Assembly: GCA_965226495.1 (NCBI GenBank)
Contig: OZ245365.1
Span: 1,312,001-1,376,000 of the forward strand
Direction of reading: 5' to 3'
DNA from: Candidatus Marinacidobacterales bacterium
GTDB taxonomy: Bacteria > Acidobacteriota > Vicinamibacteria > Marinacidobacterales > DATDRI01
DNA: 64,000 bases
Within the stretch, counting starts at the first letter, position 1. Each line of letters begins with the position of its first letter. Positions 1 through 64,000 of the stretch are shown here, in pieces. The notes beneath the pieces are model-generated. The model saw only the letters and a program-made list of their open reading frames with translations. It made no database searches and was not told the origin of the DNA. Position numbers and translations under genes: made by a program.

Positions 1-134
1 GTCGAAGGCTTCTTCCGTCGTAATCTCGAATTGGGAACGTGTAGACTGCGGCCCAGGGCCAAACCTACTGCCAAGGCTCCCCAAGGCGGCCGCGGGTACT
101 CCTAGCAAACTTGCCTGCATGAAGTCGCGGCGGT

Positions 135-1886
135 TCATGGCGTCGGCCTGCGCCTCTTGCGCTCCTCTTCCGTCCGCTTCGCATCGAGGTTCCCAGTCGT
201 CGCGTCGAACACCGCTCCGTAGTCCCTAAGGGCGGCTTCGGCCGACACGTAACCTCTCGCGACGTCCTGCTCCACGAGCACCGGATCCCGCTCCAACGGA
301 TCGCCGTTGCCCCCGCCCCCGCCAGTCAGCATTCTTATCCGAGCTCCGGGTTTGAGTTTCAATCCCACCGTCTTGAGTAAAACGTCTTCAGGTACACCCT
401 CTTCGGTCGAGACGGTGCAACTGTTGGTTTTGCCAGGTTTTCCGCCAAACAAACCCCATGGCGGGCACTGGTTTCTCTCAAAGAAAATGTTGACCTGAGC
501 TTCTTGGTCGAGGACGCGATGAACCCTCTCATACCCCAGTCCACCGCGATACTTCCCCGGCCCCGCCGAGTCCTGTCGTAGACCGAAGCTCTCCATCACT
601 AGCGGTGACTTGGCCTCGAGAACTTCGACCGGTACGTTCCGCGTGTCGCCGTTCATGAGGGACGTAACGACACTCTCTCCGTCTTCGAACGAGCGTCCAC
701 CCCATCCCCCCTGGATCCCTTCGATGTGGATGAATTTCTTGCCGGTTCTTTCGTCCTCGCCGTAAGCGATGATCGAGGAAACGGCACCGTAGTGGCCGGC
801 AGGGACTCTATCGGGAATCGCTTCGGATAGTGCCTTGTAGGCCAAATCCACGAGGACGACGAGCGGCATCGCGTAGGCGGCTACCGGCGCGGGCTCGATC
901 GCACTCACGAGAGTTCCCGGCGGAATAATCGTCTTGATGGGCCGGAAGTTTCCTTCGTTGACCAAGAGAAAGGGCGCAGTGAGGGAAACCGAGGCCACCC
1001 GAGCGACCGACACCGCGCACGGCGCCCCGCAGTTGATGGGACCCTTGACCATCGGGGGCATCTTGGAGAAATCGAACGTCATTTCATCTCCGGAGACCAG
1101 GATCTTGAGCTTGATCGGTACGTTCTTATCCATCTCGATGCCGTCGTTGTCGAGAAAGGCGCTCGCCTCGTATTCTCCATCGGGGATTTTTTCGATCGCC
1201 GCCCGCGCGATCCGCTCGTTGTGATCCATGAGCCGCTCGACGTAGGCAAAGGTCTCCTCGACGCCCAGCTTGGACAAGATCTCCGAGAAGCGTTTTTCTC
1301 CCGTCCGGCAAGCCGCGACCAAGGCGAAGAGGTCTCCCAAGACGATGTCGGTAAAACGTGTGTTGGTGCGGAAGAAGGAGATAATGTCTTGGTTCACTTC
1401 GCCCGCTTTGAAGAGCTTGAGTGACTTGAAGCGGATGCCTTCCTGGTGAACGTCGGTGGTGTCGAAGAACCAACCTCCCCCAGGGGCCTTCCCCCCTAGG
1501 TCGATGAGGTGGCCTCGTCCGGCCGCAAAGGCGACTAGCTTTCCTTCGAAGAAGATGGGAGAGCAGACGCTCATATCGCCGAGATGGGTTCCGGTGGTGT
1601 AGGGGTCGTTCGTGATGAGCAAGTCACCGGGCTCGATTCCGTCTAGCCCGTACGTCTTGATCCCGTCGGTGATGGAAGCCCCCAGGTTACCGAGGAAGAT
1701 GGGAAGCCCTGAGGCCTGAGCGAGTGTCCGACCTTCGGCGTCGAAGAGCCCGACCGCGAAGTCCAGGACCTCGTAGATCAGCGTACTGTGAGACGTCCGG
1801 ATCAGGTTGAGCTTCATCTCTTCGGCCGCCGCGTTCAGGCTCGAGCGGAGAATCTCTTGAGTGATCGGGTCGGGTTTCTTCGCCAT
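135..1886 (-). CDS. Hydantoinase B/oxoprolinase family protein
   Basis: NDPY..GTHLGD, PVEVLE, DSAGPGKYRGG and TGGGGGNGDPLERDP motifs; directly downstream of an A subunit. Confidence 0.93.
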   Translation of the reverse strand: MAKKPDPITQEILRSSLNAAAEEMKLNLIRTSHSTLIYEVLDFAVGLFDAEGRTLAQASGLPIFLGNLGASITDGIKTYGLDGIEPGDLLITNDPYTTGTHLGDMSVCSPIFFEGKLVAFAAGRGHLIDLGGKAPGGGWFFDTTDVHQEGIRFKSLKLFKAGEVNQDIISFFRTNTRFTDIVLGDLFALVAACRTGEKRFSEILSKLGVEETFAYVERLMDHNERIARAAIEKIPDGEYEASAFLDNDGIEMDKNVPIKLKILVSGDEMTFDFSKMPPMVKGPINCGAPCAVSVARVASVSLTAPFLLVNEGNFRPIKTIIPPGTLVSAIEPAPVAAYAMPLVVLVDLAYKALSEAIPDRVPAGHYGAVSSIIAYGEDERTGKKFIHIEGIQGGWGGRSFEDGESVVTSLMNGDTRNVPVEVLEAKSPLVMESFGLRQDSAGPGKYRGGLGYERVHRVLDQEAQVNIFFERNQCPPWGLFGGKPGKTNSCTVSTEEGVPEDVLLKTVGLKLKPGARIRMLTGGGGGNGDPLERDPVLVEQDVARGYVSAEAALRDYGAVFDATTGNLDAKRTEEERKRRRPTP

Positions 1887-1888
1887 CT

Positions 1889-3943
1889 CTAGGCTCCTAT
1901 CTCGATCACGATATGACCGTGCTCGGTGACGGTGGCCTCGTCACCTTCGTGAAGCACGATGGTCGATGCATATTCCTCTACGATGGCCGGTCCGGTGAAT
2001 CTGTTACCCGCTCGCAGCTCGGAGCGGAGATAGATGGGACACTCGACCCAATCTGCGCCGTCTTCCAGCAGGACCTTGCGAGCTCCAGCCATCGCCTCCC
2101 GGCGCACGGTCTTTTTTCCAGCTTCCAATTTTGGGAATTGTGGGCGTTCCACCGTGCCGACCACGGTAACGCGGAGGTTTACGATCTGCGCCGGGGAGTC
2201 CGGCTCCGAGACCCCGTAATGCGTCTGGTGGAGCTGGTCGAAGCTTGCTTTGATTGGAGGTTTCAGGTCTTCGCTGAATTGTTTTGAAGGAATGGGAACC
2301 GAGACGCTGTGTTCCTGGCCCACGTACCTCATGTCCATGAATCGAAGCACCGACACCGATCGGTCGGCCACGCCGTCGGCGGTCAAGTGTTCTTTCCCTT
2401 CGGACTCCATGGAGGCGAACACGCGCTCGACTTCAGACGGTTCTGCTACCGCGAAGTCCACCGCGAGCGTTCGTACGTAGTCGTGCTTCAAGTCTGTGAG
2501 GAGCATGGCGAGTGCGGAGAAATTGCCCGGATAGAGAGGGACGATGACTTTGGGGATCTCGAGCTCCCGCGCCAGCGCGATGGCGTGGACCGGGCCGGCG
2601 CCTCCGAAGGCGACCAGGACAAAATCTCTGGGATCGTGTCCTCGCTCGACCGTGACGGCCCTCAACGCATGAAGCATGTTGGTGTTCACGATCTTGAGGA
2701 TGCCGAGTGCCATCTCCGAGGAAGTGAAATCAAACCGAGCTGCGACCTGCGAGATCGCCTTTTCTGCTGCCTCAGGGTTGAGCGGCATCTCTCCGCCGAG
2801 AAAGTTCTTGGGGTTGAGCCGGCCAGTGAGGAGATTGGCATCGGTCACCGTCGGTTCGAGGCCGCCCCACCCATAGCAAGCCGGTCCGGGATCGGAGCCC
2901 GCACTTCGGGGCCCTACCATGAGAGCTCCCGCGTCATCGATCCAAGCGAGGCTTCCACCACCCGCTCCCACTTCCACGAGATCCGTAACCGGCATGACGA
3001 TGGGGTGTCCCTTCTTACCCCCCACGCGGTATTGGTTGGTGACTTGGGCCCGGCCGTCCTCGATGAGGCAAGCCTTGGCGGTCGTGCCTCCCATATCGAA
3101 GGAGATCACGTTGCGGTGGCCGAGAAGCTCTCCGATTCTGATGGCGCCGACGACGCCCCCGGCGGGACCGGACTCCATCAGCGTCACCGGTTTCTGAGTG
3201 GCGAGCTCCGGGCTCATGACGCCACCATTCGACTGCATGATTAGCAAAGAGCCCCGAAAGTCCTTCCTTCGAATCTCTGTTTCCAGATCCCGAAGGTACT
3301 TGGTCACGCGAGGCGCGACATACGCGTTGACACACGTCGTGCTCGTTCGCTCGTACTCCCTGTATTCCCTCAACACTTCATGCGAGAGCGTGACGGGGAT
3401 GTCGGGGCAGATCTTCCTGGCGATCTCCCCCAGCTTTTTCTCGTGTTCGGGGTTCACGTAGGAATTGATGAGGCACACCGCTAGGGAAGCGACACCCCGC
3501 CGTTTGAGCTCTTCCATGACGGACGCCGCCTCATCCCGGTCGAGCGCTTCGAGGATGTCACCCGAGGATCGGATGCGCTCCGTTACTTCGAAGCGGAGCT
3601 CCCGAGGAACGAGCGGCTTGGGTTTGTTGTAGAGGCAGTCGTACATATCAAGCCGATTCGCCCGGCCGATCTCGTAGACATCGCGGAAACCCTTGGTGGT
3701 GAGAAGAGCGGTCTTGGCTCCCTTGAGCTCGAGGAGAGTATTGATGGCGATGGTCGTACCGTGGATCAGGTACTGTGTGTCGGAGAGATCGTGCTCGACC
3801 TTCTCGACGCACTCGCGAATTGCCCTTTCGGGTGCGTCCGGGGTGCTCGAGACTTTGGTGAGCGTGAGTCGGCCGGTACCTTCTTCCAGGGCGACGAAAT
3901 CGGTGAAGGTGCCCCCGATATCGGTGGCCACTCGGTCACGCAT
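1889..3943 (-). CDS. Hydantoinase A/oxoprolinase family protein
   Basis: DIGGTFTD, EYREYERTSTT, SGPAGG, DMGGTT and GAGGGS motifs; start placed at MRDRV (3943) just after a TATAAT. Confidence 0.93.
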   Translation of the reverse strand: MRDRVATDIGGTFTDFVALEEGTGRLTLTKVSSTPDAPERAIRECVEKVEHDLSDTQYLIHGTTIAINTLLELKGAKTALLTTKGFRDVYEIGRANRLDMYDCLYNKPKPLVPRELRFEVTERIRSSGDILEALDRDEAASVMEELKRRGVASLAVCLINSYVNPEHEKKLGEIARKICPDIPVTLSHEVLREYREYERTSTTCVNAYVAPRVTKYLRDLETEIRRKDFRGSLLIMQSNGGVMSPELATQKPVTLMESGPAGGVVGAIRIGELLGHRNVISFDMGGTTAKACLIEDGRAQVTNQYRVGGKKGHPIVMPVTDLVEVGAGGGSLAWIDDAGALMVGPRSAGSDPGPACYGWGGLEPTVTDANLLTGRLNPKNFLGGEMPLNPEAAEKAISQVAARFDFTSSEMALGILKIVNTNMLHALRAVTVERGHDPRDFVLVAFGGAGPVHAIALARELEIPKVIVPLYPGNFSALAMLLTDLKHDYVRTLAVDFAVAEPSEVERVFASMESEGKEHLTADGVADRSVSVLRFMDMRYVGQEHSVSVPIPSKQFSEDLKPPIKASFDQLHQTHYGVSEPDSPAQIVNLRVTVVGTVERPQFPKLEAGKKTVRREAMAGARKVLLEDGADWVECPIYLRSELRAGNRFTGPAIVEEYASTIVLHEGDEATVTEHGHIVIEIGA

Positions 3944-4121
3944 TGCGGAGGCATTATAGTCCTCATCTGTCATTCAGACGAGGCGGGCAATCAGACGAGG
4001 CGGGACTGAGGAAACTCGGTTCGGATTTCCTCATCCCGAGAGCCGCGTTTAAACTCGGGTGCAGCAATGCCTCAGATTAACAAACTGGACCAACGACCGG
4101 GATTCATGTGAGGGGGAAGGT

Positions 4122-5429
4122 TTGAAGCGCATATGGGTGAGCCTCTTTTCCATTGCGGGGCCGGCGGCCGTGATGGCAGCCGGTTCTATGGGGACTGGAT
4201 CCACGGCCTCTTTGGTCCTCGCCGGTGCCTGGTTCCAGTATTCCCTCGGCTGGGTGATATTGCTGGTGATCCCTCCCTTCGTCGTAGCTCTAGATTCAGC
4301 CTCTCGGATCGGAATCTGTGGGGCCAAGGGGATGATGTCGCTGATTTCGGAACGACTCCATCCGGGAGTCTCCTGGATCATTTTGGTGATCATGACCCTG
4401 GTTCACATCCTGGTGGCGATGGGACAGATTTCAGTCATGTCAGCCGCCCTCCTAAGTGCAATTGGAATCGATCCGCCTTCAGGAGGCGCTCCTGACCCTA
4501 GTTATCGCATGGCGGAAGTCCTTTGCATCGCCTTGGTCTCGTTTTCTCTTTTGGCGCTGCTTCTCAGAGGCGGGTATCCACGCGTGCAAAAGATGCTGAC
4601 CGGACTCCTTCTGTTGATGCTGGCCTGCTTTCTGGTGGTGGCCTTTCGGGGTTTTAGCGACATCTTGCTCATCTTGCGAGGCCTGATTCCATCGATTCCC
4701 GAGGCCCTGCCCGTTCCGGGTAGCTCGGTGGCGAGGAGTGCCGGTGTATCCATCATCGCGATCGCCGGAGGAGTGTTGGCCCCCGCAAGTCTTCTCGGCA
4801 TGTCGTATCTGACGAAGGACAGCCAATCTTCGGTCTCTCAGTTCGGGCGAAACTTGTGGATGGCCATCATTAACCTCGGACTCATCTTCGGTTGTTACTC
4901 TCTCTTTGTACTCATCGCGGGCGGGTATGCTCTCTACCCTCTTTCAGAGAACGCAGCCATCGAACAGATCCATCAGGCCGGTCAGGTTCTAACGCGGGCG
5001 TTGCCCGGAAACATTTCCTTCCTGGCCCCTCGCATCTTTGCGCTGGGTCTCTTTGTCTGCGGCCTGACCACCTTGGTCGTGATCGCTCAAGTGATGGCCT
5101 ATCTAACTCTGGATGTGCTGGGAAAAAACTGGAGGCACACACAAGACAATCGGCTCTTCTCGGGTCTACTGGCCGCTTGGATCGTGGTTCCTTCTATTTT
5201 GGCTCCTTTTTGGGATTTCCCCGCGCTTCTCAAGGTGCTTTTGATCATGGGAGTCAATGTGGTGGTGGCACCTTTGGCTCTCGCCATCATCCTCTACCTG
5301 ATCAACTCGTCGACCCTGATGGGCGCGCACCGGGCGGGTTGGGTGCGAAATCTTTTTCTCGTGGCGGGTCTACTGCTGGGTCTGGTGCTGGCAGCTATCC
5401 GGTTGCCGGGTTATCTAGCGTCTCTTTAA
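4122..5429 (+). CDS. NRAMP-like (YcsG/MntH-related) transporter
   Basis: About 11 hydrophobic segments; GPAAVMAAGSMGTGS N-terminus lacks canonical DPGN; INSSTLMG C-terminal motif; TTG start after AGGGGG. Confidence 0.75.
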   Translation: MKRIWVSLFSIAGPAAVMAAGSMGTGSTASLVLAGAWFQYSLGWVILLVIPPFVVALDSASRIGICGAKGMMSLISERLHPGVSWIILVIMTLVHILVAMGQISVMSAALLSAIGIDPPSGGAPDPSYRMAEVLCIALVSFSLLALLLRGGYPRVQKMLTGLLLLMLACFLVVAFRGFSDILLILRGLIPSIPEALPVPGSSVARSAGVSIIAIAGGVLAPASLLGMSYLTKDSQSSVSQFGRNLWMAIINLGLIFGCYSLFVLIAGGYALYPLSENAAIEQIHQAGQVLTRALPGNISFLAPRIFALGLFVCGLTTLVVIAQVMAYLTLDVLGKNWRHTQDNRLFSGLLAAWIVVPSILAPFWDFPALLKVLLIMGVNVVVAPLALAIILYLINSSTLMGAHRAGWVRNLFLVAGLLLGLVLAAIRLPGYLASL

Positions 5430-5458
5430 AAAAGTCTGCCGGCAGAGGAAGGATGGCC

Positions 5459-7723
5459 TCAGTGCTGCAGTGGCTCAGATGGCCAACGGGTAATCTTCAA
5501 GTCATGCAGTGGTCCTTGATCGCGTTCTTCGACGTCCATGGCGTGCCGGCGGCCGCAGGACGGACACAAATACTCCACTAATTTCAGCGTCTCGTGCACG
5601 TTGATACCGGCGGGCCGTTCGTCCGCCTCGAGACAATGACGTGCTGCCCGCGCCTTCCAGTTTTCAGAGGCAGCACCGAACCGATAGCCGCAACAGCACG
5701 CAAAATACATCGGTCCGCCATCGTCGCGTGCAAGCACGAGTCCGGACCCGAATCGCGCCAGCACCTGGTCCGCTTCTTCTCGCGTTACCTCGTCCCGATG
5801 CGGCGACTCTGCCCGGTCCAGTCGCGCGCGGCGCATCGTCTCCCGCCGGGTCTTGGTTGCCGCCGCCGGCTCACCGGGTACGACACCGTACGCCTCTTTG
5901 GCGCGCGCGGTCGAGATAATTCCCAACTCCACGTCCTGGGTGACCAGCTCGGGTTCCCGTTCCAGGGGATCTCCGTAGCCGCCGCCACCCTGCCAGGTGT
6001 ATTGCACGACATCCCCGGGAAAGATCGGCAGCTCGTCCTGTTTCGCCTGGAGTACCTGGACCTCGCCGCCAAGGGCCTCGAGGTCGAGGGGCGCAGAAAT
6101 CTGCTCTAGCTGGAGTGGCAACTTGCCTTCGGCCCACCGGGCCCGCACCTCGGTCCGGTGCACGATCATGGCAGCGCTGCAGACACCTGGCCAGCCGCCA
6201 AACTGCCCGAACGACACCGGCACCTCGACGCCGTGGGAGGTCAGCGAGCTGCGCAGCCGTTCCACCCCATGCGGTGTCCAGGCCGTGCCCGCGGCCCGTC
6301 CACCACGATGCTCCCCGTCACCTCCTGTATCTGGGAAAAAGGAGCGATAGAGAAACAGCATCGGTCCATGTACTTCGTTGCCCTCGATGTTGGCGATGTG
6401 CGGTTTCGGCGACACGAAGCAGCCGGATTGATCGATACCGTCCACGAGAGCCGTCGCACCGCCTCCACCGATCTGCGCGTCGATGAGCTGATTTCCGAAC
6501 GGCTCGCCATGTTGATTTCGATCGCCGGTGAAAAAGGCGGCCATCGTGCCATGGGTGACCGCTTGCGAATGAACGCATTCGTCTTTCGATAGGGCAAGCA
6601 ATTTTGAAATGGCATGGGCGGTGGTGGATGTGATGACCCAACCCTGACCAATGGTTGCGGCGCCGGTCGCGGCAGGTGGATTCGCATTGCAGATCAATCC
6701 CTTGGGGGCGATGACCTCGATCGCATTCAGGATGCCATGATTCCAGGGAATACCAGCCCCGAGGAGCGGTGCCACACCACCAAAAATCGCCCCGACCAGG
6801 CACCCCTCGGTGCAATTGATGTAACCGGGCGCCTGGGGGGAGGACTCCGACATATCGATCCGCAGCCGATCGCCGTCCTTGATGATACGCACGTCGGTTC
6901 GGTAGACATGATTGTTTGTGCCGTCATGGTCCAGGAATCCCCGCGTGCGCACTTCACCGTCGGGTAACGCTCGCACCCGTTCGCGCATCCGCCGTTCCGA
7001 GTAGCGGATCGATTCGTTCATCACCGTGAGGACGGTATCGACGCTGTAGCGTTTCATGAGCTCGCCGAGTCGTTCACGGGCCACCACGTTGGAGGCGATG
7101 AAGCCGCGGAGATCCAGCGCAATCATTTGCGGTTGGCGCGTCATATTGAGAATCAACCGCCAGACGTCACGACGAAGCTTGCCCCGGTCGATGAGCTTTA
7201 TTGGGGGCATCATCAGACCTTCTTGTTGCTTTTCCCGTGCGCGCACCGAGACCGAGCCGACGGTCATGCCACCCATGTCCACCTGATGCGCGGTGACTCC
7301 CGCCCAAGAGACGAGCCGTCCATCGAAAAAGATGGGTGCCATCAGCGTCACATCAGGATGGTGCACCGCACCCCGATAAGGATCGTTGACGATGAACATG
7401 TCGCCATCGGCAATGTCTTCGTCCGGAAAGTCTTCGCGAATATTTCGCAAGATGATAGGCATGGCACCGGAATGAAAAACGACCTGCGGACCCATCGATG
7501 CCAGACGGCCGTCGGGTGTGAAGAGGGCATTGTTGAAGTCCCCGGCTTCAGCCACGATCGGCGATACCGACACTTCTTTGAGAGCCAATCCTTGTTCGGC
7601 GTTGGTTGCTTCGAGCTTGTGCCGGATGATTTCAAAGGTTACCGGATCGACGCTCAACGGTCGTTCCAGCTCTTGCCAGTCGGCAACGCTCGGTCCCAGT
7701 ACGAAGTCGCTAGGGTCTGTCAT
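5459..7723 (-). CDS. Hydantoinase B/oxoprolinase fused to a C-terminal acetone-carboxylase-gamma-like Zn domain
   Basis: NDPYRGAVHHPD and GGGGYGDPLERE, followed by ~100 aa with CCCG..ENWK and EYLCPSCG. Confidence 0.85.
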   Translation of the reverse strand: MTDPSDFVLGPSVADWQELERPLSVDPVTFEIIRHKLEATNAEQGLALKEVSVSPIVAEAGDFNNALFTPDGRLASMGPQVVFHSGAMPIILRNIREDFPDEDIADGDMFIVNDPYRGAVHHPDVTLMAPIFFDGRLVSWAGVTAHQVDMGGMTVGSVSVRAREKQQEGLMMPPIKLIDRGKLRRDVWRLILNMTRQPQMIALDLRGFIASNVVARERLGELMKRYSVDTVLTVMNESIRYSERRMRERVRALPDGEVRTRGFLDHDGTNNHVYRTDVRIIKDGDRLRIDMSESSPQAPGYINCTEGCLVGAIFGGVAPLLGAGIPWNHGILNAIEVIAPKGLICNANPPAATGAATIGQGWVITSTTAHAISKLLALSKDECVHSQAVTHGTMAAFFTGDRNQHGEPFGNQLIDAQIGGGGATALVDGIDQSGCFVSPKPHIANIEGNEVHGPMLFLYRSFFPDTGGDGEHRGGRAAGTAWTPHGVERLRSSLTSHGVEVPVSFGQFGGWPGVCSAAMIVHRTEVRARWAEGKLPLQLEQISAPLDLEALGGEVQVLQAKQDELPIFPGDVVQYTWQGGGGYGDPLEREPELVTQDVELGIISTARAKEAYGVVPGEPAAATKTRRETMRRARLDRAESPHRDEVTREEADQVLARFGSGLVLARDDGGPMYFACCCGYRFGAASENWKARAARHCLEADERPAGINVHETLKLVEYLCPSCGRRHAMDVEERDQGPLHDLKITRWPSEPLQH

Positions 7724-9825
7724 TTCGAAGGTGAACTCGCGGAGTCGACTTTCCGAATCGAGATGCCGAGCAGCTCATCCACGCTCGCAGTCTGTCCGGA
7801 TAGCAGCGCGAGCGTGGTGCCATCGTATTCAATGATGGCTGGCCCGGTGAGGCCATTGCCGGGCCGAAGATCGGGACCAGAGTAAACCGCCGTCTCGACG
7901 AAGGCCTGTCGGCCTGCATCATAGGCGCGGCGCGTACCGCAGCGGGCACCTTCTGCTTGCTCGCCGTCACCCTCAATCGGATAACGGGCGAGCGCCGGTC
8001 GCGGCAACGAACCGACGGCTTCAACCACAAAGGTCACCAACTCGAACCCGGCGGTCTCCGGCACCGACTCCTCACCGTACCTGCGGGCATAGGCAGCCAA
8101 GAAATCATCCAGCAACTTACCAACGGTCCCGGAGAACCCGACGGAGACGGTTTTCAGCTGGCGGATGAAACGCACTTCGACCAGCCGCCGCAGCTTCCGG
8201 CCCGCAGGAGGGACGCCCTGCATTTCGAGGGCATTGTTGGCGCGATCTTCCAAGCCTTGGAAGATCTTTTCGAGCTTGTCAGGATCCACATCGGTTCCGT
8301 GAGCCTTACGGGAAAGCCGCATGGGTACCGCCAACTCCGCTGCGAGAGCGACGTCAGACGCTACTGCACCCACCGCGCAGAAAACAGATTGGTTTGAGGG
8401 CACGTAGATCTCGTCGACGACATCGAGTGCAAACGCCGGCGCATGGGTTCCCCCGGCCCCGCCAAAGGCATAGAGAACGAAGTCTCGTGGATCGTAACCC
8501 TGCTCGACGGTCACCGTTCTCAGAAGGTCTGCCATCCGAGTATCCACGATGCGTTTGATTCCGGCTGCCGCCTCGTCAATGCTGATGTTGAGTGGTGTGG
8601 CCACATGGGTATGAATGGCCTGTCGGGCGAGCTCGACATCAATGTCAAGCTTACCTCCGAGGAATCGTTCGGGATCGATAATGCCCAACACCACGTCGGC
8701 ATCCGTAACGGTCGGCTGCTGCCCTCCACGACCGTAGCACGCCGGTCCCGGGTCCGCGCCGGCGCTCTCGGGACCCACTCGAAGATACCCACCGTCCTCG
8801 ACGCGTGCTATCGAGCCCCCTCCCGCACCTATGACGCGGACGTCAACCATTGGCAACAGTAGATGGTACTTTTCGGCGACGGTGTCCCGTCGTTGCAACG
8901 CCTCGCCCTGATCGATCAAGGCGACATCGGTGGATGTGCCACCCATGTCGAAAGTAATCACATTCGATTGCCCGCGGTCTGCGCCCAGAAAGCGGGCCGC
9001 GGTGACGCCGCCCGACGGCCCAGATAGAAGCAGCCGCACCGGAGCACGACCCGCTTCGGCTGGCGTCATCACCCCGCCGGAAGAGTCCAAGAGGAACAGG
9101 CGCTTGGTGCCGAGGTGATCCTGGAGCACGTCCGTATAGCGACGCACCATGGGGCCGAGATAGGCATTGACCACGGTGGTCGCGGTGCGCTCATACTCGC
9201 CGAGCCGGGGCACGAGCTCATGGGATACCGAAACATAGAGCTCCGGTAGCTCTTCGGCGAGGATTTGCGCGGTCCGCGCTTCGTGCGCGGGATTCTTGAA
9301 AGACCAGAGATAGACCACCGCAACCGATTCGACCTCTAGTTCGCGGATTTTGGCCGCGGCCGTGCGTACATCTTCTTCCACCAGTGGACCAATCACATCG
9401 CCGGCATAGTCCACACGCTCGCGAATCCCGAAAATGCGCGAGCGAGGAACCAGGGGTTCTGGCACCTTCCGCTTGGAATAGTCGGTCAGCTCGGAGGTCG
9501 ACAATCCAGCCGTCATGCCTTGCATACGCTGCATGATGATGGTGTCTTCGAAACCCCGCGTCGTGATTAGTGCCACCTTGGCACCGCGACGTTCGATGTA
9601 GGCGTTGGTGGCTGCGGTCGTTCCGTGAGCGATTCGGTCCAGGCTCGCCAGCATGGTATCGGGATCTAACCCTTCAAGGACCGCGGCTTCCGTGAGGCCG
9701 ACCATCAAACCATCCAGAAGCCGGCCGGGTGTCGTGGGCGCTTTGGTCGCACGGAGGGAGCCATCGTCGCGCATGACCACGACGTCGGTAAACGTACCGC
9801 CAATATCGATTCCAACTGCCGTCAT
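7720..9825 (-). CDS. Hydantoinase A/oxoprolinase family protein
   Basis: DIGGTFTD, EYERTATT, SGPSGG and DMGGTSTD; 4 bp overlap with the B subunit. Confidence 0.93.
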   Translation of the reverse strand: MTAVGIDIGGTFTDVVVMRDDGSLRATKAPTTPGRLLDGLMVGLTEAAVLEGLDPDTMLASLDRIAHGTTAATNAYIERRGAKVALITTRGFEDTIIMQRMQGMTAGLSTSELTDYSKRKVPEPLVPRSRIFGIRERVDYAGDVIGPLVEEDVRTAAAKIRELEVESVAVVYLWSFKNPAHEARTAQILAEELPELYVSVSHELVPRLGEYERTATTVVNAYLGPMVRRYTDVLQDHLGTKRLFLLDSSGGVMTPAEAGRAPVRLLLSGPSGGVTAARFLGADRGQSNVITFDMGGTSTDVALIDQGEALQRRDTVAEKYHLLLPMVDVRVIGAGGGSIARVEDGGYLRVGPESAGADPGPACYGRGGQQPTVTDADVVLGIIDPERFLGGKLDIDVELARQAIHTHVATPLNISIDEAAAGIKRIVDTRMADLLRTVTVEQGYDPRDFVLYAFGGAGGTHAPAFALDVVDEIYVPSNQSVFCAVGAVASDVALAAELAVPMRLSRKAHGTDVDPDKLEKIFQGLEDRANNALEMQGVPPAGRKLRRLVEVRFIRQLKTVSVGFSGTVGKLLDDFLAAYARRYGEESVPETAGFELVTFVVEAVGSLPRPALARYPIEGDGEQAEGARCGTRRAYDAGRQAFVETAVYSGPDLRPGNGLTGPAIIEYDGTTLALLSGQTASVDELLGISIRKVDSASSPSK

Positions 9826-9955
9826 GGAGGGGCATTATAGCCCTGGAGGCGAGGGCGACGAAAAGCGTCGCATGCTTGACCGGTGACCGGCGGTCGGCCG
9901 GGAGGATGTCTATCCTATGGGTCGGCAGTTCTTGCTGGGAGGACTCGGGGACCGC

Positions 9956-10207
9956 TCACCCGCGATCTCGAGCGATATCATCGCTCCATTCCTGCCGGAG
10001 CTGCTCGTCGATCCTTTCTCCGTAAACCAGACCTGGGTCGTTCACGATGCCCGCCCATGGAATAGTACGGGAGTGCTCCGCCGTTGCGACAAGTTTCTCC
10101 GTGATAAGCTGGTGAATCACTTCGGAGAACGACACCTCCCGGCGCTGAGCCTCGCGCTCGACGAGCTTCGCTAACTCATCGGAGAGTGTGATCGTTTCGC
10201 GTTTCAT
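9956..10207 (-). CDS. CopG/RHH family antitoxin-like protein (orphan)
   Basis: MKRETITLSDELAKLVEREAQRREVSFSEVI fits the ribbon-helix-helix pattern; 83 aa. Confidence 0.7.
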   Translation of the reverse strand: MKRETITLSDELAKLVEREAQRREVSFSEVIHQLITEKLVATAEHSRTIPWAGIVNDPGLVYGERIDEQLRQEWSDDIARDRG

Positions 10208-10230
10208 CTACATACCTCATCTTGGGATAA

Positions 10231-12873
10231 CTACGTCTCGTCGTCGAGGGTTAAGAGCCAGATGTCGGCTTCCGAGGTGATCATCGTGAAGTAGAGGGTC
10301 CGCCCGTCGGGAGTCAGCGCAAAAAATCCATCAACCTTGTGAGGCTCCACAGAGAGCACTTCCCGCTCTTCCAGGGTTCGGCTATCGATGAGAACGATGG
10401 CCTGGCCGGTGCTCGTCAGCAGTGTATCCGTGTCGGCAACCCACCTAGCGTTCAGCCCGGCATCGCTCAGCTTCGTATACCGCTGCGACTCGAGGTCATA
10501 AACGGCCACGCCACTGAACCTCCCAGATGTTACCTGCCCGCCCGCCAAGCGACGACCGTCCGCCGACCAGTCTGTCGGAAAGAATCTGTCAGAGGCATCC
10601 TCTAAAGGTGGCAAGACTTCCGGCTTCTGTTCACTGAAGCTGGTGTCGAGGCGAAAAATGGCGGGCTCGATCTGTGGAAAGACGGTATAAGCCATTAAAG
10701 ATCCATCCGGCGACCACACTGCGATGTTCGCGTAACCGCTGGTATCGGTGAGCTGGCGAAGCCCGCTGCCGTCCGGACGGACGGTCCAAATCTCATAGTT
10801 ACCCGTTCGATCGGAATGGAAAGCGATCCGCTCACTATCGGGTGACCACCGGGGATTTCTGTCCTTGGCGAGGTCGTCGGTGAGCTGTCTGCGAGCGCTT
10901 CCATCGGATCGCATCACGAACACGTCCAGCTGTTGGCCTGCCGTCCAGTAGGTCAGCCACTCGCCGTCGCGGGAAGTATCGGTCACGTTGAAGCGATTAG
11001 ATCCCCGCGTGACAGCGACAGGGCTGCCGACTGCCTCGCCAGCCGAAGGGTCGAAGCCCACTTTATGGATATTCCAAGCCACCGATTGAGTTACGTAGGC
11101 TACTTTCCGGCCATCTCCGGAAAGGCTGAGGTGCAGAGCTTCCGCAGCCACCCCGCTTGTGACTGGCTCCGGGTTTCCAAGAACCTCACCGGTTTCCTCT
11201 CTGATGGCGACGCGCCACAGGTTCATGGCGCCACCCCGGTCACTCGAAAAGTAGAGGTATTTGCCATCCGGTGACCAAACCGGGTTCCAGTCGAAGTGAC
11301 CGTCTTCGGTCACACGAACGGGCTCACCACCGTCTGCAGGTATCGTCCAGATCTCGGCGCCTTCGACGAGCGACCAGAAGGCGATGCGGTGACCGCGCGG
11401 AGACCAATGAGGCTGAGCAGCGTCGTCATCCGTGAGAAGCTTTTTTTCGCCGCTCGTGGTGTCGATGATCCAGAGCTCACTCGGTGGCCGGTCGCGGATA
11501 TTTGAAGTCACGCCGGTCGCGCAGACGATCCGCTTTCCATCCGGCGACCAGGCGGGGTTGTACCCGAAGTCGGCCACCCGCGTCACCGACTCTCCGGTGC
11601 GTCCCATCAAAGAAAGCCCGCCTCCGTCTCGCTCGGAGCGAAACACGATCTGCCCCCCGTCCGGCGAGAAGGCGGGCTGGGTGTCATCGGCCTCGACGCC
11701 CTCGGTGAGGTTGATGGCTCGCTCACCGCCCACGCTTTGGAGATAGATGTCCCAATTCCCGGAGGTGTCGCTCGCGTAGACCACCCAGTTTCCATCGGGC
11801 GAGAGGGTAGGAAACAATTCTCGGGCGGGATCGGTCGTGAGCTGGGTGAATCTACCCGCGACCCCCTGTCCGTTTTGGCTCGTCGATGCGGAATCGTCCG
11901 GTCGGAGAAAGTACCCAACCAGCGCGGCCACGACCGCCACCGCGCCAACCGCGGCCCAGACGGTCCAGTTCTTTCGAGCCGGGGCAGCGGCCTGCCCAGT
12001 CTCGAGAACACCCGAGTCCAGCTCCTGCTTGAGCTCGTCGAGCTCGTTCCTCAGGTCCTTGGCCGATTGATAGCGGCGTTCCGGATCTTTCACCAGCGCG
12101 CGCTTCACGATCCGCGCGAGCTCCGGAGGGCAGGTGGGATTGAGCGTCGTCACGGATGTGGGAGTGTCGCGAAGAATTGCGGAGAGAAACGAGCCCGGCC
12201 CGTCTCCCTTGAAGGGACGCTCGCCGGCGAGCATTTCATAGAAGACGATGCCGAGGGAGAAGATGTCGGTACGGTGATCGAGCGGCTTGCCCTCGGCCTG
12301 CTCCGGCGACATGTACGCAGCCGTCCCCACGATGCGCCCCGCCTCGGTCATGGCCGCAGTCGGGAGCGCGCTGTCGGATGCATCTCCCGCCTCGGGCCGC
12401 AGCTTGGCGAGGCCGAAGTCCAGGATCTTGAGCTGCCCCTCGTCGCTCACCATGATGTTGTCGGGCTTCAGATCTCGATGCGTGATGCCGTGCCCGTGCG
12501 CGGAGCTCACCGCGTCCGCGACCGGAACCGCGATCTCAAAAAAGCGTTTCAGCCCGAGATCTTTCGATTCAATGAGGTCGGTGAGAGTCTTCCCTTGGAC
12601 GAGCTCCATGGTAATGAAGTGGACCCCGTCCGATTCTTCGATGGAGTGGATGGTGACGATGTTCGGGTGATTGAGCGCCGCGACCGCTTTGGCTTCACGC
12701 TCGAATCGCTCCCTCCGCTCCGCGTTAGCCGTCATATCAGACGGCAGAACTTTGACGGCGATCTCCCTGTCGAGCTTCGGGTCACGCGCGCGGTAGACTT
12801 CGCCCATGCCACCCGCACCGAGCGCGGAGAGAATCTCGTAATTTCCCAGACGATGGCCAGCGCTAAGAGCCAT
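10231..12873 (-). CDS. Ser/Thr protein kinase with TM helix and TolB-like PD40 repeats
   Basis: LGAGGMGEVY, HRDLKPDN, DFGLAK and YMSPEQ; hydrophobic helix; many WSPDG repeats. Confidence 0.95.
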   Translation of the reverse strand: MALSAGHRLGNYEILSALGAGGMGEVYRARDPKLDREIAVKVLPSDMTANAERRERFEREAKAVAALNHPNIVTIHSIEESDGVHFITMELVQGKTLTDLIESKDLGLKRFFEIAVPVADAVSSAHGHGITHRDLKPDNIMVSDEGQLKILDFGLAKLRPEAGDASDSALPTAAMTEAGRIVGTAAYMSPEQAEGKPLDHRTDIFSLGIVFYEMLAGERPFKGDGPGSFLSAILRDTPTSVTTLNPTCPPELARIVKRALVKDPERRYQSAKDLRNELDELKQELDSGVLETGQAAAPARKNWTVWAAVGAVAVVAALVGYFLRPDDSASTSQNGQGVAGRFTQLTTDPARELFPTLSPDGNWVVYASDTSGNWDIYLQSVGGERAINLTEGVEADDTQPAFSPDGGQIVFRSERDGGGLSLMGRTGESVTRVADFGYNPAWSPDGKRIVCATGVTSNIRDRPPSELWIIDTTSGEKKLLTDDDAAQPHWSPRGHRIAFWSLVEGAEIWTIPADGGEPVRVTEDGHFDWNPVWSPDGKYLYFSSDRGGAMNLWRVAIREETGEVLGNPEPVTSGVAAEALHLSLSGDGRKVAYVTQSVAWNIHKVGFDPSAGEAVGSPVAVTRGSNRFNVTDTSRDGEWLTYWTAGQQLDVFVMRSDGSARRQLTDDLAKDRNPRWSPDSERIAFHSDRTGNYEIWTVRPDGSGLRQLTDTSGYANIAVWSPDGSLMAYTVFPQIEPAIFRLDTSFSEQKPEVLPPLEDASDRFFPTDWSADGRRLAGGQVTSGRFSGVAVYDLESQRYTKLSDAGLNARWVADTDTLLTSTGQAIVLIDSRTLEEREVLSVEPHKVDGFFALTPDGRTLYFTMITSEADIWLLTLDDET

Positions 12874-12875
12874 GA

Positions 12876-12911
12876 CCCCTCACCCAATCCCTCTCCCCAA
12901 GGGGGAGAGGG
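12876..12911. repeat. REP-like palindrome
   Basis: CCCCTCACCC..CCCTCTCCCC aa GGGGGAGAGGG; related copies at 28260 and 62961. Confidence 0.75.
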
Positions 12912-13086
12912 TTAGATCGAGTGACGAGGCACGTGCACTCAATGGCCTCGTCAAACCTAGAATAGTCGGTCCCAGTTTCGTGCCGGGATTCAAGGACATA
13001 GCTGGCCTTTCTTACTGAGGAAAATAGCCCGGCACGAAGCGAAAAGTCAAAGCGTTGTGCGGTGGTAACCGTGCTAGAGTTGACGC

Positions 13087-13311
13087 ATGGCACGACTACA
13101 TTTGCAGGTATCGAAGGCGATTGAGGAGGCAGTGAAACGCCGCGCGCGAGCCAGGGGGATGAGCGTCTCGAGTTATCTTGCGGAGCTGGTTCAACGCCAA
13201 ATCGCGGATAACTGGCCTGAAGACTTCTTTACCGATGTCGTGGGAGGCTGGGCCGGCGAGCCCTTGACGAGACCCGCTGATTTGATGCTCGAGGAAAGAG
13301 AAGGGTCCTAG
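13087..13311 (+). CDS. RHH antitoxin-like protein (orphan)
   Basis: AVKRRARARGMSVSSYLAELV..WPEDFF..VVGGWAGEPLTRP resembles VapB-type antitoxins; no PIN gene follows. Confidence 0.65.
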   Translation: MARLHLQVSKAIEEAVKRRARARGMSVSSYLAELVQRQIADNWPEDFFTDVVGGWAGEPLTRPADLMLEEREGS

Positions 13312-13442
13312 CTTTTGTCAGGAGCCCGGGCCCACTGGGCGGTGCGGCTTGGAGGTGTTACCTATCTCCACAAATCCCGAATTGGCAAACGTTTTCCAAG
13401 ATTATGTTAAATTCGCCGTTTCGAATCTACCCAAATAACTCG

Positions 13443-15280
13443 GGACGTGAGAAAAATTCGGATTGCGGGGAGATGGGGATGGTTGGTCCACAGTTCTGAC
13501 GATCACGGCGATCGGGCCGGCATCCCGCGGATTCACGCCGTTATCGGCGCTGGAGTTTCGATGATGCCTTCTGACACGCTGAAACTCGCCCGGCTGCGTG
13601 TGCACAATCGCCGGTCGGGTGGCGCTCACGCCGGCACGGGCTCCGATACCAAGTTCGGCCTCCATCGGAGGCGAATCCACTGCTGGATATCGTAGGTGAG
13701 GGCGGCCCAGAGAGATTCGGTGCGCACTTTGGCGATTCCGCGCACGCTAAACTGCCGCAGGCCGAACTTGGCTTTGATCCAAAGATTCGGAAACTCGGCC
13801 ACCTGCGAGCGTGTCTTATAGATGGCCTTGGCTTCGTCGGTCTGCATCTTCTGCCGGAATGCGGCTATCTCCGGCAAGGGTTCGAGCCTTTCGATCGACC
13901 GACCGCTCGACGCGCGAGGACAGCAGAACTCCTTGACCGAGCACGTGTCGCAATCTTTCGCCGAGGCCTTGTATCGATAGCGCATCATGCCATCGCGTTC
14001 GAACTTTGCGTCGTAGCGTAAACGCTTGCCCTGCGGGCATACGTACGTGTTGCTCGCCTCATCGTGCACAAAGCTCGATGCTTCGAAAGCCGAAATAATG
14101 CCGTAGCGCTGATAGGACTTGCGCCGATTGGCCTCTGCCGACTTGCCCCGGGGCTCAGGGCCGACGAGGTCGATGCCGCGCTTCGCCATCTCCACGATGT
14201 TGTGGCTACTGATGTAGCCCCCATCTACGACCACCTGATCGGGCGTGCGCTGCAGCGTCTGTTCGATCCGTTCCATCGCCGGCGTCAGCTGCTGATAATC
14301 GCTGCCGGCCTGCGTGGCATCGATGTCGACAATCAAGCCGTGCGCGGCATCCGTTAAGATCTGGACGTTGTAGCTGGGCGCGGAACCGCCCTCGGCTTGC
14401 TTCATCACCCGCGCGTCGGGGTCGGTCGTGCTCACGCGCTCCATGCGGCTTTTCGCCGCTTTCAGCTTGTCGAATTCCTTCAACGCTGATTCTAGCCGCT
14501 GGCGTCTCTCACGCTTGGCGCGTTGCTGCGCTGCCTGCATCTGCCGGCTCGATTCCTCCTCCGTCTGTGCCTCGAGGGCCTCGACCGCCTCACGCGCCTG
14601 CTCCAGATACGCCTCGACTCGAGGCTTACGGCGAAATCTATTCGACGATGCGTTCGCGCGCACCTTCGTCCCATCCTGCATGACCCGCTCGAGTGGGATC
14701 AATCCTTCCGCACTCAGCAGCCCTAACGTTTGCACAAACAACTCGTGCAAGGCGTCCGCATGCGCGACCCGAAAGTCCGACAGCGTGTGCGCACTGATGC
14801 CTTCCATCCCCGTCAGCCATTGATACCCCGGCTCATGCTCGCACAGTCGCTCAATCGCGCGGGCCGAACTCTCTCCCCGGCTGTAGCTGTAGACCCAAAG
14901 GCTCACCAGAAGCTGCGGGTCAAACGCAGGCCGGCCTGCGGCACCGGCGACCGAGCGGACCTGCTCCCTATAGCGACTAAGATCCAGCTGCCCCACGAAC
15001 TCCCAGATCGCACGCGCTGGGTGATCCCTGGGGATCAACCGCTCCACGTCGACCGTCCGCAGCAGCATCTGCGCGCGATCGACCACCTTCAACCGAGCCT
15101 CTCCCGCCCGCTCGCACTCATCGCCGTCACCACCATCGCCAGGCACGGGCAAGCCCGGCAACGACGCTTGCTTATCGCCCACGCTTACCCCACTTCCTCC
15201 TACGATTCGTCACGTATCCCATGACCGCAATCTTGCAACATAGCTGCAACGTGAGTAAAGCCCAATTTTTTCTCACGTCC
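13443..15280 (-). mobile_element. IS1182-family insertion sequence
   Basis: Terminal IRs GGACGTGAGAAAAA (13443) and TTTTTCTCACGTCC (ending 15280); no clear TSD. Confidence 0.85.
13626..15182 (-). CDS. IS1182 family transposase
   Basis: GRPAFDP, QDGTKVRANAS, STTDPDARVM and VVVDGGY motifs; CPQG Zn insert. Confidence 0.92.
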   Translation of the reverse strand: MGDKQASLPGLPVPGDGGDGDECERAGEARLKVVDRAQMLLRTVDVERLIPRDHPARAIWEFVGQLDLSRYREQVRSVAGAAGRPAFDPQLLVSLWVYSYSRGESSARAIERLCEHEPGYQWLTGMEGISAHTLSDFRVAHADALHELFVQTLGLLSAEGLIPLERVMQDGTKVRANASSNRFRRKPRVEAYLEQAREAVEALEAQTEEESSRQMQAAQQRAKRERRQRLESALKEFDKLKAAKSRMERVSTTDPDARVMKQAEGGSAPSYNVQILTDAAHGLIVDIDATQAGSDYQQLTPAMERIEQTLQRTPDQVVVDGGYISSHNIVEMAKRGIDLVGPEPRGKSAEANRRKSYQRYGIISAFEASSFVHDEASNTYVCPQGKRLRYDAKFERDGMMRYRYKASAKDCDTCSVKEFCCPRASSGRSIERLEPLPEIAAFRQKMQTDEAKAIYKTRSQVAEFPNLWIKAKFGLRQFSVRGIAKVRTESLWAALTYDIQQWIRLRWRPNLVSEPVPA

Positions 15281-15380
15281 TTGGTCCGGACCAAGTAACC
15301 AAAAGTAACAACTACGGGTCTTCTCGAAGAGCTTTTTTTGGCCGAGGGCTTCGTTGGTAATTGGAGTCTAAGTTACGAAT

Positions 15381-15605
15381 CTACGTTCTTATCTCGTCGG
15401 CCAGTCCAGGAATCGCAGTGGGAGGAACGACGTCGATCGAATCGTGTAAGGCGTACTCTTTCGATCCCGGGTAGCCGACCCACAGTCTCTCGAGTCCGAG
15501 ATCTTCTAAAGCGATCAGCATGGGTCGCTTTCTTCGGGGAGCATCCTGATACTGGAACTCGAACCCGTGGCGCTTGCCGCCCAGCATCACGACCAAGTCG
15601 AGCTC
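15381..15605 (-). pseudogene. C-terminal fragment of AAA ATPase/DUF4143 protein
   Basis: ELDLVVMLGGKRHGFEF..DLGLERLWVGYPG matches the typical DUF4143 tail; the rest of the gene is absent. Confidence 0.6.
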
Positions 15606-15754
15606 GATGCTTCATTCGTCTGCTATTGCGGACAGCCTGCCGAGTCGACCGCTCTCCGTTCTTCTGAGCATTTCTGCTTTCGGCGCCTTCCAGGTCTTCA
15701 TCTTCGCCAGGTCTGGCGCGTAGACTCGCATGATGACATCCAGGTTCAGATCCT

Positions 15755-15798
15755 CGCAGGGCGTGCCGGCAGCCAGTTCTCTGCCGGCACGCCCTGCG
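15755..15798. repeat. Perfect 18 bp inverted repeat with 8 nt loop
   Basis: CGCAGGGCGTGCCGGCAG ccagttct CTGCCGGCACGCCCTGCG. Confidence 0.85.
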
Positions 15799-15985
15799 GC
15801 CGTTTCGAGGCGTCCGCCCGTGATCGGGCTAAGTCCTAGCTGCCGTGGCCGGTTAGCTTGGGCGGTGACCCTCTCGTAGGCTGGGTGGTCTACGGTCTCG
15901 ATCGGTGGCCGAGATAGAAGGGGGGAGGGACAACGACGACCGGTGCCTTTTAGTCGTCGTCGGCCCTCCGCCGGCGCCAGCAGTC

Positions 15986-16636
15986 CTACTGGTGCCTGCC
16001 CAACTTGAAGACGACTCCCGCACCTAGTCGAAATTGATTGAGCGTGGTGTCGGCGAGAATCGCTCGATAATCGCCCTGCAAACGGATGGCTACGTTGTCT
16101 GAAACACTGACGTCGATTCCACCACCCGGTTGAAGGGCGAACTGGGTCGCCGACCGGCTGAAATCGCGGTCGAGCAAATCGAGAGCCTGGTTAGGGAGGC
16201 TAGGGAGGTTAGGTAGGTTGGGTATGTTGGGTAAGTTAAAGTTAGGTAGGTTGAAGTTCGGCAAGTTTAGATCGAGGTTAGCAGCACCCCGGGCAGCTCC
16301 GCCCAGCATCTGAAAAAAGAACGTCACGTTCTTTCCTCGTTTCGTGAACTTGGGACCAGCCATGTATGTCGACACGTTGATGTCGATGCCTTGGCCTAGG
16401 AAAGTATCGCTTCGGTAGTTGGCCCCGACTTCGCCAGCTACGGCCAGCCAATGGTTGAAGTTGTAGGCGACGGGAACGGTCCAGCCGACGGGAAGCGTCT
16501 CGTCGATCGTCTGTTCACTCAAAATTGAATAGTTGACACCGATCTCGAACTTGGGTGTTTCTTGCGCGATGGCCGGTGAAGCGGCGATAGCTGCCATCAC
16601 CAGCAAGACAGGAAGAATTCCGATCCGTTTCGTCAT
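15986..16636 (-). CDS. Outer membrane beta-barrel protein with a Leu-Pro-Asn repeat loop
   Basis: Signal peptide, alternating beta strands, QPGGGID and RLGAGVVFK; AGGAG RBS before ATG 16636. Confidence 0.8.
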   Translation of the reverse strand: MTKRIGILPVLLVMAAIAASPAIAQETPKFEIGVNYSILSEQTIDETLPVGWTVPVAYNFNHWLAVAGEVGANYRSDTFLGQGIDINVSTYMAGPKFTKRGKNVTFFFQMLGGAARGAANLDLNLPNFNLPNFNLPNIPNLPNLPSLPNQALDLLDRDFSRSATQFALQPGGGIDVSVSDNVAIRLQGDYRAILADTTLNQFRLGAGVVFKLGRHQ

Positions 16637-16869
16637 TCGTTGTTGCTCCTTTCTGAAATTGCTTTCTTTCAGAGGGTGTCCTACTGCAAGGGGCGTTCCA
16701 CCCTGCGGGAGGTCGATCAAGAGCTGGAGTTGCTTGTAGTTAGCCGTTAGAAGTGTCTTGGGGAGGGAGATAAGGGACTAACCGATTGGATAGGGATCTA
16801 TCCGAAGGGTGAACTACTAAGCGCCGCTTGAGGTCTTGTGGCAGTCTTCTTGAAGCTCCGTGACCCTGG

Positions 16870-16982
16870 CCCGGTTTGTTCCGAGGGCCGTGGCGAGGTT
16901 CTTTACCAGTGTGGCGAAAAAGGGCTCGCCGGTCTCGGCGGAAGATCGTGCGGAGAGCGGTGTCCTCGTCCAGCAGAGACAT
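16870..16982 (-). pseudogene. N-terminal remnant of a GAF-containing sigma54 activator (FhlA-like)
   Basis: LDEDTALRTI and, in a shifted frame, ETGEPFFATLVKNLATALGT. Confidence 0.4.
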
Positions 16983-17000
16983 CGAAGCGTGTTGTTCGAT

Positions 17001-20000
17001 TCAGCGTGTTACCTTGGGTGAAATAACCCCCGGTACGCCCTTGTCTCGCATGGAATCGTTGAATTGATTGACCTCGCTCTCGAGAAGTTGCCTGAGAGCA
17101 TCCATGTGAGGGGCAAGCTCGGTGTTCAAGTCTTCGAATCGCCGGTAAGAGCCCTCGGTCGGGCGTCCATATGCGCTGTTCACGTGTCCGTAGAGGTACA
17201 CGAACTGGTTGTCGATCTTGGGGGGGAAGTTGAGTGGATCCTGTGATACTTCGTTCTTTGTTTGGATGAGCTCATCTTCGATCGCGGTCAATTGTTCCCC
17301 TATTGATTTTGACGTCTCGCTGAAATCCCCTTCGTAGCCCGCTTCTTCCGCCCGCTTGGCGACCTCTTCGAGCTGGGTCCGCACGGAGCGGATCGTGCGA
17401 ATGCCATCGTGAATCTTACCGATGCGGTCCCTAATGGCCATCACCAGCTCGAAGTTCTTAGCCAGATCCTGTTGCGTGACGTGCTCGAGCCGCGGATCTT
17501 TCAACACTTCAAACGATTCCGTGTGGCTCCAGTCGCCGATGCTGAGGCGAACCTGGTACATGCCCGGAGCCGCGTAGGCGCCGCCGGTATAGCCCAACGA
17601 CATGACGGAGCCTTTGACAATGTCCGGCCCAGGATACTTGAGGTCCCAGACGAAGCGATTCATCCCCTCCTCGGCAGGAGCAGGCTCGTCTTTTCGGTCG
17701 CGCGGGCGGGAATTGCTATCACCTTCTCCTGTCGCGTCGTCCTCCTTCTTCCGGTTCGTGTGAGTTTGAATCACGTTCCCATCGCGATCCAGGATCTCGA
17801 GCCTCAATGCTTTCTCTTCAGGCTTCTCCGCCAGGTAGCAATAAATGATGGCACCGGCAGGGGTGGCCTCGCGCGCTCGGGAACCGCGGAAGCGCCCCGT
17901 TCTGACGCGGTGGGCGTCGCGGGGCTTGAACAGGTGCGATGGAGCGGTTGCTACTTGGTCGGTGATTTGATGTAGCGGTGTCAGGTCGTCGAGTATCCAA
18001 AACGAGCGACCATGCGTGGCAACCACGAGATCCTTCTCGTGCACTTTCATGTCAGCGATCTGGACTACCGGCAGGTTGAGTTGAAGCGATTGCCAGTGTT
18101 GGCCATCGTCGAAAGAGACGAACATGCCAAACTCGGTCCCGGCATAGAGCAGCCCCTTCCGATCAGGATCCTCTCTTACGACGCGCACCGGATGGTCGGG
18201 CGGGATTCCGTTACGACCGTTGGTGAGGAGCTTCCAGCTGTTTCCATGATCGTCGGTGCGAAAAATATAGGGAGAAAAATCGTCCCAGCGGTACTTGTAG
18301 ACCGCGATGAATGCGCGGCCCGCTTCATGGGTCGATACCTCGATTGTGTTGACCGTGCCCCATTCGGGCATGGCCGCCGGAGTAATGCTGGTCCAGCTCT
18401 CGCCATTGTCACGGGAGATGTGGACGAGGCCATCGTCCGTTCCCGCCCACAACACTCCCGGGGTGTGTGGCGACTCGAGAAACGCGAAGATCGTGTCGTA
18501 CACCTCGACTCCAGAATCGTCGTGCTGGAGCGGCCCTCCGGGGAGCTCCTGTTTTTCGGGGTCGTTTCTCGTGAGATCGCCGCTGATCGTCTCCCAACTC
18601 ATGCCGCGGTCCCGGGTCCGGTGCACGTAATTGGACGTGTGGTAGAGCACCTCGGGATCGTGGGGCGAGAAGACAATGGGCGCATTCCATTGAAATCGGT
18701 ACTTGAGGTCTCTGGCCGGGACGCCATCTGCGAGTTGGGGATAAATGATGACGTTGCGTCGATGACCGGTACGGTGGTCGTACCGGTCGATTCTCCCGAT
18801 GTAGTTGCCGGCGTATGAAAGATCTGGGTCTTCGGCGCTGACCGCGATGTGTCCCGACTCTCCGCCGGCGACGTCGTACCAATACTGCTTCGGTGTCACA
18901 CCTCCCGGGTTCCGAGACGGCACGCTAATCGTGGAGTTGTCTTGCTGTGCTCCGTACACGCGGTAAGGGAAACGGTCGTCAACGGTCACGCGATAAAACT
19001 CCGCGGTGGGTTGATTGAGCTGGGTGGACCACGACTTGGCGTCGTCCAGCGAAACGTTGGCACCTCCATCGTTGGCCTGAATCATGATCTTCGGTTGCTC
19101 TGGGTTGATCCACATATCGTGGTTGTCGCCGTGGGGGACACGGATCGATGTAAACGTCTTTCCACCGCCGATGGATTTGTAGTAGCCGCCGTTCATGATG
19201 TAGACGGTGTTCTCGTCGCGCGGGTGGGCATAGATGTGAGAGTAGTACCAGCCGCGTACCTGCAGTCTTCGATCCTTATTGATTTGTTTCCATGTATCTC
19301 CGTCATCGTCGGAGCGATAGACGCCGCCTTCGCCATCTCTCGCGGTAACCAGGGCCCACACGCGGTTGGGATTCTCCAGTGAGACCGATACGCCGATGCG
19401 GCCGATGAGTCCGGCCGGAAGTCCGCCGTTCAATTTTTCCCACTCGTCTCCGCCGTCGGTCGTCTTGTAAAGGCCACCTTCTTCGGCTCCATCGATCAGA
19501 GTCCAAGGTTTCCGCTCGGCTCGCCACATCGCAGCGTAGATTTGGCGCGGGTTCGCCGGATTCATCGAGAGATCGACGGCGCCGGTTTCCTCGGAAATGA
19601 AGAGCACCTTCTCCCAGCTCTTGCCGCCGTCCTTTGTGCGGAAGACGCCACGCTCCGGGTTCGGCCCAAAAATATGCCCGAGCGCAGCCACGTAAACCAA
19701 ATCTGGATTGCTTGGGTGGATGCGAACTCGCCCAATCTGTCCTGCCTCGCGAAGACCCACGTGAGTCCAAGTCTTCCCGGCGTCGGTGGATTTGTAGACT
19801 CCATCTCCGACGGAGATGTTGCCCCGCGGACAGGCGGAGCCCGTCCCTACATAGATGACGTTGGGGTCGGAAAGCGATACATCGATTGCGCCGATCGAAG
19901 CGACCTCCAAGAAGTCGTCGGAGATGTTTTCCCACGTTTCGCCGGCATCGTGTGTTTCCCACACACCGCCGCCCGTCGTTCCCATGTAGAAGGTGAACGG

Positions 20001-20195
20001 TCGCATGGGGACTCCGGCGACCGCCGTGACACGTCCTCCGCGATAGGGTCCGATGAGGCGGTATTCCAATGCCTCGTAGAGGCTCGGGTCGTAGACCACG
20101 TTGGTAGCGTCGGTTTCGCTCTCGCTCGCGGTGGATGAAGGGCCGATCAGCAAGACTGCAAAGGCCAAAAAGGGCAGGGCCGAGGGTCGGAGCAT
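17001..20195 (-). CDS. Secreted BNR/sortilin(VPS10)-repeat glycosyl hydrolase-like protein
   Basis: IGPYRGGRVTAV, repeated S/TxDxGxTW Asp boxes, ATHGRSFWILDD; signal peptide. Confidence 0.9.
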   Translation of the reverse strand: MLRPSALPFLAFAVLLIGPSSTASESETDATNVVYDPSLYEALEYRLIGPYRGGRVTAVAGVPMRPFTFYMGTTGGGVWETHDAGETWENISDDFLEVASIGAIDVSLSDPNVIYVGTGSACPRGNISVGDGVYKSTDAGKTWTHVGLREAGQIGRVRIHPSNPDLVYVAALGHIFGPNPERGVFRTKDGGKSWEKVLFISEETGAVDLSMNPANPRQIYAAMWRAERKPWTLIDGAEEGGLYKTTDGGDEWEKLNGGLPAGLIGRIGVSVSLENPNRVWALVTARDGEGGVYRSDDDGDTWKQINKDRRLQVRGWYYSHIYAHPRDENTVYIMNGGYYKSIGGGKTFTSIRVPHGDNHDMWINPEQPKIMIQANDGGANVSLDDAKSWSTQLNQPTAEFYRVTVDDRFPYRVYGAQQDNSTISVPSRNPGGVTPKQYWYDVAGGESGHIAVSAEDPDLSYAGNYIGRIDRYDHRTGHRRNVIIYPQLADGVPARDLKYRFQWNAPIVFSPHDPEVLYHTSNYVHRTRDRGMSWETISGDLTRNDPEKQELPGGPLQHDDSGVEVYDTIFAFLESPHTPGVLWAGTDDGLVHISRDNGESWTSITPAAMPEWGTVNTIEVSTHEAGRAFIAVYKYRWDDFSPYIFRTDDHGNSWKLLTNGRNGIPPDHPVRVVREDPDRKGLLYAGTEFGMFVSFDDGQHWQSLQLNLPVVQIADMKVHEKDLVVATHGRSFWILDDLTPLHQITDQVATAPSHLFKPRDAHRVRTGRFRGSRAREATPAGAIIYCYLAEKPEEKALRLEILDRDGNVIQTHTNRKKEDDATGEGDSNSRPRDRKDEPAPAEEGMNRFVWDLKYPGPDIVKGSVMSLGYTGGAYAAPGMYQVRLSIGDWSHTESFEVLKDPRLEHVTQQDLAKNFELVMAIRDRIGKIHDGIRTIRSVRTQLEEVAKRAEEAGYEGDFSETSKSIGEQLTAIEDELIQTKNEVSQDPLNFPPKIDNQFVYLYGHVNSAYGRPTEGSYRRFEDLNTELAPHMDALRQLLESEVNQFNDSMRDKGVPGVISPKVTR

Positions 20196-20259
20196 TGCGG
20201 GATTATATATCGTGGCACGTCGGAGGCGTGCCCCTTAGAGGCGTGGGCAGCTGGCCTAA

Positions 20260-20553
20260 GTGGTTCTTAGGCATGCGCTTTTCTGGTCCGTTTCTACGTC
20301 GGCTCAGGAGGCGACCGAGTGCATCGTTCCCAAGGAGCAGGTCATCGGAACTTCGGTAGGACCGGATGGCATCCCGTCGCTGACATCACCCGAGGTGGTC
20401 GAGGCTGCCGCGGGGGACGAGTTCATGTTCGCGGGCGATCTCGTTTTGGGCATCGTGTTGAACGGGGAAGCCAGGGCCCATCCCGATATTTCCTTTTGGT
20501 TCGCCTGGGCCGGCTTTAATCGAGACACCGAGATCTACAGCAACATCCAGTAG
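20260..20553 (+). pseudogene. Internally deleted DUF3179-like gene
   Basis: N-terminal DGIPSLTSP..VLGIVLNGEARAHP joined directly to C-terminal FWFAWAGFNRDTEIY. Confidence 0.6.
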
Positions 20554-20566
20554 AAGACCTCGCTAC

Positions 20567-21832
20567 CTAAGCAAGCAGCGCCCGGTGTGTCTTCATGCCC
20601 GCAAGCGCGCGGTCGATGTGTGCTTGAGTATTGTAGAGGTGAGGGCAAAGGCGCAGACCGCCCGTTTGCGCCGCGGCGATGCCTTGCTCTTCGTAGAGCG
20701 CGTCGAAGGCTTTCTTACGGTTCTCTTGCGTCATCTCGACGATGCACACACCGCCGCTGAGATTGGGGTCCATCGGTGTGACTAGTCTGGCGCCCATTTC
20801 TTGCAGGCCGGCCTTCAAGGTGCCCGCCAGCTCGTAGACGCGGGCTTCGATGCGCGTGGGATCGACCCTCTGGTGAAAGTCCACGGCCGTACCCACCGCT
20901 GCCAAGCAGGGGTCATCACGTTGACCGAGCGACTCGAACTTTCTAGCCCCTTTGAGCTCGGTGTGGACGCCGTCGCCCCATCCTGGCGCCACGACATTCG
21001 GCCAGATCTTGGAGACGTGGTCTTCCTTTACGTAAAGCATGCCGGCCTCGAGTGGGCCGACTAACCATTTGTGGGTGCTCGCGGCGTAGGAGTCGCAGCC
21101 AAGCTCACGTAGGTCGACTTTCAGTGCGCCCCATGCTTGCGCCGCGTCGACGTGGACATGGATCCCGCTTCGATGCGCTACATCACAGAGCTCCTTAACC
21201 GGCAGTCGAATGCCGGTGACGTTGGAAACGTGCGTGATCGTGAGCACGCGGGTTCGAGGGCCGAGGGCGTTTTCGAAGACCGAGATGAGCTCGTCCACAC
21301 TCGACGGGTGCCGTGGTGTGGTCACCCGCTTGGTGGTCAGACCGAAGCGAGCGGCTCTCACCTCCCAGGCAACGTTATTTGTGGGATGGTTCTGATCCCA
21401 GAGTACTACTTCGTCGCCTTCCTTGAGTGGAAGCCCGTTGTTGATGGTGTTGTTGGCCTCGCTGGTATTGCGCACCAGCGCGATTTCGTCGGCGCTCACG
21501 CCGAGGTGCTGGGCGACTTTGCTTCGCGATTCTTCTCGAAGCTGGGCGAACTTCGCACGATTGTTGAACGAGCAGTCCATGTTGATGTCGCGCGTGAGCG
21601 CGACCACGCGATCGGTCACGACCCGAGGCGCCGGACACAAGTTGGCCGCGTTCATCGGAACCTTCTCTTCGCGAAAAGGAAATTGCTCTCGCACCATCTC
21701 CCAATAGGCTTCGCCCTCATCGGGAGCGGGCAGCGGGGAGTGCGATTCACCGAGGGCCTTTGCCGCGGGCAGTAACGCCGCACCGCCGGCTAGGCGCTTG
21801 AGGAAGGAACGACGGGACGTCTCTGGGACCAT
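20567..21832 (-). CDS. Tat-exported aminotransferase class V (isopenicillin N epimerase-like)
   Basis: SRRSFLK Tat motif; HVDAAQ and STHKWL PLP motifs. Confidence 0.88.
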   Translation of the reverse strand: MVPETSRRSFLKRLAGGAALLPAAKALGESHSPLPAPDEGEAYWEMVREQFPFREEKVPMNAANLCPAPRVVTDRVVALTRDINMDCSFNNRAKFAQLREESRSKVAQHLGVSADEIALVRNTSEANNTINNGLPLKEGDEVVLWDQNHPTNNVAWEVRAARFGLTTKRVTTPRHPSSVDELISVFENALGPRTRVLTITHVSNVTGIRLPVKELCDVAHRSGIHVHVDAAQAWGALKVDLRELGCDSYAASTHKWLVGPLEAGMLYVKEDHVSKIWPNVVAPGWGDGVHTELKGARKFESLGQRDDPCLAAVGTAVDFHQRVDPTRIEARVYELAGTLKAGLQEMGARLVTPMDPNLSGGVCIVEMTQENRKKAFDALYEEQGIAAAQTGGLRLCPHLYNTQAHIDRALAGMKTHRALLA

Positions 21833-22070
21833 TTCGGACCTCCTTCGATAGGGGCATCTTACATCAACGCGATTCGCGCGGGCGCAACAACGCGGCGGAT
21901 GGCTCGGGGGTCTGGCGCTCGCCATTGTACTCGTAAGACATTGATCAAACAATAGTTATCCTGTGGGATTAGCCTCCGCCCGAGCCCGACCCCCGCGGCT
22001 CCTTGGCAGCGAAGGGTTTTACAGGTACAATGAAATAGTTCCTGAAAATTGAGCCCCGGAGGGTCACAAC

Positions 22071-22490
22071 ATGAAGGTCGGCGACTGCATGACCAAAGAC
22101 CCGCACTTCGTCCATGAAGACGCCAGCATGAAAGAGGCGATGGTATTGATGCGTCAGCATCACATACGCCATCTCCCCATCACCGAGGGTACGATCTTGG
22201 TAGGCATCGTGACCGATCGAGACATCCGGAAAGCATCACCCTCACTTTTGTCGGGCGTGGACATGAGCGAGTACGAAGAAGTGCTGAGCAACACTCCGGT
22301 TTCCCGCATCATGACGCGGGAGCCGTTCACCGCGACGACAGAGATGGAACTCAAAGATGCGGTTCAGATTCTCGTCGACAAGAAGGTCGGCGGACTACCG
22401 GTGGTTGATGGTAAAGAACTGGTCGGGATTTTCACCGAGATTGATGCACTCAAAGTGCTGGTGAACGTCCTGTCCGAGGTTGCCCAGTAA
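22071..22490 (+). CDS. CBS domain pair protein (AcuB-like)
   Basis: HHIRHLP..GIVTDRDI and KVGGLPVV..GIFTEID. Confidence 0.9.
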   Translation: MKVGDCMTKDPHFVHEDASMKEAMVLMRQHHIRHLPITEGTILVGIVTDRDIRKASPSLLSGVDMSEYEEVLSNTPVSRIMTREPFTATTEMELKDAVQILVDKKVGGLPVVDGKELVGIFTEIDALKVLVNVLSEVAQ

Positions 22491-22553
22491 CTCGAAGTCG
22501 CTCGAAGCCTTCCTCGGTCATTTGTTCGGCCGAACGCGTGAGCGTTGCCGGAT

Positions 22554-23561
<1,008 letters not shown>

Positions 23562-23593
23562 TTACTCCTTCAAATATGCGAGTCGAGGAGCAG

Positions 23594-23673
23594 AGTATAA
23601 GATTGTGGCTCCGGGGCTGTCAAAGTGGGTTAAAAAGGCTTCATTGACAGGGCCTTGCGGGCCCCGCTATAGT
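23594..23673. promoter_or_regulatory. Divergent sigma70 promoters for gap (-) and the LPS operon (+)
   Basis: Minus strand TTGACA-18-TATACT (23623-23594); plus strand TTGACA-18-TATAGT (23644-23673). Confidence 0.7.
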
Positions 23674-23683
23674 CGGCCGTTTC

Positions 23684-24958
23684 ATGTATCTTTTCTATAG
23701 TCTGGTCTTAACGGTGGGAGCAATACTCAGCCTACCGTATTTCATCTATCGCGGCCTCGTCACGGGCAAATACTGGCCATCACTCAAGGAACGTCTGGGT
23801 TTTCTGCCCGCTTCCTTGAACTCCGAGCGGCAGTCTTCGATTTGGGTGCACGCGGTCTCGGTTGGCGAAGTGATCGCGACGCGCTCGCTACTCCCGTTGA
23901 TCCGCGAATCGTTTCCCGACACGCCGGTCTTCGTATCGGTGACCACGCTCACCGGAAAACAAATCGCCGACCGACAACTGCGAGAGGCCGATGGCGTGTT
24001 TTTTTGTCCCTTCGACTGGTGTTTCGCGGTGCGTCGAGTGGTTGCTCGGATTCGCCCTCGCGCGTTGATGCTCATGGAGACCGAGATTTGGCCAAACATG
24101 CTCAAGGCGTGTCACGACGCTGGGGCGGCGACGATGTTGGTCAATGGTCGGATCTCCGATCATTCGTACGGCCGCTACCGACTCATCCGGTTTTTTCTAC
24201 GCCGCTTTCTGAAGCCCGTCGACTCCTTCTGCATGCAGACCGCCCGTTACGCGGAGCGCATCATCGACCTGGGAGCCGCTCCGGAAAAGGTCCACATCAC
24301 GGGAAGCCTCAAATTCGATGCGGTCGTGCCTACCCAGGGACCGCCGTCAGACGCCGCGCAGTTGATACCTCCGGGGCGGGTCGTGTTGGTCGCCGGGAGC
24401 ACGCTCGCACCAGAAGAGGAGATTTTGCTCGACACGTTTGAGTCACTGCGTGGAGAGTATCCTCACTTGTTTTTGATCATCGCGCCTCGGCATCCGGAGC
24501 GTTTCGATGAGGTCACGAAGCTTGCAGAATCGCGTAGCCTCGATGTTGTCCGGCGTTCTTCGCTCGCTGGTCCCGATACGGACGCGAACGTCATGGTGCT
24601 CGATACGCTGGGTGAGCTGGCGTCCATCTATCGCGCGACCGATGTGGTCTTCATTGGCGGAAGCCTCGCGACATGGGGAGGCCATAACCTCATCGAACCC
24701 GCCGCGGAAGGAAAGCCGGTCGTTTTCGGCCCGCACATGAGCAACTTCCAAGAGATCGCGTCCTCTTTTCTCGGTGCGGACGCAGCGGTGCAGGTGAACG
24801 GGCGCGATGAGCTTCGAGAGGTGTTGTCGCGCTTGCTGAAAGATGAGACTTGGCGCGGTGGCTTGGGCGCGCGGGCGCGCGAGCACGTGGAGGCGAACCG
24901 AGGCGCGGGCCGAAAGACAATGGAGAGCGCTCGCCGAGCGGTCGGCGCTGCGACATGA
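23684..24958 (+). CDS. waaA: Kdo transferase
   Basis: IWVHAVSVGE, ETEIWPN, APRHPERF and GGHNLIEPA. Confidence 0.95.
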   Translation: MYLFYSLVLTVGAILSLPYFIYRGLVTGKYWPSLKERLGFLPASLNSERQSSIWVHAVSVGEVIATRSLLPLIRESFPDTPVFVSVTTLTGKQIADRQLREADGVFFCPFDWCFAVRRVVARIRPRALMLMETEIWPNMLKACHDAGAATMLVNGRISDHSYGRYRLIRFFLRRFLKPVDSFCMQTARYAERIIDLGAAPEKVHITGSLKFDAVVPTQGPPSDAAQLIPPGRVVLVAGSTLAPEEEILLDTFESLRGEYPHLFLIIAPRHPERFDEVTKLAESRSLDVVRRSSLAGPDTDANVMVLDTLGELASIYRATDVVFIGGSLATWGGHNLIEPAAEGKPVVFGPHMSNFQEIASSFLGADAAVQVNGRDELREVLSRLLKDETWRGGLGARAREHVEANRGAGRKTMESARRAVGAAT

Positions 24959-26055
24959 GCGGATCTGTTTTGGAGACGATCGCACTACCAGCCACTGTTC
25001 CGATTTCATGGGCCTATGGCGCGGTCGTGGGAGCGCGGAACTGGCTTTACGAGCACGAGGCTCTCTCGGTGAAAAAGCTTCCCGCGGCTGTGATCAGCGT
25101 CGGAAATCTGACGGTCGGCGGGAGCGGCAAGACGCCGCTGGTGGCCCATATTGCCCGCCACTTTCTTTCCCAGGGTCGCCCGGTGACGGTTCTCTCGAGG
25201 GGTTACCGGAGGGCTTCTTCAGGTGCCACCCACTTGGTGGTGTCGGACGGCCGGTCCATTCTCGCCGGGGTGGACGAGGCAGGTGATGAGCCCATGGAGC
25301 TGGCCCAGCAAGTTCCCGGACTCGCGGTTGCCGTCGGGGCCAACCGCTACGAGGTGGGGATGGAGCTCTATCGGAAACGAGGCCCGCAAATCTTCATCCT
25401 CGACGATGGATTCCAGCATCGACGTCTTGCTCGTAATCTCGACATCGTGTGCATCGATGCCGAGGAGCCGGTGGAGACTCTTCGTATGCTTCCGGCGGGA
25501 AGGCTGCGCGAGCCGCTCGCCAATCTGGAGAGAGCTGGAGCGTTGGTGTGGACGCGTTGGCGAGAGGGGAGCCCTTCCAAATCCTTGGAGTCGCGGGTCC
25601 TGCGATCCCTTAGCTACGACCGGCCCATCTTTCGGTCGATCAACAGCGTCTCGGCGCTGCATCCACTCGGGAATCCAAAGAAGACGCTCCCGCCCGATAG
25701 TCTTCGCGGTCAGGACGTGGGTGTCTTGGCTGCCATCGCCCGGCCCGAGCGGCTTCGGCAGGATGTCGAGGCGTGCGGGGCTCGTGTGGTGTGGTCGTGC
25801 TCCAAGAGGGATCACCACGCGTGGCAGCCTGACGAGGTCAGGCAGCTTCTCCGAGCCGCGCAATCCAGCGGAGCCAAGGCGGTGGTGACGACCGGAAAGG
25901 ACGCCGTGAAAATGTCTTTGGTCGGAGATGTGGCGGTGCCCCTCTACCAGGCGACATTGGAGACGCGGATCCTCGAGTCGGAAGCCTTTGAAGTTCTGCT
26001 AGATACGATGCCGGGGTTCGAAGGCCCCCACTCCCTCAACGACGACACCGCGTAA
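24955..26055 (+). CDS. lpxK: Tetraacyldisaccharide 4'-kinase
   Basis: VGNLTVGGSGKTP, LSRGY, DDGFQH and GRLREP; ATGA overlap with waaA. Confidence 0.95.
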   Translation: MSGSVLETIALPATVPISWAYGAVVGARNWLYEHEALSVKKLPAAVISVGNLTVGGSGKTPLVAHIARHFLSQGRPVTVLSRGYRRASSGATHLVVSDGRSILAGVDEAGDEPMELAQQVPGLAVAVGANRYEVGMELYRKRGPQIFILDDGFQHRRLARNLDIVCIDAEEPVETLRMLPAGRLREPLANLERAGALVWTRWREGSPSKSLESRVLRSLSYDRPIFRSINSVSALHPLGNPKKTLPPDSLRGQDVGVLAAIARPERLRQDVEACGARVVWSCSKRDHHAWQPDEVRQLLRAAQSSGAKAVVTTGKDAVKMSLVGDVAVPLYQATLETRILESEAFEVLLDTMPGFEGPHSLNDDTA

Positions 26056-26189
26056 AGGCGTGTCCTTCATAAAGTTATGCTTTCACGCCTAGCTTTCTCG
26101 TTGTAAAATCAAGGCGCCCCTACCGGGCCCTGCAGGTTGGACTCGGGCCCGGGCCCTTCCGACGAAGGAGCCTGGGGATAAACCTATAG

Positions 26190-27143
26190 ATGACAACGTT
26201 TCGGCACCACGTGGAGTACCTGACCGTGCTTGCTTTAGGCTATGCGATGCGGCCGCTTCCTCGCCGGTCCCGCTTGGCGCTCGGAAGGACGCTCGGCAGC
26301 ATTGTTTTCTCCGTCGACAAGAAGCACCAAGCGGTCACCATCAAGAACTTGAATACCGCGTTCGATTCGACGAAGTCCGCGGAGGAAAAATACGCGATCG
26401 CGCGCGGAACCTTCCGTCACTTCGGTGCCATGCTCTTCGAGCTCCTCGCCCTAGGAAAACCGTCCCGGCGCAAGATCGAGAAAATCGTCGAGTTCGAAGG
26501 GCTCGAGAACTACGAACGTGCTCGTGCGGCAGGCAGGGGAGTCCTTCTCGTGGCGGCGCACTTCGGGAATTGGGAGATTCACGCCATCGCGCACGCCTAC
26601 CGCCTGGGGCCGATAGCGGTGGTGGCGCGGCTACAAGACAATCCTCATTACAACCGATGGCTCGAGGACATCCGAACCGTTTCCTCGAATACCGTGCTTT
26701 ACAAGCAGAGGGCGTTGGCCCGAATGCTCCGCATGCTGAGAGACGGTGAGACCGTCGCGGTGCTCGTCGATCAGAACGTTTCCACAGAAGACGCCATCTT
26801 TGTCGACTTCTTCGGCCGGCAGGCGGCGACGACGCCCGTAGTTGCCTGGCTCGCGGCCAAGACCGGAGCGGCCTTGGTGCCGGTTTTCACGTTGCCGCTA
26901 ACGGACGGGCGGTACCGGTTGATCTACGAAACGCCGATCGATCCCAGCCCCTATGTTTCCTACCGGGGGTCCGAGCGCCGTCGAGTCATACAAGATCTGA
27001 CGCAGCAGTGCGTGGGAGTTCTCGAAGGTTACGTGCGTCGGAACCCTGAGTACTGGCTTTGGATGCACCGGCGTTGGAAGACCAGGCCACCGGAAGAGCG
27101 AGAGGCGAGAGACGCGCAGATTCGAGAAGGGGCAGCGAGTTGA
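26190..27143 (+). CDS. lpxL: Lipid A secondary (lauroyl) acyltransferase
   Basis: HFGNWE, LVDQN, FFGRQA and WLWMHRRWK. Confidence 0.88.
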   Translation: MTTFRHHVEYLTVLALGYAMRPLPRRSRLALGRTLGSIVFSVDKKHQAVTIKNLNTAFDSTKSAEEKYAIARGTFRHFGAMLFELLALGKPSRRKIEKIVEFEGLENYERARAAGRGVLLVAAHFGNWEIHAIAHAYRLGPIAVVARLQDNPHYNRWLEDIRTVSSNTVLYKQRALARMLRMLRDGETVAVLVDQNVSTEDAIFVDFFGRQAATTPVVAWLAAKTGAALVPVFTLPLTDGRYRLIYETPIDPSPYVSYRGSERRRVIQDLTQQCVGVLEGYVRRNPEYWLWMHRRWKTRPPEEREARDAQIREGAAS

Positions 27144-28201
27144 AACGCTCCATCCTCGTCTACGCACCAAGCTGGATCGGAGACGCCGTGATGTCGCTAG
27201 GCGCTTTGCGGAGCTTGAGACGTGCCTATCCCGATTCACGTCTCGCCGTGCTCGCGAAGCCATGGGTCAAAGAGCTCTACGCGTGTTGTGAGGCGGTGGA
27301 TGAAACGCTGCAGTACGATCCTGGAAAGTCGCGCGGCGTCCGTGGTTTGCTCCGAACCGCCGGCATGCTTCGCGAAGCCAAGTTCGATTTGGCGGTGCTG
27401 TTTCCGAATGCATTTCGCGCCGCGGCGATCGTTTGGGCGGCCAGGATCCCCGAGCGTTGGGGATACGCGCACGATGGTCGGGGGCTTCTGCTGACAAAAC
27501 CCGTCCCTCCGCCAGCAAGGCCCTTCGGGCGTCACCAGGCTTATTACTATTTGGATTTGCTGCGTCATCTAGGCGTCGAGACCGGCCAGCCTGATACGCA
27601 CTTGAATCTGACCGAGCCCATGCGAGCCAAGGCCCTTGAGCTCTTAGGGAACTCAAACGGCCATGATGATGATGGGCGGGCGTTGGTTGGGATCCACCCC
27701 GGTGCCACCAATAGTCGAGCGAAGCGATGGATGCCCGAGCGTTACGCCGAGGTTGGAGACCGTTTGGCGGCTTCCCACAACGCTCGCATCGTTCTGCTCG
27801 GCGGACCGAGCGAGCAAGGTATCGCTGAAGAGATTCGATCTCATCTGAAAACGCCGTCCGTCAACCTCGCAGGAAAGACTTCGTTGGGTGAGCTCATGGG
27901 ACTCGTGGGCTCACTTTCCATTCTGCTCAGCAACGACTCGGGGCCGATGCACGTGGCGTCCGCCCTCGGTGTACCCACGATCGCGGTTTTTGGTCCGACC
28001 GATGAACGCGAAACCGGCCCACTGAGTCCGAAAGCACGCGTCGTGAGACACCACGTGGAGTGTAGCCCCTGCCTGCTCAAAGAGTGTCCCATCGACCACC
28101 GGTGCATGGACCGCGTTACGGTCGAAGACGTCTACGGCGCGTCGGTGGAACTTCTCGAAGGAACCGGCTCTCGAGAGAGAGCGCGAATGACTTCGCCCTA
28201 A
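27140..28201 (+). CDS. waaF: LPS heptosyltransferase II (GT9)
   Basis: PSWIGDAVMS, AKRW and NDSGPMHVA; TTGA overlap. Confidence 0.88.
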   Translation: MKRSILVYAPSWIGDAVMSLGALRSLRRAYPDSRLAVLAKPWVKELYACCEAVDETLQYDPGKSRGVRGLLRTAGMLREAKFDLAVLFPNAFRAAAIVWAARIPERWGYAHDGRGLLLTKPVPPPARPFGRHQAYYYLDLLRHLGVETGQPDTHLNLTEPMRAKALELLGNSNGHDDDGRALVGIHPGATNSRAKRWMPERYAEVGDRLAASHNARIVLLGGPSEQGIAEEIRSHLKTPSVNLAGKTSLGELMGLVGSLSILLSNDSGPMHVASALGVPTIAVFGPTDERETGPLSPKARVVRHHVECSPCLLKECPIDHRCMDRVTVEDVYGASVELLEGTGSRERARMTSP

Positions 28202-28259
28202 GTACTAGTGGACTGTAACAATGAAATCGATACTGGACATCATCGCCGTTATCCACGAG

Positions 28260-28316
28260 CCCCCTCACCCGCCCGCCTTCGGCGAACGACCTCTCCCCCG
28301 CGGTCGGGGGAGAGGT
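28260..28316. repeat. REP-like palindrome
   Basis: CCCCTCACCC..ACCTCTCCCCCG cggt CGGGGGAGAGGT. Confidence 0.7.
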
Positions 28317-28364
28317 AAAAGAGGTGGTACCAACTTCGTTGGTACAGCCTACTAGTGACCATAA

Positions 28365-28937
28365 ATGACTAAACAGCCCGGCAAGCCCGCGATTTTTTTG
28401 GATCGCGACGGTACCCTCAATGAGCCGGTGGGATTCGTTAATCACGCAAGCCTGTTTCGTTTGTTCCCCTGGACGGTGGACGCAATTCGGTTGATCAACC
28501 GTGAGGGGTATCTGGCGATCGTAGTAACGAACCAGTCGGGAGTTGCGCGCGGGCTCTACACGGAAGAATTAGTGGATGAAGTTCACGGACGATTCGAGAA
28601 AACCCTGGCCGACGCCGGGGTACATCTCGACGGCATCTACTATTGCCCCCATGGACCTACGCAAAACGAGTGCGACTGCCGCAAGCCCAAACCGGGCATG
28701 CTGCATCGAGCACAAGCCGATCTCGACATCGATCTCACCCGTTCAGTCGTGATCGGCGACGCCTACTCCGATTTGGAATTGGGCTGGAGCGTTGGAGCAC
28801 GCTCAGCCTTGGTTCTCACCGGTTTCGGCCAGGGGAACTACGAGCATCAGCGAAGCGGCTGGGCACGCCAACCCGATTGGGTAGCGCCGAATCTCTTCTC
28901 GGTGCTGATGGACATTTTCTCGGAGGCGAACGCGTGA
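28365..28937 (+). CDS. gmhB: D-glycero-D-manno-heptose 1,7-bisphosphate phosphatase
   Basis: FLDRDGTLN, TNQSGVARG and CPH..CDCRKPKPGM. Confidence 0.93.
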   Translation: MTKQPGKPAIFLDRDGTLNEPVGFVNHASLFRLFPWTVDAIRLINREGYLAIVVTNQSGVARGLYTEELVDEVHGRFEKTLADAGVHLDGIYYCPHGPTQNECDCRKPKPGMLHRAQADLDIDLTRSVVIGDAYSDLELGWSVGARSALVLTGFGQGNYEHQRSGWARQPDWVAPNLFSVLMDIFSEANA

Positions 28938-29953
28938 AGAACGAACCAAAACGTGGGCGGCTCCTCGAGCTCGTCAATCAATTTGGTCGGGTCAAAGTGT
29001 TGGCGGTCGTCGATCTGGTTGCCGATGAGTACGTCTACGGTCGTATCTCCCGCGTCAGCCGTGAAGCCCCCGTTCTTATCTTGAACCACGATCGCACGCA
29101 GGTGGTTCCGGGGGGCGGCGCGAATGCTGTCGCCAACATCGCTTCTCTAGGCGGGCGACCCATGACGGTGGGGCTGGTGGGAAAGGACGGTCCCGGGAAA
29201 GAGCTGCTAGCCGGTTTCCGCCGCTCTCGTATCAACACTTCGGCGATCTTGAGCCGGCCTCGCTACGAGACACCGACCAAGACGCGCATCCTCGCCGGAG
29301 GCGTTCATTCGACCAAGCAGCAAGTTGTGCGGATCGATCGAGACAGTCACGTGAACTCCGCCGGTGGTTTCCGTCGCGAGCTTCAGCGCTCCATCACAGA
29401 GCTCCTTCCGAGGGCGGACGTCGTGATGGTCTCCGACTATGGATACGGGCTCGTCACGCCGGAGATGGCTCGCTCGCTCGCGACCCGGGCGAGCTCGCTT
29501 CGCAAGTTCGCAATTCTCGACTCCCGTTACAATATTCTCGACTACCCTGGCTTTGCTGCCGCGACGCCCAACGAACCGGAAGTAGAGGCGGCCCTCGGCC
29601 TGAACATCGGAGACGATGCAGAAGCCCTCGAGCAGTCGGGCCGCCAGATGCTTCGGCGCCTTCGTGGCCAGGCGATCTTGATGACGCGGGGCAGCCAAGG
29701 CATGATGCTCTTCGAGCCCCGCCGGCAGACGAAACACATTTCGGTCTTCGGCACCGACGAGGTCGCGGACGTGACCGGTGCAGGCGACACCGTCATCAGC
29801 ACCTTCACCTTGGCGCTTGGGGCGGGTGCCACTTTCCATGAAGCCGCACTACTCGCTAACTATGCCGGTGGCATCGTCGTCATGAAGAGAGGGACCGCGA
29901 CGGTCTCTCAGGATGAGCTGGCAGCAGCCGTGGACACGTACAAGAAGGACTGA
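28934..29953 (+). CDS. rfaE1: Heptose-7-phosphate kinase (HldA/RfaE domain I)
   Basis: RVSREAPV, GGGANAVAN, SDYGYG and DVTGAGDT. Confidence 0.9.
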   Translation: MKNEPKRGRLLELVNQFGRVKVLAVVDLVADEYVYGRISRVSREAPVLILNHDRTQVVPGGGANAVANIASLGGRPMTVGLVGKDGPGKELLAGFRRSRINTSAILSRPRYETPTKTRILAGGVHSTKQQVVRIDRDSHVNSAGGFRRELQRSITELLPRADVVMVSDYGYGLVTPEMARSLATRASSLRKFAILDSRYNILDYPGFAAATPNEPEVEAALGLNIGDDAEALEQSGRQMLRRLRGQAILMTRGSQGMMLFEPRRQTKHISVFGTDEVADVTGAGDTVISTFTLALGAGATFHEAALLANYAGGIVVMKRGTATVSQDELAAAVDTYKKD

Positions 29954-29954
29954 T

Positions 29955-30437
29955 TTGGGTCGGCGAGTCGATCTCGAGACGGCCAGTCGTCTCGCAGCGG
30001 AAGCCCGTAATGCGGGACAGCGGGTCGTTCTTGCCAACGGCTGCTTCGACCTCATCCACGTCGGTCACGTACGTTACCTCCAAGGTGCCAAGGCCGAAGG
30101 CGATCTGCTCATCGTCGCGGTGAACGGCGATCGTTCCGTGGCAACGCTCAAAGGCCCCGGGCGTCCCTTTCTCAACGCCGATGCTCGCGCCGAGCTCCTC
30201 GCCGCGATGGAGGCGGTAGACTTGGTGGTGATCTTCGAAGAGGAGACGGTGGCCTCCCTCATCGATACTTTCCGGCCGGACGTCCATTGCAAGGGCACTG
30301 ACTACACGGAGGGGAGTGTTCCCGAGCGCGAGGAGATGAAGCGGATCGGAGGTAGCACCAAGATCGTAGGTGATCCGAAAGATCATTCGACGCGGGATCT
30401 CACTGCGCTTTTGAGAGAACGGTTCTCGAAATCGTGA
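29955..30437 (+). CDS. rfaE2: Heptose-1-phosphate adenylyltransferase (HldC/RfaE domain II)
   Basis: ANGCFDLIHVGH, KGPGRP and KGTDY. Confidence 0.9.
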   Translation: MGRRVDLETASRLAAEARNAGQRVVLANGCFDLIHVGHVRYLQGAKAEGDLLIVAVNGDRSVATLKGPGRPFLNADARAELLAAMEAVDLVVIFEEETVASLIDTFRPDVHCKGTDYTEGSVPEREEMKRIGGSTKIVGDPKDHSTRDLTALLRERFSKS

Positions 30438-31510
30438 ACTTTCTCATTGTTCGGCTCGGCTCGATCGGAGACATCGTTCACACGCTTCCCGCGCTGGCCG
30501 CGCTCCGTCAGGCGTTCCCCGAGGCCCACATCGACTGGCTCGTAGAGTCGCGCTCGAAGGAGATCCTGATAGGAAATCCCTGCATCGACGGCTTGCTGGA
30601 AGTCGACACACTGGCTTGGAGAAGGCGACTGTACTCTCCTGCGACCTGGGGCCAAATCGGAGAACGCCTCCGTGCATTGCGGGCGCGGCGCTACGATGCC
30701 GTCTTCGACTTCCAAGGACTGCTGAAGTCCGGGGTCTTGAGCCGGCTTGCTCGAAGTCCGAAACGCATTGGTTTTGCTCGCGAACATCTCCGGGAATCGG
30801 GGGCAAGCGTCTTCACCAATCAGCGCCTTTCGCCTCCGGAGGACGTGCGGCACGTTATCGACAGGAATCTCTATCTACTTCGCGCCGTTGGGATCGAGAC
30901 ATCGGAGCGCGTTTTTCCCATCGCGGTGCCAGAAGACGTTCGCCGCCGCGCCGAGGAAGGACTGGCTTCTTACGGCATTTCCGACTACGTGGCCCTCAAT
31001 CCCGGTGGAGGTTGGCCGACAAAGCGGTGGAGTCCGGAGAGGTACGGGAAACTGGCGGAGGAAATCCAACGCGAATGGAATCTTCCTAGTCTCGTGCTAT
31101 GGGGTCCTGGTGAAGAGGATTTGGCGGAGCGGATCGTCGCGTCCTCTTCAGGCTCGGCGCGGCGGGCTCCTGCAACTAGGCTCAAAGAAATGATCCCCTA
31201 TCTCGAGGGCGCGCGCTTTTTCGTGGGTGGCGATACGGGGCCGCTTCACATCGCGTGCGCGCTTGGAGTTTCGGTCGTGGGAGTTTTCGGCCCGACCGAC
31301 CCGGCGCGAAACGGTCCGTTTGGGGAAGGGGATAGGGTGGTTTGGAAATCGGTACCTTGTAGTCCTTGCTACAAGAGGCGCTGCCCAGGGTTCGACACCG
31401 TATGTCTACGCTCGATGTCGGTCCCCGAGGTGATGGACGCCGTCCGGCTTCAACTGAACGGGCCTGAACCGGACGTAGCGAGCAAAAAAAAAGAGCTACC
31501 TCGCGGGTAG
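30434..31510 (+). CDS. waaC: LPS heptosyltransferase I (GT9)
   Basis: VRLGSIGDIVHTLP, DFQGLLKS and GDTGPLHIA. Confidence 0.88.
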   Translation: MNFLIVRLGSIGDIVHTLPALAALRQAFPEAHIDWLVESRSKEILIGNPCIDGLLEVDTLAWRRRLYSPATWGQIGERLRALRARRYDAVFDFQGLLKSGVLSRLARSPKRIGFAREHLRESGASVFTNQRLSPPEDVRHVIDRNLYLLRAVGIETSERVFPIAVPEDVRRRAEEGLASYGISDYVALNPGGGWPTKRWSPERYGKLAEEIQREWNLPSLVLWGPGEEDLAERIVASSSGSARRAPATRLKEMIPYLEGARFFVGGDTGPLHIACALGVSVVGVFGPTDPARNGPFGEGDRVVWKSVPCSPCYKRRCPGFDTVCLRSMSVPEVMDAVRLQLNGPEPDVASKKKELPRG

Positions 31511-31515
31511 CTCTT
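31484..31515 (-). terminator. Intrinsic terminator of hsp20, overlapping the waaC 3' end
   Basis: Stem AAGAGCTACC/GGTAGCTCTT with a 9-A run that is a U-tract on the minus strand. Confidence 0.8.
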
Positions 31516-31537
31516 CTCGAAAAACGCTCGGTAGGCT

Positions 31538-31972
31538 TTACGCAGCTTCGATAGTGATCTGTCGCGGCTTGGCCTCTTCGGCCTTGGGTAGAGTGAGGGT
31601 CAAGACGCCGTCCTTGTAGCTGGCGTTGATCTTGTCCGCCGCCACACTGCTTGGCAACGTGAAGGACCGGTTGAACGAGCCATAGACCCTTTCGGACCTG
31701 AAGACGCCCTTATCGTTCTTACCGTTGACTTCCTTCTCGCGCTTTCTCTCGCCGCTTACGGTCAGAAGGTTGTCCTCGACGTTGATGTCGATCTCTTCCT
31801 TCTCGAGCCCAGGGAGTTCAGCCTTCAGCACGATCTCGCCTTCGTTGTCGAAAATGTCGACTGGCGGAGACCAGATGCCGGAGAAATCCTCACTGCGATC
31901 GAAACTTCGCTCGAACGTCCGCGCCAAAGGACCAAAGTTACTCCAGGGATTCCATCGAACTAGTGTAGTCAT
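31538..31972 (-). CDS. Hsp20/alpha-crystallin small heat shock protein
   Basis: AELPG, ERVYGSFNRSF, YKDGVL and IxI tail. Confidence 0.95.
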   Translation of the reverse strand: MTTLVRWNPWSNFGPLARTFERSFDRSEDFSGIWSPPVDIFDNEGEIVLKAELPGLEKEEIDINVEDNLLTVSGERKREKEVNGKNDKGVFRSERVYGSFNRSFTLPSSVAADKINASYKDGVLTLTLPKAEEAKPRQITIEAA

Positions 31973-32039
31973 TGTCTATCCTCCTCAAGAATCTGGGGAT
32001 TGGGCTTCGGGGCCCGCTCCTCTTCCAATCTCTAGGAGT

Positions 32040-32130
32040 AGTATAGCATCTGATTTATATATAATCAATAAATATTAGTTATTAAACGAAGATATTAACG
32101 TTAAATATGATATTTATTGTATAATATTTA
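32040..32130 (-). promoter_or_regulatory. hsp20 promoter with AT-rich upstream region and palindromic candidate operator
   Basis: Minus strand TTGATT-17-TATACT with TGn; TGATT-N7-AATCA at 32051-32067. Confidence 0.6.
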
Positions 32131-32209
32131 ACTCACTGAAACTTCAGTGGATACGCTGTTTAGCCTCGAAATAGGCCTATGATAGACTCCTTGACCAAGT
32201 GGGTGGCAC

Positions 32210-32758
32210 TTGTTAGAAAGTAGACTTTCGGGGCTGCTGGTTCGTCTGAGGGTGCCGTTTGGCTGGCTAGTGGGTCTTGTGGCGGTATGGCTCGCCCGGC
32301 CTACCCCGACCTCTCTGGTTACCGGGTTGACGTGTGCTGCGGTCGGGGAGTCGATTCGAATCTGGGCGTCGGGCCATCTGGTGAAGTGGAAGGGACTCAC
32401 GCGGAGCGGCCCTTACCGACGGACCCGCAATCCTCTTTACCTAGGCAGCTTTTTGGTCGGGATCGGTTTCGCAGTAGCCACCGCGCGGTGGGAAGTTGGG
32501 CTGTTGCTGGTTGCTCTATTGTTCGGTGTCTACCCCCACGTGATGACGGCCGAGGCGGCTAGGCTCACCGAGGCTCATCCGGACGCCTACCCCGACTACG
32601 CCCGCGAAGTGCCTCTGCTGCTGCCCGTTCCTGGCCGCAGGGCGAGCTCGGTTCAAGGAGGTGCGTTCTCGTGGGAAAAAGTGAGGGAGAACCGGGAGCA
32701 CGTAACGGTTCTGGGGTGTCTTGCCGTGGGCTTGTTGCTGTGGTGGAGAATGGTTTGA
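32210..32758 (+). CDS. Isoprenylcysteine carboxylmethyltransferase family membrane protein
   Basis: LTRSGPY..RNPLYLG and Y..Y...VP motifs. Confidence 0.85.
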   Translation: MLESRLSGLLVRLRVPFGWLVGLVAVWLARPTPTSLVTGLTCAAVGESIRIWASGHLVKWKGLTRSGPYRRTRNPLYLGSFLVGIGFAVATARWEVGLLLVALLFGVYPHVMTAEAARLTEAHPDAYPDYAREVPLLLPVPGRRASSVQGGAFSWEKVRENREHVTVLGCLAVGLLLWWRMV

Positions 32759-32781
32759 GGTTGGGTCGGTCTGACGGTCTG

Positions 32782-33066
32782 TCAGGGAATCACTTTGCGC
32801 CGCTTGGTCATTTCCTCGTCGTAATACCTCCGGTAGAGGATGTCCCACTCCTCACTGCCTTCGGGGATATCGCGCTGCTGGCTTTCGATCTTCCGCCTAG
32901 CTTCGACGTCGATGATCTCGTCGTCCTTGAGCTCTTCGTTGATGACGCGCACGATATCCATGCGAATCTCACCGTCATCGCTGAAGAACTCCACCTCGGG
33001 GTTGGTGCGCAGATGGTCCATCAGAAGGTTGGTGATGTGGTTGACTTTTCCGTGCGAGAGCCGCAT
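32782..33066 (-). CDS. DUF507 family protein
   Basis: MRLSHGKVNHI..IPEGSEEWDILYRRYYDEE. Confidence 0.8.
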   Translation of the reverse strand: MRLSHGKVNHITNLLMDHLRTNPEVEFFSDDGEIRMDIVRVINEELKDDEIIDVEARRKIESQQRDIPEGSEEWDILYRRYYDEEMTKRRKVIP

Positions 33067-33077
33067 CGTCTTGATCC

Positions 33078-33356
33078 TTAAAGGATAATCTTCCTCTCTC
33101 GAGCCAGCTTCTTCTTGATCATCTTGAACATCTCGCGATACTCGACGTTCGTGCGCCGCATCTCCTCGGCGTGGTCGGTTAGGATGTCTCGGACCTCATC
33201 ATTCAGTTGGTCTTCGACCATGAGCTCTTGAGTGATGAGGTCGACGAATCCCGAGATCAGCTTGGCCGGATCGTCGGATTCGATGTGCCCCTGCTCGATG
33301 AGATCCTTGGCGATCCGGTGGGCGATGAACTCAACTTGGTTACGGGTCAGCCTCAT
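33078..33356 (-). CDS. DUF507 family protein
   Basis: EDQLNDEVRDIL..YREMFKMIKKKLARERKIIL. Confidence 0.8.
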   Translation of the reverse strand: MRLTRNQVEFIAHRIAKDLIEQGHIESDDPAKLISGFVDLITQELMVEDQLNDEVRDILTDHAEEMRRTNVEYREMFKMIKKKLARERKIIL

Positions 33357-33514
33357 ATCGTCTCAAACTTAATGTAAACATTGCAAAATATCACATGGCC
33401 CGCAGAGACTTCAAGAGAAACCTGAGGTCTTGCAGCCTTTGTCTTGTGGAACTTAGCTTGTTGATAGGAGCCGATTTGGCGCTTTTGGGGGTCTACGAGG
33501 AAGGTGGCCTCAGA

Positions 33515-33543
33515 TTGACAAGCCGCAGGGTGACCGCTATACT
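33515..33543 (+). promoter_or_regulatory. sigma70 promoter of tRNA-Asp
   Basis: TTGACA-17-TATACT about 60 bp upstream of the tRNA. Confidence 0.8.
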
Positions 33544-33604
33544 CCGTTTCGCTTCAAACCGGGGGTTCCCAAAAACCCGTCAGGATGTCTGCCAACGACC
33601 ATGC

Positions 33605-34840
<1,236 letters not shown>

Positions 34841-34844
<4 letters not shown>

Positions 34845-34987
34845 GATAGGCCCCGTCGCGCCCGGATGTATTGCTGCATCCCGAGATAGGAGAATCGGAG
34901 AGCACTTCCTACTTTGACAGTGAAGGGAAGCTTCTTCGCATTCTTATAGAGGTAATACTTGGAGACAGAGAGCAGCTTCGTTCCCAA
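34841..34987 (-). pseudogene. 5'-truncated excisionase-like HTH protein
   Basis: Manual translation KLLSVSKYYLYKNAKKLPFTVKVGSALRFSYLGMQQYIRARRGLS*; GTGA overlap with the int start; in-frame stop just upstream. Confidence 0.65.
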
Positions 34988-35198
34988 GTGCAGGAGTGGT
35001 CAACGGTTTGCCTCTTCGGCTTGGCGTACGCTCTTCCTTGGCAGCACCGTGAGCGGTCGCTTCTCGTCGTGTCGCTGCCGTAGCCTCGCGGACGATCGGG
35101 CAGGGGGTCACACGCTGCCGCTGCCCGGCGTGTTGCGACCGGCCAGGGCCGAGGCACGCGAATCCCCGGGCCGCAGGCCGTCGTCTCGGAGCCTTTCT

Positions 35199-36071
35199 TT
35201 ACTGAGTGGAAAGGAGCTTGGACTGCACGAACTGATAGCCGTCCTGCGGTCGAGCCATCGCGTCGTCCCACGGCTTCATGTGCTCGGCGACCTCTTCCTC
35301 GGAGTAGACGCGAGAGAGAATGGCGCTGATGTCGGTCTCGGTCCCCTCGAGCAGCGGATCGCCCATGAAGACGTAGGTGAGCGTGCCATCTTCGTCCGGG
35401 TCGGACGGATACAGAGCGCGGAACGAGCCCCCGCGAGCGAACTCCTCATCCTCAGCGCTGATTCTCGCGAGGGTGTCGATCAGGAAGTCCACGAACGTCT
35501 CGAACTCCTGCTGTTTGTCTGCCCGAACATACGTGAAGAACATGACCACCGTCTCACCCTCCACGGCCTTGCTGCCCGGACCCTGGTTCATGTTCTTGGC
35601 TTGCACGAAACCGTAGGAGTCCTGTGGCCGCGCCATCGCGTCGTCCCACGGCTTTCGAAGCTCGGGGATCTCATCCTCGGAATAGACTCGGGCGAGAATC
35701 GTACTGATACTGGTCTCGGCGCCCTCGCGAAGCGGATCGCCCATGAACACGTAGGTGAGTGTGCCGTCCTCGTTCGCTTCGCTCGGAAAGAGCGCTCGGA
35801 AGGCCGACTGGTTGTGCGCGAACTCGGCATCTTCGGCGACGATGGTGCGTAGCGTGTCGTCGAAGAAGCTCAGGAACCCTTCGAATTCCTGACGCTTCTC
35901 TCCCTGGACGTGAGTAAAGAACATCACCACCGTTTCGCCGTCCTGGGCCCGCATTGCGTCCGAGCTCGCCGCGGCGCTCGACTCCTCCGATGGCTCCACA
36001 CTCGTCGGTTCCTCGGCGGGCTGGCAGCTCGAGAGTATTGCGATGAGGAAAAGGAACGAGAATCGTCTCAT
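35199..36071 (-). CDS. Lipoprotein with two tandem ~120 aa repeats
   Basis: Lipobox LSSC; GETVVMFFT..DGTLTYVFMGDPL..KPWDDAMARPQD occurs twice. Confidence 0.8.
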   Translation of the reverse strand: MRRFSFLFLIAILSSCQPAEEPTSVEPSEESSAAASSDAMRAQDGETVVMFFTHVQGEKRQEFEGFLSFFDDTLRTIVAEDAEFAHNQSAFRALFPSEANEDGTLTYVFMGDPLREGAETSISTILARVYSEDEIPELRKPWDDAMARPQDSYGFVQAKNMNQGPGSKAVEGETVVMFFTYVRADKQQEFETFVDFLIDTLARISAEDEEFARGGSFRALYPSDPDEDGTLTYVFMGDPLLEGTETDISAILSRVYSEEEVAEHMKPWDDAMARPQDGYQFVQSKLLSTQ

Positions 36072-36294
36072 GGTATTCCCTCCGTGCGAAAACCCATTGG
36101 GTTTGAATCCGCAGCTCCCTCCGACCCAGGGGCTGTGACGGGCTGCTAACACGGTCGCCCAGGGTCGCATGGGGCGGTATTGACGCCTGTGGCAGATGCA
36201 GTGCCCGTTCGGGGCCGCATGGCAAACATACTACGCCGGGGCTCCGGCCAACGTCAAGCAGACAATCACTTGAAGACACAGCTAGCGTAGTGAG

Positions 36295-36432
36295 GAGTCC
36301 CCCCGGCTTTGCCGGGGAGGCACCCAGAGTTTGACATTTCCGGGAGTCGCCCAGAAGAACTCCCTTCCGTGAGCCGCCAAAGCATCACGAAAGGGAGTTC
36401 AAATGAGCGACTACCGGAGTCTAAGCCATGCT
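36295..36432 (+). mobile_element. IS200/IS605 left end with first ~10 codons of tnpA
   Basis: CCCCGGC ttt GCCGGGG hairpin, RBS-sequestering hairpin GAACTCCCTTCCGTGA/TCACGAAAGGGAGTTC, then MSDYRSLSHA. Confidence 0.7.
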
Positions 36433-36464
36433 TTGCAGGTATCTACTTCGCTGCCCGCTCAGAA

Positions 36465-37004
36465 GGATAGGAGAATTCATAACCTGACTGACTGCGCTCG
36501 GCTGCCATTTTCCCGTTTTGGTAGTGATGGTGGCACCTCATTGCGCGTTGGTGAAAGTAGCAGAAAGTGCACGGGGAAGGCAAAAGGAGTTTGGGCAGTT
36601 TTGGGCGGGGGAGTTTGGGCATAAAGCCACAGGTATGCCTTCCGGTGCCAGAGGGAGGGCACAGGGGAGGAGTCGCGGAGAAACCGAGGCTAATGCTGAG
36701 GAGGAGCGCGGGAGTCGGCCTTTCGCTTCTCCAAATGACCCAAGATTTTCCGAATCACCTTCTGCTTGGTGATGAAGGCGACGACGCGGTGGGTGTCCCC
36801 ACAGTCGCACTGGAGAGGATCGGTCTGATGAACGCGCTTGATGAGCTGGGCCCATCTTTTTCTGAGCGCGGCACGCTTTTTGGAGGACAGCTTCGGCTCA
36901 GAGTTGGCTTCAGGAAGGGAGAAACGCGATTTCTTGAAGGTTGCTGCTGGAGGCTGTTCGCTGGGGCTCCCTCGGTCCTCATCAGAGAGAATCGCGGCTT
37001 GCAC
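36465..37004 (-). pseudogene. 3' fragment of an IS91-like element
   Basis: RKRWAQLIKRVHQTDPLQC..FITKQKVIRKILGHL..RAPP is homologous to the C-terminus of 58080-59414; CCTATCC end at 36465 is a tentative oriIS. Confidence 0.75.
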
Positions 37005-37027
37005 CTACCCGGAAAAGTGACTTTTTG

Positions 37028-37222
37028 ACTGTCCCCGTACTGACCCCGAACTGGTGACACTCAGGGACAAAAACGGCACTTCCCTCTCGGGGCCGACCGT
37101 CCTAAGTACCTGATTTTACGCCATGTTTGATCAGGAGTGACATTATTAATAGGCGACGCGGGGGGACTTAAAATCCTCCGCGCTTCTTTTGGGCAAGTAT
37201 CTGATGAAGCCACTGTCCCCAG
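37028..37222 (+). other. Relic att site with a tRNA-Leu(TAA)-like anticodon-arm core
   Basis: GACGCG..GGGGA-CTTAAAA-TCCTC at 37155-37180; 11 bp-period ACTG(T/A)CCCCG repeats at 37028-37056 and ACTGTCCCC at 37212. Confidence 0.55.
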
Positions 37223-37250
37223 AAAATCCCTCGCGCCGACTCCGATGGGT

Positions 37251-37431
37251 TTGGTCACCAATTGGTCACCAACGTGGCTGAAGGTGCTGAACCGGGAAGA
37301 CATAAACACTACGCGTAGTCCTTGCTTTTTCTCCGTTTTTGGCGCTCTTGGTTCTGCTCGGTCTTCTCAGCTTTCCCCTGAGAGGATTCGTAATCAGCAG
37401 GTCGGAGGTTCAAGTCCTCTCGCCGGCTCCA
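37251..37431 (+). other. Relic attR with a tRNA-Thr(CGT) 3' half
   Basis: GATTCGTAATCAGCAGGTCGGAGGTTCAAGTCCTCTCGCCGGCTCCA at 37385-37431; TTGGTCACCAA x2 at 37251-37272. Confidence 0.8.
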
Positions 37432-37552
37432 TGTACATCCAACGACTGCTCGCACAAAAAATGCACGAGCCCCACTAATCTTCTGCCGCAAAACAAGTTA
37501 GCAATGTCGCTTTGGTGCGTTAGGCCGGTGGTCCGAGAGGCGGGTCCGTGCT

Positions 37553-40246
37553 CTAGTTCGTTGGCACGAGCCGCTTCAGCTCTTCGAACCAATTGAGGAC
37601 CACGTTGATTTGATTCCGCCCTTGTTGCTGCTCGACCTGAATCATCACGAATCGCTGACCGTCAGGGGTCACGCTGTAGTTCGCATCCCAGGGATTGGAA
37701 AGGTAAGTTCCCTCGAACAGTAGTAGAGGGCGGGACGGACTGAACGTGGGGTCCGCTTCGTAACCGACAGCCATCATTTTGTCTCCGTTCCGGTAGAAGA
37801 GCTCGTGCCCTTTGGGTGACCACACCGGCTCGGTACCCCCCTCCGTGGATAGTTGCCATTTGCCATCGAGGTCGGGAAACGGTTGCACGTACACCTCGAT
37901 CCGGCCAGATTCATCCGATGTATAGGCCAACCAACGGCCGTCGGGCGAGAGTGCCGGATGCCTTTCCTCGAAGGGCGTGTCAATGACAAACTCAGCCTGG
38001 CCTTCTCCCGTAAGCGGAAGCACCCCAATATCTCCGCCAGCGCTCGCGACTAGTCGGGCAAAGATTAAATATCGTCCATCAGGGGAGATACTTGAGGGCC
38101 ACACCGCGTTGTTGTCGCCCTTTGCCTTCAGGACCTCTATCTTTGTGCCGCTACCATCGGCAGCCTTTAGAAAGATGTCAGAAACCGAGACCTCCTTACC
38201 CCTACCCGATGCGAAGGCCACTTGGTCTCCGCCCGGCGTCCAGGCGGCATAAGCGCCGCGGTCGAACGTTAACCGTGTCATCGTGCCGCGTCGTATTTCG
38301 TAAACCCAAAGGTCTCTGAGACCTTGCTCGCCACGAACGCCGACGGCTAGACGTTCGCCGTCCGGTGAAAGGCGAGGATTCGAATAGGTCAGCAGGGTTT
38401 CGGTCAGCGGACTCGTCCCACCGTTCCGGTCGACCCAAACTAGCGATGCGTTGCCCGTCATGCCTACGCCGCCCGGTATGTATATGAGTGAACCTCTGGG
38501 GGTAATCGCGAAATTGGAAGCACCGCGGACTGGGACCCGCATTACGCCCTCGAGGATCGGAACCGGGCCACCGGACACCTGGAGCCGTGATTCATCGAAC
38601 GGCACTGCCAGGATGGTTGTCCCTCTTGCGTAGACAATATGTCCGGTGGACGAGTAGCGAGCATCCGTACCGCCCTCGATCAAGACGCGCCTCTCACCGC
38701 TTTCGAGGGATTGGACAACAATGCTGGAGTCATCCCACGAGGAGCCACCGGAGTTGAGTGTAAATAGCACGTGCTCGCCTCCGGGAAGCAACTCTGGCCG
38801 GTGGAACGCATCGGATTCTCCCACCGGCGCTACCAGTTGCTCCGGTGCGCCGCCGGAACCGGATACACTGTAAATGCCGCCGAACCCTGCGCCCAGGAGA
38901 ATACGATTGTCCGGTCCCCAAGTGGCGCCAAAGAAGAGTTGGGGGAAGTCGCAAAGGGTCACAGGCGCCCCGCCACTTACTGACACCTTCCTTAGTTTCC
39001 CGTCCGCCCAAAAGCCTAACCACTGTCCGTCCGGGGAGAAGAAAGGATTCCTTCCGGAGAGCAGTCCTACCCCTTCGGTGCCGGCGATCGGCGTCGTCCC
39101 GAGCCGGTCCAGCGCACGCAGGTGCAGTTGATTGTTGGCGACGTAGGCTACGTGCTTTCCATCCGGGGACGCAGCTACGAGGTGAGCTCCCATTGCGCCA
39201 CTCAGTACCTGGTCACGCAGCGGTATCTCGAATCGCATTAGGGATGGAGTTGGCACCGAGTTAGGATCCTTCATCACGAGCGCCGAGATCAGCGCGCCCG
39301 CCAACACGCCGACCGCCGTCAATAACAATGCCTTGCGCGGCGAGATCCCCGTGGCACGAGCACGATGCGGTGACTCGCTCGCCGGTGATGCGCCTTCGAC
39401 GATCCACTCCAACTCTCTGGTCACATCGCCCGCCGATTGCCAGCGGTCGTCAGGGTCTTTCGAAAGGCAGCGTTGGATCACGTGATCCAACGCCGGAGGT
39501 GTCGTCGTCTGAACAGTACTAATGGGCGGGGGCTCGTCCTTGAGAATTGCTCCAATAAGACTCGCCTGGCTTTTACCCTCGAATGCTCGGCGTCCCGTCA
39601 CCATCTCGTAGACCACGGCGCCAAAGGCGAAGATGTCGGTCCGCGTGTCGGCCTCTTTGCCTTCGAGCTGCTCGGGAGCCATGTACTGGAACGTTCCCAA
39701 AATGGCACCTGGTTGAGTTAGAGATTTTTGCTCGGTGGGTGCCGCCGATAGATCGGGTCCAGAACCGGCTACCGACATCTTGGCGAGGCCAAAATCCAGG
39801 AGCTTCGAACCGGACTTCGTCAACATAATGTTCCCGGGCTTTAGATCCCGGTGCACCACGCCTTGACGGTGGGCTTTGTTGAGGGCATCGGCGATCTCGA
39901 TCCCATGTTGGAGCGCGTCGTCGAAGGGGAGTGCTCCTTTCTTCAATCTGTCGGCGAGGGTTTGGCCTTGGATGTGCTCCATGACCATGAAGTCGATGCC
40001 GTTTTCGCTGCCAATATCGTAAAGCGTGCATATGTTCGGATGATTCAAACTGGAGACGGCACGGGCTTCGCGCTCGAATCTCTGCCGGACTTCGGGATGG
40101 CTGGCTACGTGAGCGGGAAGGACCTTGATGGCGACGGTGCGATCGAGGCGAGTGTCCTTGGCTTTGTAGACTTCACCCATTCCACCCGCGCCGATGGGCG
40201 CAACAATCTCGTATGGCCCAAGCTTGGTTCCAGGTTCTAAGGGCAT
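37553..40246 (-). CDS. Ser/Thr protein kinase with TM helix and PD40 repeats
   Basis: IGAGGMGEVY, HRDLKPGN, YMAPEQ, SPDG repeats and VVLNWFEELKRLVP tail. Confidence 0.95.
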   Translation of the reverse strand: MPLEPGTKLGPYEIVAPIGAGGMGEVYKAKDTRLDRTVAIKVLPAHVASHPEVRQRFEREARAVSSLNHPNICTLYDIGSENGIDFMVMEHIQGQTLADRLKKGALPFDDALQHGIEIADALNKAHRQGVVHRDLKPGNIMLTKSGSKLLDFGLAKMSVAGSGPDLSAAPTEQKSLTQPGAILGTFQYMAPEQLEGKEADTRTDIFAFGAVVYEMVTGRRAFEGKSQASLIGAILKDEPPPISTVQTTTPPALDHVIQRCLSKDPDDRWQSAGDVTRELEWIVEGASPASESPHRARATGISPRKALLLTAVGVLAGALISALVMKDPNSVPTPSLMRFEIPLRDQVLSGAMGAHLVAASPDGKHVAYVANNQLHLRALDRLGTTPIAGTEGVGLLSGRNPFFSPDGQWLGFWADGKLRKVSVSGGAPVTLCDFPQLFFGATWGPDNRILLGAGFGGIYSVSGSGGAPEQLVAPVGESDAFHRPELLPGGEHVLFTLNSGGSSWDDSSIVVQSLESGERRVLIEGGTDARYSSTGHIVYARGTTILAVPFDESRLQVSGGPVPILEGVMRVPVRGASNFAITPRGSLIYIPGGVGMTGNASLVWVDRNGGTSPLTETLLTYSNPRLSPDGERLAVGVRGEQGLRDLWVYEIRRGTMTRLTFDRGAYAAWTPGGDQVAFASGRGKEVSVSDIFLKAADGSGTKIEVLKAKGDNNAVWPSSISPDGRYLIFARLVASAGGDIGVLPLTGEGQAEFVIDTPFEERHPALSPDGRWLAYTSDESGRIEVYVQPFPDLDGKWQLSTEGGTEPVWSPKGHELFYRNGDKMMAVGYEADPTFSPSRPLLLFEGTYLSNPWDANYSVTPDGQRFVMIQVEQQQGRNQINVVLNWFEELKRLVPTN

Positions 40247-40511
40247 CGTTTGGCTTTCGGGAGTCAGCACATGCCGAGAAGTGAGATTCTAGTCCGGCAA
40301 AGACAAAGTGTCCAAGGGAAAAGCCTGGGGTCCTCGCCCTGTGCAGTAATTGTGCAGTGAAGCTGTCCGAACAGGTACCAAAGGAGCCTAAACCCGAGAG
40401 TCTAACTGGCTGATTTCTTGGGCTCCTTCTTCCTCCCTTTGTTCTGGTTGGACGCCTTCCCCGGCCTGTCACGCCGGAGGTCGCGAGTTCGAATCTCGTC
40501 GGCCCCGCCAC

Positions 40512-40531
40512 CCCGTCCTGTGCCAAAACTC
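40512..40531 (+). repeat. 20 bp IS-end-like direct repeat (second copy 45302-45321)
   Basis: CCCGTCCTGTGCCAAAACTC at both positions. Confidence 0.7.
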
Positions 40532-40714
40532 GGCCCTTTTGAAATAGCCCATAAATCAGCAACTTAGTGTCTGTGTTTGCGGCCGTGCCAAGGGCCGAGC
40601 GCGAACAAACGACGAGATCATGCAGACATGGTCCCGGGAGACTGGAGACCGATCAAGTTCGGGGCGCGCGGATGAATAAATAGAAGGTACAGCCACGAGC
40701 AGCACATGACGGGT

Positions 40715-41830
40715 TCAATTCGAGCACACAAGCGGCGCCTCATACTCTAGCGCGAGCAGCCGGAAGTAGTTCTCGCCGAGGGCGATGTTCCGGAAGGCAG
40801 CGTCGCTCAGATGGCGATTGATGCGACTCGTGACCTCCAGCTCCCTTCGGTAGACGTCGAGAGCCTTGTCCCGCGACGCCAGGAAGTCCGTTCCAGGTAG
40901 AATCCGGTCGGAGTAGGCGTTCAGGAAAGGCACATACACCGCCCGATCTTCCGGGGTCGCGAAGTAGGCGTCGTCAATCACCCGCCAGGACAGGTCCAGC
41001 ATCAGGTTCGAATAGCGTTCCAGCATCGACATCATCAGCTCAACGTGCCAAGCGGCGTCCATGGCGGTGAGTTCACGCGACAGTCCCATGTGGACCCAGA
41101 CGATCGCGTTCTCGGGATACAGGCGCAGCACCTCCTCCATCAGCGGCAGGTATCGGGTCGGGGCGTCGTCGTTTCCTAGGTCTGCATGGATGGCGAGCGG
41201 CATGCCGCGCGCCCGCAACGCCTCCATGAAGGGAGCCCAGTCGCTGATGGTGGCTGGCGGGACCGGCTCGTGCCCGCTGTCGAACAGCGCCTGCTTCACG
41301 AGGTTGACTTCACCCATCCACGTGAAGGCGCCGGGGTATTCTTGCTCCAGGAGTTGCATCCCGGAGAGGACCGACGCAGGCTGCGACAGGTCCGGGAACG
41401 TCATCGAGAGCGTCAGGTGAGTGTCAGCCGGTGCCTTCGTCATGTAGTTGGCGGCGTTGACGAAGTCGTTCTTCAGCGTCGGCGTCACCGGCGTGCCGGG
41501 GCAGTCCAGGTAGTAGGTGCAGGAGGAGGTTACTGGGAGCATCTGGCCGATGCCATAGACGTTGGCGAACAAGACACCGGTCTCCTCGAAGTACTGCAGG
41601 ACTTCCTCGAACGGGATGGCGGGGCCGCCGAACGGACGGAAGTGCACGTGGGTGTCGACCACTGAGGTCTGAGGCTGCACGGAGCGGTCGTAGCACGGAG
41701 CGTCGTCGCTTCGGAACATCTCCAGCGTCAGCCCCGGGGATGCGTCGATGGTCGTCGCGCTCTGCCAAGTGCAGCCGATGGCACCTGACAGGCTCAGTGT
41801 CATGAGCAACAGAAGAGGGCTTTGGTGCAT
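40715..41830 (-). CDS. Amidohydrolase_2 family protein, probably exported
   Basis: VDTHVH, GEVN, IHAD, WVHMG and GTDF; hydrophobic N-terminus. Confidence 0.8.
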   Translation of the reverse strand: MHQSPLLLLMTLSLSGAIGCTWQSATTIDASPGLTLEMFRSDDAPCYDRSVQPQTSVVDTHVHFRPFGGPAIPFEEVLQYFEETGVLFANVYGIGQMLPVTSSCTYYLDCPGTPVTPTLKNDFVNAANYMTKAPADTHLTLSMTFPDLSQPASVLSGMQLLEQEYPGAFTWMGEVNLVKQALFDSGHEPVPPATISDWAPFMEALRARGMPLAIHADLGNDDAPTRYLPLMEEVLRLYPENAIVWVHMGLSRELTAMDAAWHVELMMSMLERYSNLMLDLSWRVIDDAYFATPEDRAVYVPFLNAYSDRILPGTDFLASRDKALDVYRRELEVTSRINRHLSDAAFRNIALGENYFRLLALEYEAPLVCSN

Positions 41831-42166
41831 GGACCCAAGAAGTATAATGTGATGGCTTTGAAAATAGTACGTCAAGTGTGCGCGATGACATCCTTTATTG
41901 GGCGCGATGGGGTGCTTCCGCCATTAAGTGTTGGTGAGATGACGCTAAGACTTTACGGTGCATTAAGTTACAGCCAAAATAGCGCTCGTGACCTTCGCTG
42001 CGCGCTAAATAGAGCGTAAGCGACTCTTTTGCAACGGGATACGTACACATCACCAACAGCAAACAGCGCAAGCACCAATACCAGCACATCGCAGCGGAGA
42101 TCGAAGAGCGCATCGCTAACTGCCCGGCTTATCGCTGAACTCGGAATCCAATGCCGGTGTACGCCG

Positions 42167-43498
42167 TCAACGGATGAGGAGAACTTTCTCCTGAGGCGGG
42201 TACAACCATTCGATACCGCGCTCGGTGATGAGTGCGTTTTCCTCGACATTGACGCCTATCTTCGCTCCTCCCCATTCCTTGGCTGGCCGGAAGATCCGAT
42301 ATTCCAGCGAAATGATAGTGTTGGGGCGAACTTCGTATTTGGTCCGCTCCGGGAAAATCTCGAAGAGACCAGCCGACACATCATGGCCGATGTTGCCTGC
42401 GGCATGCATACCGACGTTGACCTCGATACCGGGCACGTCGCTGGGACGCTCCACCTCGGTGTAGACATAACCGGCGTCCCGAATGATTTGCTTGAGCTCG
42501 TCCAGCTGCTCTCTACCGGTGCGTCCCGACCGGACGTTCTTGCGAATGATCTCCGCCACCTTTCTTGCTTCTTCGAAGGCGACGACGACGTCGTGGGGCG
42601 CCTCGCTCTCCTCTTCTTTCAGGACGTAGGCAAAGCGCTTGATGTCAGTGCCGAAGTTATTGCGCACTCCTCCCCAATCGATCTGCACGATATCGCCTCG
42701 TCGAATAACCTCGTACACCGATCGCGCCCTCGAACCGCCCGGGCGGCTAAGCCAGACCGACGGATACCAAGCTCTTTGGAGCCCCCATTCCTCCCGCCGC
42801 TCCTCCAACCACAAGGAAACGTCCTGTAGAGTCGTCTGCCCCGGCGTGATCACTTCATTACTAAGCGCGCGCTCGATGCCCCTACGGGTGAGATCTCCAA
42901 TCTTGGAGATCTCACCCGCGACGCGCTCCCCGTGATAGTCCGCGATGAGATGCTGTGCCGAGGTGAAGCGGGAGGCGTACTTTTCGCCTAGCTCGTTCTC
43001 AAGGAACTGGTAGTCGGTGTGAGACAGTCCGTCGGCAACGTGAATACCCTCACGCGTATTGGGCACGGCGAGAAAGTTCAAAGCGATCGTTTTGGGATCG
43101 CGCTCTTCGACGATGGAGCGAAGCTCCGTACTTCTCCCGAACGAGTCGTACGCGCCACAGTCTTCCGCCATATCCGTCTCCGGTCCCAGCTGGATGCGCT
43201 CCACACGCCCTTCACCTGGGTCGAAGAAAATGTAGATCCCTTGGCCGTTGACGGTATCGATGCCGAAGTCACGCGCCATCGGCTCGGTGCCGCGACCACG
43301 ATCCAGCACGATCCACGTGTCGATGCGGTTGCGGCGCATGGCGGTGGGAAGCACGTAGTCGAATTTATCCTTGCGGATCATGCATGAGATCTCCCAAAGC
43401 GAGCGTGCATCGTCGATCGTCGATGCGCGGACCAGCAACGACAGGCTCGAGCTGGAGGCCACGAGGCACAGCAAGACAACGCATATGGATTTGTACAT
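42167..43498 (-). CDS. M24 family (Xaa-Pro) metallopeptidase, secreted
   Basis: GDIVQIDWG..GTDIKRFAY, HAAG, SLEY and VEEN; signal peptide. Confidence 0.85.
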   Translation of the reverse strand: MYKSICVVLLCLVASSSSLSLLVRASTIDDARSLWEISCMIRKDKFDYVLPTAMRRNRIDTWIVLDRGRGTEPMARDFGIDTVNGQGIYIFFDPGEGRVERIQLGPETDMAEDCGAYDSFGRSTELRSIVEERDPKTIALNFLAVPNTREGIHVADGLSHTDYQFLENELGEKYASRFTSAQHLIADYHGERVAGEISKIGDLTRRGIERALSNEVITPGQTTLQDVSLWLEERREEWGLQRAWYPSVWLSRPGGSRARSVYEVIRRGDIVQIDWGGVRNNFGTDIKRFAYVLKEEESEAPHDVVVAFEEARKVAEIIRKNVRSGRTGREQLDELKQIIRDAGYVYTEVERPSDVPGIEVNVGMHAAGNIGHDVSAGLFEIFPERTKYEVRPNTIISLEYRIFRPAKEWGGAKIGVNVEENALITERGIEWLYPPQEKVLLIR

Positions 43499-43512
43499 CT
43501 CGATTCCCCTAT

Positions 43513-44508
43513 CTATCGTTCGTCCACCGCGATGAGCGGGACGATTATAGTCGGCGTCGCGGACGGCGTGTAGCGCCCCTCGGGAGCCTTGGTCGCGATC
43601 ATGTACCTGGGATCGGTGAGCAATCCGTAGAGACATGGGTCCACCGTGCGCATCAACTCCGGCGTATAGGCCCCCCACTCTTGACTCGGGCCTTCACCGC
43701 TCTCGGGACGGTTGGCGAAGTTGAACTCCTGCGCTCCGAGGATGGACGTGGTGCCCCAATACATGTACTCGACCGCCATACAGCCGTAATCACAGGTCTC
43801 GTCGTCGTAGTGATACCAGGCCTCTTCGGGATATCCCGCCTTAGGTCCCCCGGTAGGTATTTCCATGAAGCGCCCTCCGCGCGCCTTGTCCATGCAGTTG
43901 GCGAGCGCGCTCCCAGGTTCCGGAGCAAAGGCTTCAGGGTAGGCCGGCGACCAACCGGCATCGCAAAGAAGGTGCCAGATTTCTTCGAGGGCTGCGTCCT
44001 GCTCGACCTCCCGATTGACCACGCCGTCGGTCATGAATCCGGGGTGCGTTTCTTCGTCCCAAAGCAACTGCCCGGCGTTGAATCCCGCGCTCCGCCAGGC
44101 ATCGTGATCCATGTTCTCCAGCTCTTCCGGCGTTTTCGGAAACACGATGAACGAGTTGCGGCTTACCAGATGGCTTAGCACCAGCATGTTTTCTGGCACA
44201 CCGTCGGAGTCGTTATCTAAGTACTCGGCCATGACCTTGGCCGCATGTAGCAACTTCTCGTCTCGTGCGTCGGGCGTGGCAAAGATGTGCACGCCGAACA
44301 CACTCACGTACTTGGAAAAACCACCCTCCTTGAACGGAGCGAGATCCTCGGGAATGTCGGTAATTCTGATCTCTGCGGTCACTTGCTTCTCACCGATGAT
44401 GGTTGCCCCCACGAAGGGGTCCGTCTCGTCCCCTTTGGATTGAGCTTGGGCAATCAACGCATCAGCAACGAGAAGAAACAACAGAGATACCGTCACAACC
44501 ATTTTCAT
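43513..44508 (-). CDS. Secreted hypothetical protein, possible zincin-like metallopeptidase
   Basis: Signal peptide; YLDNDSDG Ca-loop-like motif, LEEIWHL and EYMYW. Confidence 0.55.
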   Translation of the reverse strand: MKMVVTVSLLFLLVADALIAQAQSKGDETDPFVGATIIGEKQVTAEIRITDIPEDLAPFKEGGFSKYVSVFGVHIFATPDARDEKLLHAAKVMAEYLDNDSDGVPENMLVLSHLVSRNSFIVFPKTPEELENMDHDAWRSAGFNAGQLLWDEETHPGFMTDGVVNREVEQDAALEEIWHLLCDAGWSPAYPEAFAPEPGSALANCMDKARGGRFMEIPTGGPKAGYPEEAWYHYDDETCDYGCMAVEYMYWGTTSILGAQEFNFANRPESGEGPSQEWGAYTPELMRTVDPCLYGLLTDPRYMIATKAPEGRYTPSATPTIIVPLIAVDER

Positions 44509-44892
44509 GGCTAGCCTTCCTTGTCTCACCCCGTGAACTCAGCGGCCGAGGCGCCGCAGCCCGGGGTGATCGGAGACGATCCGGGTAGACCAAAACGCTG
44601 CCTAGTGCACCGTTGCCTCGAGGCCGATCCCTGGTGCACTCCATCACGATTACCGATGGTCCCTTCCATAAACTCGATCTGTATGAGATTGGCGAACTGC
44701 CTGCAACCAGGATGCTTTGGTCGTCTTCATGTAGGACGTTTTAAGAGCCGGCGTCGGCTCTACTCAGGGGTAGAGGTGTAAGCTGGTGCGGAGTCCCGCA
44801 GCCGTTCCGAGCGGATCAGACTCAAGCAGCGCGTCGAGTGTGATGATGATGGAGACCACCGACCTTTAGGAATATCGACCCGTGCCAGCAAG

Positions 44893-45301
44893 TCACTTGC
44901 GGATGGCGTAGGCGTAGAGCGTATCCTGGTCGCGCAGGTAGAGTGTGCCGTTTGCCACGACCGGATGTGCCCACGTGGGCTTGTTGGAGGTTCGGATCTC
45001 GAAGCGACCTTTCTCTCGGTACCCCACCGGCGTCGCCTCTACGAGCCCCACCACTCCGTTCTCGCTGAAGATGTACAAATGCCCGTCCGCAAAGACCAGA
45101 GAGCCCTTCCCGATGCTGCGGTCACGCCACACCAGCTCGCCCGTCCAGAAGTTCAGAGCGTGGAGACGGCTGCTCGAGAAACCATAGAGCGTATCGCCGA
45201 CCAGAACGGAGCTGCTGTGGTGGTTGCGCATGTCACGGGTGAAGTAGACCTCACGGGCTGTTATTTGCTCCGCGCCCCCGGAGATCTCGAGCAGGGCACA
45301 G
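44893..45301 (-). pseudogene. C-terminal fragment of a PQQ-like beta-propeller protein
   Basis: TGELVWRDR, ADGHLY and WAHPVVANGTLYLRDQD; cut at the 45302 repeat. Confidence 0.75.
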
Positions 45302-46699
45302 CCCGTCCTGTGCCAAAACTCAGCCCAGCCGGCATCGACGAAAGAACTGCGCCTCTCGAAATCAGGCTAAGACTCTAGCACGCGAACAGGTTACGCGGCG
45401 GCCGCCAACACTTGACTGCGGAAGCACCCATCGGTGCATCGGTTGCGTGTCCTTCATCATCATTGATTATCGGCACCCTGAGCATCAGCGGGGGAACCGT
45501 CCGGCGCAGCGGGCTTCTGGTCAGGCTCCATCGTTGTCCTCCGCCGTGATTCGGCCACGGGTGCTCCGCGATAGGCGGGGCGGACACGAACTCTATGCAG
45601 TCGGATGCGGATGCCCCGCCGCCAATAGCGCCTTCTGAACTCTCTGCAGAACATCGGGTGCTTTCAGCATTTCGCTACTAAAGTGAGGATCGGAGGGGAG
45701 CACCAAGTCACATACACGTCCATTTTTATCCAGTTTGTAGAATATGACAGTGGCTCGTCTATCGGGAGCCTTTCCTTCGTGAGCTGCTCCTTTTGCTTGT
45801 GGCCCCCACCTCTCGGGGAACCGCCGCGCGAGCAGCCACATCGAAGCCTCCGCCTTCGGCGGGCGAAACTTCGACACGATCTCGGCGGACTTGACCTTCC
45901 CGTCTTTCAACTGGCCGTTTAGGATTTCGCCGCCCTTGTATTTCACCGTCTGCCGGATAATCTTGCTCTCCCCAAGGGCGCTCCGCTCGATGTTATCGAG
46001 GTGAACCCATTCGAAGTGTGCCAGGGCCTTCTGGACGGACTCGTAAAATTCATGAAATAGACCGCCCTCTACCTTCCCACGTGCGAGCCACCTGCAAAGT
46101 GTCTCTGGGGTTATGCCAGCGGACTGCGCTGCATCCTTATAGCTCATCCCTGCTCGAACGCACCTGAGGACCTTCTCTTGGCGCTCGGGGGTGAGTTTAG
46201 TTTTCCGTCCAGCCATGTTTGGAGGAATCTTAAAATTCACGGAATTGTCCGCTCTTGGCCTCTTTCCTGGCAATTGCGCAGTCTTATTCTCCCCCATTCG
46301 GCGCATACGTCCATTATCCGGTATCAGGTAAATGAGGGTGGGTTGTCTATCGCGAGCCTCTCCTTCGTGAGCTTCTCCTCTTGCTCGTGGCCCCCACCTA
46401 TCGGGGAACCGCCGCGCGAGCAGCCACGCCGACCTCTTCCAGTTCCGCGGGCGAGACTCCGTCACGGTCGTAGCGTACTTGACCTTCCCGTCTTTCAACT
46501 GGCCGTTTAGGATTTCGCCGACCTCGTATCTTTCCGTCTGCCGGGTGATCTTGCTCTCCTTGAGGGCGCTCCGCTCGATGTTCTCGAGGTGAACCCATTC
46601 GAAGTGTGCCAGGGCCTCCTGGACGGACTCGTAAAATTCATGAAATAGGCCGCTCTCCGCCTTCTCCCCACGTGCGATCCACCTACAAAGCGTCTCTAG

Positions 46700-48200
46700 C
46701 AGCCCGTTGAAAAAGTCGTATTCGGCCGCGATATTTCTCTGAAGACTCATTCGATGACGATGTAAAATTGCATCGCATGTCGATGAAGAAGAAAAAGAAA
46801 AGTCGCCAAGAGACTTTATGGATTCCACACGATGCGGTTGCGTCGAGTCCTGGTCACCCTTTTTATGAGGAACTCGAGCGGGTACTTCGAGAGGAAGAGT
46901 TTGACTCGTTTGTGGAGTCGAAATGCTCGCCGTATTACGCGAAGAAGCAAGGTCGGCCGAGCATACCGCCGGGTGTGTATTTTCGAATGCTGTTGATCGG
47001 CTACTTTGAGCGCATCGATTCAGAGCGCGGGATCTGCTGGCGGTGTTCGGACTCACTGTCTTTGCGCCAGTTTCTTGGCCTTGGAATGGAAGAGCGAACG
47101 CCGGACCATTCGTCGCTGTCTCGGATACGGAATCGACTTCCGCTGGAAGTTCACGAATCTGTATTTGGATGGGTGCTAGAAATTCTAGCGTCGAGAGGGA
47201 TGATAGATGGCAAGACACTGGGTGTGGACGCGACGACGCTGGAAGCGAATGCGGCGCTTCGGTCAATCGTTCGTCGAGACACGGGGGAAAGCTACGAATC
47301 GTATTTGAAGGAGCTTGCGCGCAAGAGTGGTATCGAAGAGCCGAGCCGAGCGGACATTGCGAAGTTGGACAAGAAGCGGCCAAAGAAAGGGTCGAACAAG
47401 GAGTGGGTGAATCCGAACGAGCCGGATGCGGAGATCATGAAAATGAAGAGCGGGGGCACGGATATGGCGCACAAAGCCGAGCATGCTGTGGACATGAGCG
47501 GGGAAGGTGCGGTAATTGCCGTGACGCTTCACGGAGGCGCGAAGGGTGACACAAAGAGCCTACCGGATACGCTGGAAAAAGCGCAGTCAAATCTGCAAGA
47601 GCTCGCGAACAACGCGGAATATTGTGAACGAATACATGAAGACGCGGGTCGCGAAGTGGTCGGGGACAAGGGCTATCACGGCAACGACATCCTGGTTGAG
47701 CTGGTCGAACAAGAATACCGGAGCTACATTTCGGAGCCAGAGCGAGGTGGCCGCAAATGGAAGGACAAACAGGCCGAGCAAGCCGCCACCTACGCGAACC
47801 GACGTCGCATTCGCGGGACTCGAGGTAAGCGATTAATACGCCGTCGCGGCGAGTTACTCGAACGACCTTTCGCGCACTACCTCGAAGCGGGAGGCATGCG
47901 ACGAACGCATTTGCGAAGACACGAAAATATACTCAAGCGCCTCCTCACGCACGTGGCCGGATTCAATCTCGGGATTCTGATGCGCAATCTCATCGGCAAG
48001 GCCACGCCGAAGGAATACGCGGAGCTCAACGCCAGTCTGATCGCTGCTTTATTGCGCTTCGTCTCGACCATAGGCGCACGTTTTGCCCCGCTGCAATCCA
48101 TTGGGCGTCTCAACTTGGCCGTTCCGCCGAATCACATCTTCCTTGAACTTGCCCACCAAACTTTCTCCGTGAGCAGAATCGGGACTTTTTCACCGGGCTG
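46700..48200 (+). mobile_element. IS1182-like (DUF772/DDE) insertion sequence with CTAG TSD
   Basis: IRs CAGCCCGTTGAAAAAGTC and GACTTTTTCACCGGGCTG match 17/18; CTAG at 46696-46699 and 48201-48204. Confidence 0.92.
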
Positions 48201-48204
48201 CTAG
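46777..48204 (+). CDS. Transposase (DUF772 + DDE)
   Basis: GRPSIPP, TPDHSSLSR, VDATTLEANA and VGDKGY; stop TAG supplied by the TSD. Confidence 0.92.
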   Translation: MSMKKKKKSRQETLWIPHDAVASSPGHPFYEELERVLREEEFDSFVESKCSPYYAKKQGRPSIPPGVYFRMLLIGYFERIDSERGICWRCSDSLSLRQFLGLGMEERTPDHSSLSRIRNRLPLEVHESVFGWVLEILASRGMIDGKTLGVDATTLEANAALRSIVRRDTGESYESYLKELARKSGIEEPSRADIAKLDKKRPKKGSNKEWVNPNEPDAEIMKMKSGGTDMAHKAEHAVDMSGEGAVIAVTLHGGAKGDTKSLPDTLEKAQSNLQELANNAEYCERIHEDAGREVVGDKGYHGNDILVELVEQEYRSYISEPERGGRKWKDKQAEQAATYANRRRIRGTRGKRLIRRRGELLERPFAHYLEAGGMRRTHLRRHENILKRLLTHVAGFNLGILMRNLIGKATPKEYAELNASLIAALLRFVSTIGARFAPLQSIGRLNLAVPPNHIFLELAHQTFSVSRIGTFSPGC

Positions 48205-48725
48205 GGCTATGCCAGCGGGCTCCGCTGCCGCCTTATAGGTCATCCCTGCTCGAACGCACTTGAGGATCTTCTCTTGGCGCTCGGGGGTGAGTTTGGTTTT
48301 CCGCCCAGCCATTTGTCGGGGAATTTTACCATAGGTTTCGTTCTTGATAAAATTGACGATATATGCTGCTCTTGGCCTGCTCTCCACGCGCGAAACAGGC
48401 GTAGAACGTGGCCTTATTGACGCCTGCGACGTCTGCGACCTACCCCCGGCATCCTTAGCCAGAACGCACTCCCGGATGGTTTTTTTGCGTTCGGGGGTCA
48501 CTTTGTGTCCATTATTCTCTGTTAACTCCCTGTTTTTCAGGGTTGCCAGCCGAGACCGGATAGCTCCAAACTGCACCATCCGCCATTCAAATCAATAACT
48601 TGCGTGTGTTTCGGCGTGCCGGTTCGGCCAAATTGTCCGTGTTTTGCGAGAAAAGTGGACCACGGTCGGCTGTTCATCGATGTAGCTAGCCAAGGATTGG
48701 GTAGCGTTGGCGAGGTCTTCAGACC

Positions 48726-49127
48726 TTACGGCGTGACGTCGCGCAGCAACGAGCTTGACACAATCGTTCGGCCGGTCTTCTCAGTCATCTCCGCGACTCT
48801 ACGCTTCCACTCGGCGTCAGCGCCGAGCTGGGCGATTGCTTCCTCCATGTGGGCAAGCCCCTTAAACTCAACAACGACATAGACCAAGCCCGCGTTGGGA
48901 CCAGCCCAATCGGCGCGGTAGACTCTTGTCGGCAAGCCCGGAATGACTTCATTCTGTCGCTCAATGACGGCCTTCACGAGACGTAAGTACTCAGTCGTAT
49001 TGCCATGGGTATCGATCGTCTGGACTTGAATGATCGGTTTGGCGTCCGATGCAAGAAGGGCCGGACCCTGAGTAAACGCGCACCCTACTACTAATAATGT
49101 AATTAGATGCTTGATAGTGTTTCTCAT
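48726..49127 (-). CDS. Secreted small dimeric alpha/beta barrel (NIPSNAP-like) protein
   Basis: Signal peptide; AGPNAGLVYVVVEFKGLA..ADAEW pattern. Confidence 0.5.
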   Translation of the reverse strand: MRNTIKHLITLLVVGCAFTQGPALLASDAKPIIQVQTIDTHGNTTEYLRLVKAVIERQNEVIPGLPTRVYRADWAGPNAGLVYVVVEFKGLAHMEEAIAQLGADAEWKRRVAEMTEKTGRTIVSSSLLRDVTP

Positions 49128-49196
49128 TTGGACTTCTCCTCCGAGAGCGGCTGCGGTCATCAAACACTCGGCGCCAAAGTAAATAGCCCGACAGGC

Positions 49197-50834
49197 CTAT
49201 TGTTCAGCCTCATAGACAACTCGGCCTTCGAATACCGTTTCTAGAACTCGGGTGTTTGCTATTTCCGCCGAAGGTATTTCAAACAGGTTGCGATCGAGCA
49301 CAATCATATCGGCCATTTTCCCCATTTCAATGGAACCGTTGGTTTTCTGTTTACCCATAGAGATAGCACCATTCAACGTCATTGCCTTGATAGCTTCATG
49401 CAGGTCGATTGATTCGTCACCGTGATCGAGCAAACCAGAAAGTGCTGGAAAGAGATTTGGTTCGGGCAACACCACCCAGTCACTACCGATGGTCATCAGG
49501 GTATTGTGATCGAGCAAACTTCTGAACTGCCAGGCCCCTGCCAGATTGGCGGTGAGTGGACCTTTAATTTGCCAGATTGCCGGTGACATTTCCGTGACCG
49601 CATTAAGTTCACTTGGTCGGCCAAGATCCACCGATTCATATCGAAGACTATGGGCGATGTCGTGGTATATACCGGAGTCCCCATTTGCCTTGCGCGCCGT
49701 GGCGATGGCATTCAATGCCGTCCGCGTGGCACCGGTACCGACAGCGTGCATCTTTACCTTAAGCCCCATCTTGTCGAAATGCGTCACTAACTTGTTTAAT
49801 GTTTCCGGGCTGTCGTACAAACGTTCAACAGGAATATTTCCATCAGCATCCATATTCACGTCGGTAGCATGTGGCTGTAGTGGAGAGCCGTCCACATAGA
49901 TCTTAACGGCATCCGTATCCAGATGCGGTGATTTGTATCTTGCCCGGTCTCTAATTACGCGCTCCATATCGGCGGGGGACATGTTGCTGCTTCCCGGGTG
50001 GTTTACAACGAGATGAGTCGACAAGCGCAAAGGCCATTTCCCTTGCTCATCCAGTTTCTTGATTGCGATCAACATAGCTTCATTCGATGCAGCGTCCTGC
50101 GCTGAGGTAATACCAAATTGATTACAGAGTTTCGCCGTTCGCAACACCGCATCTCGAATCGTTTCGGAAGGTAAGGGTGGTATGTACTTCATCACCAGCC
50201 AAGTAGCTTTAGACAATAGTTCACCAGTAGGCTCACCCATCCCATCGTGCAATATTGTTCCTCTGTCGGGATCGGGCGTACTCCGATCGATTCCGGCGAT
50301 CTCAAGTGCCTTGCTATTGGCAAGTCCATGATGAAAGGACCATTCGCGAATATAGATCGGTGTATCAGGAAATGCCGCATCAATGCGACGCCGGTGCGCC
50401 TTGCCACCGGGAAACAAATCTCCGCGGTAGACAAAGGCCACAATCCATTCGCCCCGGGTAAACCCCTGCTCCTGGCAAAGTTTCAGGCCTTCAATAATCT
50501 GGTCTACATTACCGTTGGGTGGCAGCTTACAATCGATTTCACGCATCTGTGCCTTCAACAAATGCTGATGCGCATCGTGAAGACCGGGCATTGCCATTTT
50601 GCCTTTTAGATCGACGATACGCGTTTTTGGACCAACAAACGCACCGATATCTTCATCCTTGCCGACATACAGAAAGCGATCGCTCTTGATCGCAACGGAC
50701 TGTGCCCACGGAAGACTTGAATTTACGGTATAGATTTTGCCGTTCTTGTAAACGATGTCAGCATCTTGCTGTGCGAAAGCATTGTTCGCCACTGTGAGTA
50801 ACAAGAATCCAAGGATTATCAGATTGGTATTCAT
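49197..50834 (-). CDS. Secreted amidohydrolase_3 (YtcJ-like)
   Basis: PGLHDAHQH, KIYVDG, MHAVG, IGSDW and ADMIVLDRN. Confidence 0.9.
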   Translation of the reverse strand: MNTNLIILGFLLLTVANNAFAQQDADIVYKNGKIYTVNSSLPWAQSVAIKSDRFLYVGKDEDIGAFVGPKTRIVDLKGKMAMPGLHDAHQHLLKAQMREIDCKLPPNGNVDQIIEGLKLCQEQGFTRGEWIVAFVYRGDLFPGGKAHRRRIDAAFPDTPIYIREWSFHHGLANSKALEIAGIDRSTPDPDRGTILHDGMGEPTGELLSKATWLVMKYIPPLPSETIRDAVLRTAKLCNQFGITSAQDAASNEAMLIAIKKLDEQGKWPLRLSTHLVVNHPGSSNMSPADMERVIRDRARYKSPHLDTDAVKIYVDGSPLQPHATDVNMDADGNIPVERLYDSPETLNKLVTHFDKMGLKVKMHAVGTGATRTALNAIATARKANGDSGIYHDIAHSLRYESVDLGRPSELNAVTEMSPAIWQIKGPLTANLAGAWQFRSLLDHNTLMTIGSDWVVLPEPNLFPALSGLLDHGDESIDLHEAIKAMTLNGAISMGKQKTNGSIEMGKMADMIVLDRNLFEIPSAEIANTRVLETVFEGRVVYEAEQ

Positions 50835-50901
50835 TTTTTGGTCCTTCTCAGGGCCCGCGACTTTCAGGGCCTACGAGCGGAAGCAAGATATCCCGGCAGG
50901 C

Positions 50902-52575
50902 CTATTGTTCATATTGTTCAGCCTGATATACAACTTGGCCTTCGAATACGGTTTCCAGGACGAGGGTGTCTGCTATTTGCGCCGGTGGTATCTCGAACAG
51001 ATTACGATCGAGCACAATCATATCGGCAGATTTCCCCACTTCAATGGAACCATAGGTTTTCTGTTTACCCACAGCGATAGCACCATTCAACGTCATTGCC
51101 TTGATAGCTTCATGCAGGTTGATTGATTCGTCACCGTGATCGACTAGACCAGAAAGTGCTGGAAAGAGATTCGGTTCGGGCAATATCACCCAATCACTAC
51201 CGATAGTCATCAGGGTATTGTGATCGAGCACAGTCCTGAACTGGTAGGCCTTGGGCAGATTGGCTGTGAGCAGATTGGCCGTGAGCGGACCTCTAATTTG
51301 CCAGATTCCCGGTGACATTTCCGCAACGGCATTGAGCTTACTTAGTCGGGGAATATCCACCGCTTTATAGCGAATACTATGGGTGATCTCGTGGTATATA
51401 CCGGAGTCCCCATTTGCCTTGCGTGCCGCGGCGATGGCATTCACTGCCGTCCGGGTGGCGGCGGTACCGACGGCGTGCATCTTCACCTTAAACCCCATCC
51501 TGTCGAAATCCGTCACCAATCTGTTTAATGTCTCCGGGCTCTGGCGCAAACGTTCAACAGGGATATTTCCAGCAGCATCTATATCCACATCGGCGTTATG
51601 TGGCTGTAGTGGAGAGCCGTCCACAAAAATCTTTACGGCATCCGTATCTAAATGCGGTGATTTGTAACTTGCCGTGACACGCTCCACCTCAGCAAGGGGC
51701 ATATGACCCCCTCCCGACCGGTTTACGCGGAGATGGGTCATCACGCGCAAAGCCCACTGCCCCTGCTCATCCAGTTTCTTGATTTCGCTCAACAGAGCTT
51801 CAGTCGATGCAGCGTTCTGCGCTGAGGTAATACCAAATTGATGACAGAGTCTTGCCGTTCGCAGCACTGCATCGCGGAGCGCTTCAGAGGGTAAAGGTGG
51901 TATGTTTTTCCTTACCAGCGAGGCAGCTCCATGCACTAGTTCACCAGTAGGCTCACCTTTTTCATCGCGCACTATTTTTCCGCTGTCGGGATCGGGCGTA
52001 TTCCGATCGATTCCGGCGATCTCGAGTGCCCTGCTATTGGCAAGTCCGCCCTGGGCCCATGCGCTGATATAAACTGGTGTATCAGGAAATGCGGCATCGA
52101 TATAGCGCCGGTGCGCTTGGCCACCGGGAAACGAGCCTCCGCGGTAGACAGAGGCCACAATCCATTCGCCCCGGGTATGACCCTGCTCCTGGCAAAGTTT
52201 CAGGCCTTCAATAATCTTGTCTACAGTGCCAGCCGCAGGGTCAGCATAACTGGCGGGTCGCAGCCTACAATTGCCCCCAATTTCACGCATCGAAACCCCA
52301 AAATGCTGGTGTGCATCGTGAATACCAGGCATTGCCATCTTACCTTTTAGATCAACGACACGCGTTTTTGGACCAATAAATGATGCGACGTCTTTATCCG
52401 TGCCAACATACAGAAAGCGGTCACTCTTGATGGCAACGGACTGTGCCCAAGGAAGTCTATAGTTTACGGTATAGATTTGTCCGTTCTTGTAAACGATGTC
52501 AGCATCTTGCTGTGCGAAAGCATTGTTAGCCACTGTGAATAACAAAAATCCAGTGATTATCAGATTCGTAGTCAT
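50902..52575 (-). CDS. Secreted amidohydrolase_3 (YtcJ-like), tandem paralog
   Basis: Same motifs; highly similar to 49197-50834. Confidence 0.9.
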   Translation of the reverse strand: MTTNLIITGFLLFTVANNAFAQQDADIVYKNGQIYTVNYRLPWAQSVAIKSDRFLYVGTDKDVASFIGPKTRVVDLKGKMAMPGIHDAHQHFGVSMREIGGNCRLRPASYADPAAGTVDKIIEGLKLCQEQGHTRGEWIVASVYRGGSFPGGQAHRRYIDAAFPDTPVYISAWAQGGLANSRALEIAGIDRNTPDPDSGKIVRDEKGEPTGELVHGAASLVRKNIPPLPSEALRDAVLRTARLCHQFGITSAQNAASTEALLSEIKKLDEQGQWALRVMTHLRVNRSGGGHMPLAEVERVTASYKSPHLDTDAVKIFVDGSPLQPHNADVDIDAAGNIPVERLRQSPETLNRLVTDFDRMGFKVKMHAVGTAATRTAVNAIAAARKANGDSGIYHEITHSIRYKAVDIPRLSKLNAVAEMSPGIWQIRGPLTANLLTANLPKAYQFRTVLDHNTLMTIGSDWVILPEPNLFPALSGLVDHGDESINLHEAIKAMTLNGAIAVGKQKTYGSIEVGKSADMIVLDRNLFEIPPAQIADTLVLETVFEGQVVYQAEQYEQ

Positions 52576-52599
52576 TCGTACTCCTTGCTTAATATGGTT

Positions 52600-53931
52600 C
52601 TAGTCTCGCTCGTGCACGACCCGACCGTCCTGAATAACAACTTCAGGATGGACGAGTGCCCGGAGATTCTCCAAGGGATTGTCAGATACGATGATCAAGT
52701 CCGCTTTCTTTGCCGTTTCGATGCTGCCGATCTCATCGCCTCGCTGTAGCGCTTCGGCCGCGTGTTGCGTCGCCGCCTGCAGGATGCTCATCGGTGACAA
52801 ACCGCCACGGGCCAATCCTTCCAATTCCTGCGCATAGATATCGTCGATCTTCAGCATGTCCATCGGATTCGAATCGGTGCCCACGCCAAATTTCAAGCCA
52901 ACAGTCTGCATGGACTCGAACAGAGACATCGCGTTTTGGTGAGTATGACCCTGATTGATTTCCATCCAATTACCTTTGACGTGCGCGTTCCCGGCCAGCT
53001 CTCGCAGATGATAGCCTATCGTTGGGACGACGTAGATCCCCTGGCGGGCCATGTCCCTGAGTATGCTTTCCCTGTCCGGGCCGTAGGGGTACAGGTGTTG
53101 CACGCTATGGACCCCTGCGTCGGCGGCGACCCGCCCTGAAACCAGGTTCCGATCCGGTAAGCCGCCGATGTGGGCCGTAACGAAAATCTTCCAATCGTTG
53201 GCCTCTTCTACGACGGCTTTGAGCTCTTCCACCGTGTAGGGCGGCGTCACCTTAATGAAATCAGCGCCGTACATAACCGCTTCGCGTACACGCTCGCGAA
53301 ATTCCCATGGCCCCGTCGCTACCGCTGCGTAGACGGGTTTTTCGTATGGAATAAATTCTGTCGCGTGGCCAGCGGGCGTCGTGATTACTGGTCCTGAGAC
53401 GTACAGCCTCGAGCCGCCGATCAATCCCATCCTCTGAGCGCGCTTGAGCGAATAACCGACGTTGAAACGGGAACCAACGTCAGCAACCGTCGTGACACCG
53501 ATTTCCTGATACTTCTCCAGAAATCGTTCTGCCCGGACTGCGTTCATGACGTCGTCTTCGACATTCCAGCCCGTCGGCACGAAATAAGTTATGTGAGCAT
53601 GCAGGTCGATAAGACCCGGAGTGACCCACTTGCCGTCCGCACTGATGCGAATGGCATTCTCCGGAATTTCGGAAGCGCCAAGTTCGGCGAATCTACCGTT
53701 CTGGATAAAGATTCCAGGATTCGCCGCTGCTCCTCTGCCGGTGCCGTCGATTAGTGTGCCACCCTCGACGAAAATCGGTACGTCCGGCCCGGCATCCTCG
53801 ACAAAGTCGTGCAAATCACCGGTATACAGGAACGTAATGTCCGGATCTTCGAACTCCTTCTGCGCAGCGTTAACGTCGAAGGCGACGAACAAGGCGAAAT
53901 AGACGGGTAGCAAGCGAGTCGCAATTTTCAT
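52600..53931 (-). CDS. Secreted amidohydrolase_1 (prolidase-like)
   Basis: PGLIDLHAH, GADFIK, VGTDS and KADLII. Confidence 0.88.
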   Translation of the reverse strand: MKIATRLLPVYFALFVAFDVNAAQKEFEDPDITFLYTGDLHDFVEDAGPDVPIFVEGGTLIDGTGRGAAANPGIFIQNGRFAELGASEIPENAIRISADGKWVTPGLIDLHAHITYFVPTGWNVEDDVMNAVRAERFLEKYQEIGVTTVADVGSRFNVGYSLKRAQRMGLIGGSRLYVSGPVITTPAGHATEFIPYEKPVYAAVATGPWEFRERVREAVMYGADFIKVTPPYTVEELKAVVEEANDWKIFVTAHIGGLPDRNLVSGRVAADAGVHSVQHLYPYGPDRESILRDMARQGIYVVPTIGYHLRELAGNAHVKGNWMEINQGHTHQNAMSLFESMQTVGLKFGVGTDSNPMDMLKIDDIYAQELEGLARGGLSPMSILQAATQHAAEALQRGDEIGSIETAKKADLIIVSDNPLENLRALVHPEVVIQDGRVVHERD

Positions 53932-53950
53932 TTTGGTCCTCCCCAACAGG

Positions 53951-54358
53951 CTACCGAAACGCATTAGCGACTTCGGCGGAGTTTATATACTCTTCGTAAC
54001 TCACGATTTTTCCTTCAACTATTTTGAGGACATGCACAAAGGGAGCGGTGTATGTCTTGCCCGTCGATTTGACCTTGCTTTTTTCACTGCCGGTGACGAG
54101 AACCGTGTCACCCGATGGGTAGAAGTGGTCGAGGTCCATACCAAGAGGTTCGGCGACTTCGCCGTAATCCGCAAAAAATTGAATGACGCCGTCGTGCCCG
54201 GTGTACACGCCTGAAAACGGAATCGTCGTGGCATCGCCGTAATAGATCCATTGAATGTCGTCCGACATGAGGGTCAGCGCCCCGTCCATATCGCCGCCGA
54301 CAAGTGTCTCGTACATTCTCTTGGCGATTTCTATATTCTTCTGGTCAGTATCCACCAT
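53951..54358 (-). CDS. SnoaL/NTF2-like protein
   Basis: PFSGVYTGHDGV..FF, TGKTY..FVHV and EEYINS. Confidence 0.85.
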   Translation of the reverse strand: MVDTDQKNIEIAKRMYETLVGGDMDGALTLMSDDIQWIYYGDATTIPFSGVYTGHDGVIQFFADYGEVAEPLGMDLDHFYPSGDTVLVTGSEKSKVKSTGKTYTAPFVHVLKIVEGKIVSYEEYINSAEVANAFR

Positions 54359-54370
54359 GCACCGCCCCAG

Positions 54371-55057
54371 TTATCGTTCTGTGCTTTTAAACGTTCCAAT
54401 GTATGCCGCCACGCTTCGAAGTGAATGGTCATTGTCGAGTGCCGCAGCGAACGGTTTCATTTGCATACCTGGCTTATCTTTTTCATGCGAGCCCCGCATC
54501 CCGCTTCGATAGCTTTCGAGCTGCCTCAGAACATACCAATCCTGTAACCCGGCCAAGGCCGGAGACTGCAACTCGAGATTGCCTTCGCCGACATTTCCGT
54601 GGCAGTTTGCACACTCCTTTGAGTAGATTTCCCTACCGTCGGCGACCGGGTGTCGAAGCGTCTCTTCCGAATCCGCCGTTGGCAATGTCAGAATGAAGGC
54701 CACAACGTCGTCAACGGATTGGTCGTCCGGTAACGCATTGGCCCGCCCGTTCATCTGCCAGCCGTAGAAATCCTCTACGCCGCCACGAATCTGCTCGCGA
54801 TAGTAGCGCAAGTGTCGCTCCAGATAGTCTCGATCCAACTGCGTCAAATTTGGCGCATTCATTCCGACGTTGCCTTCGCCGTAGACTCCGTGGCAGGCCA
54901 CGCATGTCGTGAAGTAGGCCTTACCACGATCAATATCGCCACGAGCCTCGGGAGCAGGACTTAGCGCGTCGTTAGGCGGGGCAGTATCGGAGCAGGACGG
55001 CAGGATGACTGCCACGCCTAGCAAGGCTATCGTTGGTCGAAAACCCGAGAACGTCAC
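54371..55057 (-). CDS. Diheme cytochrome c4-type lipoprotein
   Basis: CVACHG and CANCHG, PALAGLQDWYV, lipobox LPSC; GTG start overlaps the upstream stop. Confidence 0.88.
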   Translation of the reverse strand: MTFSGFRPTIALLGVAVILPSCSDTAPPNDALSPAPEARGDIDRGKAYFTTCVACHGVYGEGNVGMNAPNLTQLDRDYLERHLRYYREQIRGGVEDFYGWQMNGRANALPDDQSVDDVVAFILTLPTADSEETLRHPVADGREIYSKECANCHGNVGEGNLELQSPALAGLQDWYVLRQLESYRSGMRGSHEKDKPGMQMKPFAAALDNDHSLRSVAAYIGTFKSTER

Positions 55058-56538
55058 TATGACGTTCCTAGGAAAGAGTGAAACACACCGTGGGGGTCGT
55101 ATTGCTGTCGGAGCCGCTGCAGGCGCTTCCAGTTGTCCGCCGAGAAACAAAGGCGACTCTCTCTGGTTTCCTGACTAAACTCGTTGAGATAATGGCCAAC
55201 GGCAAACGCCTGCATATCGTCGTAAAAGTCCTTCAACCAGGCCAGATTCGCTTTGTCGTCCGCAGCATTTCCCCATTGTGCGTAAGCCGACATGTAGAAC
55301 TTCCCGGTCAACGAATAAGCCGCATCGGGGAACTCCAACGCACCACGATAAAGGATGACCGGAGTGTCACTTGGCGATGGTGCCAGCCTCATGTGACGTT
55401 CGACGACCTCAGCCGCTTCGACGGCACGTTCTGTAAAGATATTGTCGGCACTGGCCCGGCTTTGCGGAAACGGTCCTTCATTCTCCTGGTATAGCATTTC
55501 AAAGGTCGCGGGCCGGTCCAGGATCGTATCAATGGCTCTTCTCGCGACTTTTTCCGCGCGAATAGGCGCGAGCATTTCTTTCGCTTCTGCCTGGGTATCA
55601 ACGAAGGCCGTTGCGTTCAACAGCACGACTCTTTCACAACGGTCTGCCGAACATTCATCATCGGCCGGTATGACAGCGCCCAGCATCTCAACCGATGGAT
55701 TCATCCCGGGGCCAATTCGGTCCATCATCTCTACCGTCGGTATCAATTCCTCGTAGGGAAGGATGTACGTATCGACCGTGATCGCCTTGGGCAAAGAGTA
55801 ACAGCGGAGATAGAAACGAGTCACGACGAAGAACAAACCCGGGCCGCCACCGCGTGCTGCCCAGAAGAGCTCCGGGTTCTCCTGGGCGTTGATATGAATC
55901 AGCTCGCCGTCCGCGGTGACCGCGTCGAGCGCCTCGATGTTGAACGTGCTCATGCCGCCCCAGGCGACCCCATTCAATCCAAGGCCTCCCCCGAGCAAAT
56001 ATCCGCTGAGCGGCACCATGCCGCAATGTGCGGTGGGAAACGCGAGGCCGTGCTCGCCGAGTCGCGTCACCAGGTCGCGGCCGAGGACGCCGGCCCCAAC
56101 GACCGCTTGCTTGGCGGTGGCGTTGATCTCGACGGACTGGAAGCGGGACAAGTCAAGTAGGATACCGCTGTCGCGCAGGTAACAACCGCTCCAGCTATGG
56201 CCACCCGTGCGGGTTTTGATTCGCATCCCGTTCTGTCTTGCGAAGTTGACGGTCGTAACAACGTCTTCAGGAGAGTCGGCCTGCACAATCAATTCCGGGC
56301 GCCGATCGAACTTACGGTAGTTCCAGATCATGGAATGGCGCCACGGCTCATAGTTCGTCGTGTCGCGAAGAACGACCGTTCCTTCGATACGGCGCTGTAA
56401 TTCGGTGGCTTCTCGTTCGCCGATTTTGATTGCCGATGCAAGCACGCCGGTACTGTTGGGCAGAATCAATCCCGCCGCCAGCACATGGCTCGTCTGTCGA
56501 ATGAACTTGCGGCGCTCGTGATCAACTCCCTTTTTCAT
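55057..56538 (-). CDS. Tat-exported VAO/BBE-family FAD oxidoreductase
   Basis: ERRKFI Tat motif, RTGGHS covalent-FAD His, LFWAARGGG and YDPHGVF. Confidence 0.92.
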   Translation of the reverse strand: MKKGVDHERRKFIRQTSHVLAAGLILPNSTGVLASAIKIGEREATELQRRIEGTVVLRDTTNYEPWRHSMIWNYRKFDRRPELIVQADSPEDVVTTVNFARQNGMRIKTRTGGHSWSGCYLRDSGILLDLSRFQSVEINATAKQAVVGAGVLGRDLVTRLGEHGLAFPTAHCGMVPLSGYLLGGGLGLNGVAWGGMSTFNIEALDAVTADGELIHINAQENPELFWAARGGGPGLFFVVTRFYLRCYSLPKAITVDTYILPYEELIPTVEMMDRIGPGMNPSVEMLGAVIPADDECSADRCERVVLLNATAFVDTQAEAKEMLAPIRAEKVARRAIDTILDRPATFEMLYQENEGPFPQSRASADNIFTERAVEAAEVVERHMRLAPSPSDTPVILYRGALEFPDAAYSLTGKFYMSAYAQWGNAADDKANLAWLKDFYDDMQAFAVGHYLNEFSQETRESRLCFSADNWKRLQRLRQQYDPHGVFHSFLGTS

Positions 56539-56663
56539 GGACTACGTTTCCTTCGAAGCTTGGTGCTGGGATCGAGTGAGGTGGCCAGCCCCTTTGAGCG
56601 TGAAAAATAGCCTTCTACGTGCTGTAAAGTCAACGAGTAGACAGGCCCCGGCTTGCGTGCGAG
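55951..56663. repeat. Diverged direct repeat, copy A (copy B 62325-63052)
   Basis: 5' part of the FAD oxidase, the intergenic region and the last ~60 bp of the HNH gene are shared. Confidence 0.9.
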
Positions 56664-56682
56664 GCCGTTCAAGCGTGCATCG

Positions 56683-57603
56683 CTATTCTGGGGATTGGCC
56701 TTCGAGGGCGAGTGCGATGGCACCGATCGTCTCGGGCGTCGTGCGGCAGCACCCGCCGATGAGGCGCGCACCGGCCGCGTACCACTCGGGGGCGCACGCG
56801 ACGATCGGGGGGGACCCTTCGGCCGGAAGCCAGCGATGCCGAGCGGCGTCCCACGTCTCCCCCCTGTTTGGGTAGACGGCGAGGAGCTTCTCCGTCGCGC
56901 CGCGCGCCGAATCGAGGAGACCCGAGACGTGTTGGGGCGCGGTGCAGTTGATTCCCGTCGCGACAACCTTGTCCAAGCCACTCACCAGCCGCACGCAATC
57001 GGCGAATGACTCGCCGTGGCAGACCTCCGTTTCGTTCCGGCAGCTGAAAGTAATCCATGCGGCGGTATCCGGGGCCTCCTCGAGCAGTGCGACGATCGCT
57101 TCCGCTTCCAGGAGGCACGGAACCGTCTCGAAGGCGAGAAGGTCGGGCTCCGCGCTCAGCAGCGCCTCCATTCGAGGCCGATGGAAACGGATGAGCTCTT
57201 CGCGATCGAGCTCATAGTCGCCCCGGTATTCGGAGCCGTCGTGCAGCACCGCGCCGTAGCATCCGATCGATGCGGCGACCAGGCCGCGTCCGTGGCGGTC
57301 CCTGGCACGCTGGGCGAGCTCGACCGACAGCCGTAGCAGCCGTCGAGCTTCTGCCTCGTCCAGCCCTCGGGCCGCGAAACCCTCGAAGCTTGCCTGATAG
57401 CTCGCGCTCGTAGCCACGTCGGCGCCCGCTCGGAAATAGTCGTAGTGCAGGGCCTCGATCTTCTCCGGTGCCTCGAAGAGGAGCTTCGCCGACCAGAGGG
57501 GGTCGTTCAAATCCTCTCCGCGCCGCTCGAGCTCAGTGGCGAGCGCGCCATCGAGCAGTACATAGCCCTTGTCGTCGATGAGCGGTCTCAGCAGATCGTT
57601 CAT
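56683..57603 (-). CDS. mmuM: Homocysteine S-methyltransferase
   Basis: LDGALATELE, LWSAKLL, GSEYRGDY, GINC, YPN and IGGCCRTTP. Confidence 0.93.
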   Translation of the reverse strand: MNDLLRPLIDDKGYVLLDGALATELERRGEDLNDPLWSAKLLFEAPEKIEALHYDYFRAGADVATSASYQASFEGFAARGLDEAEARRLLRLSVELAQRARDRHGRGLVAASIGCYGAVLHDGSEYRGDYELDREELIRFHRPRMEALLSAEPDLLAFETVPCLLEAEAIVALLEEAPDTAAWITFSCRNETEVCHGESFADCVRLVSGLDKVVATGINCTAPQHVSGLLDSARGATEKLLAVYPNRGETWDAARHRWLPAEGSPPIVACAPEWYAAGARLIGGCCRTTPETIGAIALALEGQSPE

Positions 57604-58079
57604 GGCTGTTATTTTAGTGTTTCGCGCCAGGTAATTCGTCGGGCCCGCCATTCATCAGTGACTCAATGAGTAAACAGGTCGAAGCGATCGGCTAGGTCTG
57701 CAGTTTCGTTCGAAGAGCCTTAACGCTTACCGGATCGAAACGGAGCTCTCGTTTCAGAAGCATGGAGCCCCGGAGCTGCCTTCCCATGAGTCCCTCATAC
57801 CGGTGCGGGTGAGCGCGGAGGGGCTCACCTCCTGAGCGTCTGCCCATCAACAGCTTCGCGCTTTTGCCCTGGGCCAGGGTTCACGTTGGTGGAGCGTCGC
57901 GCAAAGAACTCGTACGGAAACGCCGTCGTGTCTTAGGAGGACGCTTGGGCCGGGGAACACATGGGCTCGGACGCGGACGACACCTTGCCCTTAGAGACGA
58001 AAAAAAAGACCGTCTCCTCCCCCCAAAAGCGGAAATCGCTTGAGGCATTACCACCCCAAACTCGTCTTGACCAGTTCGT

Positions 58080-59414
58080 ATGGAGCCGGCCGCGACATCC
58101 CAACCCAAGGCGAGTCTGGCGCTGTATCGACCTCGCCAAGCCCGGGCGAGCCCCCTGTATCAGCTTTTCGAGGCACACTACGAGGAGGTGAAGGCGCTTT
58201 GGGAGGAGCGCTTTGAAAAGGCGTACGGCTTTTGGCGAGGCTTCATCGACAAGGTGGTGGCCCGCTACCTGGATTGTGGCACCGGAGAAGGAGGCTTCGC
58301 TCGGCTTCGCTGCGAGGAGTGTCATCTCGAGCGACTTTTGACGTTCTCCTGCCGTCCAAGAGGGATCTGCCCGTCGTGCGACGCGAAGCGAGCCGCAGCG
58401 TTTGCGGCTCTGCTTCACGATGAGGTGCTCGAGGACGTGCCTCATCAGATGTGGGTGTTCACGATCCCCAGGATGCTGAGAGTTTACTTTCTTCACCATC
58501 GGGAGCTTTTGGGCGAGCTATCTCGTATCGCGTATGAAACCGTCCAAGAGCTGATGGCAACGGCCTGCTTCGAAGACGACTCCTTCCGCCCGGGGATGGT
58601 CTCAGTCGTGCAGACGTTTGGGGAAGCGGCACGATTCCACCCGCATGTGCATGGTCTTTGTTCTCGAGGAGGTTGGAATGCCCGCGGGGAGTGGATCCCA
58701 GTGCCGTACATCGATACCCAAAAGGCAGAGCAGTTATTTCGTCATCGCGTGATGGGCTCGCTCAGGGACAAAGGCTTATTGAGCGAGCAGCGCATCAAGC
58801 TGCTCCTTTCCTGGAGGAAAAGTGGTTTCAGCATTGACGATTCGGTTCGCATCCCAGCCGGTGAACAACCCATGCTGGAGCGCGTCGCTCGGTACATGCT
58901 GCGAGCTCCAGTGAGCTTGTCGCGACTCCGATGGGCTCGAGGCGACGGTGAAGTCTTCTATGCCGCAAAGCGAGCCCACGACGATCCCGAGCACCCATCT
59001 ATAGAAGGACAACGTCTCGATACACTGGAGTTTCTAGCTCGAGTGATCGCGCAGATCCCAGAGCCGAGGAGACATTTGGTTTGTTACTACGGCCACTACG
59101 CCCACGTCGTGCGAGGAAGGCGTCGAAAGAGCCAAACGCAAAGACAAGTTCTGGACCAGGGCCTTGCTTCTCACCCATACGAGTCAACTTTGAGCCCGCA
59201 GCGCAAGGCTGCCCTTCGACGCCGATGGGCCCATCTCATCCGACGGGTGTTTGAAGTCGACCCGCTCGTTTGCCCCCAATGCGCGGGACCACTCCGCGTC
59301 GTGGCCTTCATCACCGAGCCGCGAGTCATCCGAAAGATCCTCGACCATCTCAAAAAGCGTAACCGCCATAACCGGGCCCCACCTCAGCAACCACCCCTCT
59401 CCCTCAGGGCCTAG
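58080..59414 (+). CDS. IS91-family rolling-circle (Y2/HUH) transposase
   Basis: Zn domain CEEC..FSC..RGICPSC, HPHVH, SGFS and YYGHY. Confidence 0.9.
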   Translation: MEPAATSQPKASLALYRPRQARASPLYQLFEAHYEEVKALWEERFEKAYGFWRGFIDKVVARYLDCGTGEGGFARLRCEECHLERLLTFSCRPRGICPSCDAKRAAAFAALLHDEVLEDVPHQMWVFTIPRMLRVYFLHHRELLGELSRIAYETVQELMATACFEDDSFRPGMVSVVQTFGEAARFHPHVHGLCSRGGWNARGEWIPVPYIDTQKAEQLFRHRVMGSLRDKGLLSEQRIKLLLSWRKSGFSIDDSVRIPAGEQPMLERVARYMLRAPVSLSRLRWARGDGEVFYAAKRAHDDPEHPSIEGQRLDTLEFLARVIAQIPEPRRHLVCYYGHYAHVVRGRRRKSQTQRQVLDQGLASHPYESTLSPQRKAALRRRWAHLIRRVFEVDPLVCPQCAGPLRVVAFITEPRVIRKILDHLKKRNRHNRAPPQQPPLSLRA

Positions 59415-59543
59415 GCCCCACACGACATCTGCCAATTCGACGCCCGTCGTGTATCTCCTCGAGGACCAGGCATCGGTACCAGCACATACCCTTTCCCCAT
59501 TAGCTCGAATGTGCTATTTTCCGGACCTACCGACAGCCGAAGC

Positions 59544-60334
59544 GGTACTGACAATTTAATCGCGTATGAGCCACAATCGACGGATGAATAGACCTGCATC
59601 GATGTACGAACGGCACCGTTTTCCACCCGAGATCATTCAGCACGTTGTCTGGCTCTATCATCGCTTCAATCTGAGCAGCCGCGATATCGAGGATCTTATG
59701 GCCGAGCGTGGCATCGCGATGAGTTACGAGTCGATCCGATTGTGGTGTATCAAGTTTGGTCCCAAGTACGCCAGGCGACTTCGGCGCCGGCATCAGGGTT
59801 ACGGTGATACTTTCTTTATTGACGAGGTCTTCGTCAAGATTCAGGGCAGGCAACACTATCTTTGGCGGGCAGTTGACCAGGACGGCGAGGTTGTGGATGT
59901 GTTTTTACAGCGCCGCAGAGATGGAAAGGCAGCAAAGCGTTTCTTCAAGCGGTTGCTACGAACGAGTGGCTGTGAACCCAGAGGAATCGTCACCGACAAG
60001 CTGAGGAGCTACGGTGTCGCTCACCGCGAACTCATCCCGGATACGATCCATGACACCTCCCAATACGCCAATAATCGAGCCGAGCTTTCACATCAGCCAA
60101 CCAGGGTTAGGGAGCGAGGCATGCGGCGCTTCAAGTCAACGCATCAGGCCCAACGGTTTCTGAGCACGCACGCTGCTGTCTACAATCTTTTCTATTTGGG
60201 GCGGCACTTGATATCGGCCAAACACTATCGAGTTTTCCGACAACGTGTCTTTGCGTCTTGGAATCGTGCGGCGGCAACATAAGTCGTGCATACACGGAAA
60301 ATAGCACGAGCCGAGAAGTTAATTTGTCAGTACC
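59544..60334 (+). mobile_element. IS6-family insertion sequence
   Basis: IRs GGTACTGACAATTTAA and TTAATTTGTCAGTACC; 791 bp; no TSD. Confidence 0.9.
59566..60282 (+). CDS. IS6 family transposase
   Basis: IDEVFVKI, YLWRAVD, VTDKLRSY and NNRAELSHQP. Confidence 0.95.
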   Translation: MSHNRRMNRPASMYERHRFPPEIIQHVVWLYHRFNLSSRDIEDLMAERGIAMSYESIRLWCIKFGPKYARRLRRRHQGYGDTFFIDEVFVKIQGRQHYLWRAVDQDGEVVDVFLQRRRDGKAAKRFFKRLLRTSGCEPRGIVTDKLRSYGVAHRELIPDTIHDTSQYANNRAELSHQPTRVRERGMRRFKSTHQAQRFLSTHAAVYNLFYLGRHLISAKHYRVFRQRVFASWNRAAAT

Positions 60335-60427
60335 CAGGCAGGCGATTGACAGAGAAAATTACAGCAACCAGAGTTTTTAATGCGAATAAAGTCATTTAAC
60401 GATAACGAAAGTTGAAGGAGAAAGTTA

Positions 60428-61658
60428 TGAAGCCATTTCCGACGCAATTTATAAAACCCAAGGTGACCTCCCATTTTGTATTTCTTGCGATCCTTGGTCT
60501 AACGGCCAGCTACAGCCACGCTCAGGACAATGATTTCACCAATGCACTCGAGGCCAGGGTGGCAGCACGCTGGGATTATGAGGCCGAAAGACAAAAGACA
60601 TTGTTGGACAAAGACAAGTTTACTGTCTTCCTGGCGGGTACAGGATCCCCTACCAATCGTAACCGGCTTATGTCGGGCACTGCGGTATTTGCAAACGGAA
60701 AATTTTTCTTGTTTGACGCAGGCGACGGGACGGTGGAAAAGATGGAGCAGATGGGGCTTCCGTTACCGGAGGTCGACGCGGTTCGTCACACATTTTCATT
60801 CGGATCATATAGACGACTTAGGAGCAATCGTACAAAGGAGCTATATTTTGGGTCGTCGAACCTTCCTGCCCATTTTCGGTGGAGAAGTATTCGTCACACA
60901 TTTTATCGGATCATATAGACGACTTAGGAGCAATCGTACAAAGGAGCTATAGTCGTCGAACCTTCCTGCCCATTTTCGGTGGAGAAGGTATTGAAGAAAT
61001 TGTGGAGGCGATCCACAAATTTTATGCACCGGATTTCAGCTACAGGACGGGTCATCACGGAGAGAAATATATGCCCTCCAATCTTGGCCATGCATTTAAG
61101 GGCATGACTATTCGCTTCGATGGTTCGGAACACGGCGAAGGCCACGGTCTAGGCCACGGTATTGGCCACCTCCATGCACCGGATGACGGCCATATAGTCT
61201 ATGCGCAAGACGGAGTCGTAGTGACAGCTTTCACGGTGACTCACGATCCGATTCATCCCGCTTTGGGTTACAGGGTGGATTACGACGGTAAATCTGTAGT
61301 GATCAGTGGAGATTCTAGCGATATGCCAAACCTTCACAAATTCAGCAAGGGGGCTGATGTTCTCGTCGCTGAGGTGATGAATAAGAAAGTCGAAGAGCAG
61401 ATGGAGAATTTTCACAGAGAATTGGGGCATCCTGGTAGAGCAAAAATATTCTTCGATATTCGTAATTATCATTTGAGTACGGATGACGTCGGGAAAATCG
61501 CTGCCGAAGCAGAGGTCAAGACTCTATTATTGACACACCTTATTCCCTCTACTGACGATGAGGACTATATGAATCGGGTTTTCAGAGATGAAGTCGCAAA
61601 GTATTTCAAAGGTAATATTATTCTCGGCAAGGATGGAACGGAATATGTAATTCCCTAG
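60428..61658 (+). pseudogene. MBL-fold (RNase Z/arylsulfatase-like) hydrolase broken by a ~108 bp tandem duplication
   Basis: GTGSP, FDAG, THFHSDH, ISGD and LTHLIP are spread over three frames. Confidence 0.8.
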
Positions 61659-61732
61659 TTTCCTCCCATCCAACCGTACGCGTCCGATTAGGCGCGTACA
61701 GTTTATCGCACCCAACAACGTCGTAGTTAACT

Positions 61733-61966
61733 ATGGAGAAAACCATGAGTTTTAATATATGTCGCCCCGGCCATGATCTCGAGCTCAAGGTTCATGACGG
61801 TATCATCGGAGCAGTCACGCTGTTGAGTGTGGTTGCCGGTTCAATGTTCAATCCTGCGTGGTTCTGGCTCGCGGGTGCTATTGGTGTCGTCATGATCGGC
61901 AGCGCTTTTACGGGTTTCTGCCCGCTCCACTTCGTGCTCGGCAAAGCCATCCGGCCGGCAAACTAA
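61733..61966 (+). CDS. DUF2892/YgaP-like membrane protein
   Basis: Two TM helices and SAFTGFCP. Confidence 0.8.
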   Translation: MEKTMSFNICRPGHDLELKVHDGIIGAVTLLSVVAGSMFNPAWFWLAGAIGVVMIGSAFTGFCPLHFVLGKAIRPAN

Positions 61967-62246
61967 CGGCGCTGTTAGGTCCGGCTATGGGGTGGTCTTT
62001 TGTACAAGCAAACGACCCGGCTCAACTCGGCACTATCAACAGGGACTGACTTGGAAATCAAGCATGGTGAATCCTTGACGGTCTCAATGACGGTACCGCG
62101 CACTGGTGACGAGGGCTGCAACGGTATGTACCACGCCGCTCCTGGGCCGATTTTTCGGGTGCCCCAGGGGTTATCTGTTATGCTGGCGACGTAGTTTGAT
62201 CGGTTTTGGACGCGGCCACTTGCGGAAAAAGTGGCAACAGGGCGCT

Positions 62247-62912
62247 TCAGGATCTCGTTTCCAGCGCCGCGATCAATGGTCGTGGGTCCATCTTCCACGC
62301 AGCCGCTCTTATCTTGCGGCGATGCATGCCGCCCCAGGCGACACCATTCAATCCAAGGCCTCCCCCGAGCAAATATCCGCTGAGCGGCACCATGCCGCAA
62401 TGTGCGGTGGGAAACGCGAGTCCGTGCTCGCCGAGTCGCGTCACCAGGTCGCGGCCGAGGACGCCGGCCCCAACGACCGCTTGCTTGGCGGTGGCGTTGA
62501 TCTCGACGGACTGGAAGCGGGACAAGTCAAGTAGGATACCGCTGTCGCGCAGGTAACAACCGCTCCAGCTATGGCCACCGGTGCGCGTTTTGATTCGCAT
62601 CCCATTCTGTCTTGCGAAGTTGACCGTCGTAACAACGTCTTCGGGAGAGTCGGCCTGCACAATCAATTCCGGGCGCCGATCAAACTTACGGTAGTTCCAG
62701 ATCATGGAATGGCGCCACGGCTCATAGTTCGTCGTGTCGCGAAGAACGACCGTGCCTTCGATACGGCGCTGTAATTCTGTGGCTTCTCGCTCGCCGATTC
62801 TGATCGCCGATGCAAGCGCGCCGGTGCTGTTGGGCAGAATCAATCCCGCCGCCAGCACATGGCTCGTCTGTCGAATGAACTTGCGCCGCTCGTGATCAAC
62901 TCCCTTTTTCAT
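62247..62912 (-). pseudogene. Truncated second copy of the FAD oxidoreductase
   Basis: Near-identical to the first ~196 aa of 55057-56538, then unrelated sequence below 62325. Confidence 0.9.
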
Positions 62913-63001
62913 AGACTAGGTTTCCTTCGAAGCTAGTGCTGGGATCGAGTGACGTGGGAGCCCCTCACCCTGCCCTCTCCCAAGTTGTGGTGAAAATAGC
63001 C

Positions 63002-64000
63002 TCACACAGGCTGAAAAGTCAACGAGTAGACAGGCCCCGGCTCGCGGGCGAGACTGCCCGAGCCTCGGAATCGTTCCATCAACTCTTTCCCGTAATCGCG
63101 CTCGGCTAGATACTGATTGTGCGTGGGACACATGAGCTGAATGTTCTTTGGGCTGTGGTCTCCGCCGCGGGCATAGGGATCGTGGTGATGGAACTGAAGC
63201 CCCTGCCGCTCTTTGCAGCGTCTACCTTGTGCGTCTTCGAAGGTGCACTGATTGTCGTCCCGCTCGCTCACCGCGCGCCTCACCGGGGTCGGGATATAGC
63301 GTGACGACGGCGATGTGTCGGTTTCTTCGAGATCGCGTCTCGGCGCCCGCGTCTTGCCGTAGCGCCTCGACTCCAACCTCTCAAGCTTCTCAGTCACGGC
63401 TTCTTCAATGATCGCGGCGAGGTCGGCTTTCGGCACGAGGCTACGAAGCCGCTCGATCTTGTCCTTGAACTCGGCGCTGGCCGTGAACTGGATCTTGTAG
63501 CGCGCGGGTGCGAGCGGCTCCACGGGCCTTGGCACCGTAGCTTTTGGTAACACTACTGCGTCTGGACGCAGTTGGGCGGGCGCGGGGAGCTTGCGTATCG
63601 CCGGCGCAACATCGGGCTTCGGCGCAATCTCCGCCACCAGCTCTTCGATCTTTGCCTTGGACTTATGCGCAGCGCGCGGGAGAACCGCTTCCCGATTCGC
63701 CTCCGTGAGATGCGGAGAAAGTTTGGCGGCGCCGGTCAGGTGGATACGCCCGTCCTTCAGCATTCGGAGGAGCCCCGGGTGTTTTCGCGATGCGCGGGCA
63801 ACTCGGATGCGGAGATAAGTTTCGGCCTCCGACATGTGTAATACGTCGGTGCAATAGGTAAACATCGACGAGCACGCTTCCCGTGCGTAGAGGCGCCGCT
63901 CGTCTACCTCGGCAATGTGTGCGACCAACTCCGATTCGACGCGTCGTGATTCTTGCACCAACCCCGATAGGCGGCGAAGTAGCTCATCATCCGAAATAGT
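63002..64000 (-). CDS. DUF222-like/HNH endonuclease domain protein (5' end outside window)
   Basis: VAHIAEVDERRLY..SSMFTYC, RYIP..VRRAVSERD..C and HH..PYARGG..N..LMCPTHN; ORF is open to the window edge. Confidence 0.85.
   Translation of the reverse strand, partial: TISDDELLRRLSGLVQESRRVESELVAHIAEVDERRLYAREACSSMFTYCTDVLHMSEAETYLRIRVARASRKHPGLLRMLKDGRIHLTGAAKLSPHLTEANREAVLPRAAHKSKAKIEELVAEIAPKPDVAPAIRKLPAPAQLRPDAVVLPKATVPRPVEPLAPARYKIQFTASAEFKDKIERLRSLVPKADLAAIIEEAVTEKLERLESRRYGKTRAPRRDLEETDTSPSSRYIPTPVRRAVSERDDNQCTFEDAQGRRCKERQGLQFHHHDPYARGGDHSPKNIQLMCPTHNQYLAERDYGKELMERFRGSGSLAREPGPVYSLTFQPV

Follow-up and report, generated by a model that had tools for sequence, protein, structure and literature searches.

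In the window, the stretch of 64,000 nucleotides analysed here, a repeated element of 3,284 bp lies on the minus strand at 45302..48585, its limits being those of homology to copies in the related genomes G001, G002 and G003. Its gene is a minus-strand frame of 493 codons interrupted by an insertion sequence (IS) of 1,501 bp (46700..48200, plus strand), which is flanked by a duplicated CTAG (46696-46699 and 48201-48204). Removal of the IS and one CTAG joins 125 codons (48579 to 48205) to 368 codons (46699 to 45596) and reduces the element to 1,779 bp. The restored joint reads ...AGIA|LETLCRW, and AGIALETLCRW is uninterrupted in the natural intact homologs P0051-P0053 and at locus L029 of G001, which bears out the open reading frame (ORF) of about 493 aa across GIA-LETLCRW proposed in a first, sequence-only reading of this DNA. 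Natural intact copies from relatives served as the stand-in for the IS-free window gene. The interrupting IS has terminal repeats CAGCCCG(T/G)TGAAAAAGTC, 17/18 alike, and a transposase ORF (46768..48204, plus strand) that matches Pfam DUF772 (E 1e-20) and also DDE_Tnp_1. The DDE transposase with a DUF772 N-terminus, the short terminal inverted repeats (TIRs) and the 4-bp CTAG duplication are those of the IS5/IS1182 type, the family name being approximate because the NCBIfam IS1182 match (E 1.6e-48) scores 165.9 bits against a cut-off of 270. The genome contains two further full copies of this IS, 100% and 99.6% identical to it. The window copy is a real gene that is dead in the present genome.

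The frame contains a partial unit followed by two units of about 197 aa fused in frame, close to the degenerate partial unit and two diverged units of about 195 aa described at first. MAGRKTKL opens both unit 1 (48312) and unit 2 (46216), giving the period of 197 aa. Unit 1 is divided by the IS into its first 36 codons (48205..48312, minus strand; MAGRKTKL...AGIA; phrog_4102 E 5.2e-5 for the piece) and its remaining 161 codons including the linker (46217..46699, minus strand; ...IYLIPDNGRMRRMGENKTAQLPGKRPRADNSVNFKIPPN). It was also read correctly that IYLIPDNGR of unit 1 continues into an open linker with no stop. Unit 2 comprises 207 codons (45596..46216, minus strand; stop at 45593-45595). 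The window pieces of unit 1 are 71-78% identical to unit 2, and in the intact G001 copy the two units share 75% aa and 86% nucleotide identity over 167 codons. Each unit has an N-terminal helix-turn-helix (HTH), a long oligomerisation helix, a beta-hairpin insert and a W-L-x-R-R-x-P-x-x-W-G helix; in unit 2 the insert is followed by the WLLARRFPERWG helix and a tail running into the 3' module. Ahead of unit 1 lies a leader of 89 codons (48313..48579, minus strand), open from ATG 48579, which contains the stub of a third unit (KVTPERKKTIRECV..., later ...VNFIKNETYGKIPRQ ahead of MAGRKTKL), a repeat of the unit start and the inter-unit joint. Single-unit relatives begin at MAGRKTKL and are preceded by about 370 nt of non-coding DNA, and the leader may be untranslated.

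Each unit is a true relative of the small terminases (TerS) of the Sf6 gp1 type, as the sequence-only reading had suspected. The PHROGs family phrog_4102 is matched by unit 2 (E 4e-18), by the C-terminal piece (E 1.2e-27) and by 88/88 aligned relatives; Pfam PF20901 (Sf6_terminase) is matched by 27/88 relatives and not by the window's own unit. The family profile searched against the PDB finds Sf6 gp1 (4dyc) at E 8.6e-8, covering the HTH and the W..L.R..P motif. An AF2 model of the unit (pLDDT 81) compared with 48,161 chains has Sf6 gp1 (3hef_A) at the top (Z 8.4, rmsd 8.5, 115/123 residues aligned; next-best row Z 5.8), so that both the sequence profile and the fold, an N-terminal HTH with oligomerisation helices, place the units in this type. 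Foldseek against the PDB also ranks Sf6 gp1 first, weakly (E 0.04-0.06), and BFVD gave 26 matches at E<=1e-3, of which many of those with a name are called terminase small subunit. Phage records gave five weak matches, to archaeal viruses, at 26-37% identity over at most 67% of the unit. Small terminases of this type form rings of about 8-12 subunits; the two-unit model of the natural G001 copy reached pLDDT 69 and pTM 0.60. With Sf6 gp1 (PDB 3hef, 4dyc; PF20901; phrog_4102) the units share domain order, fold, N-terminal HTH, long helices and the conserved W-x-L-x-R-x-x-P-x-x-(W/Y)-G helix. Unlike Sf6 gp1, the window protein has two units per chain plus the third-unit stub and a predicted beta-hairpin of about 30 residues inserted between helices, and its gene lies on a short repeated element rather than at a phage genome end, in a genome with no match to three families of large terminase.

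The element is sharply bounded. Homology to the G001, G002 and G003 copies (93-97% nucleotide identity) begins and ends exactly at 45302..48585, beyond which the flanks differ, and the TerS-like gene is the sole ORF of the resulting element of about 1.78 kb, which recurs at 93-97% nucleotide identity in four genomes from two genera, in places unrelated to one another, with sizes of 1.4-1.8 kb across copies. Matches over 80% or more of the 1,784-bp G001 copy number one in G001, two in G003 and four in G002, in addition to many 5'-truncated remnants. The gene first called solitary is therefore single-copy in the window's genome (G000) only and multi-copy in relatives; multiple copies that share identical sharp ends and lie in unrelated places are the behavior of an IS or MITE-like element. 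Between G000 and G003, which belong to different genera, the element is 96-97% identical, and the neighboring DNA is 84-92% identical within the genus with no match in G003. A single-unit paralog (51% aa identity) bears the same 5' and 3' modules, the latter at 87% nucleotide identity. In the window, the 3' end of the element cuts off a beta-propeller gene, whose C-terminal remnant (44893..45231, minus strand) belongs to a gene that is uninterrupted in G002 (L037, L040; 99% identity to window 42077..45306); its missing remainder was not found in G000. Since the 3' flank leads into this intact gene in G002 and the 5' flank maps elsewhere, a clean insertion site was not obtained: no empty site or target duplication for the whole element was found, and the two window flanks are contiguous in no relative.

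No large terminase (TerL), portal or capsid family was detected in a Pfam scan of the 42 ORFs of the window at E<=1e-5, in agreement with the sequence-only reading, and PF03237, PF03354 and PF04466 have no match across the whole of G000. PF03237 and PF03354 are likewise without a match in G001, G002, G003 and G034, and G026 has one marginal PF03237 match about 2.5 Mb from its two-unit locus. In 15 loci where part of the ORFs was scanned, neither TerL nor defense genes were found beside the copies. Intact multi-unit homologs exist, and none of them adjoins a TerL; with the units being TerS and the homologs neither always single nor next to TerL, the pattern is not that of a decayed prophage duplication. 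A duplicated TerS gene left behind after loss of the remaining prophage would account for the TerS homology, and 5 kb from the element there is a tRNA-integrated island (33.6-40.5 kb) that encodes a tyrosine integrase. However, this island ends at 40510, short of the element, no structural or TerL gene accompanies the unit in the window and none of the three TerL families in the genome, and the occurrence of the same-ended 1.78-kb unit at unrelated sites in four genomes contradicts such an origin, which we consider highly improbable.

In-frame tandem duplication has at least three separate origins with differing joints, represented by the f1 type, P0007 and G026/G034; the second unit in G026/G034 has no start codon of its own and so can be produced only as a fusion. 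Every indel within the units is a multiple of three. Between distant lineages (about 50% identity) dN/dS is 0.16-0.36, and at the sequence level this indicates purifying selection. Metagenome copies of the gene fall into clusters of 81, 39 and 3 sequences. Among the roughly 12 full copies available for this analysis, dN/dS is 0.82-1.53 between units, 0.5-1.2 between recent copies and 1.3-2.4 for the 89-codon leader between copies. Five of the ten f1 loci with parts of both units are open and five are broken (the window by its IS, L026 and L032 by truncation, L030 by a frameshift and L031 by a stop). With dN/dS close to 1 between units and at 0.5-1.2 for recent copies, and with roughly every second two-unit locus broken, the two-unit genes may be decaying. 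It could be argued that the gene is a drifting passenger without present function: a mobile element would have captured a TerS gene on one occasion, slippage or unequal exchange would have duplicated it, and a burst of amplification would have followed. The dN/dS values and the broken loci are what such a history would leave, but the recurrence of in-frame duplication across three or more lineages whose joints differ, the indels in multiples of three, the purifying selection between lineages and the obligatory fusion in G026/G034 are not, and we regard it as unlikely, though it deserves more weight than the other alternatives considered here.

The sequence-only reading also proposed a packaging decoy or hijacker, that is, a tandem TerS-like protein that would bind the TerL or DNA of an infecting phage and either block packaging, which would amount to defense, or redirect it to host or element DNA. 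TerS homology spans the whole unit, and in the absence of a resident TerL any packaging partner would come from an incoming phage. The frame of about 400 codons for the two units stays open despite dN/dS near 1 between them (in simulation, 7% random change leaves such a frame free of stops with a probability of about 0.04), a pattern that would fit an arms race. Phage satellites use TerS variants: SaPI TerS and PICI Rpp are satellite-encoded small terminases and packaging interferers, and the present protein resembles them in being of the TerS type and in being encoded by a mobile element that is not a phage. Satellites measure several kb to about 15 kb and carry integrase, replication and regulation genes, in contrast to the TerS-like element, which has 1.4-1.8 kb (1.78 kb in the window), one ORF, no integrase, replication or regulatory gene and many often-truncated copies. 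This small size and gene content, together with the failure to find TerL in most of the carriers, count against a decoy, as do the IS/MITE-like behavior with many truncated copies in repeat-rich regions, the breakage of about half of the two-unit loci and the absence of defense genes beside the element in the 15 partly scanned loci. A packaging decoy is thus less likely than mobile-element cargo, and we hold it to be rather improbable.

The two ends of the element are of different kinds. The 5' terminal module (48552..48585, minus strand) consists of TGGC and the hairpin GGAT(G/A)G-12 nt-C(T/C)ATCC, with stem variants GGATGG/CCATCC, GGATAG/CTATCC and GGATGG/CTATCC, followed by a second small hairpin, CCCTG-AAAAA-CAGGG; its DNA fold has z -2.4. 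It is near-identical at the start of every TerS-like element copy and also of an element that encodes a serine recombinase. The non-coding 3' module (45302..45592, minus strand) shows no excess structure against shuffles (z -0.02 and -0.46), and solo copies of its final 130-400 nt are abundant in G001-G003. Its last 25 nt or so (GGGCTGAGTTTTGGCACAGGACGGG) correspond to the outer end of IS481-like terminal repeats. An end of the IS200/IS605 or IS110 type was our first interpretation of the abundant GGCACAGGACGGG motif; it was rejected because the motif is the outer end of a terminal repeat of about 80-100 nt in 1.43-kb rve-type ISs. At locus L022 one copy simply has a 1.29-kb IS481-like IS as its neighbor, and that IS has different ends, TGT(C/G)CATC.... 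No pair of TIRs with a target-site duplication was found on the TerS-like element, there being a TIR-like sequence at the 3' end only, a hairpin at the 5' end and flanks free of duplication; nor did Pfam, NCBIfam or PHROGs reveal a catalytic domain of a transposase or recombinase in its sole, TerS-like ORF. At gathering scores, Rfam returned only one tRNA in the window, and at E<=1 a weak tRNA fragment within 40000-49000.

The homology of the 3' end to the terminal repeat of the rve-type IS raises the alternative that the HTH and long-helix protein acts like IS3 OrfA, binding the terminal repeats of local IS481-like ISs and tuning their transposition. The window protein has weak matches to HTH_Tnp_1, HTH_23 and HTH_7, all under their cut-offs, and HTH_Tnp_1 is matched by 44/88 relatives. 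The best matches of the whole unit are nevertheless to TerS and not to transposase N-termini, and this alternative, to which we assign little probability, overlaps the explanation we favor and differs from it in the partner enzyme only.

The same 5' hairpin module and 3' ...GGCACAGGACGGG core bound, in the same relative arrangement, an element of about 3.1 kb that encodes DUF2924 and a large serine recombinase. In G000 (6294184..6297313) the hairpin end and the TIR-like end enclose DUF2924 and a 553-aa Resolvase/Recombinase protein; the hairpin module is 97-100% identical between the two elements over 34-37 nt, and both terminate in GAGTTTTGGCACAGGACGGG. Across 14 further copies of the recombinase element, the TIR-like end was found in 12 and the hairpin in 11, about 3.1-3.2 kb apart. 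The TerS-like gene thus sits on a sharp-ended element that has both end modules in common with the serine-recombinase element, and the earlier description of it as domesticated does not hold. Each of G002, G003, G018, G026 and G034 contains 22 or more matches to the recombinase, whose protein cluster has 1,926 member sequences, and the element is very abundant in exactly the genomes with TerS-like genes. Both genes occur in 10 of 61 related genomes, the recombinase only in 3, the TerS-like gene only in 1 (a weak match to the HTH only) and neither in 47; these are kin genomes and not independent, and the two elements may simply track IS-rich genomes. In 16/18 cases in TerS-centered loci and 11/11 in recombinase loci, the hairpin end adjoins another element at its ...GGACGGG or ...GACTGGG end, some of this adjacency to TIR ends and recombinase copies being expected by chance in genomes with several such repeats per 18 kb. 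Joined ends (TIR core, 1 nt and hairpin) are present in the chromosomes and may be targets or tandem insertions. Complex prediction for the 553-aa recombinase with one TerS-like unit gave a score of 0.00 (mark 0.32), a result that argues neither way on binding.

A gene that stands alone on a spreading element, with relatives lacking a matching packaging enzyme, has the appearance of mobile-element cargo rather than of a domesticated phage gene. The explanation that we favor, at about even confidence, is that the window gene is cargo of a non-autonomous mobile element and encodes an oligomeric DNA-binding accessory protein. The element would be a non-autonomous sibling moved in trans by the DUF2924-associated large serine recombinase or, less probably, by the DDE transposase of the IS481-like ISs, with which it has a terminal repeat in common, and would insert beside ends of the ...GGAC(G/T)GGG type in other elements. 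The protein would act in a sequence-specific manner on mobile-element DNA, at its ends or at their joint, and not in capsid packaging. The window copy was probably first caught in the rearrangement that cut the beta-propeller gene and would afterwards have been split by a still-active IS. Beyond this cargo explanation, we advance tentatively, and expecting that it may well prove wrong, the idea that TerS-like proteins came to serve as DNA-binding accessory factors (e.g., in end synapsis or directionality) for an undescribed, IS-sized family of DUF2924 and serine-recombinase elements that insert at the ends of other insertion sequences, i.e., mobile elements parasitizing mobile elements, in which repeated in-frame doubling would provide a covalent dimer suited to two unlike ends.

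Among known elements, the TerS-like element resembles non-autonomous IS derivatives (MITE-like or cargo-carrying) in being short and multi-copy, in having ends common to an autonomous element and in lacking its own recombinase. It differs from MITE-like derivatives in carrying a protein gene of about 1.5 kb, in its dissimilar ends (hairpin module versus TIR-like core), in the lack of a visible target duplication and in its likely driver, a large serine recombinase with DUF2924 in place of a DDE enzyme. Large serine recombinases also move transposons such as Tn4451 (TnpX) and Tn5397 (TndX). The sibling element is like these in encoding a 553-aa protein with Resolvase and Recombinase domains, in having no classic inverted repeats and in adjoining sequences that resemble its own end; it is unlike them in being IS-sized (about 3.1 kb), extremely abundant (the matches per genome and the cluster size given above) and paired with DUF2924, and in its apparent preference for the ends of other mobile elements as targets, and here it is known from static genomes. 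In the literature, as far as titles and abstract openings tell, DUF2924 appeared only in papers on Wolbachia, and a limited search by title and abstract on tandem or fused small terminases, TerS-like proteins and TerS as an IS passenger returned nothing relevant.

To our knowledge, small terminases are regarded as proteins dedicated to phage packaging, and outside phages it is chiefly satellites that are known to carry them. The protein described here is of the TerS type and multiplies on a tiny repeated element that has no other gene, in genomes that, one marginal match aside, gave no large terminase. If the protein works with a serine recombinase or a transposase, this would be a new use of the TerS fold, and would also bring to light a family of serine-recombinase elements, abundant and so far unclassified, that seemingly target the ends of other ISs. 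With regard to annotation, 'terminase small subunit' calls in such genomes are no marker of a prophage.

We show that the two-unit gene of the window, a minus-strand frame (45593..48579) encoding two units that resemble the phage terminase small subunit (TerS), is the cargo of a small, mobile-looking element, and that this element is related through both of its ends to a prolific serine-recombinase element. The gene is split by an insertion sequence (IS) of 1,501 bp (46700..48200) whose ends, CAGCCCG(T/G)TGAAAAAGTC, are alike in 17 of 18 positions and which is flanked on both sides by CTAG (46696-46699 and 48201-48204). Its plus-strand transposase ORF of 478 aa (46768..48204) contains DUF772 and DDE_Tnp_1 domains, and the closest NCBIfam is IS1182 (E 1.6e-48; 165.9 bits, under the cut-off of 270). 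The IS has been recently active, since two further full copies are present in the genome (G000) at 100% and 99.6% identity. The sequence-only reading had restored one frame by removing the IS and one CTAG; doing so joins 48579->48205 to 46699->45596 (minus strand) in a single frame of 493 codons with the joint AGIA-LETLCRW. The identical joint AGIALETLCRW is found in natural intact homologues (proteins P0051-P0053 and locus L029 of the related genome G001), and the reconstruction is therefore right. Whole-protein work was done on natural intact copies, and the window gene was used as its two pieces. The window copy of the gene is dead.

Codons 1-89 of the frame form a leader containing a unit stub (KVTPERKKTIRECV...) and the inter-unit joint in a further copy. 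Unit 1 (from 48312) and unit 2 (from 46216) both begin with MAGRKTKL on the minus strand, and the unit period is 197 aa. In the intact G001 copy the two units share 75% amino acid and 86% nucleotide identity over 167 codons, and the indels within units are two, of 3 nt each. In the two-unit form the leader may be untranslated, because in a single-unit paralogue about 370 nt of non-coding DNA come before the gene, which begins with MAGRKTKL; the dN/dS of the leader, copy against copy, is 1.3-2.4.

The units are TerS homologues, as had been proposed from their sequence. One unit matches phrog_4102 'terminase small subunit' at E 4e-18, while Pfam gives sub-threshold helix-turn-helix (HTH) matches only. 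A complete scan across 1.84 billion representatives returned 3,734 relatives at E<=1e-3, and among the 150 relatives listed the majority are single-unit proteins of 130-200 aa. In an alignment of 88 relatives, phrog_4102 is matched by 88/88 and the Pfam family PF20901 (Sf6_terminase) by 27/88, and the alignment profile matches phage Sf6 gp1 (4dyc, 3hef) at E ~9e-8 across the HTH and, in a second, weaker stretch, a W-x-L-x-R-x-x-P-x-x-(W/Y)-G helix. Modelled with AF2, unit 2 (pLDDT 81) has an HTH of three helices, a long helix, a beta-hairpin insert and one more helix. Sf6 gp1 is the model's best match among 48,161 PDB representatives (Z 8.4, 115/123 residues; next 5.8) and is again the top match in Foldseek, weakly (E 0.04); at E<=1e-3 Foldseek further matches 26 viral models, and many of those that have a name are called terminase small subunit. 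Some proteins (P0068, P0079, P0100, P0102 and P0162; 465-1,954 aa) each contain six to nine separate matches to the HTH region of the unit, forming arrays of this HTH in one chain.

The gene had been described as solitary, which holds within G000, where it is single-copy, but not among relatives: TerS-like matches occur in 11 of 61 related genomes (3/7 in group f1, 6/19 in f2 and 0/28 in f3, G000 not counted), with 24 matches in G002 alone. Intact multi-unit homologues, which that reading had proposed to look for, do exist. Two-unit open frames are present in G001 (502 aa), at four loci of G002 (424-598 aa), in G026 (567 aa) and in G034 (559 aa), and two-unit proteins are represented by P0051 (492 aa; metagenome, 81 member sequences), P0052 (497 aa; 39 member sequences), P0053 (487 aa; 3 member sequences), P0002 (347 aa) and P0007 (354 aa). 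The second unit in G026 and G034 is without a start codon and so can be produced only as a fusion. Single-unit forms of 190-200 aa are also present (P0024, P0027, P0028; loci L036 and L049). Ten f1 loci have parts of both units: five are open (L029, L022-L025) and five are broken, namely the window (IS), L026 and L032 (truncation), L030 (frameshift) and L031 (TAA).

It had been noted that the window lacks TerL (the large subunit), portal and capsid genes, and a scan of its 42 ORFs indeed gave no match to these families. PF03237, PF03354 and PF04466 have no match in G000, nor have PF03237 and PF03354 in G001, G002, G003 and G034; in G026 there is one marginal match to PF03237, about 2.5 Mb from the two-unit locus. 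Around distant copies we find transposases, serine recombinases and unrelated genes. On these results a prophage reading was rejected. The proposal of a packaging decoy or hijacker, in which a domesticated TerS multimer would act on phage packaging, is less likely. As far as its text was available, the literature gave no mention of TerS units in fusion or of IS-like elements carrying TerS genes.

The TerS-like element carries this gene as its only ORF. Similarity among copies starts at TGGCGGAT(G/A)GTGCAGTTTGGAGCTATCC..., 6 nt upstream of the first ATG/GTG, and ends at ...GGGC(T/C)GAGTTTTGGCACAGGACGGG, about 290 nt past the stop, and outside both ends the flanks differ. Sites with at least 80% of the G001 copy (1,784-bp query) number one in G001, two in G003 and four in G002, and many further remnants retain the 3' end. 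The window copy is 96-97% identical to the copies in G003, a different genus, whereas the DNA beside it is 84-92% identical within the genus and has no match in G003. Moreover, the single-unit paralogue (G001, G002) is only 51% identical in protein, yet its 5' module and 3' module (87% nt) are the same. The 5' end consists of TGGC and then a hairpin, of which the stem varies (GGATGG/CCATCC, GGATAG/CTATCC, GGATGG/CTATCC) with pairing kept; this module occurs four times in G000. The last 20-25 nt of the element equal the outer portion of terminal inverted repeats (TIRs), ~80-100 nt long, that belong to ISs of 1.43 kb encoding an rve-type DDE transposase (for example G000 20603..22041 and 6272041..6273471). 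This TIR-like core occurs 30 times in G000, 27 of them in one region of ~145 kb across the two ends of the contig (6.218-6.337 Mb and 1-24 kb), a region rich in ISs, MITE-like repeats and serine-recombinase elements. In f2 two-unit copies (L033, 8425..8740 in G026, and L034) the gene comes after an IS481-like left terminal repeat and ~25 aa left over from the C-terminus of an rve transposase. In G034 and in G014, another TIR-type element begins 58 nt past the stop.

One of the four hairpin modules in G000 opens an element of ~3.1 kb (6297313 down to 6294184, L054) that closes with the same TIR-like core and codes for DUF2924 (182 aa) and for a Resolvase + Recombinase protein of 553 aa. Among 14 further recombinase copies from seven genomes (L055-L068), the TIR-like end precedes DUF2924 in 12 and the hairpin is present in 11, at 3.1-3.2 kb from each other, and the flanks beyond the TIR-like end vary. 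Recombinase matches number at least 22 in each of G002, G003, G018, G026 and G034 (94-99% aa identity, two families), and the 90% cluster of the protein holds 1,926 sequences. The DUF2924 and recombinase element resembles an unclassified, IS-sized serine-recombinase transposon and deserves its own study. TerS-like matches and the recombinase occur together in 10 of 61 genomes and are both missing from 47; G060 has the former alone (E 3.4e-5, HTH only), and G007 (unpublished, 40% identity), G008 and G010 the latter alone, a count that includes related and so non-independent genomes, and in which both features may go with richness in ISs. Complex prediction of the recombinase with one TerS-like unit gave no answer and weighs neither for nor against an interaction.

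In the TerS-centred loci (L022-L053), 12 of the 18 hairpin ends directly follow a ~350-bp repeat that terminates in ...TTGGCCAGACTGGG, four are separated by a single base from an end of the type ...TTGGCACAGGACGGG, and the remaining two, at orthologous sites, have other neighbours; at the recombinase loci the corresponding counts are 9/11 and 2/11 for the first two types. The two kinds of neighbouring end are alike, as can be read directly in the sequence. These neighbours fit a model in which hairpin-ended elements would insert beside other elements at a TIR-type end, and the shared crossover sequence may be the inserting element's own 3' core. The TerS-like element would be mobilised in trans, and its protein may be a DNA-binding accessory. 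No excision, circle or empty site of hairpin-ended elements was seen. At its 3' end the window copy truncates a beta-propeller gene, of which G002 has two intact occurrences at sites 99% identical to window 42077..45306. The rest of this gene was looked for in G000 without a match, and the DNA of the 5' flank has another location in G002, so that the window copy lies at a rearrangement joint. The 99% identity of this segment, against 84-92% nearby, suggests a recent transfer or a repeated segment. The 3.2 kb contain an M24 peptidase, a 338-aa ORF and the beta-propeller remnant.

A maximum-likelihood tree built from 37 units pairs unit 1 with unit 2 as sisters in every lineage, with support of 96/96 in f1, 99/98 in G026/G034 (single-unit metagenomic P0057 and P0061 nested among the unit-1 rows), 91/81 in P0007 and 83/65 in P0002/L032 (the long-branched single-unit P0065 beside unit 2). 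Since the inter-unit joint also differs among the f1 type, P0007 and G026/G034, the unit would have doubled at least three times, or else the units may have been homogenised within each lineage. Nei-Gojobori dN/dS is 0.16-0.36 between lineages at ~50% identity, 0.82-1.53 between unit 1 and unit 2, and, within units, 0.5-1.2 between recent copies. The two-unit frame is probably held open by selection, because simulation gives a chance of ~0.04 that the 404 codons stay without a stop after 7% random change, although the support is modest and comes from small counts.

Elsewhere in the window, a tRNA gene (33605-33678) is followed by a minus-strand tyrosine integrase ORF (33624..34844), and a perfect 50-nt repeat of the tRNA 3' part (33632-33681 and 40461-40510) delimits a ~6.8-kb tRNA-integrated island (33605..40510) that contains a Ser/Thr kinase-PD40 gene (37553..40270). 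An IS481-like terminal repeat (40512..~40600) begins one base past the CCA of the tRNA repeat. A ~215-bp repeat (44659..44873; present dozens of times in G001-G003, at 87-96% identity) and a ~166-bp repeat (41905..42076) recurrent in many fetched loci look like MITE-like families. Further transposases are of a second DUF772/DDE_Tnp_1_6 type (13626..15182), IS91-type (Y2_Tnp; 58080..59414) and IS6/IS240-type (59566..60282). Two hydantoinase A/B gene pairs and three tandem amidohydrolase paralogues occupy 135..9825 and 49197..53964.
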